From the IMG/VR virus record IMGVR_UViG_3300037634_007921, positions 1 through 40,705 of that record: 40,705 nt of DNA, one strand, 5' to 3'. Both the position numbers and the translations under genes were made by a program. This document shows, one piece after another, positions 1 to 40,705 of this stretch. Source of the DNA: a virus. Taxonomy: Duplodnaviria > Caudoviricetes. The notes beneath the pieces were generated by a model. That model was not told the origin of the DNA. It saw nothing but the letters and a program-made list of their open reading frames with translations, and ran no database searches. Each line of letters begins with the position of its first letter. Position 1 is the first letter of the stretch.

Positions 1-2
1 AA

Positions 3-224
3 AGATTCTTACTGGGGGAGGCAAAAAGTCGACCGAGCGTACGCGCTTATGTAGAATCTGTAGTTGGTATTCTAGAGCAGTTCATACCCAAAAGCCAGCG
101 TGAAAGTCGCCAACTTAGTGTTGCGCGACAACACCTCAATGAAATAAAAAAATTAAATCGAAAACTGGAAGAAAAAATTAGCCTTTTAGAAGAACAAGTA
201 AAGGTATTAGAAGAGGGAAAATAA
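3..224 (+). CDS. 3' part of a small coiled-coil hypothetical protein (5'-truncated by the window edge)
   Basis: Frame 3 is open from base 3 (RFLLGEAKSRPSVRAYVESV...LEEQVKVLEEGK) to TAA 222-224, directly abutting ATG 225; frames 1 and 2 contain stops. Not in the ORF track. Confidence 0.75.
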   Translation, partial: RFLLGEAKSRPSVRAYVESVVGILEQFIPKSQRESRQLSVARQHLNEIKKLNRKLEEKISLLEEQVKVLEEGK

Positions 225-2387
225 ATGGGCGGTGTTTCCGGACATTTAAATCATCTCTATGATAATAGAGATCTAACTTATGATGAGATAGCCGATATCC
301 TAATGAAGGCGGCCGCAGGCGAACTTGTAGGCACTGAAAAGACTGATGGCTTTAATATTTTCCTAGGATACGTCAACGGAGAGCCTCGCGCAGCCCGTAA
401 TAAAGGCGATATGGCTAAAGGGGGCTTGTCTTTTGAAGATCTCATGGCTCGCAAATACCAGGGCGGCGAGAAAGCCCGACGCGCATACGTCGAGTCTTTT
501 GAGGCGTACGCCAAAGCAGTCAACACTCTCTCAGAGAAAGAAATCGCCTCAATTTTTGGGGAAGATGGTGAAATATTCTACAATGCTGAAATTCAAGGTC
601 CTTTAGCTGCGAACGTCGTCAATTACGACGATAATGTTATCAATATTCATCGGATGGGGCACAAGCGTTATAATCATGACAACAATCAATTAGAAGTAGT
701 GGACAACACAAAAGCCTCGGAGGCGCTTGATGCGCTAATTGATCGATTTGAGGCCGTACTCGCTACGGAACCTTTTAGTGTACGGCGCACTGCTTTTCTC
801 ACCCTCAATAAAATCACAGACGAACGCATCGTGGACAACACACTTGCAAGAATTAAAGCAACTGGTTTGGCTGGTGACGTCACCATTAACGATCTGTTAG
901 AGAGAGCCCTTTTACGAGAAATAAGGTCAGAAATACCCGACCTGGACGGAGAAAGACAACGACAGGTGGTAGCCCGAATTCTCCGGACAGAGGGATATTC
1001 AAGTCTAACTCAAATAGGAAAGGGTTTAAGTCGAGACATAAAAGATCAGATTACCCTATTCGTAAAGGAGACAGCTCCGAACGTAATAAAAGAAAAAATG
1101 TGGCCTCTTGAATCCGCGATTCATGATTTTACAGTTGAATTGTTACGGGGTCTGCACAGCACATATGTTTTAGATAATGAGCATGAGGTTGGGCGACTTA
1201 AGACAGAGGTAGAGGCTGCTATACGTGCGATTCAAAAATACCAGGGTCCTTATCGGGAAGAAGCGCATACTATTTTGCAGCGCCAACTCGAAAAACTCAA
1301 ACATCACGACAATGTGGATACAGTTGTGGAAGGGTTCGCCTTTCAATATTGCCACAAGGGTGGAGATTGCGCAATGTACAAATTCACAGGCAATTTCGCC
1401 CCTATTAATCAATTGTTAGGTCTTTTTAAGTATGGCAGGGGGAAAATGCCCCCCATGAAGCTTAACGAGGAAAACCAAAGAATAGAAAACATTGTTGCCA
1501 TTTATCCTGGTCGGTTTCAACCGATGGGGCGACACCATGCAGAAGTATTTAATAAGATTCAAGATGAGCGGGGTTATGACAATACTTTTATTGCCACATC
1601 TGGTAAGGTAGCCCCTCCAAGATCTCCTTTTGATTTCACAGATAAGCAAGTAATCGCTGCGCAGCATGATATTCCTGCCTCTAAAATAGTGCATACCAAA
1701 AACCCCTACAAAGCTACTGAAATTCTTGATGATTTTGATCCGAACACAACCGCAGTAATATATTACGTGGGAGCCAAGGATATGGCTGAAGATCCGCGAT
1801 TTGGGGGATTAGGTGGGCTTAAAAAAGACGGCACTCCCAGATACTTTCGCGAATACGATAAAGGCGAGGACTTGGAAGGCTGGGGCGCACATGGTTATAT
1901 AGCCGTTGCGCCACACGTTTCTATCGATATACCGGGAATGGGCGAGATGTCGGGCACCAATCTACGCAAAGCGCTTGAAGATGCCGACGAAGAAACATTT
2001 AAAAACATAATGGGCTTTTATGATGCCCAAATATATGATATAATTAAAGGAAAGCTAGAACAATCTGGTTTAAAGGAGGCCCAGTATAATCTGGGAATCT
2101 TTCGTCGGATGATGGGAGAAATATTAGAAGAAGAGGCCATGTTTGGATCTTTTCAAGCGGGTTTAAGTAATCCTCCTTATGTTGGAACCAGACGTGTTTC
2201 GGGTGAAGAGGAAGAAGTCGAAGATGAGGAAGAATTGGAAGAAATCTCTGCAATGGGCGCCGGCGCTTCGAATCGCACCGGTGCTGTTAGTGGCGCTTCC
2301 ACTCCTCGGCGAAAAAAAGTAGAAGAAGACGAAATTGTTAATGAATTCTACAACTATTTACTAAACAACTTGAGGGATGAAATATGA
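225..2387 (+). CDS. Fusion: N-terminal ATP-dependent (RNA) ligase-like nucleotidyltransferase + NMNAT/cytidylyltransferase-like domain + acidic tail
   Basis: N-terminal TEKTDGFN (ligase motif I KxDG), AARNKG, NAEI, VEGFAF (motif IV) and YKFTG (motif V). C-terminal IYPGRFQPMGRHH...SPF...VGAKD...MSGTNLR follows the GRFQPxHxGH...SxTxIR pattern of HIGH-family transferases. Confidence 0.7.
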   Translation: MGGVSGHLNHLYDNRDLTYDEIADILMKAAAGELVGTEKTDGFNIFLGYVNGEPRAARNKGDMAKGGLSFEDLMARKYQGGEKARRAYVESFEAYAKAVNTLSEKEIASIFGEDGEIFYNAEIQGPLAANVVNYDDNVINIHRMGHKRYNHDNNQLEVVDNTKASEALDALIDRFEAVLATEPFSVRRTAFLTLNKITDERIVDNTLARIKATGLAGDVTINDLLERALLREIRSEIPDLDGERQRQVVARILRTEGYSSLTQIGKGLSRDIKDQITLFVKETAPNVIKEKMWPLESAIHDFTVELLRGLHSTYVLDNEHEVGRLKTEVEAAIRAIQKYQGPYREEAHTILQRQLEKLKHHDNVDTVVEGFAFQYCHKGGDCAMYKFTGNFAPINQLLGLFKYGRGKMPPMKLNEENQRIENIVAIYPGRFQPMGRHHAEVFNKIQDERGYDNTFIATSGKVAPPRSPFDFTDKQVIAAQHDIPASKIVHTKNPYKATEILDDFDPNTTAVIYYVGAKDMAEDPRFGGLGGLKKDGTPRYFREYDKGEDLEGWGAHGYIAVAPHVSIDIPGMGEMSGTNLRKALEDADEETFKNIMGFYDAQIYDIIKGKLEQSGLKEAQYNLGIFRRMMGEILEEEAMFGSFQAGLSNPPYVGTRRVSGEEEEVEDEEELEEISAMGAGASNRTGAVSGASTPRRKKVEEDEIVNEFYNYLLNNLRDEI

Positions 2388-3169
2388 TCGACCGCGATAA
2401 AATGATTAACGAGATACAAGAAGAGAAGCGATTGCGACAGTTAATACGCAAAGACTTGAAGCGCTTTCTGGAAAATAAAAAGAAAGAAACCCTCCAGGAA
2501 AAGAAGACTGAGGATCGGCTGCGTATCATTGTTCGCAAATTGATTGCAGAGGCCGCCAAAACAGACGTCCCTGACGCACAACCTCACCAAAACACTGGCA
2601 TCAATGTACTTGAAGATCTTCTGAGAAATATTATCCCAATTGTGGAAGATGGATATAAAGCCCTGACTAGCGCAACAGAACAGCGTACTTCCTTCCGCTC
2701 TCACGTTTTGAACGCTATAGAAAACACCCTCAAGCCTGTCGAAGTTGTAGCAGATCTAGATACTGAAGAGGCAGAAGCAGCTTTAGAAGAGCAAGACATC
2801 ACCATTAATGTCGATGAGGATGAAGAAGTAGAGGATAAATTTATCCCTGTAAGAGATGTCGACATGGATGCGGACGAACCAGCAGAGGCGGAGGAAGAAG
2901 ATACTTTCACAATCGCTGGTGAAGACTTAACAGGTAGAAATTTTGCCTCAATTACATTTAATAAAGTAGAGAAACAAATCATTGATGCGTTTGAAAGCTT
3001 GGCCAACGAAGCCGACCGCAATCTTTTCTACGATTATCTACTCACCAACCTTAAACTTTATTTCGACAAATTCGAAGAAGAATTGCAGGTCACTACCGAT
3101 GAGCCCGATTCACCAGATTATGGCGAAGAACCGCTCGATGTGGACGAACCGGAAGATTTCGAAATTTAG
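2384..3169 (+). CDS. Acidic hypothetical protein, probable virion head-associated
   Basis: 261 aa; ATGA overlap with the upstream stop; GAGGG SD; two RLRxxIRKxxxE-like helices followed by D/E-rich tracts. Confidence 0.7.
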   Translation: MIDRDKMINEIQEEKRLRQLIRKDLKRFLENKKKETLQEKKTEDRLRIIVRKLIAEAAKTDVPDAQPHQNTGINVLEDLLRNIIPIVEDGYKALTSATEQRTSFRSHVLNAIENTLKPVEVVADLDTEEAEAALEEQDITINVDEDEEVEDKFIPVRDVDMDADEPAEAEEEDTFTIAGEDLTGRNFASITFNKVEKQIIDAFESLANEADRNLFYDYLLTNLKLYFDKFEEELQVTTDEPDSPDYGEEPLDVDEPEDFEI

Positions 3170-3172
3170 TCC

Positions 3173-3201
3173 TTTACATCTCCTTTCATTTGTGATATAA
3201 T
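3173..3201 (+). promoter_or_regulatory. Near-consensus sigma70 promoter with extended -10
   Basis: TTTACA (3173-3178), 17-nt spacer ending TGA, then TATAAT (3196-3201), in the intergenic gap before ORF 3242 and the tmRNA. Confidence 0.8.
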
Positions 3202-3241
3202 CTATATAAATACTTATTATTATTAAGTAATTTTAATTTAT

Positions 3242-3640
3242 ATGTCTTTTAATAAAAGAAATAAATATTACGGTTTATATAAGAATTATAGTATAATTAA
3301 TAAATTTAGTAAAGAAGATATTATTAATAAAGAAGTACTTAACACAATCAATAATATTTCTTTAGAAGATTTAATAGCTATTAAACTGGAACTTTCAACC
3401 AGATTCTTAAACGGCAAATTCTACGGTATACCTTTATGGTCTTCCATGCGTACAGTTACTCAGGAAGCTGTATTAAAAACCGCAGTCAGTATCTGTCGTT
3501 CAAAGAAAGAAAGTGCAAAGTTTTTAGGAATTGATTATACAGACTTCAGAAAACTAATTAAAAAGTTTGACATTGAATCGTTTTTTGAAAATGAAAGAAA
3601 TGGGGACGAAACGGTTTCGACAGAAAACGGATCTGACTAA
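3242..3640 (+). CDS. Fis/NtrC-type (HTH_8-like) DNA-binding protein
   Basis: C-terminal EAVLKTAVSICRSKKESAKFLGIDYTDFRKLIKKFDI fits the Fis-type pattern A..LGI....L..KL.KYGI. The last 12 codons and the stop are within the tmRNA. Confidence 0.7.
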   Translation: MSFNKRNKYYGLYKNYSIINKFSKEDIINKEVLNTINNISLEDLIAIKLELSTRFLNGKFYGIPLWSSMRTVTQEAVLKTAVSICRSKKESAKFLGIDYTDFRKLIKKFDIESFFENERNGDETVSTENGSD

Positions 3641-3954
3641 CGTGCAAGACTGTGTGAGTAGCACAGCCAAAATACTCAATCTTTATAAAAGCCAACGATA
3701 ACGTTGAATTTGACTACGCCCTAGCGGCTTAATCACGGGGTTTCTAATTGCCTTGAAATTAAAAATTAGAAAAAAAAGGAATTTTGGTTATTTAATAACT
3801 AAATAATTTTGGTAGCCGACACCTTTAAGAGCGGTAAATGGATTCCCCGATAGGAAATTGGGTGGCCGATGCAACGGTGGTGCTTGCATCTATTCTTGTG
3901 AATGACGTTATTAGCTAACTTTTTTGGACTTGGGTTCGACTCCCAACGTCTCCA
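3602..3954 (+). ncRNA. ssrA: tmRNA (one-piece)
   Basis: 5' GGGGACG (3602-3608) pairs with CGTCTCC (3947-3953) including the G3:U alanine determinant; discriminator A3954. GGTTTCGAC near the 5' end and GGAC before the T-arm TTGGG-TTCGACT-CCCAA. PK1 = CTGTGT/GCACAG + GAGTA/TACTC. P2 = AACGT-GCAAGA/TCTTGT-ACGTT. CCA is not encoded. Confidence 0.96.
3691..3732 (+). other. tmRNA tag reading frame ANDNVEFDYALAA*
   Basis: GCC AAC GAT AAC GTT GAA TTT GAC TAC GCC CTA GCG GCT TAA after ATAAAA; canonical AND...YALAA degron. Confidence 0.95.
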
Positions 3955-4024
3955 TCTTTTTTATTCTTCTCTTTAAAATCTTCTCTTACATACGTTACAA
4001 TCATAATAGATCTCAGGAGGACCT

Positions 4025-4222
4025 ATGTCTGAAGAAACACCAGAAGTGGTGACAAAAAATTGGAAGTCTATTGGAGTCTTTAGCTCCTATGGCAAAGCTT
4101 TGGAAAAAAAGAATTCAACCCTCGAAAAATACAGCTTGGTTAAAATTAGACGGTGTGGTCGAGGCGGCCACGAATTTCGCGTAAAATATTGGGATGAGAA
4201 ACCCTCAAAGAAGAAGAAGTAG
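4025..4222 (+). CDS. Small basic hypothetical protein
   Basis: 65 aa with strong SD AGGAGG just upstream of the ATG. Confidence 0.7.
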   Translation: MSEETPEVVTKNWKSIGVFSSYGKALEKKNSTLEKYSLVKIRRCGRGGHEFRVKYWDEKPSKKKK

Positions 4223-4229
4223 GAAGTTT

Positions 4230-5318
4230 ATGGCAAACAAAAAAAATATATTAGTGGTAGGTACTGGAACTATTGGAGAGCCCCTTATTGGTGTGCTTTC
4301 TGATTTTCGAAAGAAGTTTAATTCTAATGTCTTTTTTCATAAACGCACCCCCTTGGTGGATGAAGTCGGTAAAGTCGACAGTTTAATTAAAAGAGGCGCA
4401 AAACTAGTCACAGATCCGGCTACAGAAAAAGAATTTGTAGACATGGGACACCCAGTAGCGTTACATTTTGAACAAGCTCTGCAGATTAGCGATGTGGTGA
4501 TCGACTGTACTCCTGCTGGTAACGAGAATAAAGAAAAATATTATTCTCAACTTTTAGAGGAGAAGTATTGTTCATCTAAAAACAAGAAAAGACTTTTTAT
4601 CGCGCAAGGGAGCGAGAAACATTTTGGCCTTCCCTATGCTTACGGGATTAACGATGAAGCGCTTGAACTTGCCAACGCCAGCTTCATTCAAGTGGTAAGC
4701 TGTAATACACATAATATATGCTCGTTGATAAACACCGTCGTAGCTAATCCGAAAGAGTTGCTTAAGGCCGACTTTGTATGTATTCGAAGATCAAACGACA
4801 TTAGCCAGAAAACATCTTTTGTGCCTTCACCAGAAGTCGGAAAGCACCCCGATGTTTGCTTTGGCACACATCACGCTAGGGATGCGCAGGATGTTTTCGG
4901 TACTCTCGGAGAACACCTGAATTTATTTTCTAGCGCTATGAAGCTCAATACCCAATATATGCACATTATCCGGTTCAACATCGAAGTCAAGGGATCCCCT
5001 TCTAAAGAACATATCGTTAACCGTTTTAAAGAAAATAAATTTACAGCACTAACCCATAAAACATCTGCAAATCGAGTATTTTCCTTTGGTCGAGATCATG
5101 GCTATTATGGACGTATATTCAATCACACTGTCCTTTCGATTCCGTCCCTTCATATTCAACCATATAAGGGCAATTCGATAATATCGGGGTTTTGTTTCAC
5201 CCCTCAAGATGGCAACTCACTGCTTAGTAGCTGCGCGGCAACAATGTGGGGGCTTTATGGCGAGAAGTACCAAAAGGCGATGAAACCTTTCGATGAATAT
5301 TTATTTACCAATATTTAA
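4230..5318 (+). CDS. gap: Archaeal-type (class II) glyceraldehyde-3-phosphate dehydrogenase-like protein
   Basis: GTGTIG Rossmann motif, VVIDCTP, IAQGSEK, catalytic VVSCNT, IRRSND, THHARD and TQYMH match class II GAPDH motifs (GYGTIG, DATP, FQGGEK, VVSCNT, RRAAD, SHHGPD, TLMH). Start moved to ATG 4230, after the upstream stop and AGGA. Confidence 0.8.
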   Translation: MANKKNILVVGTGTIGEPLIGVLSDFRKKFNSNVFFHKRTPLVDEVGKVDSLIKRGAKLVTDPATEKEFVDMGHPVALHFEQALQISDVVIDCTPAGNENKEKYYSQLLEEKYCSSKNKKRLFIAQGSEKHFGLPYAYGINDEALELANASFIQVVSCNTHNICSLINTVVANPKELLKADFVCIRRSNDISQKTSFVPSPEVGKHPDVCFGTHHARDAQDVFGTLGEHLNLFSSAMKLNTQYMHIIRFNIEVKGSPSKEHIVNRFKENKFTALTHKTSANRVFSFGRDHGYYGRIFNHTVLSIPSLHIQPYKGNSIISGFCFTPQDGNSLLSSCAATMWGLYGEKYQKAMKPFDEYLFTNI

Positions 5319-5324
5319 GGATGT

Positions 5325-6167
5325 TTATTTGGACTCGATAACTTTAATAGGCTTGACTGTGAGAGTTTCCTCGGGAGGTTTAAACAGATTCTTTAGATCT
5401 AAGATTCTCATTACAGACTTGTAAGTAACATATTTTTTAACATTCTTCTTTATAAACTTAAGCAGGTATCGATGACGCGAAGAAAGAGCAATTTCCGGAA
5501 ATCGAATATACACAGAATGGAGTACTCCGATTAAGTGTCCTTTTTCATTTAGAATCATAGAGCCGCTACTTCCAGGGTTTGCCGGCAATGAATAAAACGC
5601 GTATTTCCCAGAGCTGCCATTGTAAATACCTTCAAATAGAGGCACCATGTTCGGCTGCCAAATTCCCCGGGGCGCAGCGACATTATACACTTTGTCTCCT
5701 GGAGCGGGCGCTTTAGTGGCAATACGAATCACTGGAATCTCCGTTAACCCTTCGACATATAAGAGACAGATATCGTGTTTCATATCTGAAGCCAACACCG
5801 TGGCTTTATATTCATCCCCTTTAAGAGTTGTAACAGTGAAAAAATCTTTATGCGTTATTGGCGGGGAGACAGCAACGGGAGGTACCTCCGTATCGCAAAA
5901 ATGCGCAGCAGTGAGTGCATATGCTCCCTCATTATCAACTTTAATAACAAAACCAGAAGCCATGGAATTCATTTCATGCTTCAAGCATTTCCCACCCACA
6001 GGACACTGTTGTAATTTTACTTTTTTCTCAAGATATAGGAAGGATTCTCTTGCGTCCTGCAAGATAGCGCTGGATGCGACGGCGGAACTAGCACAAGAGG
6101 ATAAACAAACAAGCAGGAGACTGAGAAGAAACATCGAACTTTTGAATCTCGTCTCTACTCCTTTCAC
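5325..6167 (-). CDS. Trypsin-like serine protease with predicted lipoprotein signal peptide
   Basis: LTAAHFC (His), HDICLL (Asp), PGSSGS (Ser); hydrophobic N-terminus ending in lipobox LSSC; GGAGG SD before the GTG start. Confidence 0.85.
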   Translation of the reverse strand: MKGVETRFKSSMFLLSLLLVCLSSCASSAVASSAILQDARESFLYLEKKVKLQQCPVGGKCLKHEMNSMASGFVIKVDNEGAYALTAAHFCDTEVPPVAVSPPITHKDFFTVTTLKGDEYKATVLASDMKHDICLLYVEGLTEIPVIRIATKAPAPGDKVYNVAAPRGIWQPNMVPLFEGIYNGSSGKYAFYSLPANPGSSGSMILNEKGHLIGVLHSVYIRFPEIALSSRHRYLLKFIKKNVKKYVTYKSVMRILDLKNLFKPPEETLTVKPIKVIESK

Positions 6168-6260
6168 GTAGGATACCTCCTATAATAACTATGTGAAAAA
6201 AAACAATTGTTTTGTTTTATTAAGAAAAAAACGGAAAACTATTTAATTAGAGAAGGTTAT

Positions 6261-7574
6261 ATGGCTAAAAATATATATGTCTTAGACACGAGCGCGTGCC
6301 TTACCGATTCCACGAGTATTAGAGCTTTTGGCAAGAACGACGTTGTTTTGCCGTTAAAAGTGCTTGAAGAAATAGACAGGCACAAAAAACGACAGGACAG
6401 TGTAGGGGTAAACGCTCGTGAAGTGATCCGACGTCTCGACAATTTGCGGGAGTCCGGAAGCCTCTATAAAGGGGTGAAATTGGGCGAAGGCCGCGGCAAG
6501 CTGTATGTCAAATTATGTATAGCCGACGACCTGCCAAGCGATCTGGACACCTCTATCCCAGATAATGAGATTATTGGTGTAGCATTGAACCAAAAGTCCG
6601 CATACCCACGGACTAAGGTAATTGTGGTTACTCGCGATATTAATATGCGTGTTAAGTGCGATGCGCTAGGATTAGCGACCGAAGACTACCTCACGGACCA
6701 AGTAATTCAAGACACAAGTCATATATACACTGGATTTATGGAACATCTGGTCGACGAACCGGTTTTGGATAGGTTTTACGCTGGAGAAGAAGTTTTTATT
6801 GAAGAAGATGAACTTGTCTTGATGCCTAACCAATTTGTAATGCTTGTTTCTAATCAAAACGAAAAGAAAACAGGATTAGCCCGTTTCCTCAATTATACAT
6901 ACCCCCTCGCCCGTATAAACGGGAAGCACAAAAAACCACTCTGGGGTGTTAAACCGCGGAATAAAGAACAAAGGTTTGCCTTGGATCTCTTGCACGACAA
7001 AGCGGTCGAAGTGGTGACATTGGTTGGCCAAGCCGGTTCCGGTAAGACACTTCTGGCCATCGCCGCAGGTCTCCACCAAGTAATGGAGGAAGAATCTTAT
7101 CAAAGATTGGTTATTTCCAGACCAATTCAACCCCTAGGTAAAGATATCGGATTTCTACCGGGAACAATGGAAGAAAAGATGCTTCCATGGATTGCTCCCA
7201 TTCAAGATAACTTGCAATTCCTACTGGGGAACGATAAAGCAGCTTTAGAAATGTATATGGATAATGGCACAATTGAAGTCGAGGCTTTAACATATATTCG
7301 AGGCCGCTCCATTTCGAATGCATTTATAATAATCGACGAGGCCCAGAATCTTACCGCTCATGAGCTTAAAACTATTATTACTCGCGTCGGTGAGAACACA
7401 AAGATTATCTTAACGGGTGATATTGAGCAGATCGATAATGTCTATATAGACGAGACTTCAAATGGTCTAACGCACGCGGTAGAAAAATTTAAATCTTACG
7501 AAATATCCGGCCACGTCGCTCTTGTCAAAGGAGAGCGTTCTAAGGTTGCATCAATCGCAGCAAAAATACTTTAA
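6261..7574 (+). CDS. phoH: PIN-PhoH (PhoH2-type) ATPase/RNase
   Basis: PIN domain: VLDTS, VLEEID, DNEII, VTRDINMRVK. PhoH domain: GQAGSGKT, GFLPG, YIRGRS, IIDEAQN, TRVG, GDIEQID, RS. Start at ATG 6261 after AAGG. Confidence 0.93.
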   Translation: MAKNIYVLDTSACLTDSTSIRAFGKNDVVLPLKVLEEIDRHKKRQDSVGVNAREVIRRLDNLRESGSLYKGVKLGEGRGKLYVKLCIADDLPSDLDTSIPDNEIIGVALNQKSAYPRTKVIVVTRDINMRVKCDALGLATEDYLTDQVIQDTSHIYTGFMEHLVDEPVLDRFYAGEEVFIEEDELVLMPNQFVMLVSNQNEKKTGLARFLNYTYPLARINGKHKKPLWGVKPRNKEQRFALDLLHDKAVEVVTLVGQAGSGKTLLAIAAGLHQVMEEESYQRLVISRPIQPLGKDIGFLPGTMEEKMLPWIAPIQDNLQFLLGNDKAALEMYMDNGTIEVEALTYIRGRSISNAFIIIDEAQNLTAHELKTIITRVGENTKIILTGDIEQIDNVYIDETSNGLTHAVEKFKSYEISGHVALVKGERSKVASIAAKIL

Positions 7575-7598
7575 ATAAAAGTTACAAATAAGTATAAT
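7570..7598 (+). promoter_or_regulatory. Possible sigma70-type promoter
   Basis: TTTAAA (7570-7575), 17 nt, TATAAT (7593-7598) in the gap before ORF 7623; the context is AT-rich, so a chance match is possible. Confidence 0.5.
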
Positions 7599-7622
7599 AT
7601 TTATATTGACTTGGAGGAAAAT

Positions 7623-7907
7623 ATGAGTTATAATAAGGATGAAAATCCCGATCTGTTAAAAAAAGTAGAGAAGGATACCGAGCTTAAAAGCTGGTTAGTA
7701 AACTATGTTGGAGAAAAATGCGAGCCCGAAAACGACGAAGTTAATGTTGAAATGATAATTAAGACAATGGCAGAGGAATTTCCTGAGTTTTTGTTGGTGG
7801 TTGCGGAAGAGAATTTTATCCGCGGATATCAACAGGGACTGGCCGACGTCGAAGAGGGCGAAAAGCTTTTTAGAGATCACAATGAAAAAATACATTCAGG
7901 AAAATAG
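7623..7907 (+). CDS. Acidic hypothetical protein
   Basis: GGAGG SD precedes ATG 7623; coherent helical 94-aa product. Confidence 0.7.
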   Translation: MSYNKDENPDLLKKVEKDTELKSWLVNYVGEKCEPENDEVNVEMIIKTMAEEFPEFLLVVAEENFIRGYQQGLADVEEGEKLFRDHNEKIHSGK

Positions 7908-8577
7908 CAGAGAGGCAAAGCGGGAATTTCAGGAACACAAATTGTTCGATAAGCCGGCTTATGTCATCAACCCTCTTCCTGATGGGGTTTCTTTAGAATC
8001 GGTTCTAGGCCGTATCGAGCAGGAGTTGTCCCCCGCTTTAACTGCCAATTTTGACAATATTTATATTGGAGCATTCGATGAATTCTCGAAAAAGGGAAGA
8101 GCTTTGAATGCTTTGTATAAAGATAGGACCATCTATGTATCCAATCTTCAAGATAGCGAAAGTGATATGCTAGATGACATTGTGCATGAAATTGCCCACT
8201 CTTTAGAAGAGAGAAATTACGAGGAAATTTACGGTGATGAGCGATTAGAGAATGAGTTTTTAGGTAAAAGAAAATTCTTACACCATATCTTACCGGAAGA
8301 CAAGAGAGCCAATATGGTTTACTTTTTAAATCCGAGCTATGATGAGAATTTTGACATGTATCTTTATAAGGACTTAGGCTACGATATGCTGCGTACATTA
8401 ACGTCAGAGTTGTTCTATTCTCCATATGCAATCACCGCCTTAAAAGAATACTGGGCTAACGGGTTTGAAAATTATTTTTTACAAGACCGGGCAAAACTCC
8501 GGAGCATAAGTCCAGTGTTGTACCAAAAAATTAAAAATCTTGTTGATAACAAGAAGGAAGATAGAAATGAACTGTAA
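7882..8577 (+). CDS. Zincin-like metallopeptidase (HExxH)
   Basis: DIVHEIAHSLE plus downstream YAITALKEYWANGFE, resembling the lethal-factor-type Y...EY(F/W)AE arrangement; likely start ATG 7882 (MKKYIQE). Confidence 0.65.
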   Translation: MKKYIQENSREAKREFQEHKLFDKPAYVINPLPDGVSLESVLGRIEQELSPALTANFDNIYIGAFDEFSKKGRALNALYKDRTIYVSNLQDSESDMLDDIVHEIAHSLEERNYEEIYGDERLENEFLGKRKFLHHILPEDKRANMVYFLNPSYDENFDMYLYKDLGYDMLRTLTSELFYSPYAITALKEYWANGFENYFLQDRAKLRSISPVLYQKIKNLVDNKKEDRNEL

Positions 8578-8863
8578 AATAAAAGAAGCTGATGGTAAAC
8601 TGCTTGTAACGGCTACGATTGGAGCAGCCCGAAAAGGAGCAGCACCATCGCACATATCCACCGACGATATTTTAAAATGGCTAAGTCAAAACTACCCTAA
8701 GCATAAAAAATTAAATCTTGTACAAGAAGGTGCCGCCCATAATGCAGCGCTCAAAGCGCAGCGAACAGGGACATGGATCTTTTCACTGGCCCCTAAGAAA
8801 GCACAAAACCCTCCCAAAACAACTAAGACTTCACCCTCTAAGAGTAAAAAACCCACGAACTAG
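8567..8863 (+). CDS. Basic hypothetical protein
   Basis: ATG 8567 overlaps the upstream gene end; AAGGA SD; Lys/Pro/Thr-rich tail. Confidence 0.6.
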   Translation: MNCKIKEADGKLLVTATIGAARKGAAPSHISTDDILKWLSQNYPKHKKLNLVQEGAAHNAALKAQRTGTWIFSLAPKKAQNPPKTTKTSPSKSKKPTN

Positions 8864-8875
8864 AGAGTACGGAAA

Positions 8876-9676
8876 ATGGCACACATATCTTATTCAGAAT
8901 TAAAAGAGTGGGTAACTTGCCCATGGAAGCACAAGCTTAACTATATTGAAGGTCTTAGAAGGTTCAAAGGAAATGAATATACCGCTTTTGGGACTGCGCT
9001 GCACACTGTGTGCGAAAATCTAGTTCAGTTCCATGGCCCTGATGCTGCACCGGTTTTTGAGCCGAAGCAAATGTTTCAGGAGGAGTTCTTGAAAAACCTT
9101 CAAAAAATAAAGGCCGAAGATCCAGAGATCGAATACCGGGCAGACCTTATAATGAGTATGCGCGCCCAAGGAGAGACTCTCACTGATTATATCTTACCTG
9201 GTCTTAAAAAAACATTTGGAACCTTCGAGTTGGTGGCAGTCGAAGAACAACTTTACGACCCCATCGAAGGAAGTGACCTCAACTTTAAAGGTTTTATCGA
9301 TCTGGTTATCAAAACAAAGGATGGAATTACCCATATAATCGACTGGAAAACTTGTTCTTGGGGATGGGACAGTCGTCGACGCTCCGATAAAATGGTTACT
9401 TACCAATTAACTCTTTATAAGCACTTTTGGTGCGAAAAGCACGACGTCAGCCCTTCTAAAGTACAAACCCACTTTGCCCTCTTAAAGAGGACTGCAAAGT
9501 CTAACTTAGTAGAGATATTCGAAGTATCCAATGGTGCAAAAAAAGTTCAAAATGCTCTTAAATTGTTAAACAAAGCCCTCTATAATATTAAGAAGACTAA
9601 CTTTGTCAAGAACAAGCTTTCCTGTTATGGCAAATTTGGCAAGTGCGAATATTATAAAACAAAACATTGTACATGA
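8876..9676 (+). CDS. PD-(D/E)xK exonuclease, Cas4/RecB/AddB-like
   Basis: ISYS...CPWK, FGTALH, E, KGFIDL, IIDWKT, YQLTLY, and three C-terminal Cys completing a possible 4-Cys Fe-S staple. Confidence 0.88.
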   Translation: MAHISYSELKEWVTCPWKHKLNYIEGLRRFKGNEYTAFGTALHTVCENLVQFHGPDAAPVFEPKQMFQEEFLKNLQKIKAEDPEIEYRADLIMSMRAQGETLTDYILPGLKKTFGTFELVAVEEQLYDPIEGSDLNFKGFIDLVIKTKDGITHIIDWKTCSWGWDSRRRSDKMVTYQLTLYKHFWCEKHDVSPSKVQTHFALLKRTAKSNLVEIFEVSNGAKKVQNALKLLNKALYNIKKTNFVKNKLSCYGKFGKCEYYKTKHCT

Positions 9677-9683
9677 GGCGCAA

Positions 9684-10949
9684 ATGAGCAAAAAAATTAA
9701 AATCCTAACAATCAGCGATATGCCCCTGTCTCCATCCGGAGTGGGCACACAAACCAAATATATGATCGAGGCACTCTTAAAAACAGGCAAATATCAAGTG
9801 ATTAGCCTGGGGGGTGCGATCAAACACCCTAACTATGAACCCATTCGTACCGAGCAATACAAAGATGACTGGGTTATTATCCCGGTAGATGCTTATGGTT
9901 CACCGGATATGATTCGCTCTATTATGCGTACGGAAAAGCCTGATCTGTTGTGGTTTATGACGGATCCGCGCTTCTTTGGTTGGCTATGGGATATGGAGAA
10001 TGAAATTCGACCTAATATTCCAATGATTTATTATCACGTGTGGGATAACAAACCCTATCCCAATTATAATAAGCCTTTTTATGATTCTAACGATGTTATT
10101 CTTGCCATATCCAAACTCACAGAAGAAGTTGTTACAAATGTTTCACCAGATGTGGAATGTAAATATGTACCTCATTCGGTCAATACAGATATATTTAAAA
10201 AAATGCCCGAGGAAATGGTCCTCGACTTCAAGACTAAAGTACTGGGTGAAGACTTCGACAAAGATAAACTGATATTCTTCTGGAACAACAGAAACGCTCG
10301 AAGAAAGCAAAGTGGATCTTTGATTCATTGGTTTGCCAAGTTTTTGGAAAAAGTGGGAAAAGATAAAGCAACTTTGGTTATGCACACCGAAGTTCAGGAT
10401 CCAAATGGACAGAATCTGGATGCTATTGTAAAAAATCTCGGCCTTACCGAAGGAGAAGTATTTTTTAGCCAAGAGAAAGTCGACGCTCCACGCCTTGCGC
10501 TTATGTACAATGCGGCAGATTGTACAGTAAACATTTCGGACGCAGAGGGATTCGGCTTGGCAACGTTGGAATCTTTGGCTTGTGAAACTCCTATTATTGT
10601 CAATATGACAGGAGGTCTCCAAGAACAAGTGACTGACGGAGAGAATTGGTTCGGCGTTGGTCTAGAGCCAACGTCAAAAGCGATTATTGGCTCACAAGCG
10701 ATTCCATATATCTATGAAGATCGCCTCTCTGAAGAAGTAGTTGTCAATGCTTTTATAGAAATTTACAATAAAACCAAAGAAGAGCGTGAAGCTCTCGGCG
10801 CAGCCGGTAGAGAGCACGTGCAAAAAAATTATAATTTTGAAAACTATTGCGAACAATGGGATGTGATTATGACTGATATTCATGAAAGATTTGGATCTTG
10901 GCCAACACGATCAGGGCGCAAGACATGGACTATTAAGGAGGTGGCCTAG
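9684..10949 (+). CDS. Glycosyltransferase family 4 (GT-B)
   Basis: SGVG, VPHSV, NRNARRK, SDAEGFGLATLES, TGGLQEQ; start at ATG 9684 (MSKKIKILTISD). Confidence 0.9.
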   Translation: MSKKIKILTISDMPLSPSGVGTQTKYMIEALLKTGKYQVISLGGAIKHPNYEPIRTEQYKDDWVIIPVDAYGSPDMIRSIMRTEKPDLLWFMTDPRFFGWLWDMENEIRPNIPMIYYHVWDNKPYPNYNKPFYDSNDVILAISKLTEEVVTNVSPDVECKYVPHSVNTDIFKKMPEEMVLDFKTKVLGEDFDKDKLIFFWNNRNARRKQSGSLIHWFAKFLEKVGKDKATLVMHTEVQDPNGQNLDAIVKNLGLTEGEVFFSQEKVDAPRLALMYNAADCTVNISDAEGFGLATLESLACETPIIVNMTGGLQEQVTDGENWFGVGLEPTSKAIIGSQAIPYIYEDRLSEEVVVNAFIEIYNKTKEEREALGAAGREHVQKNYNFENYCEQWDVIMTDIHERFGSWPTRSGRKTWTIKEVA

Positions 10950-12254
10950 ATGGAGTTTACAACAAAAGTTTTAGTGAGAGGGCCAATGCTTACGCGAACT
11001 GGTTATGGCGAACACGCTCGCTCCGTTCTGCGTGCATTGCGTTTGATCGAAGGTGTTGAAATATTTGTGATGCCAACCCAATGGGGTCAATCGGCCTGGA
11101 TATGGGAAGATGACGATGAACGACAGTGGATAGATGAGTGCATAACAAAGACCGTCGCTTATAACGCGCAACAAGCTGCTGGATATGACCTAAGTATCCA
11201 AGTGGGAATTCCCAACGAATGGCAACGATATGCACCTGTTAATATTGGAGTTACTGCGGGAATTGAAACCACGAAAGTTGCCCCCATTTGGCTGGAAAAG
11301 GCCAATGTGATGGATCGTATCATTACAATCTCGGAACATTCAAAAGCAGGATTCACAGGCACAGTATATGAGGGCACTCATAAAGAGACAGGACAGCGAA
11401 TTAAATTGGAATGCAATACTCCAATTGATATTGTACACTACCCTGTAAAACATTACGAAGAAGTTGATCTAGGTTTTGATTTAGATACAGAATTTAATTT
11501 CTTAACAGTTGCACAATGGGGTCCTCGAAAAAATATAGAGGTGACAGTCCAATGGTTTGTAGAAGAATTCATCGACAATCCAGATGTGGGCCTGGTGGTA
11601 AAAACTTTCGCGAAAGGCGGATCTCTCATTGATAGAGTTCGTGCGGAAAACACCCTGAGTCAACTTTTGAACAAATATCCCAAACGACAGTGTAAGGTTT
11701 ATTTGTTGCACGGAGACATGTCAGAAGAGGAAATGCATTCTCTTTATAAACATCCCCAAATTAAATCTTTTGTCTCTTTGACACACGGAGAGGGATTTGG
11801 ATTACCTCATTTTGAAGCAGCGTACTCAGGACTTCCTGTTATTGCACCAGAGTGGAGCGGATATTTAGACTTCCTCTGTATGCCTAAAACTAATAAAAAA
11901 GGCAAAACAAAAGTAAAACCTTATTTTTCCACCGTTGAATATGAGATTTCACCAATTCAAAAGCATGCCGTTTGGGAAGGGGTGTTACAAGCAGATTCAA
12001 TGTGGGCCTATGCAGAACAAGGTTCTTATAAAATGCGATTGCGAGAGATGCATAAAGATTACGGCCGCTTTAAAAAGGATGCCACAGATTTACAGCAGTG
12101 GATCCACGAGAATTTCTCTCTCGAACAGCAATCCGAGAAAATGATTAATATTTTCAAGGACCATATCACTTGGCACGGCGCAGGCACTGATGACGAGTTG
12201 GATCTGGACGAATGGGTTGCCGAATTGGAATCTACTGCTGTAGCTTATGAATAA
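10950..12254 (+). CDS. Glycosyltransferase family 4 (GT-B)
   Basis: TGYGEHAR, RKN, THGEGFGLPHFEAAYSGLPVIAPEWSGYLDF; AAGGAGG SD. Confidence 0.9.
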   Translation: MEFTTKVLVRGPMLTRTGYGEHARSVLRALRLIEGVEIFVMPTQWGQSAWIWEDDDERQWIDECITKTVAYNAQQAAGYDLSIQVGIPNEWQRYAPVNIGVTAGIETTKVAPIWLEKANVMDRIITISEHSKAGFTGTVYEGTHKETGQRIKLECNTPIDIVHYPVKHYEEVDLGFDLDTEFNFLTVAQWGPRKNIEVTVQWFVEEFIDNPDVGLVVKTFAKGGSLIDRVRAENTLSQLLNKYPKRQCKVYLLHGDMSEEEMHSLYKHPQIKSFVSLTHGEGFGLPHFEAAYSGLPVIAPEWSGYLDFLCMPKTNKKGKTKVKPYFSTVEYEISPIQKHAVWEGVLQADSMWAYAEQGSYKMRLREMHKDYGRFKKDATDLQQWIHENFSLEQQSEKMINIFKDHITWHGAGTDDELDLDEWVAELESTAVAYE

Positions 12255-13086
12255 CTATGTTTTTATTGCAGACTTCTTTGTCGATCAAATTTTAGGCGGC
12301 GGCGAACTAAGCAATGAAGAGTTAATTCGAAAGCTCGGCGAGACGGACCATCTTACAAAAATAAATTCTCACCTAGCAACAGTAGATGTGCTTAAAGAAC
12401 ATGGAGATGCGCGGTTCATCGTCTCCAATTTTGTGAATCTTTCGGAAGCCTCCAAGCAGTTTTTACAGAACGAATGTCAATACACCATCTATGAACACGA
12501 TCACAAGTATTTACGGAATAGAAATCCTGCTGTTTATAGAGGCTATGTGGCGCCGCGCGGCGTTTTAATAAATGTGGATTTTTATAAAAACGCAAAAGCG
12601 GTGTTTTGTCAAAGCGGCTTTCATTCCACTATCGTTAAGAAAAATTTAAATATTGAAAATATTGTTAACTTGAGCGGTAATTTGTGGAGTCTTAAATCCC
12701 TAGACAAAATGCTAGAGTTTGCATCTAAAGATAAAAGAGATGCTTCGTCAATAATGTTTTCGGCTACGCCACACAAAAATACCGACGGGGCGAAATCATA
12801 TTGCCAGGAGAAAAAAATAAAATATTATTTAATTCCTCCGAACCCTCATGAGGAGTTCTTGGATCAATTAAGTGATAATAAAAGCTTTGTATTCTTTCCC
12901 AAAACCCCTGAAACACTTTCGCGGGTTATAGTTGAGGCACGAATGATGGGAATGTCAGTGGTTACAAATGGAAATGTCGGCGCAGCGCAGGAAGAATGGT
13001 TTTCTCTTAAAGGTGAGCCGCTTATCGAGCATATGCGCAATAAACGAACCGAGATTGTCGAAAAAGTTGCAGAGGTTTATAGCTAA
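12247..13086 (+). CDS. Short GT-B glycosyltransferase-like protein
   Basis: GGGE N-terminal motif and PETLSRVIVEARMMG (E-x7-E). Confidence 0.7.
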   Translation: MNNYVFIADFFVDQILGGGELSNEELIRKLGETDHLTKINSHLATVDVLKEHGDARFIVSNFVNLSEASKQFLQNECQYTIYEHDHKYLRNRNPAVYRGYVAPRGVLINVDFYKNAKAVFCQSGFHSTIVKKNLNIENIVNLSGNLWSLKSLDKMLEFASKDKRDASSIMFSATPHKNTDGAKSYCQEKKIKYYLIPPNPHEEFLDQLSDNKSFVFFPKTPETLSRVIVEARMMGMSVVTNGNVGAAQEEWFSLKGEPLIEHMRNKRTEIVEKVAEVYS

Positions 13087-13832
13087 TGAAGACGCATTTT
13101 AAAATTGTAGTACCAGTTTATAACGCGGAATCGTGGATCGCATTATGTCTCCGGAGCATTAAAGCTCAGACTTATACAAATTACGAATGCCTCGTTGTAG
13201 ACGATTTCTCTACAGACTTAACACGCGAAATCATCAAGCGGGAAATAGGCGATTCCTACCAGATTCGATTGATAGAGCCCATAGAAAGAGGTTATCCCCT
13301 GGGAAGCTTAAATTTAGCTATCGAGAGTGCTAAAATGGAGGATGAAGATGTCATCGCGGTACTCGACGGAGACGATTGGTTCGCACGCAAAGAAAGTCTG
13401 GAAATTCTGGCCAAAACCTACCAAGAAAAGAATTGTTCTTTGACTTATGGCAGTTATGTGGAATATCCGAGCAAGGTAAGAGGAAAGTTTGCAAAGAAGG
13501 TACCCGAGTTCATAATTGAAACGAAAGCTTTTAGACAATCGGAATGGATGACGAGCCACATGCGTACTTTTAAATACAAACTGTGGAAAAATATTAAAAA
13601 AGAAGATCTGTGTGATGACGATGGAAAGCTTTATAAAAGAGCGGGTGATATTGCGGCGATGTACCCCATGTTAGAAATGGCCGGCCCAAAGATAGAATAC
13701 GTTGAAGACGTCGTATATGTGTATAATCGCGCTAATCCTCTTAACGAGGACAAAGTTGATCACTCTGAGCAACTGCGCATTGAAGCCAAACTACGACAAG
13801 GAAAAAAATATAATACCCTGGAGGAGAACTAA
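13086..13832 (+). CDS. Glycosyltransferase family 2 (GT-A)
   Basis: VVPVYN, VVDDFSTD, LDGDDW. Confidence 0.9.
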   Translation: MKTHFKIVVPVYNAESWIALCLRSIKAQTYTNYECLVVDDFSTDLTREIIKREIGDSYQIRLIEPIERGYPLGSLNLAIESAKMEDEDVIAVLDGDDWFARKESLEILAKTYQEKNCSLTYGSYVEYPSKVRGKFAKKVPEFIIETKAFRQSEWMTSHMRTFKYKLWKNIKKEDLCDDDGKLYKRAGDIAAMYPMLEMAGPKIEYVEDVVYVYNRANPLNEDKVDHSEQLRIEAKLRQGKKYNTLEEN

Positions 13833-13834
13833 AG

Positions 13835-14701
13835 TTGAATTATTTTGATACAAATAAAAAATATCTTATTACAGGCGGTACCGGCTTTCTTGGGCAGAAA
13901 CTGGTAGAGGAGTTGTTGAGTCGAGGACTAAACCTTCGCATTATAGCTCGCAACGAGGGAAAGTTAATCGAGCTTAAACAAAAGCATCCTTCTATTGAAA
14001 TATACACTGGAGATATGTGCGATCCGTTTATTGCACATCAAGCATGCCAAGGGATTGATGGGGTTTATCACTTAGCTGCCTATAAACATGTAGGATTGGC
14101 AGAGAAGTTTTCTTATGAGTGTACACAATCCAACGTTGTGGCTTCTATGAATATTCTACAAGAGTCACTTCGCCGAACCGAGAAGTTCGATTTTGTGTTA
14201 GGCATAAGCACCGATAAAGCAGCGCAAGTTGCCGGAGTATACGGTGCCACAAAATATCTTATGGAGAGCCTATTCGTACAATTCGAAGCACTAAATCCCG
14301 AGACTCAGTACCGACTCGTGAGATACGGGAATGTACTATATTCAACAGGCTCAGTGCTGTGCAAGTGGAAGAAGCTGCTCCAAGAGGGGAATGAGGTCAT
14401 TGTGACCGCTCCCGAGGCAACTAGGTTCTTTTGGACACGAGATGAGGCTGTAAAACTAATTTTTGATTGTTTGGCGAATGCCACGTCTTCTTTCCCATAT
14501 GTGCCCGAAATGAAGTCGATGTCTATAGACAATCTTTTGAAAGCGATGGCTCAAAAGTATTTACCCGCCGGCGAAACCCTGCAGATCAAAACCATTGGTC
14601 TTCAACAAGGTGAGAACCTTCATGAGAAAATATTAGCTGATGGCAAATATTCTAATGAGGTTGAGCGTTTTACGGTCGAGGAAATATTGGAAAAGATTTA
14701 A
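13835..14701 (+). CDS. UDP-sugar 4,6-dehydratase (PseB/CapD, Polysacc_synt_2-like)
   Basis: TGGTGFLG, HLAAYKHV, STDKA, YGATK, RYGNV, TRF, GENLHE; TTG start with GGAGGAG SD. Confidence 0.85.
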   Translation: MNYFDTNKKYLITGGTGFLGQKLVEELLSRGLNLRIIARNEGKLIELKQKHPSIEIYTGDMCDPFIAHQACQGIDGVYHLAAYKHVGLAEKFSYECTQSNVVASMNILQESLRRTEKFDFVLGISTDKAAQVAGVYGATKYLMESLFVQFEALNPETQYRLVRYGNVLYSTGSVLCKWKKLLQEGNEVIVTAPEATRFFWTRDEAVKLIFDCLANATSSFPYVPEMKSMSIDNLLKAMAQKYLPAGETLQIKTIGLQQGENLHEKILADGKYSNEVERFTVEEILEKI

Positions 14702-14708
14702 AAATAAT

Positions 14709-16493
14709 ATGAACACTCCCGGTATATACATTCCCTGTTGCGATGATTCACTCCCTATTGTTAAAATAAGCTCTTATTTGTTTGACAAGTTTTGGCCCCA
14801 AGCCCAGGTTCATTTTCTGGGCTTTAAAACACCAGAGTTCGACTTTTATAATGAGAATCATACTTTTCATTCACTAGCGCCGGAACAAGTCGGCGGAGCT
14901 ACCTCTTGGACTCGTTACATCCATGATTTTATGAAAGATGTTGAAGAAGAGTTTGTCATCTTCTCTCTGGATGATTATCTTCTTTGTACCAAACCCGACA
15001 CGCAGATGATTGAAATAGCGCTAGGGTTGATGAAACGCACCGCCAAAATCGGGCGATTTGATCTTACGTTCGACACCCAGATCGAGGGTAACATTGCCCC
15101 AATGGGCAATGTTAAGGGCCTGATGGTGGTACATAAAAAGCCAAACGCCCCCTACCGCATTTCCACACAACCAGCAATTTGGAATCGTGATTTTCTCCTT
15201 CAGTTTCTCGATAATGACTGGAGCCCTTGGGATTTCGAGATTAAAGGATCTCAAAAGGCCGCTACAGAAAAGATGCCTAGCCAAACGGTGTCATTTTACG
15301 ATAGAGATCTTATTAGATATCCTATCCGAACCACAGCAAAGGGAGCGGTATCGCGCTTCAACCCGGGTAAGTTTAATGTATTGGGGCTAGCTCCCGAGAC
15401 AATCAAGGAACTAGTAGAAGAAGGCTTCTTTGAAGAGAAAGATTTGATCTGGGGACAGCATGCAAACAATCCACCCGCATTCTTTGAGAAAGAGGGTTAT
15501 GAATTCCATCCTTCGTTTTTAGATTTTCATCCAACCTCTCATACTCATTTTGAGGAGTATAACTGCATTTATGATGATCCCGAATCACCGCTTTTAACTG
15601 TCAACCTTTTCGACGCCAATTTTATCCATACCAAGGATCATCCGGATTTTGGTTACATAACAACACAAGGTGAAAAAGCGCCACGCGGGAAAAAGCTACG
15701 CTATATGGAAGGAAAGAAATATTTCCAAGAATACTCAGGCATTACAATCTTTACGGATCGATACTTGCGTCCCGATGTGATAAAGTCGGTAGACTCGCCA
15801 ATTAAGATAGGTTGGATTATGGAGCCCCCGGCTGTTCACCCATGGGCTTTTGATGCTGTCCCGAGTGTTCTCCCTGAATTGGACTATCTCTTTTCCTTCA
15901 GCAAGGAATTGGCGGATAAATATGAAAAATGCCGCCTTTTACCATTTTGCCACTTGCGGGTTCACCACGACGATTGGGGGGTCCACGAAAAAAGCAAGTT
16001 AGTGTCGATGGTCGCAAGTACCAAGAAGTGGACACCAGGACACATCCTCCGACACCACGTCGCCGACGAACTCGCAGAAAAGCATGCCATTGAGTTGTGG
16101 GGCGCCGCGTACAAAAGCTTCCCCCAGCACGGTAAAATATTTGCATTGAAAGATTATATGTTTAGCATTGTCATTCAGAATTGCCAATTAGATACCTTTT
16201 TTACTGATTTCATCGATCCTTTGATAGCGGGAACTATACCAATCTTCTGGGGGACTCGCGAAGTGAATAAACATTTTGATGAGAACGGCGCCATCTTCTT
16301 TGATACGCTTGAAGAGTTAGATGAAATTTTATCTAACTTAACCGAAGAAGACTATTATTCTCGCCTAGAGGCTGTAAAGAATAATTTTGAAACTGCAAAG
16401 AAGTATTGGCGAGCCGATGACCAACTGGCCGATCTGATTTATAAAACAGTTGATTTTGAAAAACTATATCCGAAAGCAAGGAGAACAAAATGA
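14709..16493 (+). CDS. Two-domain glycosyltransferase: N-terminal GT-A-like + C-terminal GT10 (fucosyltransferase)-like
   Basis: N-terminal SLDDY...STQPAIW...SPWDFE; C-terminal WIMEPP...DYMFSIVIQN...FFTD...GTIPIFWG...ENGAIFF. Start at ATG 14709. Confidence 0.7.
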   Translation: MNTPGIYIPCCDDSLPIVKISSYLFDKFWPQAQVHFLGFKTPEFDFYNENHTFHSLAPEQVGGATSWTRYIHDFMKDVEEEFVIFSLDDYLLCTKPDTQMIEIALGLMKRTAKIGRFDLTFDTQIEGNIAPMGNVKGLMVVHKKPNAPYRISTQPAIWNRDFLLQFLDNDWSPWDFEIKGSQKAATEKMPSQTVSFYDRDLIRYPIRTTAKGAVSRFNPGKFNVLGLAPETIKELVEEGFFEEKDLIWGQHANNPPAFFEKEGYEFHPSFLDFHPTSHTHFEEYNCIYDDPESPLLTVNLFDANFIHTKDHPDFGYITTQGEKAPRGKKLRYMEGKKYFQEYSGITIFTDRYLRPDVIKSVDSPIKIGWIMEPPAVHPWAFDAVPSVLPELDYLFSFSKELADKYEKCRLLPFCHLRVHHDDWGVHEKSKLVSMVASTKKWTPGHILRHHVADELAEKHAIELWGAAYKSFPQHGKIFALKDYMFSIVIQNCQLDTFFTDFIDPLIAGTIPIFWGTREVNKHFDENGAIFFDTLEELDEILSNLTEEDYYSRLEAVKNNFETAKKYWRADDQLADLIYKTVDFEKLYPKARRTK

Positions 16494-17275
16494 CACAAAT
16501 AAAATTTGACGGCGAATGGCATGCCGGTATTGTAGCAAACTTAGAGGATACATTTTTACAAGAATGTGTCAATATTTGCCACGACAAAGAGAAGCTTTTA
16601 AATTTTAAAAGAAATAATATTTTTTGCAAAGTTATCGGGAATGACATCCGACGTAAGGACATTTCTGACGTCTGGTATAACTTCCTTGAAAACACCGAAC
16701 TTATGGAAGACATAGCGAAATATAAGAACAATGATGCCGTAGGGAATCCTCTCTTTTACAGCTACGAGAAAACGGGAATGATTAGCCCCGGCACCCTGTG
16801 TTTTTTGTCGGTACTCCAGGACATTAAAACTCGCCTGGTCGATCCTAAAGATAAAAGAGTGTGCGAGATTGGAAGCGGCTATGGCGGCCAAGCTAATATT
16901 ATTTTAAAATACGGCGTAAAGTCAATGGACCTCATTGACAGACCACAGACTTTGGCATTAGCAAAAAAATATTTAAGTCTGTATAAACATTCCAATGTAT
17001 CGTTCCACAATACCGAGTCTATTGAGGCGAAAGAATACGACCTTGTGGTATCCAACTGGTGTCTCTCAGAGCTGGACCGCAAAGGGATGCAATTTTATAT
17101 CGATAATGTAATTAAAACTTGCAATCATGGCTATTTTTTGATAAACTTTAGAGACGAGAGCAAGCAACAGTGGATGATCGATGAATTAAGTAAAAACTTC
17201 TCTAAAGTAATATTAGAGGAAGAGAATCCACCTACCAATGAGATAAAGAATTATGTTTTGCTTTGCTCCAAATAA
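16490..17275 (+). CDS. SAM-dependent putative sugar O-methyltransferase
   Basis: VCEIGSGYGGQA motif I; DLVVSNWCLSE. Confidence 0.8.
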   Translation: MTQIKFDGEWHAGIVANLEDTFLQECVNICHDKEKLLNFKRNNIFCKVIGNDIRRKDISDVWYNFLENTELMEDIAKYKNNDAVGNPLFYSYEKTGMISPGTLCFLSVLQDIKTRLVDPKDKRVCEIGSGYGGQANIILKYGVKSMDLIDRPQTLALAKKYLSLYKHSNVSFHNTESIEAKEYDLVVSNWCLSELDRKGMQFYIDNVIKTCNHGYFLINFRDESKQQWMIDELSKNFSKVILEEENPPTNEIKNYVLLCSK

Positions 17276-17292
17276 ACCCGAAGAGGTGCAAC

Positions 17293-17709
17293 ATGAGTAA
17301 ATTAGAGAGAAAATACCTTCCTACTCTATCTGAACTAATCGACCGATTATCCATCGCCCAATTAAAAGAAGTTTTCATCCCCGACCATAAAGCAGAATAT
17401 GGGGAAGAGATTGGCGCCATCCTGCACGATATTGATTTGATTTTATCCTCCAAAGATACTATACTGGATGCAGAAGTGATACGCGCCGTGGTGGTGTTAT
17501 CGCAGATGAATTTGCATATTTGGCATAATGAATCAAATTACCGAAAAGGCATCAAGGATGGGAACAATCTTGAACTTACCCATGGCTTGAATGGCATTCG
17601 CAACACAGCCAAAAATCGCATACAAGAAATCGTAGGCGGCCGAAAAGACTACAAGATTGATTGTTTGGCCGCAGAGTTTAAAGATTGGGAAATCAGTTGG
17701 AAAAAATAA
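17293..17709 (+). CDS. Helical hypothetical protein in the sugar cluster
   Basis: TLSELIDRLSI...NLHIWHNE...NGIR helical pattern; GAGG SD before ATG 17293. Confidence 0.65.
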   Translation: MSKLERKYLPTLSELIDRLSIAQLKEVFIPDHKAEYGEEIGAILHDIDLILSSKDTILDAEVIRAVVVLSQMNLHIWHNESNYRKGIKDGNNLELTHGLNGIRNTAKNRIQEIVGGRKDYKIDCLAAEFKDWEISWKK

Positions 17710-18197
17710 AAGATGTGAAAGTTTTCACCCCTGATATCTATACTGATTACCGGGGCGATCTTTGGACTCTCTGGCATAAAGATAAAAAAAATTTTAATTT
17801 AGAGTTCAATCATGATAAAGTGTCCACATCCCGAAAGAACGTTCTGCGGGGGGTCCACGGCGACTTTAAGTCGTGGAAACTTGTGACTTGCCTATATGGC
17901 GATCTTTACTTTGTGGTGGTTGACAATCGTCCAAACTCGGATACTTTCCATCACTGGGATAGCATAGTTCTAGATGATAGGACTCGCAAGCAGGTTTTAA
18001 TACCTCCCGGAGTCGGTAACGGTTTCGAAGTCTTAAGCGAACAGTCTGTTTTCCACTACAAATGGGCATATCCCGGCGAATATCCGGATGTGGAAGATCA
18101 GTTTACTTTACTGTGGGATGACCCCACAATTAATATTAATTGGCCTATCGAGAATCCAATCTTGCAGGCGAGAGATAAAAGAGGAATTACAAAATGA
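17685..18197 (+). CDS. rmlC: NDP-4-keto-sugar 3,5-epimerase (RmlC family)
   Basis: DYRG, SRKNVLRGVH, KLVTCLYG, DNRPNSDTF, IPPGVGNGF, WDDPTININWP; the exact TTG start (17685 or 17697) is uncertain. Confidence 0.85.
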   Translation: MGNQLEKIKDVKVFTPDIYTDYRGDLWTLWHKDKKNFNLEFNHDKVSTSRKNVLRGVHGDFKSWKLVTCLYGDLYFVVVDNRPNSDTFHHWDSIVLDDRTRKQVLIPPGVGNGFEVLSEQSVFHYKWAYPGEYPDVEDQFTLLWDDPTININWPIENPILQARDKRGITK

Positions 18198-18733
18198 AGA
18201 AAGCACTTATTCTCACTCATGCTGGTTTTCAAGACCACGAAGTGATATATCCTTATCATAGCTTAAAGGAAAACAACTTTGAGGTTACTGTTGTAGCTAA
18301 TCAGTTGGGAAGATTCTATGGGATTTTAGGATGTCATATGATCGGCGATGTTTTAACATCGGATTTTAACAACCCTGAAACCAGAGCAGAATATCTGAAA
18401 TATGATGTATTGGTAGTACCGGGCGGCGTTAAAGCATTAGAAAAGCTAAGGCTAGAGGAAGGGGTGGTTGAATTTGTTCGCCAGTGGAATGCGGAAGATA
18501 AAACCATTTTTTCTCTGTGTAACGGAGCCCAGCTTTTGATCACCGCGGATGTCATTAGAGGTAAAACAGTGTCTGGTTATTATGCCATTGAAGCTGATAT
18601 CAATAACGCTGGGGCAACTTATCACAGAGGACCGGTCGTTGTGGATAGTAATATAGTTTCCTCTCCTCATTATGACTTTATGGGTGAGTGGATGAGAACT
18701 GGTTATGAGGTTCTAGAAAAAAGAGGAAAATGA
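18194..18733 (+). CDS. DJ-1/PfpI family protein
   Basis: FQDHE, YDVLVVPGG, SLCNG nucleophile elbow, NAGA, VVVDSNIVSS. Confidence 0.88.
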   Translation: MKKALILTHAGFQDHEVIYPYHSLKENNFEVTVVANQLGRFYGILGCHMIGDVLTSDFNNPETRAEYLKYDVLVVPGGVKALEKLRLEEGVVEFVRQWNAEDKTIFSLCNGAQLLITADVIRGKTVSGYYAIEADINNAGATYHRGPVVVDSNIVSSPHYDFMGEWMRTGYEVLEKRGK

Positions 18734-19425
18734 GTTATGAAGACACCATAGTTAAGAAACCATGGGGCTATGAATACCTGGCCTACGAGAACGAACACGT
18801 AGGTCTTTGGTTTTTGTACATTGCTCATAAACAGGCCACATCGATGCATTGCCATCCCAACAAGACCACGGGGCTGATGGTGCTTGATGGTGACGTGCAA
18901 ATATCATTTCTAAGTAATAAATTTTTTGTAGAGGCGTGCGGAAAGATGATGATAAGAAAAGGTCTTTTCCACTCCACACAGGCAGTTAGCCAGCCGGGTG
19001 CCTGGGTAATGGAGATCGAAACACCGGTTGATAAACACGACTTGGTTCGATTTAAAGACTTTTACGGCCGCGAGGGTAAGCCCTATGAGGACAGTACTTT
19101 TGAGGCCCCTAAAAAAGACGATTGCTTGTGGCTGGAAGATCCACCTCCATCGCAGACGGTAACTTATAGCTTTGCAAATTCTAAAATTCATTTGACGAGC
19201 GTTGATGATTCTTCCCACTTTACCGATTTGTCCGATGACACCCATATTATCTTCTTGAGAGGCGGCCTTGTAACAGACTATGAAACAACTGTCGCTGGTC
19301 CCGGTGATATTGTTTCAGCCGCGGTATTAAAAAAGCTAATGACAGTTTTTAGTGACGTTGCACCTAATACTGTAACAATGATTGTGGAGAAAGAAGATGA
19401 TAGCAGACCTAGCGACACGATATAA
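18730..19425 (+). CDS. Cupin (mannose-6-phosphate isomerase-like) protein with C-terminal extension
   Basis: KPWGYE, TSMHCH, FHS, EIETP...DLVRFKDFYGR. Confidence 0.8.
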   Translation: MSYEDTIVKKPWGYEYLAYENEHVGLWFLYIAHKQATSMHCHPNKTTGLMVLDGDVQISFLSNKFFVEACGKMMIRKGLFHSTQAVSQPGAWVMEIETPVDKHDLVRFKDFYGREGKPYEDSTFEAPKKDDCLWLEDPPPSQTVTYSFANSKIHLTSVDDSSHFTDLSDDTHIIFLRGGLVTDYETTVAGPGDIVSAAVLKKLMTVFSDVAPNTVTMIVEKEDDSRPSDTI

Positions 19426-19903
19426 CACTTTTATTTTTGATCTAGACCGCACCGTGTGGAACACCAACTCCAAAACGGGTGAACCCATTTGGGCTAAGCA
19501 GATGCTTCGTCCATATGCTTTTGACGGTGAAGATACAATTATTGACGATGTATTTTCGACATGTTCGTTGCACAATGGTGTACGCGTGGTATTAGAGCAT
19601 TTGCACGCTTTGGGTAAAGATATTGGCTTTCTTTCTCGCGGCGGCATATACGGAGTAGAATACGAAAAACAACCGTCAGTGCTTTTGTTAAAAAAGTTTG
19701 GTATATATGATTTTTTCAATTATGAAAAGGTTTTACTTTACAAAACAGACTTAAAGTTATATAATTTAAAAGAAATAGCACAAGCGTGCGGTGAATATGT
19801 CTTTTTCGATGACAATGGGAAAGATCTTGCCGAGGCCAACTCTATAGATGGAGTCAAGGCAGTAGATCGAAATAGCTTCACGTGCTGGGAGAGTATTTTA
19901 TGA
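19397..19903 (+). CDS. HAD phosphatase, magnesium-dependent phosphatase-1-like
   Basis: IFDLDRTVW, LSR, K, FFDD. Confidence 0.8.
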   Translation: MIADLATRYNTFIFDLDRTVWNTNSKTGEPIWAKQMLRPYAFDGEDTIIDDVFSTCSLHNGVRVVLEHLHALGKDIGFLSRGGIYGVEYEKQPSVLLLKKFGIYDFFNYEKVLLYKTDLKLYNLKEIAQACGEYVFFDDNGKDLAEANSIDGVKAVDRNSFTCWESIL

Positions 19904-20742
19904 GTGAAAACTTCAGAATGGACGTCTTTAAAAGAGCAGCACTCTGTAGGAATTTTGAGCAATATGTTTTTGACGGAATTCGTAACAAGATGTTCAAGTT
20001 TCCCATCTATCTTTCGGCCGGCCAAGAATATATCTCCGCCACAATCGCGGAGGTCATGCACCGTAAAAAGATCCAACCCAACATCTTTATTCAACATCGA
20101 GGGCACTCGACATATCTGTCATATGACGCACCCATTGAATCGCTCATCGATGAATTACTCGGCCGTCCCACAGGTTGTGCTAACGGTATGGGCGGATCGG
20201 CATCTATCCACTCGAAAGAAAAAAATATATTCGGTCACGACGGTCTGATGGGCTCCCAAGCTCCTATCGCTGTAGGTCACTGTTACAGCACAAAACATCC
20301 CACAATTGTACATCTAGGTGATGCATCGGCAGAAGAGGATTATGTCTTGGGAGCCCTGGGGTGGGCATCTACTAAAAAACTTCCAATGATCTTTGTAGTA
20401 GAGGACAATAATCTTTCCATCCTCACCGAGAAAAAGATGCGCCGAAACTGGGAACTACCAGACGTCGCGAAGGCTTTCAGAATGAAAGGTTTTGACACCA
20501 GCGATGATCCGCTAGAATTGGCGAACTTTCTTAGAAACAATTCCTTCGCCGACGGTCCCATTCTTTTGAATGTCAACACACATAGGAAATTCTGGCATTC
20601 CGGCGCTGGCATCGATGACGAAAATATATTCGATAGATACCGCACAGAAATGGAAGCCCTAGGAGAAGAGGCTATTCTTATTGATACCCAAGCTAAACAA
20701 AGAGTAGAAGAGTTATGGCAAAAACAGTTAGAGATACAATAA
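19900..20742 (+). CDS. TPP-dependent enzyme, E1-alpha-like subunit
   Basis: YLSAGQE, HRGH, ELLG...GMGGS, GDA-x26-DN TPP motif, RKFWH. Confidence 0.88.
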   Translation: MSENFRMDVFKRAALCRNFEQYVFDGIRNKMFKFPIYLSAGQEYISATIAEVMHRKKIQPNIFIQHRGHSTYLSYDAPIESLIDELLGRPTGCANGMGGSASIHSKEKNIFGHDGLMGSQAPIAVGHCYSTKHPTIVHLGDASAEEDYVLGALGWASTKKLPMIFVVEDNNLSILTEKKMRRNWELPDVAKAFRMKGFDTSDDPLELANFLRNNSFADGPILLNVNTHRKFWHSGAGIDDENIFDRYRTEMEALGEEAILIDTQAKQRVEELWQKQLEIQ

Positions 20743-21638
20743 AAGAAATAACACGCGGCCATTTGGCAGGGGGAAGCCGCTGCTTTGGCCAATGTCTGAC
20801 CGCAGTCGGCTGGGTGGGTGGAACTCTTCCGGAACTTTATGAAGAAGATGGAATGGTCGAGCTTTCGATGGCAGACGTAGCTGGGGGCGGTATTATAACA
20901 GGACTCGCACTGGCCGGGGAACGCCCCATCTATGTTGTGAGATATCAAGGGTTTCAATGGTACAATTCTCCGATTATCGCCAACTACGCGATGAAATCTC
21001 AAGAGATCTGGCAGCGCCCATGTCCACTGCTCGTTAGAAGTATTGCTATGGAAGGGGGCATCGGCCCCGTCGCAGGCTCTTCACATCATTCAATTTATCA
21101 AAGAATGCCCGGTGTTAAAATAGCTGCGCCAATGACGCCCGGTGAATACCAGGCCGTCTACGACCAATTTATGCAAGAAGAAGAGGTTTATTACATCTCC
21201 GAACATCGCAAGAGCTATGACAACACTGAAGAGATGGAGGATACTATTCACGAAGAGGCGGACATAACTCTGTTTCCAATCTCGATCACTCGCTTTGCTG
21301 CAGAAGAAGCAAAAAAAGAATTGGAAAAGATGCGCCTTAAAGTAAACATATGTCATATCTTATGGATTAAACCCTTTGAGGCTAAAAAGGAATGGGTCAC
21401 AGCGCTTGAAAACTCTAAATTTGGTGGCATTGTTCTTGATGACGATTATGAGGAAGGAGTAGCCAGCAGTGTAGCCCACGACCTCATGATGGCGGCTAAT
21501 ACGAAATGGTCTTCTAAAAAAGTGCATACATTAGGACTCAGCCATCGTACCGCAGGATTTCACCCAAGTGTTGATAACCTACCTCCTTCCAAAGAACAAA
21601 TCATTCAAAGAGTATTGGAGATCGTTCCCCATGTTTAA
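20715..21638 (+). CDS. TPP-dependent enzyme, E1-beta/transketolase C-terminal-like subunit
   Basis: GLALAGERPI, GPVAGSSH, PGVKIAAPMTP, SEHR, IKPF; overlaps the alpha gene. Confidence 0.85.
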   Translation: MAKTVRDTIKEITRGHLAGGSRCFGQCLTAVGWVGGTLPELYEEDGMVELSMADVAGGGIITGLALAGERPIYVVRYQGFQWYNSPIIANYAMKSQEIWQRPCPLLVRSIAMEGGIGPVAGSSHHSIYQRMPGVKIAAPMTPGEYQAVYDQFMQEEEVYYISEHRKSYDNTEEMEDTIHEEADITLFPISITRFAAEEAKKELEKMRLKVNICHILWIKPFEAKKEWVTALENSKFGGIVLDDDYEEGVASSVAHDLMMAANTKWSSKKVHTLGLSHRTAGFHPSVDNLPPSKEQIIQRVLEIVPHV

Positions 21639-22788
21639 ATGGCCCCTTATTAATGATAATATTACTCAACAAGATAAAGAAGCTCTTGCTGAATTTATTT
21701 TAAATTCTAATCGCTTTACGAACGGCCCAAAAGTGCGTGAGTTCGAAAAAGTCTGGTCTGAATGGCTCGGAGTAAAATACAGCGTCATGGTTAATTCGGG
21801 TGCCTCGGCCAATTACATTACCATGGCCATAACGCGCGAACTTAAAGGACAGACGGGCGAAGTGATCGTACCTCCGATTGGCTGGGTGTCTGATGTGGCG
21901 TCTATCATAAACACAGGGCTAACACCAGTTTTTGTAGATGTTGATAAGAGCAACATAGCCATGGCCTATGAGAATATTAAAAATGCAATTACTGAGGAAA
22001 CCAAAGCAATTGTGTTAGTTCATTGCTTGGGCTTCAATGGGTTAAATGAAAAATTAATTCAACTTGCTCTCACCCATAATTTGTTGCTTATAGAAGATTG
22101 TTGTGAATCACACGGCGCCGTCTTTAAGGAAGATCGAGTGGGTAGCTGGGGAGATATGTCCTGCTTCTCGTTTTATTTTGGCCATCATATAACCACTATC
22201 GAAGGTGGTATGGTGTGCACCGATAACTATGAAATTTATCAACTTGCCAAGCTTTTCCGCTCTCACGGGATGACCCGTGAAGTCGACGCCGAAACGCACG
22301 ACAAATACTACGAAGAAGGTCTCAACCCTCTGTTCACTTTTGGAGTGCCGGGTTATAATATGAGAAGTACGGAGTTGAACGCAGTTCTAGGCTTACAACA
22401 GATGGAAAGGCTTGATTATAATATTGAATGTCGAAAAGAAAATCTAGCTGTATGGCTTGAGAACTTGGATGGTGAAACATATTTCACTGATTTCGACACC
22501 GAGGGAAATAGCAGCTTTGCACTGCCTTTAATCCTGGCCAAACCAGACGCAGAACTTCTCAATAGAATTTGCGCACTTCTACAGCAGGAACAAGTGGAAT
22601 ATCGACTCGGAACCGCCGGCGGCGGAAACCAAGCCCGACAACCCTACTTAAAGAATTACGCTTTTAGGCAAGCTGATGATCTGGCAAATGCCAATTACAT
22701 ACATGATAACAGCCTGTATATCGGAAATCATACCGAACTAAACAAGGAGCAAATAGTGGAACTTTGCAGAGGTCTAAACAATGTTTGA
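21631..22788 (+). CDS. PLP-dependent DegT-family NDP-4-keto-6-deoxysugar 3-dehydratase (ColD-like)
   Basis: VNSGASAN, IEDCCESHG, FSFYFGHHITTIEGG (His in place of the Schiff-base Lys), RSHGMTR; lacks the Cys cluster of DdhC/E1. Confidence 0.85.
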   Translation: MFKWPLINDNITQQDKEALAEFILNSNRFTNGPKVREFEKVWSEWLGVKYSVMVNSGASANYITMAITRELKGQTGEVIVPPIGWVSDVASIINTGLTPVFVDVDKSNIAMAYENIKNAITEETKAIVLVHCLGFNGLNEKLIQLALTHNLLLIEDCCESHGAVFKEDRVGSWGDMSCFSFYFGHHITTIEGGMVCTDNYEIYQLAKLFRSHGMTREVDAETHDKYYEEGLNPLFTFGVPGYNMRSTELNAVLGLQQMERLDYNIECRKENLAVWLENLDGETYFTDFDTEGNSSFALPLILAKPDAELLNRICALLQQEQVEYRLGTAGGGNQARQPYLKNYAFRQADDLANANYIHDNSLYIGNHTELNKEQIVELCRGLNNV

Positions 22789-23758
22789 GAATAAAAATGT
22801 TTTAGTAACAGGCGGCGCTGGAATGATCGGCCGGCAATTAGTCGCGCAGCTTCTTGAGAAAAATGCCATTGTCCACATCGCCGACATTAAAGAACCCATC
22901 GATATGCCAGCGGATATTATTTTCCACAAGGTTGATCTACGCAGCTATGACTCTTGCCTTCAAGTGTGTGAAAATATTGACTTTGTTTTCAATCTGGTGG
23001 GGATCAAGTGTTCCCCTCGTGTGTGCATTGAAGAACCTGCCAGTATTATGGGGCCTATGCTCCAATTCAATACTAATATGCTCGAAGCCGCAATGAAGCA
23101 GAATGTGGAATGGTATCTCTACACCAGCACGGTGGGCGTATACGAACCCGCAGAGGTTCTTCGCGAAGATGACGTGTGGAAAACTCAACCCTCAAAGAAT
23201 GACTGGTTTGGCGGCTGGGCCAAACGAATGGGAGAGCTACAGTGCCAAGCCTATGAGCGGCAATACGGGCAAGGAAAATGTAGTATTGTAAGACCAGCAA
23301 ATGTTTATGGACCCCATGACACGTTTGATCCAGACAGTGCAATGGTAATTCCTTCTTTAATACGCAAAGCTTTCACCAATGACAAACTTGAGGTCTGGGG
23401 CGACGGTTCGGCCATCCGAGATTTTATTCACGCCAAGGATGTGGCCAGGGGAATGATCTTCGTAGTAGAAAATAAAATTACAGAACCGCTCAACTTGGGT
23501 TCCGGCGACGAGATCTCCATTAAAAGAATTGCCGAAACCATCGCAACAGCCGCAAATATCCCCATCGAGTGGGACACCACCAAACCTACGGGAGACGCCC
23601 GACGAGTTTTTGATATGTCCCGCGCTGATAAATTGGGCTTTAAACCCCAAATATCAATAGAAGAGGGCATCAAGAATACAATTGAGTGGTATTTGGAGAA
23701 CCAAGAGGCGGCCAACACATCGAAGGATGTTTTTAAGGCCCTAAACGGAGCAATATAA
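22781..23758 (+). CDS. Extended SDR epimerase/reductase (GDP-fucose synthase-like)
   Basis: TGGAGMIG, RPANVYGP, VWGDGSAIRDFIH; canonical YxxxK replaced by GGWAK. Confidence 0.85.
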   Translation: MFENKNVLVTGGAGMIGRQLVAQLLEKNAIVHIADIKEPIDMPADIIFHKVDLRSYDSCLQVCENIDFVFNLVGIKCSPRVCIEEPASIMGPMLQFNTNMLEAAMKQNVEWYLYTSTVGVYEPAEVLREDDVWKTQPSKNDWFGGWAKRMGELQCQAYERQYGQGKCSIVRPANVYGPHDTFDPDSAMVIPSLIRKAFTNDKLEVWGDGSAIRDFIHAKDVARGMIFVVENKITEPLNLGSGDEISIKRIAETIATAANIPIEWDTTKPTGDARRVFDMSRADKLGFKPQISIEEGIKNTIEWYLENQEAANTSKDVFKALNGAI

Positions 23759-23759
23759 A

Positions 23760-24341
23760 ATGAAACCCAAGGTTTTAATAACAGGCGCGTCATCGGGTCT
23801 TGGTATCCACTTGGCAAAAAAGTTTGAGGAAAGCGGACATCCTGTTTTACGCCACAATGGACACAAACATCATAATCTAGCCCGAGTGCAAGGAGTTGAA
23901 AATTTGGCCTTTGAAGCTATTAGCGAGGGGGTCGAGGTATTGGTAAATAACGCTGCCATTGTTTGTCCAAATATTACATTAAATAACTACACAATTGCGC
24001 AAATATGTGATATGATAGAAGTGAATCTAAAGGCTCCGATATTGCTTACACACTATCTGTTACCCCACCTGAAAGGGATAATAAATATAAATTCAATGGT
24101 CGGTTTGGAGGTTAAACAGCCTCGAACTTTATATTCTGCAACAAAGTGGGGGCTGCGAGGTTTTTCTAATAGTTTAAAAAAAGAAAACCCTTCGCTGTCT
24201 ATTATGGATGTTTACCCCACTAATATAAAAACAACGCCCGACAGAGAGAACGCAATGGATATTGATATGGTAGTTAATAAGATCTACAAAGCATACAGCC
24301 TAAATGAATCCGAATTAATACTGGATGGGAGGCTTCAATGA
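23760..24341 (+). CDS. Classical short-chain dehydrogenase/reductase
   Basis: TGASSGLG, NNAA, INS, YSATK. Confidence 0.88.
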   Translation: MKPKVLITGASSGLGIHLAKKFEESGHPVLRHNGHKHHNLARVQGVENLAFEAISEGVEVLVNNAAIVCPNITLNNYTIAQICDMIEVNLKAPILLTHYLLPHLKGIININSMVGLEVKQPRTLYSATKWGLRGFSNSLKKENPSLSIMDVYPTNIKTTPDRENAMDIDMVVNKIYKAYSLNESELILDGRLQ

Positions 24342-25288
24342 AAAAGATGTTAATATGCGGCGCCAATGGTTTTATTGGGCGAAATTTGGTGGAGCATTTT
24401 GCACCCACCTATAGCATAAGAGCGGTTGATCAAATTCGTACCAACTGTCACCCTGATGACTGTCCTGAAAATGTGGAGTGGATAGTCACCGATTTGCGAA
24501 ATGCGAGTGAGGTAGCCCGAGTCATCGACGGAGTGGATGTCATACTTCACTACGCAGCAACTACCACAGGCGCGGCCGACATTGTATCTAAGCCTTATAT
24601 TCACGTAACTGATAATGCAGTTATGACCTCTCTACTTTTGCGAGAGGCTTTTGAGCAAGGGATAGAGCACTTTATAATGCCCAGTTGCACAATCATGTAT
24701 CAATCGAGCGATACCCCAGTAAGAGAAGCCGACTTCGACGAGTCTACTGGCATACTTCCGAAGTATTTTGGCGCTGGAAACACAAAGGTTTATTTGGAAA
24801 AGATGTGTGAGTTTTTCGCAGGCTTTGGAAGAACCAAGCACACAGTGCTTCGACAGTCTAACATATATGGCCCTCACGATAAGTATGATTTAAAAAAGGG
24901 TCACGTTTTTGGCGCCACAGTGGTAAAAGTGATGAAAGCCCAGAAAGAGGTGATTGTATGGGGCACAGGAGAAGAAGAGCGCGATTTGCTCCACGTTAAT
25001 GATTTGGTTACGTGTGTAGAGGCCGCCCTTGAGAAGCAAGAAACCCCGTATGAACTAGTAAATGTTGGCCTAGGGGAGTCGATATCTATTTCAAATCTTG
25101 TACAATCGATTGTTGCAGCATCGGGGAAGAATTTGCAAATAAAATATGACGAAACCAAACCAACTATTAAAACTAAATTAGCAGTGGATATCACGAAGGC
25201 AAAAGAGGTGTTGAAATGGCACCCTCAAATTTCTTTAGATCGTGGTATTAAAAATACATTATCTTGGTACAAGGAGAATATTAAATGA
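24338..25288 (+). CDS. Extended SDR epimerase/reductase (GDP-fucose synthase-like)
   Basis: GANGFIG, SNIYGPHD, HVFGA, VWGTGEEERDLLH; YFGAGNTK instead of YxxxK. Confidence 0.85.
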   Translation: MKKMLICGANGFIGRNLVEHFAPTYSIRAVDQIRTNCHPDDCPENVEWIVTDLRNASEVARVIDGVDVILHYAATTTGAADIVSKPYIHVTDNAVMTSLLLREAFEQGIEHFIMPSCTIMYQSSDTPVREADFDESTGILPKYFGAGNTKVYLEKMCEFFAGFGRTKHTVLRQSNIYGPHDKYDLKKGHVFGATVVKVMKAQKEVIVWGTGEEERDLLHVNDLVTCVEAALEKQETPYELVNVGLGESISISNLVQSIVAASGKNLQIKYDETKPTIKTKLAVDITKAKEVLKWHPQISLDRGIKNTLSWYKENIK

Positions 25289-26073
25289 CCGAACTCAAGA
25301 CTCACATGGACAGTTTCACTCTCACCGAAGAACAGTTAAACTCTTATAATGAAAACGGGTACTTACTAATTCCGGGAGTGTGGAATAAAGATGAAGTAGA
25401 TATTATCCGCCAAGATTTAGACCATTATGCCGGCGATAATATCACTGTACGACTGGATATGCATCACCATGCTAGCATCAAGCAGGCGCATAGAGGTAAA
25501 AAGATGTGTGACATAGGGGACGCCATTTGCGGTGGCCGCGCTATTCCAATCGCAACCACTACATTTTTTTGCAAACCTAACAACGAGAAGGAGTTGGGAT
25601 CGATATGGCATCAAGATAATTTCGCTCCTATGGCCCCCAACGGGAACCATTATTTGAATTTGGCCCTGGCGGTCGACGATGCCGACTCCACAAATGGGTC
25701 TCTTATTGTTATTCCTGGTAGTCATAGGTTGGGAATGCTGGCCTTTGACCCCTCGCCGAACTTTTCAGTCGACGCAGATGGAAACCGATATCAGATTGCT
25801 CCAATCGGAGACGCTCACCAACTCAGCGAGTATACGGATTCCGACGGAAACTCCCTGTCGGACGACCTTCCAACCCTTCAGCTTGAATATAAGGCCGGAG
25901 ACGTGCTTGTGGTTAACGGCCTTTTGTTGCATAAAGCCGATAGAAACACCCACCCAACGCGCTGGCGAAGGACCATTTATAGCGTCTATATTAAAGAAGG
26001 TGAGCCCTTCTGGCCCGGTTGGACGGCCAAAAGAGAGTTGTTGGACCGTCATGACTCGAAGGACTTTGCTTAA
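25285..26073 (+). CDS. Fe(II)/2-oxoglutarate dioxygenase, PhyH family
   Basis: YNENGY, WHQD, NGSLIVIPGSH, AGDV...LLH...N...RR. Confidence 0.9.
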   Translation: MTELKTHMDSFTLTEEQLNSYNENGYLLIPGVWNKDEVDIIRQDLDHYAGDNITVRLDMHHHASIKQAHRGKKMCDIGDAICGGRAIPIATTTFFCKPNNEKELGSIWHQDNFAPMAPNGNHYLNLALAVDDADSTNGSLIVIPGSHRLGMLAFDPSPNFSVDADGNRYQIAPIGDAHQLSEYTDSDGNSLSDDLPTLQLEYKAGDVLVVNGLLLHKADRNTHPTRWRRTIYSVYIKEGEPFWPGWTAKRELLDRHDSKDFA

Positions 26074-27080
26074 TGACTAGTGCCTTTATAACAGGAATTA
26101 CGGGGATGGTCGGCTCACACTTGTCTGATTTTCTTCTGGAAAACACTGATTGGCACGTTTATGGTTTTTGTAGATGGAACGATGATTTTTCAAACATCAA
26201 GCATCTTTTTGATCGCATAAATAATCATGACCGCATACACCTAACCTACGGAGATCTAAACGATTATGCCTCGGTCCTGCACGCACTCAAAGACGCTAAT
26301 CCCGATTACATTTTCCATTTAGCCGCGCAAAGCTATCCCAAGACCAGCTTCTCAGCCCCGCTTGAAACCCTACAAACTAATATTATCGGCACAGCCAATC
26401 TATTGGAATCTATCAGAACTTTAGGTATCGACCCGGTGGTGCACGTGTGCGCCTCCTCTGAAGTCTTTGGAAGGGTTCCTCAAGATAAGCTTCCCATTGG
26501 TGAGGATTGTACATTTCATCCTGCATCTCCTTATGCTATATCAAAAGTCGGAACGGATCTCCTAGGGCGTTATTATGGAGAGGCTTACGGAATTAAAGCG
26601 ATTACCACGCGAATGTTCACCCATACGGGTCCTCGCCGCGGCGATGTTTTTGCGGAATCCAGCTTTGCTAAGCAAATCGCCATGATAGAAAAGGGCCTTT
26701 TGCCCCCAGTTATAAAGGTAGGAAATTTAGATTCTTTGCGAACTTGGGCAGATGTTCGGGACGCCGTAAGAGCATATTATATGCTTGTTACAATTAACCC
26801 CACGGCGGGTGAGTATTATAATATCGGAGGTCAATATACATGCTCGGTACGAGATATGTTAAATTTTCTTATTTCCCAAGCCAATATTGAGGAAATAAAA
26901 GTAGAAGTGGATCCGTCTCGTCTGAGACCGATAGATGCTGACTTACAGGTACCAGATACGTCTAAGTTTAAACATCATACAGGATGGGAACCGCAGATCT
27001 CTTTTGAAAAGACTATGATTGATTTGTTAAACTATTGGAGAAAAAGGGTAGAAAACGAAAATCATTTTATGTCTCGATGA
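26073..27080 (+). CDS. GDP-sugar 4,6-dehydratase (Gmd family; resembles GDP-manno-heptose dehydratase DmhA)
   Basis: TGITGMVG, DFLLENTD, HLAAQSYPKTSF, ETLQTNIIGTAN, SSE, SPYAISK, THTGPRRGDVF, RPIDAD; recalled similarity to DmhA/DdahA. Confidence 0.88.
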   Translation: MTSAFITGITGMVGSHLSDFLLENTDWHVYGFCRWNDDFSNIKHLFDRINNHDRIHLTYGDLNDYASVLHALKDANPDYIFHLAAQSYPKTSFSAPLETLQTNIIGTANLLESIRTLGIDPVVHVCASSEVFGRVPQDKLPIGEDCTFHPASPYAISKVGTDLLGRYYGEAYGIKAITTRMFTHTGPRRGDVFAESSFAKQIAMIEKGLLPPVIKVGNLDSLRTWADVRDAVRAYYMLVTINPTAGEYYNIGGQYTCSVRDMLNFLISQANIEEIKVEVDPSRLRPIDADLQVPDTSKFKHHTGWEPQISFEKTMIDLLNYWRKRVENENHFMSR

Positions 27081-27102
27081 CTTGTGTCAAGCTGAATAGT
27101 AT

Positions 27103-27834
27103 ATGAAAATTTTAGTAATCGGTGAAACATGTAAAGACGTTTTTTGTTATGGGAAGAGTGAACGCCTCGCCCCAGAGGCACCCGCACCGGTATTCGTTCC
27201 TCTGAGTACCATTACAAACCCAGGCATGGCAATGAACGTTCAGAAGAACATCCTCTCTCTAGATTGTGAGTGTGATATCGTCACAAATGATAACTGGGAA
27301 GAGATTGTTAAAACGCGCTATATTCATAAAAACACTAATCAAATGTTCTTAAGAATTGATGAAAATGATGATACTATAGAAAGATGTGATGTAAAACAAA
27401 TACCCTTAAAGAAATACGATATGATAATTGTTTCCGACTATTGCAAAGGCTTCTTAACTGAGAAGGACATTCGCTGGATCGGCGCCAATCATGATTGTGT
27501 GCTTCTGGATACTAAAAAACAGTTAGGTGACTGGTGTAACACTGTTGATTACATTAAAATAAATAACAGCGAGTATCGAAGGTCAGAAAAACACATCACA
27601 GGTACCCTTCGCTCAAAACTAATAGTTACGCTAGGGGAGAAAGGTTGCAGATATTTGGAGAAAATTTATCCCGTTAAGTCGGTAGAGATCAAGGATGTAT
27701 CCGGCGCCGGCGATACATTCATCGCTGGTCTTGCTGTGAAATACCTCCAGACACAAGATATGGACCAAGCCATAACTTTTGCCAACCATTGCGCCACCAA
27801 CGTTGTACAGAGAAGAGGCGTAAACACCCTATGA
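27103..27834 (+). CDS. PfkB sugar kinase, HldE/RfaE domain I-like
   Basis: RLAPEAPAPV, KTRY, SDYCKG, DVSGAGDTF. Confidence 0.88.
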   Translation: MKILVIGETCKDVFCYGKSERLAPEAPAPVFVPLSTITNPGMAMNVQKNILSLDCECDIVTNDNWEEIVKTRYIHKNTNQMFLRIDENDDTIERCDVKQIPLKKYDMIIVSDYCKGFLTEKDIRWIGANHDCVLLDTKKQLGDWCNTVDYIKINNSEYRRSEKHITGTLRSKLIVTLGEKGCRYLEKIYPVKSVEIKDVSGAGDTFIAGLAVKYLQTQDMDQAITFANHCATNVVQRRGVNTL

Positions 27835-28562
27835 AAACAATTTTCACAAACGGATGCTTCGATGTCCTTCACCGCGGACATGTCGAACTTTTAAAACACT
27901 GTAAATCTCAGGGCCGAGTTGTTGTTGGTCTAAATAGTGACAACAGTGTACGCAAACTAAAGGGCTCAAGTCGCCCTTTCTTCCCTCAAGACGATAGGGA
28001 GTACATGCTTCGTTCGTGCAGATATGTAGACGAAGTGGTTGTGTTTAACGAAGACACTCCGTATAATCTAATAAAAGAGATCAAGCCTGATCTGATTGTT
28101 AAAGGGGGAGACTATCGCCCTCATGAAGTAGTAGGAAACGACCTTGCCGACGTCCAAATTTTTAATTACATCACGGGCTTTTCTACCACCTCCATCTTAG
28201 AAAACCAAAAGAAAGAAGCCCCAAAAAATCAAACAACCAGCGAAACGTATGTCTTTGACATTGATGGAACTTTGTGCTCCCTAACCGATGGACACTACGA
28301 AGACGCCACCCCATACAAAGATCGTATAAATAAAGTTAACAGTCTTTATGAAGAAGGAAATACTATAGTACTATTTACTGCTCGCGGAATGGGGCGTACA
28401 GAGAACCGTTCCAAGGAGGCCATTCGTATGTTTTTCGATATGACTCTGGAGCAAATTAATTCCTGGGGGGTCAAACATCATCGCCTCATTTTAGGAAAAC
28501 CGTCGGGCGATCATTACATTGACGACAAGGGAATAAACCATGAAGACTTCTTTAGAAACTAA
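27831..28562 (+). CDS. HldE/RfaE domain II-like nucleotidyltransferase fused to a HAD phosphatase
   Basis: FTNGCFDVLHRGH, GLNSDNSV, KGGDY, GFSTT; then FDIDGT, FTARG, GKP, YIDDK. Confidence 0.88.
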   Translation: MKTIFTNGCFDVLHRGHVELLKHCKSQGRVVVGLNSDNSVRKLKGSSRPFFPQDDREYMLRSCRYVDEVVVFNEDTPYNLIKEIKPDLIVKGGDYRPHEVVGNDLADVQIFNYITGFSTTSILENQKKEAPKNQTTSETYVFDIDGTLCSLTDGHYEDATPYKDRINKVNSLYEEGNTIVLFTARGMGRTENRSKEAIRMFFDMTLEQINSWGVKHHRLILGKPSGDHYIDDKGINHEDFFRN

Positions 28563-28899
28563 GTTTGTTCCCAAAGGATGGGGTTTTGAAAAGTGGATCA
28601 TCAATTGTGATGAGTATTGCGGCAAGCTCCTGTATTTTGTCAAAGATCGACGCTGTTCCTGGCACTACCACAAACTTAAAGACGAAGTATTTTATATCCA
28701 ATCTGGAAAGGTGGTAGTCAAATATTCTGACGAGGATGACCTCACGGAAGCGGATGAAATTACATTGGAAAAAGGCGATAGTTTCCATGTTTATCGGGGC
28801 CTGCGCCACCAAATGATCGCATTAGAAGACACCGAGTTATTTGAATTTTCTACTCAACATTTTGATTCAGATAGCTATAGAATTATAAAAGGAGACTAA
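28540..28899 (+). CDS. Cupin domain protein (sugar isomerase-like)
   Basis: PKGWGFE, CSWHYHKLKDE, RH, EFST...DSYR. Confidence 0.85.
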   Translation: MKTSLETKFVPKGWGFEKWIINCDEYCGKLLYFVKDRRCSWHYHKLKDEVFYIQSGKVVVKYSDEDDLTEADEITLEKGDSFHVYRGLRHQMIALEDTELFEFSTQHFDSDSYRIIKGD

Positions 28900-28900
28900 A

Positions 28901-29143
28901 ATGAGTGAAATGAATTTGTCGAAACAAGCAATTGGAGCCATTATGATGGCCCTACAAAAAAGCCTAATGGAGCAAACAGACATCGTTCCAGTATTCGAAG
29001 GATTTCGAGTTAAACTGTCGGATGAAGGTCTAGTGGTGCTCAATCCACCCTTGGTCAAATACAATGAAGAAACTTCCGGCGAATACCAAGAGATCGCCGA
29101 TCAAGACGACACTGAGCAGAATGTAACATCTGAGAGCGCTTAA
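28901..29143 (+). CDS. Hypothetical protein
   Basis: 80 aa; AGGAG SD; tightly packed between neighbours. Confidence 0.65.
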   Translation: MSEMNLSKQAIGAIMMALQKSLMEQTDIVPVFEGFRVKLSDEGLVVLNPPLVKYNEETSGEYQEIADQDDTEQNVTSESA

Positions 29144-29392
29144 ATGCCTATTTATCTCTATGAGTGCGCTAGTTGTGAAGAAAGCTTTAAGCTTCGACAT
29201 CGTATGTCTGAAACGTGTGAATGCTGTACTTTATGCGGCTCAAACACTGTAGAGAGAAAGCCCGTATCGTTCATGAACCTTTCGAAACAAAAGACTGTAA
29301 CGACAAAAGTGGGCGACATAACCAAAGAATTCATAGAGAATTCCAAAGATGATTTAAAAACACAAATCGAGGAACTGGGAAAGAAAAGATGA
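29144..29392 (+). CDS. FmdB-family zinc-ribbon protein
   Basis: MPIYLYECASC...CTLCGS. Confidence 0.8.
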   Translation: MPIYLYECASCEESFKLRHRMSETCECCTLCGSNTVERKPVSFMNLSKQKTVTTKVGDITKEFIENSKDDLKTQIEELGKKR

Positions 29393-29721
29393 TTATAGAT
29401 TTAACTGCAGTATTGTTCCTCGTATCGGGACTCATAAATGTTGTGCTTGTGTGGTATATTGTGCAACTTCTTAAGCGGTTCCTTAATTTTCAAGCTCAAT
29501 TAGACGGATTTATGGACAAGATCCAAGAATATGCTGAACACGTCGACGTTGTGTATAATATGGAAAACTTTATGGGGGATCCCACACTGGCCAATCTTTT
29601 ACAACATTCCAAAGGAATTGCCGAGGAATGCGATGGTTTTAAAACCTTTTATTTAACGGAAACGGATGAAGTTCAAGAAGAATATGCAGAGGCAGAGGAT
29701 GAAGTAACTTATGGCGAGTAA
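29389..29721 (+). CDS. Single-pass membrane hypothetical protein
   Basis: Hydrophobic N-terminus (LTAVLFLVSGLINVVLVWYIV) followed by a coiled coil and acidic tail. Confidence 0.7.
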   Translation: MIIDLTAVLFLVSGLINVVLVWYIVQLLKRFLNFQAQLDGFMDKIQEYAEHVDVVYNMENFMGDPTLANLLQHSKGIAEECDGFKTFYLTETDEVQEEYAEAEDEVTYGE

Positions 29722-30403
29722 CCGCAAAAATTATTATTTCACGCAGGATCATGAAGATGCGATTGTGGGATACTGTAATACTCAAGATCCAAAAATTAGA
29801 AATGATCTGTACAAAGAGTTTATCGGCCCTGTCTTCGACGAAATGGTAGATAAAATCGTTTTTACTTATAAATTTAATACGTTGCCCAATTGCGAAGCGC
29901 TCCGAGACGACTGCAAAAACTGGTTAATAACCATTTTAAATAAGTACGACCCCAACAAGGGATCGAAAGCGTTCACCTATTTCAGTGTTGTTACTAAAAA
30001 TTGGTTTATCGCTCAGGTAAAGAAAACAAGTAAAAAGGCTCGGAAAGAGATCCTTTTGGAAGATTTCTATATCGATAAAAGATCTGGAGACGAAAAGACT
30101 GATCCGTCTTTGGTAGAACAGAATACGATTATCGAGGACAGCATTAAATTAGAGTTTTTTCTGAATTTGAAAAAAGAAATCGACTCATGGCACACACTCC
30201 CTCTTAAACCTAATGAAAAGAAAACTGTACAAGCTATCCAAGTTCTGTTTGATGATGCTGAAAAAATAGAAATTTTCAACAAAAAAGCTATTTATCTATA
30301 CATACGAGAGATCACCGGCTTGAATACCAAACAAGTTGTAAGTTCTTTGAATCGTATAAGAAAAAGGTATAGAGAGTTTAAAAAAGGATGGGACGAGATA
30401 TAA
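29711..30403 (+). CDS. Phage RNA polymerase sigma factor (gp55-like)
   Basis: Region-2-like KYDPNKGSKAFTYFSVVTKNW (compare gp55 FDPEK..NPFAYFT) and a C-terminal HTH-like IREITGLNTKQV. Confidence 0.75.
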   Translation: MASNRKNYYFTQDHEDAIVGYCNTQDPKIRNDLYKEFIGPVFDEMVDKIVFTYKFNTLPNCEALRDDCKNWLITILNKYDPNKGSKAFTYFSVVTKNWFIAQVKKTSKKARKEILLEDFYIDKRSGDEKTDPSLVEQNTIIEDSIKLEFFLNLKKEIDSWHTLPLKPNEKKTVQAIQVLFDDAEKIEIFNKKAIYLYIREITGLNTKQVVSSLNRIRKRYREFKKGWDEI

Positions 30404-30693
30404 AAGATCTAGAAGCGTATCTGGGAGAAGCGATTGCCAACATTCGCAACGACCGCGCAATCACTTCAGCACTCCTGACGGATTTATTCCAAGAGTTGAA
30501 AAAAAATAACGACATTGAGACGCATAAAAACCTGGGGATCATCGCCTCTAAATATGTGGAGACTCTCCAACGTTCGAACGAACAACTTGTCAAGTTAGCC
30601 TCTATAATCAATAAAAATAAATCGGAACCCGCCACACTAGGTGATAGCGATAAAGAAGAACTCCTGGACCTGATTCAGGGAGACAAAAAATAA
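30388..30693 (+). CDS. Helical hypothetical protein
   Basis: 101 aa; overlaps the sigma gene end; TAATG coupling to the next gene. Confidence 0.7.
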   Translation: MGRDIKDLEAYLGEAIANIRNDRAITSALLTDLFQELKKNNDIETHKNLGIIASKYVETLQRSNEQLVKLASIINKNKSEPATLGDSDKEELLDLIQGDKK

Positions 30694-32198
30694 TGACCAA
30701 AGAACTAGACGACTTGGCTAATCAAGTGGTTAACGAGAGCTTAGCAAAATTTCAGGACGAAAGGATTCTTCTCGATCCCAAGCTACAAGGGTCGGTCAGT
30801 CAACTGCGCAAGACCATGATTGAGACCTTCGAGCCTAATAAGCTAAAATCTCAAACCAAATATAAAGCAATTGTGTTGGCACAACTCCCGACGATTCTCG
30901 TGGAAGACAAAAAGAAAATAGTGGTCCTGGCTCGTATACCAGAGCTTCATACTTTGCTTCCACTGCCCGAACACCCTCAAGATTACATTCGAATGATGTC
31001 GTATCCCCAATTTACGTCCGAAGATGATGTTCTTAAAGACCCGCTATCCCGCGCACCGCTCGATGCTATTCCACCTTACTCCACAGTTGAGGTTTCTTTC
31101 GGAGACAATACCAACCTTTCCAACCCGAAGTTGCTGCGCATAATAAGCATACTTCCGAAAGCGGTACCCAAACCCGGCGCTCCGGGCAAGAACGGCCCGT
31201 CGATGGTGAATAGCGATGGTTCGGGATCCCGCGATGGTGTGCCTACCCCCACAGGGTTTGATGCATCTGCATTCTCGGGTACGCCCGAGGAAAAAGCGAA
31301 AGCTGCTCGCGAAGCTCAGGCCGAAGCCGCAAAGACCAAGGGCACAAAACCAAACGCCACATTGGCAGAGATCTCCTCCGATCCAATTCCAGAAACCTTG
31401 GCGTCATGGATCATAAAACAAAAAGACTTTAATAGCTCCAAAAGGCGTAGAAATATTGATCTGATCATCATTCATGATTCCTGCACATCTACAACCGATA
31501 GAATGGTAAGGACACTGAGAAAGAAAAGATTGGGAACACACTTCAGTGTGCCTCCCCACGGAAACCCAACGCAGTATGTATCGATTGACCGCCGGTGCGC
31601 CCACGCCGCCCCCTGGAATGACCGAGCCATTGGCATAGATATGATTGTTCCCTGTCGTTTTAACGGTAAAAAATATGGTAGTGGAAAATGGAACGTAGCT
31701 CCAAAACTACCGAAAGGAGGTTGGAGCAAGCGCTGTTATGCCCCTTTCCCTTTTGGTTGGAAAAGTCAATTGGTGGTGCCTACTTCATCTGCCCTGGAGA
31801 AAGCCTATCAGACGGTCGAGGCGATAATGAGAGCAAAGCCCTCGATCCCTAGAAAGATCCCCGCCGTCCGCGGTGACAAAATGTATTTTGGTCTCGTCCC
31901 CGCCAATTCAACCGGCATCGTCGCCCACGGTCAAGTTTCTAATAATCGATCCGATGGTCGAGTGACAGTGTATTATATATGGTTGCGTATGTTCAAGGGG
32001 TTGAGCCGAGCAGCCGCTTATGCACGAGTAAAAAACAATATAGGTGTCGTGTGCGGGAAATATCGCCAAATGGGACCTAAAAAGAAACCAAGCCGACTAA
32101 TTCCAGCATCTGCAATGCCCAATCCAATACTTACGCCATGGTTGAAGCCCGTGCAGCAGTGGAACGTGCTGACGGGCAAGATGGAGGATGTTGAATAG
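30693..32198 (+). CDS. Putative gp5-like baseplate protein with N-acetylmuramoyl-L-alanine amidase (Amidase_2) domain
   Basis: N-terminal YKAIV...ARIPELH...YP...VEVSF (OB-fold-like), Pro/Gly/Ala linker, then IIIHD, THF, CAHA..WNDRAIGID, VAH, RSD. Confidence 0.7.
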   Translation: MTKELDDLANQVVNESLAKFQDERILLDPKLQGSVSQLRKTMIETFEPNKLKSQTKYKAIVLAQLPTILVEDKKKIVVLARIPELHTLLPLPEHPQDYIRMMSYPQFTSEDDVLKDPLSRAPLDAIPPYSTVEVSFGDNTNLSNPKLLRIISILPKAVPKPGAPGKNGPSMVNSDGSGSRDGVPTPTGFDASAFSGTPEEKAKAAREAQAEAAKTKGTKPNATLAEISSDPIPETLASWIIKQKDFNSSKRRRNIDLIIIHDSCTSTTDRMVRTLRKKRLGTHFSVPPHGNPTQYVSIDRRCAHAAPWNDRAIGIDMIVPCRFNGKKYGSGKWNVAPKLPKGGWSKRCYAPFPFGWKSQLVVPTSSALEKAYQTVEAIMRAKPSIPRKIPAVRGDKMYFGLVPANSTGIVAHGQVSNNRSDGRVTVYYIWLRMFKGLSRAAAYARVKNNIGVVCGKYRQMGPKKKPSRLIPASAMPNPILTPWLKPVQQWNVLTGKMEDVE

Positions 32199-33700
32199 TG
32201 ACTTTAATCTTAGACTGCGTAGCAGAAAAAATAGGACAAGGAAATTTAAATGTAATTTTCAACATCAGTCATGATTTGTCTACTCAAGAGAAAAAGTATT
32301 TTCTGCTGCCCAATGATCGTGCTGCCTTTGTTAACCTAGTTAGTGAGATTTATGATCGCGGAGAGAGTATTATACCTTCGCAGTTTAATGGAGACAGCGG
32401 AAAGAGAGCCTTTAAAGAACAGTTCATCGACTGGACACTGAGTCAAAACATACGATTGGCCAATGTCGATGGTATCAATGAAAAATATGACGCCCTCTTC
32501 GATCATCAGGCTTACACACAGGCAGACAAACAGCAACTTGAGGTCATTGCCACACAACACCGCGAAGCACAACTTAGATTTTTAGCCCAAAGAAAAGCAT
32601 CGGCACAAAAACGAGTAGAAGAATACACCAAGAAACAGGCCAACGAATCAAGTGAAATTTCGGCGAACAGTTATAGCGACTCGGTTGACCCCCTTCGGCG
32701 TACACGCCGCAAGCCGAGTGACAAAAAAAACCGCCCAGTGCAGCAAAAAAACCTATCGCTCACACAGGAGGTTAAGATTGGAAGCCTTCCACCCGAAATA
32801 TCGGGACAATTTGATGGAATCAACGGGGACCGCCTGATAGAGGACGTTCCCATCCCCATGTTGTACCCGGGAGATAAGCTCGTTTCGGGCGAAAGCAATG
32901 CGGGTTTACAGGTCAGCCGCGACGAATTATATCGCTTTAAGGGTCACACAAGCTGCGGCTCCTGTTATCTATACGCCGGAAAAAGCACCGCCGCCGGCGC
33001 CTCTGAGACCGACCCGTCAAGCGATCTGGACGTACAACTACACACTCCTAATAACTTAAAAGAAGATGCAGCGTATGTCTACCTATCCCAAAAGTCAGAT
33101 TCAAAAGCCCTATTAGGAGTTGTGGGTGGTACTTACAAAAAGGTGGCCGGAGATCGACAACCTCAGTCACTGGCCGCGATCAAGGCAGACGATGTTGTTC
33201 TGATGGCGCGAGAATCGGGTATACGCCTGATTACAGGTACGAACTCTACCAACTCAAGAGGCGGAGACGTTGCTGCACATTACGGAATCGATTTGATTGC
33301 TGGGAACAATGATACAGATTTACAACCTCTTGTAAAAGGCGACAACCTGGCAAAATATTTAAAATCTTTATCGGCCGCCCTAGATAATCTATCATCGGTG
33401 GTATATCAACACATAACAGCCCAAGGGGTGTTCAACGCCCAGATGGCGGCGCATCGCCACTACGACCCCTTCACAATTTTATTAGGTACCATGGGCAGCG
33501 GAAACCCCACTGCAGTCTTAGGGGGGCAAAACCTACCCTCACAAGGTGGTATGATGGGCGGCGCCAAGGTGCTTCTGGAGGGCTTGCAACAGATGCAAGG
33601 GTCTATCAGCCAAGCATTTAATAGAATTAATAATGATTTCAATGCATTAGAGAAAATTGGCTCTTATAGCATCTTGAGTGAAAAGAATAGAACCAACTAG
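32198..33700 (+). CDS. Putative baseplate hub/spike protein (gp5 C-terminal-like)
   Basis: GTG start with GGAGG SD; AYVYLSQK...IKADDVVLMARESGIRLITG...GIDLIAGN beta repeats, QPLVKGDNL and an HRH spike-tip-like motif. Confidence 0.55.
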   Translation: MTLILDCVAEKIGQGNLNVIFNISHDLSTQEKKYFLLPNDRAAFVNLVSEIYDRGESIIPSQFNGDSGKRAFKEQFIDWTLSQNIRLANVDGINEKYDALFDHQAYTQADKQQLEVIATQHREAQLRFLAQRKASAQKRVEEYTKKQANESSEISANSYSDSVDPLRRTRRKPSDKKNRPVQQKNLSLTQEVKIGSLPPEISGQFDGINGDRLIEDVPIPMLYPGDKLVSGESNAGLQVSRDELYRFKGHTSCGSCYLYAGKSTAAGASETDPSSDLDVQLHTPNNLKEDAAYVYLSQKSDSKALLGVVGGTYKKVAGDRQPQSLAAIKADDVVLMARESGIRLITGTNSTNSRGGDVAAHYGIDLIAGNNDTDLQPLVKGDNLAKYLKSLSAALDNLSSVVYQHITAQGVFNAQMAAHRHYDPFTILLGTMGSGNPTAVLGGQNLPSQGGMMGGAKVLLEGLQQMQGSISQAFNRINNDFNALEKIGSYSILSEKNRTN

Positions 33701-33715
33701 AAAGAAGGAACGAAC

Positions 33716-36700
33716 ATGCCATCTCCTGTAATAAAAATGTATGCCCCCGACCGCGAACCTCGATTCGAAACGTACGCATCTTTTGTGCAAGGTAGGCTAG
33801 GCACACACCCCAATCAGTACCCCTATTATAACAAACTCTGGAGATCGGAGTATATCTTTCGCGGGCCGGTGGCGTCCCAAGATAAACCGCGCAAAACCCC
33901 CTTCGTCATGTTTGGAATGATGGAGTTTGATAAAAATGCTGCTGATGATGTAGCAAAGCTTGATACTAGCCCAAAAGACGGTGAATATCTGATGGACACC
34001 GATCTCACCAAGTGGGCCGCGCGCTTGATATTAAAAAAATTTGTTATTGATTTAATCAAGGGTGGTTATCTGAAAGCTAAAACGATGGATAAGCTTTCAG
34101 CCGCGGCCTTCAATGAGATTGTAAAGGCGTCTACAATTCTAAACCTTCAAAAACGTGCGCCAATATTCCCCGAAGCCCCTGTCACAGATGTCCTATACGA
34201 GGTCTCTATTCTATCCAGCGTCTTTATAAGATATGCGAACAAAAAGGCGATAATAGAGACCGTACCTTCAGAAGCTGACCAATATGCTGAACTCATCGCA
34301 AACCAGAAGAAACAAGAAAAACATCGAAAAGCTAAGATTGAAACTCCACGCGCCAACTCGGTTAAGCAACCAAAAAGCGTCCAAAGTGCGGTACCACCAG
34401 GCGCTGTCAATTTGAAAAAAGAAATGTCTAAAAAAAGAGGAGTAAAGGTAGACAAGAACGTACATGATTATTATTATGTCAACTATTCACTAGAGGGAAT
34501 AAAGGCTTTTGCGGACACTACCGCAAAAGTCCTTGTCGATCTTAAAAATAGAATAGACGGCTATGGAATAGTGCTTGAAAAACCCCTTAATTTGAGTTAT
34601 CAGATTGACCGACTTCAATATCTCCAAACGGCAATTAGCACCATTGCCCAGCAGGCATACTACCCGGGCTCCCCCACCGCACCCCCTTCCACAATGTTAA
34701 ATCTTAAATTTGATGCAAACTTCAAGTTAACTGATTTTATGGTTGGCCCCGCCCGACATCCTAATTCTCCCATACTTCCTTTCGTCCCCGAAGACCCAAA
34801 AAAGCAGTGGCCCGTCGACCAGTATGCAGCAGGAATCTTTAAAACCGCGGAGGAGGAAGCCGTCTATAATCGCCCCGACTCTCTTGTCAATCATGAGTTC
34901 TTTGCCAATGCAACCACTAACGCTTTAATTGTTCATCTAAAAGAAATATTTGTGAAGTACACTGTCACGGCAAGTTCTCCGTTCAGAAAAGCTGAAGACT
35001 GCGAAAAGTTTCTGCGTAAGTATATTTACCCAACACCTTATTTCGTCAACTTCGGAGTCACAAAAAACGTCATTGAAGAATTTCTTATTGGCGATATACG
35101 CTTGTTAGACGACGATTTTTATAAGAAGTCGCGACCAACTAAGGCCAGTATCAGCGAAATGGCCAAACAGAACGCCCGAGCAGAAGTGGCCACTCAATAC
35201 GAAAAGATTGGCGATGTGCTCGGAGACAATTTCATGACGGGAAAGTTCGAAGACATCGAAGACATCGACGACCTCTACAAGTCAGTTTTAAATCATATTT
35301 CGATACCCCACTTGGTTAAAATGTCCGCCCAGTGCCTTATGCAGCTTGTGGGTTTAGATGAACTTAAGAGGCAGTTTTGTCGAAGTGCCATTATGAAATA
35401 TCGTTCATATCAAGACGAAATAGTTGATGCGGTAGCGTCAAAAGGACCTGCGGGAGAAAGACTCGCTGCGCAACTATCTCTCGCAATGGAGACTCTGGAC
35501 CAGGGACTGCAAGATGGAATCGCCTCCGCCGCGGCACATGGTGCAAAGAAGATAGGAGAATCCATCAGTATTGGCAATCACATGTCTACTTGGCAAAAAA
35601 AGGAAAGCCTAGAACTTTTTCTTGTAGATTTGGAGGAACAATGGGCAGCCAAAAGAGCATTAGCAGCCCAACAAGACAACGCCGCTGACGATACCTTTTT
35701 CAATCCAAATATAGACAACAAAATTGTACGCCAAGCTAGACGCATTGAAGCCCTCGAAATGCGAATTGAAGAGCAAACGGAACGCGAAAAGTTGCTTGGG
35801 GAGGAGAAAATCCCAGCTAACGAGCGTGAGCTTTTAGGGAAATACAAGACCGAATTATGGGAACTTACGGGAGAAGTTGAAGATCTAGAAAAAGCTTCCC
35901 AGTCTATTAAAAAACAGGTCGCCGGATACCGGTTTCTTATTCAAGAACTTATCCCCATTCTCACGCATGTCAACCCTTTCATCAAAGACGGCGGCCGGAT
36001 TTCCGGATACGGAAGTCATATTGGAGACGCCAGCGCTGCCATGTATTTGTTCAAGACCTTGGACCTTGCGATTGACAGCGGCGCAGGAGAAGCCAAAGAC
36101 GGCACCTTCGTCACCCACGAATACCTAAGGGGATATTCACTTCAAATGCTTGGCCCAGCGGTACTCGCTCAATTTCAAACTGCGAAGAAGAAGCTGGAAC
36201 CACTCGGGCCATGGGGAGAGGTGGATCTTAAAACGCAGAAAAAAATCTTTAGTACATATATGCGCCCCCTGGTCGGCTTGATTTTAGAACAAATTAACGA
36301 ATTAGACACTGGCGCGATGGCAACTTTCCAAAAAAGTTTTGCTATGACAGGCGGCAAACAAGTGGCCGAGCAGACCCTGGATGACATCTTCAACGACCCA
36401 GACGATGGATTGCTTGTGTGCGCTGCGATATTTGCGATTGTCCCTGCAGCACTTTATGGTCTATATTATTTAACTTCCAACGCAGAGGAAATCTCCAAAA
36501 AGATTGGCGAAGACACAGAGGCCGTAGCCCAAGCAGCAGAGCGAAGAGTCGAGATGTTTATGCGAACGGATTACCCGGTTATGGATATTCTAGATGGCTT
36601 TAAAGAAGCGATTTACGATCTAGCCATGAACTTGGTACGCGATTTGATCGTGAATGGTATTATGTATATTATGCGGAATCTTATGGCAGCCTGCTCGGAT

Positions 36701-39700
36701 TCCGAGAACGCTAATGCTCCCGAAAGTTCTCTGGGCAAAATTGATCTTGGCGCGTTTATGAACAGCAGTTCCCGATCGGGTAGCGTCAAAAGAAGTAAGA
36801 GTTTTAGTACAATCTCGGCTCAAACCTCTTTGTCTTTAAAGGAATACACGAAGTTGCTGGACGACATCTCGGCCGCCTTCACTATTAATGAGATGGTTTC
36901 ATTGTTGAGGGAGACAGGCTCAAGCCGTCTTCATACAAAATTGCTTGGGCTACTCCAATCTCTGCAGTATCTTAAAGACACACAGTTTCATGAAGATTAT
37001 GTTAACGAAGACGGTGTATACAGTTTTGTTGCTCTTTTGGCCAAAGACATCGACCCGGCACTGCTTATTGCTGCGCGAAACGACTACAACAGGCAGAAAA
37101 AGATAATTTTAAATCTCTGCGGGACAACAAATGAAGATATCAAAAGGCTCGAATTATCCAAATATATGACCCCAGAAGAGCTTATGAAGGCCATGGCAGA
37201 CGCTAACGCAAACCGCCGCAACCTTTTAAACCAGGCGCTTAATAACGTAGGCGATATTCTCGGCGGCCCCATCACACCCGCCCAGTTCTGCTCGGACAAC
37301 GACAATGAGAGCAGAGCGTCTATTACCCCTTATCATGAATCTCAGAAGTTTGCGAGCGTACAGGCAGCGACAGCCATTTTTGGAAATGTCGAGAACCTCT
37401 TTGAAGTAGAAATTGCACGTATTAAAAATATTTACCGAGAATTATACAAAATAGCGGTTCCCCGTGGTGCCAACGCCTTGGTGCCTCTTTATACTGCGAA
37501 CCGAATTCCCGATAGCGAGAGCGGACCAGAAGCGATAGATGCGTTCCGAGACGCCTTAGAAGAGACCTCTAGAATCGGCAAATCTGGCCTCGCTGCGCCG
37601 GCGCTCCAACGCGCTATTATTTCTCTAATAAACCCCGAAGACCCCGAAGCCAAGACGGGGATTTTCTCTGTATCTCCAGACGGCCAACAAATCGTATTTG
37701 ATTTTAACGCAAATCTGCTTCCTGGAGGGGGAATAATCGACAAAAACATCCGGATGTTCTACTCGGACGCACCCATCTCCACATACACCACCGGTCTAGC
37801 TGGGAAGCTTCTCGCTGCTCCGACAATGCAAGCAGGGGCGTACCTAAATGCCCCACCGGAAGAGAGCCAATTTTCTTGGCTTGTTGGCTCTGATTGGTCA
37901 GACGAAGAGGCGCTCAAGTGGGGCAGTGCGGTCACTAATGCATACGAGCAGATCTGGGAAGGGAGGACCATACTGCCAAAAAATAAAACGTATAATGTAC
38001 CCACTGGTCCGAACACGCAAAAGACTATTGCCAGTAAAGAAGGAATCTCAGACCAGTGTCGCGTCAAGTATGAGGAAGCAAAGGCGATGGTCACGGCATA
38101 TTATAATCAGTCGGACAGTGAGAAGCTCCGAAAGGCTATGTATGTGTATTACCACCCCCAAGAGCCAACCAAGCTGTGGATTCCGGAACCTGCCATCCTC
38201 CCCTTCGCGGAATACCTTCCCGACGAAGACGAATACAAAGCCTTTCAAGTGTTGCTTGAGTCTCCCGCCGTCGGTGAATTGCCGCCTTTGGTTACGGACT
38301 ATAAGGAGGCTTTTGAGAAAAGTGCTAACGACATCGCCTCGAAGACGGATTTGTGGACAAAAATTACTTACGAAGATTGGGAGGTTATGGGGGTTGTTTA
38401 CGGCGAAATGGTTGCTTGGTTGAACGGCGGACCCATGGACACGACCTATTATTCAGGAGTAGACGCCGCCCACGGAAGAAGCGTGTGGAAAGCCATCGAA
38501 AAGATGAAAGTAGAAAAAGAGCGTTGGGAAAAACTAAACGCAGTGTGCCTCTATCTTCATAACAACGCAGAGTCATGGATACCCGAATCCCCATCCAAGA
38601 TTAAAACAGGAGCACTGCTGGCTGCTCAGAACGTCACCGCCCTTGCTTTAGAGGCAAAAGAAGAAATGGAGCTTTATTTTCCAGACTCCCAAGAAGCAAA
38701 TATAATTTTAGGTGTTACTGAAGCTGGTGGGCGCCCACTCTATACCTATGCAACGGAAAAACCACCAGTTATAAAAAATTTCCAAACACAGTATGTCGCA
38801 GGATCTTTTTACGCAGGCCGCAAAACAAATGAACTCATCGATAGTAGATCGAAAAAGCTAGAAAGCTTTGTCGGAGCAAATAACCTTTATATCTCCGCTT
38901 TAAACGAGATGTTTCAAGACCTACTCACTTCAACTGCGCGGAATGGCCTCTTTCTGGACCAATTCACACCAGAAGGAGTGCCTCCCAATCCAAATCTTCA
39001 GATTTTCGAAAACTTGCGACTAACCAAAGTCATACCCCCTAACGCAGCCGGCGAATGCTTTTTAGGCTTCTTTAACCACAAGGTATTAAATGCTCAGGTT
39101 CAGAACCTGACTGATGCACTTAAATGCGTTAATCCCGGAGCAGCCCAGAAAAGCGCAACCAATTTAGCTTATGTTAAAGTTGCATTGGATTGCGTTGTGC
39201 GTTCAATTGTGGTGAAAGAGATGATGAAAAGTCTCTTTATATTTGGTTTCATTGATGTTGGCGATCACTACGCAACAGGGCTGGCCAAAGCAACCGCAGG
39301 CTCATCCACGAAGCAACAACCATTCTTTGAGGTTTATCTCTATGAGGAAATCGAAAGAGCCCTTGTGAAGCAATTCAAAACGGTTGCAGGTGGAGACATC
39401 GACGACTTTTACACTGAAGTCGTCGAAGAGTTTATTCGCGACATCTCTCGGGTTGTTTATCAAGATGAGACGATGAGCAGCAGAACCGCACTCGATATAA
39501 TTATCAGGGACCAGGTACAGTTTGTGAAGACCATTCTCCTCCGGGGCATGCCCAAAGCTCTCGAAAACACACCCGGGTACTTTGATAGGCGACTATTCCA
39601 ACAGGTGGGAGTAACCAATCCTGCCACAAAAGTCGGGACCACCAAGGGTCAAACTCACGTCCAACTACTGGATGTCATTGAAAAATCAGACCAGTTGAAG

Positions 39701-40705
39701 GTTTTGCAAAATGAGCAATTAACTCTTTATTTAAACACCATGGGTGCACCCTATGAAATCGATTTGACCGTTCCCCTGGAGGAGAAATCCGGCGGTGCCT
39801 ACACGGAGTCCCAACGCAGCGGCGTGGCGGTGGGTGGAACAGAGCCGGATGCGGAGACATATAGTACGACATTGAGATTTGATACCGCCGCAGACACCGC
39901 CGACCCCTCGGCTCCCACCCCAAATCAGTTTACGCTAATCAGAAGCCACAACGCACCGCTGCGGGATTTTCTAAAAGAACCCCAGTTCGTCACAACCTCG
40001 GAAGCAGATGAAGGTTCTCAAACATCCGCTTTTAACACCCTCAATCTTGAAGATGCTCTCGGAGGCGTCAACTCTGGTTTTGCAACTGAGAAGTTCGTGG
40101 AGCTAAACTATAATAGCGGCTTTTTTGCCAAGATGAGTGAAGAGCAAAAGACAAGATTGAGCGAAGAATTCGCAATGTGGGAGTCTCTCGCCACAAGCAC
40201 ACACCCCGCAGCTATCACCGTGTACGACATCGAGAACATCGCGGATGACAAAGCGGAAGCGATAGATAAGAGCAAAATACAGAAAAAAGAAGTAAGAGAT
40301 TTCCTAAACGAAACTAAATTAACACTCCTCATCCCTCAAATCAAACCTCTTTTGTACGGTTTGGGATCTGGCGGCGCCCTCCCCCTTGCAAATGTTGCCG
40401 CCAAGACCTGGGGTAATGAGACCCAAACGACTCAGCAAACCAACCGAATGCTTACCTTGAAAAGCCTCGCACCGCAATCCATCTTCTGGCAAGTGTTCCG
40501 GTATAATTTTGATCCGGATTTTTCGGCAGAGCAGAAGGTAGACCTTATGAAGATGTACCCCAATCTTGCCTGGGGAATGACAGGAAAGGTACATATCAAC
40601 GACTTTGAGAGTATGGTAAGTCAGTTTCTTTATCCGTTCATCCCGGAAGAGTTTTCTCCCAACGATCCAGAATTGTTTATAAACAACTCTTCAGCAGCTC
40701 GTTTT
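33716..40705 (+). CDS. Giant hypothetical (probable virion structural) protein, >2330 aa, 3'-truncated
   Basis: ATG 33716 after AAGGA (MPSPVIKMYAPDREPRFE...). The stretches translated by hand (first ~2.2 kb, around 36.4 kb, 39.7-40.2 kb and the last codons NNSSAARF) are open. The track lists no ORF in this frame, as expected if there is no stop in the window. Confidence 0.88.
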   Translation, partial: MPSPVIKMYAPDREPRFETYASFVQGRLGTHPNQYPYYNKLWRSEYIFRGPVASQDKPRKTPFVMFGMMEFDKNAADDVAKLDTSPKDGEYLMDTDLTKWAARLILKKFVIDLIKGGYLKAKTMDKLSAAAFNEIVKASTILNLQKRAPIFPEAPVTDVLYEVSILSSVFIRYANKKAIIETVPSEADQYAELIANQKKQEKHRKAKIETPRANSVKQPKSVQSAVPPGAVNLKKEMSKKRGVKVDKNVHDYYYVNYSLEGIKAFADTTAKVLVDLKNRIDGYGIVLEKPLNLSYQIDRLQYLQTAISTIAQQAYYPGSPTAPPSTMLNLKFDANFKLTDFMVGPARHPNSPILPFVPEDPKKQWPVDQYAAGIFKTAEEEAVYNRPDSLVNHEFFANATTNALIVHLKEIFVKYTVTASSPFRKAEDCEKFLRKYIYPTPYFVNFGVTKNVIEEFLIGDIRLLDDDFYKKSRPTKASISEMAKQNARAEVATQYEKIGDVLGDNFMTGKFEDIEDIDDLYKSVLNHISIPHLVKMSAQCLMQLVGLDELKRQFCRSAIMKYRSYQDEIVDAVASKGPAGERLAAQLSLAMETLDQGLQDGIASAAAHGAKKIGESISIGNHMSTWQKKESLELFLVDLEEQWAAKRALAAQQDNAADDTFFNPNIDNKIVRQARRIEALEMRIEEQTEREKLLGEEKIPANERELLGKYKTELWELTGEVEDLEKASQSIKKQVAGYRFLIQELIPILTHVNPFIKDGGRISGYGSHIGDASAAMYLFKTLDLAIDSGAGEAKDGTFVTHEYLRGYSLQMLGPAVLAQFQTAKKKLEPLGPWGEVDLKTQKKIFSTYMRPLVGLILEQINELDTGAMATFQKSFAMTGGKQVAEQTLDDIFNDPDDGLLVCAAIFAIVPAALYGLYYLTSNAEEISKKIGEDTEAVAQAAERRVEMFMRTDYPVMDILDGFKEAIYDLAMNLVRDLIVNGIMYIMRNLMAACSDSENANAPESSLGKIDLGAFMNSSSRSGSVKRSKSFSTISAQTSLSLKEYTKLLDDISAAFTINEMVSLLRETGSSRLHTKLLGLLQSLQYLKDTQFHEDYVNEDGVYSFVALLAKDIDPALLIAARNDYNRQKKIILNLCGTTNEDIKRLELSKYMTPEELMKAMADANANRRNLLNQALNNVGDILGGPITPAQFCSDNDNESRASITPYHESQKFASVQAATAIFGNVENLFEVEIARIKNIYRELYKIAVPRGANALVPLYTANRIPDSESGPEAIDAFRDALEETSRIGKSGLAAPALQRAIISLINPEDPEAKTGIFSVSPDGQQIVFDFNANLLPGGGIIDKNIRMFYSDAPISTYTTGLAGKLLAAPTMQAGAYLNAPPEESQFSWLVGSDWSDEEALKWGSAVTNAYEQIWEGRTILPKNKTYNVPTGPNTQKTIASKEGISDQCRVKYEEAKAMVTAYYNQSDSEKLRKAMYVYYHPQEPTKLWIPEPAILPFAEYLPDEDEYKAFQVLLESPAVGELPPLVTDYKEAFEKSANDIASKTDLWTKITYEDWEVMGVVYGEMVAWLNGGPMDTTYYSGVDAAHGRSVWKAIEKMKVEKERWEKLNAVCLYLHNNAESWIPESPSKIKTGALLAAQNVTALALEAKEEMELYFPDSQEANIILGVTEAGGRPLYTYATEKPPVIKNFQTQYVAGSFYAGRKTNELIDSRSKKLESFVGANNLYISALNEMFQDLLTSTARNGLFLDQFTPEGVPPNPNLQIFENLRLTKVIPPNAAGECFLGFFNHKVLNAQVQNLTDALKCVNPGAAQKSATNLAYVKVALDCVVRSIVVKEMMKSLFIFGFIDVGDHYATGLAKATAGSSTKQQPFFEVYLYEEIERALVKQFKTVAGGDIDDFYTEVVEEFIRDISRVVYQDETMSSRTALDIIIRDQVQFVKTILLRGMPKALENTPGYFDRRLFQQVGVTNPATKVGTTKGQTHVQLLDVIEKSDQLKVLQNEQLTLYLNTMGAPYEIDLTVPLEEKSGGAYTESQRSGVAVGGTEPDAETYSTTLRFDTAADTADPSAPTPNQFTLIRSHNAPLRDFLKEPQFVTTSEADEGSQTSAFNTLNLEDALGGVNSGFATEKFVELNYNSGFFAKMSEEQKTRLSEEFAMWESLATSTHPAAITVYDIENIADDKAEAIDKSKIQKKEVRDFLNETKLTLLIPQIKPLLYGLGSGGALPLANVAAKTWGNETQTTQQTNRMLTLKSLAPQSIFWQVFRYNFDPDFSAEQKVDLMKMYPNLAWGMTGKVHINDFESMVSQFLYPFIPEEFSPNDPELFINNSSAARF

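What the first reader, a model, noticed from the sequence alone, without database searches (positions are those of the whole stretch)
3173..3954. HTH regulator whose stop codon lies inside the tmRNA: a candidate self-tagging feedback circuit
Seen: one strong promoter (3173-3201) precedes a Fis-type HTH gene with no stop before the tmRNA. The mature tmRNA 5' end (G3602) falls exactly on a codon boundary after codon 120, and the frame reads GDETVSTENGSD-TAA through the tRNA-like domain. The HTH is complete before that point. Established: RNase P makes the tmRNA 5' end; non-stop mRNAs are tagged by tmRNA for ClpXP degradation; E. coli arfA is controlled through such a non-stop message; Fis activates stable-RNA promoters. 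Inference: each maturation event leaves a non-stop HTH mRNA, so regulator level would report trans-translation capacity (tagged and destroyed when tmRNA is active; the untagged ...SD form when unprocessed). Ribosomes crossing the acceptor stem could also gate processing.
Basis: partly seen in the sequence, partly recalled or inferred. Interest (0 to 1): 0.9.

Follow-up and report, generated by a model that had tools for sequence, protein, structure and literature searches.

The report
Phage gene ends inside its tmRNA
In a group of uncultured marine phages, a small Fis-like gene takes its last 12 codons and its stop codon from the start of the phage's ribosome-rescue RNA (tmRNA), so cutting that RNA free would strip the stop from the message and likely caps how much protein is made; a role as a sensor of ribosome rescue is untested and looks less likely.

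Summary
Observation confirmed: ORF 3242-3640 reads 12 codons into a full tmRNA (3602-3954) behind a near-consensus promoter. The layout is inherited: 40 of 116 distinct homologous loci overlap, all in this frame and in one clade. Outgroups have a separate tmRNA with its own promoter, which the overlap removed. The tail looks selected as protein: the stop stays at tmRNA codon 11 or 13 in 35 of 35 distinct 5' ends despite 8 switches, and the tail is acidic. A second lineage shows the same tail (protein evidence only). Best reading: the uncut precursor makes the working protein, and RNase P maturation then likely turns the message non-stop and ends its use. The arfA-like sensor reading is weaker: the full-length product lacks a destabilising tail, recognition-helix residues are unconserved, no conserved operator was found, close relatives lack the overlap, and many overlap lineages carry internal promoters. 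The idea is published for Carsonella smpB-ssrA (PMC4131195). This scan reported the same layout twice before on other DNA (e1-6073177, e1-6074522). No expression data settle it. New variant of a known kind; interest 0.48.

The parts
3173..3201 (+). sigma-70-type promoter-like site (TTTACA-17-TG-extended TATAAT); likely drives both the HTH gene and the tmRNA
   Evidence: 11 of 12 matches; boxes conserved in the closest relatives
3211..3229 (+). AT-rich palindrome in the short leader; 5' RNA hairpin, operator or chance
   Evidence: exact in window, L001, L002 and L084, one G-U change in L005; different palindromes in L006, L086, L089; 1.5 matches expected by chance at one mismatch
3242..3640 (+). 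132-aa Fis-like HTH protein gene with no Shine-Dalgarno motif; stop codon inside the tmRNA
3362..3409 (+). conserved helix (residues 41-56, LEDLIAIKLEL), predicted homodimer interface
3503..3565 (+). predicted helix-turn-helix (residues 88-108); DNA-reading positions variable across the family
3601..3602 (+). inferred RNase P cleavage site, between codons 120 and 121 (A at -2, U at -1)
   Evidence: RNase P 5' processing of tmRNA from PMC3985003 (passages)
3602..3640 (+). double-use stretch: tmRNA acceptor 5' strand, D-loop and P2, and the codons GDETVSTENGSD-stop
3602..3954 (+). one-piece phage tmRNA; 7-bp acceptor stem with G3-U; CCA not encoded
3691..3732 (+). tag reading frame ANDNVEFDYALAA-stop
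   Evidence: near-invariant in homologues

Best explanation
The gene's stop codon lies inside the phage tmRNA, so one transcript likely serves first as mRNA for a predicted dimeric Fis-like protein and then as tmRNA precursor, and RNase P maturation would remove the stop and end the message's useful life. Steps: (1) shown by comparison: relatives outside the clade have their own stop and a separate tmRNA promoter right after it, and the overlap clade lacks that spacer. (2) Inferred: in this subclade the strong upstream promoter supplies both products. (3) Inferred from selection: ribosomes cross the future cut site before the 350-nt tmRNA is finished, and they make the full 132-aa acidic-tailed protein, which is the working form. 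(4) Inferred from established biochemistry: once the acceptor stem forms, host RNase P cuts at 3601/3602; ribosomes left on the 5' piece are rescued by tmRNA with host SmpB, and their product is tagged and destroyed. The likely net effect is a small, capped burst of DNA-binding protein from a promoter strong enough for a stable RNA. The layout likely began as compaction and was then tuned, not built as a sensor.
For: Overlap in 40 of 116 distinct loci, all in frame 0, all on one side of an SH-aLRT 99 branch. The spacer between the conserved FF and G1 changes 4 times on the tree, always by whole codons. No tail from either other frame among 269 proteins. The stop is at tmRNA codon 11 or 13 in 35 of 35 distinct overlap 5' ends, against 17 of 79 separate tmRNAs; all 14 that lack the codon-11 stop have one at codon 13, against 5 of 21 that keep it; all three stop codons occur at codon 11; 8 switches on the tree. 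Codons 8-10 are 65% D/E, against 16% in separate tmRNAs, and non-overlapping homologues also end acidic. A post-stop promoter scoring 10 or more is present in 27 of 37 separate loci, against 3 of 35 overlap loci just upstream of G1. The window's subclade has upstream scores of 10-12 in most members and internal scores no better than synonymous shuffles (P 0.4-0.99). The tmRNA is intact. The 120-aa form models as a homodimer: score 0.65 against a best control of 0.09; the mark was reached by 20 of 30 solved pairs and 1 of 23 single chains; runs agree in at least 88% of contacts; pLDDT at least 75.
Against: No transcript, cleavage or tagging was observed. The counts are of related sequences and are not independent. 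The locus sample (best 80 of 190 and 80 of 474 confirmed hits) favoured tail-bearing loci because the query held the tail. The purine-rich P2 strand favours E/K codons anyway. 10 of 40 overlap genes have an internal promoter-like site scoring 11 or more (0.37 expected), so coupling is not clade-wide. Three nested loci have a separate tmRNA, and a nested subclade has none. Whether cleavage is faster than ordinary mRNA decay is unknown, and so is the host.
Confidence: 0.5

Rival explanations
1. Plain compaction: the overlap is a tolerated deletion. Cleavage comes late or matters little beside normal mRNA decay, and selection only keeps a harmless short acidic tail. tmRNA may come largely from internal or unrecognised phage promoters.
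For: A graded series of spacers exists: about 800 nt, 38-57 nt, a stop directly abutting G1 (L163-165), then overlap. Internal promoter-like sites occur in 11 of 35 overlap genes against 0 of 37 separate ones; one site keeps TTG-ACA...TGT-GGT-AAA in 6 of 9 lineages while other synonymous sites are near saturation. Relatives that lost the tmRNA show the same enrichment of internal sites (10 of 33). Hudson et al. found such overlaps rare and lineage-limited.
Against: Every stop-bearing message is still an RNase P substrate. The window's subclade has no internal site and has a strong upstream promoter. The overlap persists across proteins about 55% identical, although tmRNA bodies appear to be exchanged (tree incongruence).
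Confidence: 0.27
2. Trans-translation sensor with feedback: untagged 120-aa protein builds up when tmRNA is saturated and then changes transcription of this locus or of other phage genes.
For: The 120-aa form keeps the predicted dimer helix and HTH and ends like natural homologues. The gene sits next to a tmRNA across the wider family (71 separate and 19 overlapping of 101 further loci). A second lineage shows the same tail (P0216 cluster, 7 members). arfA and LacI are precedents.
Against: ArfA's design makes the full-length product unstable; here the full-length tail is acidic and conserved, which would give protein whatever the tmRNA activity. Recognition-helix positions have 2.8-3.9 bits of entropy. 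The leader palindrome changes sequence while that helix stays the same. Release without a tag needs a host ArfA/ArfB-like factor, which is unknown here. Nested relatives lack the overlap or the tmRNA.
Confidence: 0.13
3. Translation gates tmRNA supply: ribosomes sitting on tmRNA nt 1-50 delay acceptor-stem folding and RNase P cutting, so tmRNA matures according to ribosome traffic on the HTH gene.
For: The stop lies within the acceptor/P2 strand and is never far in (tail at most 15 codons in 69 of 69 proteins), as expected if deep ribosome entry is harmful. In this window the leader can extend the acceptor stem by pairing with the trailer.
Against: The leader-trailer pairing is seen only here and in the near-identical L001 (median z -0.1 over 31 overlap loci). 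The gene has no Shine-Dalgarno motif, so traffic is probably light. Internal promoters bypass translation in many lineages.
Confidence: 0.1

Closest known systems
smpB-ssrA overlap in Candidatus Carsonella ruddii (Hudson, Lau and Williams 2014, PMC4131195, passages read; they credit Mao et al. 2009, not read)
   Same: A same-strand coding sequence runs into the tmRNA gene, so maturation should give a non-stop mRNA; the authors state the feedback idea outright.
   Different: There the gene is smpB, the overlap is in half of the strains, and the extension is described as apparently random. Here it is a phage Fis-like gene, kept across a diverse clade, with fixed frame, constrained stop and acidic tail.
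E. coli arfA control by trans-translation (PMC3989581, passages)
   Same: An RNase cut inside the coding sequence makes a non-stop mRNA whose product is tagged.
   Different: The cutter is RNase III, the full-length ArfA is itself unstable through a hydrophobic tail, and the product rescues ribosomes. Here the cutter would be RNase P, the full-length tail is acidic, and no link of the product to rescue is shown.
LacI tagging by tmRNA (Abo et al. 2000, as summarised in PMC3985003, passage)
   Same: A DNA-binding regulator limited through trans-translation of its own mRNA.
   Different: No tmRNA overlap or RNase P cut is involved there.
Fis / NtrC-family DNA-binding domains
   Same: The top six VIA-align hits (Z 5.3-6.6) and the top Foldseek hits are of this family; predicted dimer with a C-terminal HTH.
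   Different: Scores are below significance (Foldseek E 0.72, Z under 8); extra N-terminal helices; variable recognition helix; the family was found almost only in phage contigs.
Phage-encoded tmRNAs (huge phages, PMC7162821; Melnitz, PMC9004378; Streptomyces phages; passages and hits)
   Same: A complete tmRNA carried by a large phage.
   Different: The passages read mention no gene overlapping the tmRNA 5' end; no SmpB was found in 10 related records.

Membership tests
one-piece tmRNA | 7-bp acceptor stem with G3-U and a T-arm | tested here: met
one-piece tmRNA | internal tag frame ending in a hydrophobic degron | tested here: met
   ANDNVEFDYALAA*
one-piece tmRNA | alanylation and tagging activity with SmpB | not testable with these tools
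   no SmpB in 0 of 10 related records, 0 of 3 near-complete, so host SmpB is assumed
coding sequence overlapping ssrA (Carsonella type) | same-strand coding sequence whose stop lies inside the mature tmRNA | tested here: met
coding sequence overlapping ssrA (Carsonella type) | the upstream gene is smpB, a partner of tmRNA | tested here: not met
   HTH-like fold and no SmpB match
ArfA/BrfA-type trans-translation sensor | most mRNA is made non-stop by a built-in cut or terminator | not testable with these tools
   inferred from the RNase P site; RNA contigs cannot show ends
ArfA/BrfA-type trans-translation sensor | the full-length product is unstable (hydrophobic C-terminus) | tested here: not met
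   last residue E 20, N 7, D 5, K 2, Y 1 of 35; ArfA feature; judged from sequence only
ArfA/BrfA-type trans-translation sensor | the truncated untagged product is active and acts on ribosome rescue | tested here: inconclusive
   the 120-aa model keeps dimer and HTH; no link to rescue was tested
Fis family | Pfam HTH_8 (PF02954) match at cut-off | tested here: inconclusive
   none for the window protein; 7 of 52 homologues at E up to 0.1, best 0.0064
Fis family | helical dimerisation region plus C-terminal HTH fold | tested here: inconclusive
   Fis/NtrC domains rank first, but Z 5.3-6.6 and E 0.72
Fis family | homodimer | tested here: met
   by model only: 0.65 against control 0.09; mark reached by 20 of 30 solved pairs and 1 of 23 single chains; may reflect likeness to solved Fis
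Fis family | conserved DNA-reading residues in the recognition helix (feature recalled) | tested here: not met
   positions 98-101 and 103 have 2.8-3.9 bits of entropy over 97 homologues
Fis family | binds and activates stable-RNA promoters (recalled) | not testable with these tools
   no conserved operator found

The most novel reading that the evidence does not exclude
These phages have, at least twice, wired a DNA-binding protein to their own tmRNA, so that RNase P maturation and self-tagging make the protein's level read out spare ribosome-rescue capacity in the infected cell and feed back on phage gene expression: a phage-built trans-translation sensor that uses RNase P where arfA uses RNase III.
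Probability: 0.13. Interest if true: 0.85.

Novelty: new variant of a known kind. Interest (0 to 1): 0.48.

Why it matters
Gene-into-tmRNA overlaps were reported as rare and seen only in a decaying endosymbiont genome (PMC4131195). Here one is kept across a diverse phage clade, with signs of selection on frame, stop position and tail, and probably arose a second time. It offers a compact natural test of whether stable-RNA maturation can cap a protein's output, and of what phage tmRNAs are for. The locus is under 800 bp and can be tested in a laboratory strain.

Tried and rejected
Leader-trailer pairing that extends the acceptor stem: not conserved, rejected as a clade feature. Leader palindrome as operator: kept only in the closest relatives and common by chance. 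Internal promoter in this window's gene: best score 8.5 in an identical-protein locus (L081), no better than synonymous shuffles. RNA evidence: one seawater metatranscriptome held 7% of the words; one 151-nt contig with 1 difference covers 3488-3630, crossing the junction by only 29 nt (below the tool's 31-nt bridging mark). Nothing else in 1-20000 was covered apart from a 90%-like piece of the gene, but the run was found with this stretch and contigs show neither ends nor strand, so it is not counted. PHROGs and PDB sequence searches gave no significant hit; no HTH relative among 50,697 cultured phage records. DNA for the second-origin proteins P0216/P0270 was not found; for P0176 (one 675-nt contig) only relatives with an abutting stop were found. 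The tmRNA-body tree did not match the protein tree and could not date the overlap. The careful protein tree did not finish; the quick tree was used, with 5 of 115 rows left out as short or unanchored plus duplicates. Literature searches found no report of this phage overlap; the library lacks most subscription papers, and no supplements were read.

Full report
Observation. The window is a virus record with PhoH, sugar-modification, sigma-like and lysin-like genes; two related records rated 100% complete are 186 and 206 kb. ORF 3242-3640 (132 aa) overlaps a complete one-piece tmRNA at 3602-3954. G3602 opens codon 121 and the frame reads GDETVSTENGSD-TAA. The promoter-like site at 3173-3201 is the best in the region, and its two boxes are kept around a variable spacer in the closest relatives. 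No terminator-like site was found between it and the tmRNA.

The protein. The window protein has no Pfam, PHROGs or significant PDB sequence hit; 32 of 52 homologues weakly match HTH_29 and 7 match HTH_8. The model (mean pLDDT 74.9) ranks Fis and NtrC DNA-binding domains first in both fold searches, below significance. The 120-aa form models as a homodimer through the conserved helix 41-51 (0.65 against best control 0.09; mark reached by 20 of 30 solved pairs and 1 of 23 single chains; at least 88% contact agreement; pLDDT at least 75; the pass may reflect likeness to solved Fis). The recognition-helix positions are the most variable of those examined, which fits an architectural DNA binder or a diversifying one better than a fixed autoregulator (inference). 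The family is wide (456 representatives). Among species genomes it appeared only in 2 contigs of one archaeal MAG, probably binned phage DNA (inference).

Conservation of the overlap. Of 160 loci (best 80 of 190 viral and 80 of 474 metagenomic hits; the query held the tail, so overlap loci are favoured), 56 overlap, 57 have a separate tmRNA and 47 have none nearby; among 116 distinct ones the counts are 40, 44 and 32 (four loci were reclassified by hand or by Rfam, and 9 of the 32 have under 1000 nt after the stop). All overlaps are in frame 0. At protein level, 67 of the 120 listed close homologues carry the frame-0 tail, and none of 269 proteins carries a tail from another frame. On the quick protein tree (110 rows, 117 columns) all 39 overlap rows lie on one side of an SH-aLRT 99 branch, together with 3 separate loci and a subclade without tmRNA (no tmRNA in 5 such records, the best 73-78% complete). 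In 101 further loci, 71 had a separate tmRNA, 11 had none and 19 were overlaps from the same clade. So the family usually stops before the tmRNA, and one clade does not. In L163-165 the stop directly abuts G1. P0176, 92% identical to them, reads on as GDAMA, and the P0216 cluster (7 members) ends GGATVSTENK(E/K). This points to a second origin in the same frame, on protein evidence only.

Signs that the tail is translated and selected. The spacer from the conserved FF to G1 changes 4 times on the tree, always by whole codons. The stop is at tmRNA codon 11 (21) or 13 (14) in 35 of 35 distinct 5' ends. Among 79 separate tmRNAs read in the same frame, 45 stop before codon 11 and 15 stay open past 12 codons (Fisher p 0.005 for the latter, not corrected for relatedness). 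All 14 without the codon-11 stop have one at codon 13, against 5 of 21 of the others, and the position switches 8 times. Codons 8-10 are 65% D/E against 16%, with middle base A in 97 of 105 against 57 of 117, although the U-rich partner strand allows either purine. Non-overlapping homologues end acidic too. The uncut message therefore seems to make protein that matters, and its tail looks stabilising (own knowledge of C-terminal degrons; the ArfA review notes stabilisation by terminal aspartates).

Promoters. Separate loci carry a strong site straddling the HTH stop (score 10 or more in 27 of 37), which overlap loci lack (3 of 35 near G1). Two apparent compensations follow. The window's subclade has a near-consensus upstream promoter and no internal site. 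Other overlap lineages have internal sites (11 of 35 against 0 of 37; 10 of 40 scoring 11 or more against 0.37 expected), one kept in 6 of 9 lineages at near-saturated synonymous sites. The subclade without tmRNA shows the same enrichment. What seems to be conserved is downstream transcription, not its coupling to HTH translation. These are consensus matches, not mapped starts.

Mechanism. Because the stop is inside the tmRNA, every complete HTH message is a tmRNA precursor (sequence). RNase P makes the tmRNA 5' end (PMC3985003, passages) and needs the acceptor stem, whose 3' strand is made 350 nt later, so a leading ribosome can finish first (inference). After the cut, the 5' piece is non-stop; host SmpB is needed (none in 10 related records). 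I put 0.5 on this acting as a real cap on protein output, 0.27 on harmless compaction, 0.13 on a feedback sensor and 0.10 on translation gating tmRNA supply. The sensor fails a defining ArfA feature (an unstable full-length product) and has no operator evidence. The leader-trailer pairing that would favour gating is not conserved. RNA data were inconclusive.

Known and new. Hudson et al. 2014 (passages) describe the same geometry and feedback idea for Carsonella smpB, found it nowhere else for smpB, and counted 379 same-orientation overlaps of Pfam-positive genes with tRNA or tmRNA genes, about 1 in 15,000 mRNAs. I read that paper before opening the scan's earlier notes; two of them report this layout on other genomes with a similar verdict, and they are not independent support. 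Seven literature searches found no report of the phage case. The finding is real and conserved, a new variant of a known kind, with function untested. Interest 0.48.

Noticed in passing
L036, L044, L050, L063-L065, L073, L074, L145, L150, L153, L160, L266-L268, L270 (e.g. L050:784-938): A 120-160 nt structured RNA, mostly between the post-stop promoter and the tmRNA or a tRNA, in outgroup loci. No Rfam match at E up to 0.5 in the 12 loci scanned. 17 of 34 pairs change on both sides, 0 of 500 shuffles as high, with a pseudoknot. Not found in the window or in overlap loci. Already noted by the scan.
   Followed up: partly
L008, L012, L045, L091, L097, L107, L108, L135, L136, inside the HTH gene at codons ELT...GK: A conserved internal promoter-like site (TTGACA-17-TG-TAAAYT) written into synonymous codons; two other internal sites recur in related lineages.
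   Followed up: yes
L163-L165, end of the HTH gene: The stop codon directly abuts tmRNA G1, a likely intermediate towards overlap; these are freshwater or other contigs of a distant lineage by sequence only, habitat not checked.
   Followed up: partly
L114, L128, L250: tRNA-Asn and tRNA-Thr lie between the HTH stop and the tmRNA, in loci nested within the overlap clade.
   Followed up: partly
L018-L042 group (tail EEKEVL/I): A subclade with no tmRNA nearby, where the HTH stop mostly overlaps the next gene's start (ATGA).
   Followed up: partly
tmRNA bodies of L014, L045, L135, L136: The tmRNA 3' parts appear to be swapped between phages: near-identical HTH genes carry different bodies.
   Followed up: no
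window 4194-5318: A GAPDH-like ORF with only a weak Gp_dh_C match (E 0.003), two genes after the tmRNA.
   Followed up: no
window 7801-8577: An ORF with an HExxH motif and weak, below-cut-off metallopeptidase-type Pfam rows.
   Followed up: no
window 9603-28899: A long run of about 25 sugar-nucleotide and glycosyltransferase-like genes, judged by eye from the translations.
   Followed up: no
window 29711-30403 and 33716-40705: A late-sigma-like gene (phrog_234, E 1e-5; about 33% identical to Flavobacterium phage immuto proteins) and an ORF of more than 2330 aa running off the window end.
   Followed up: partly
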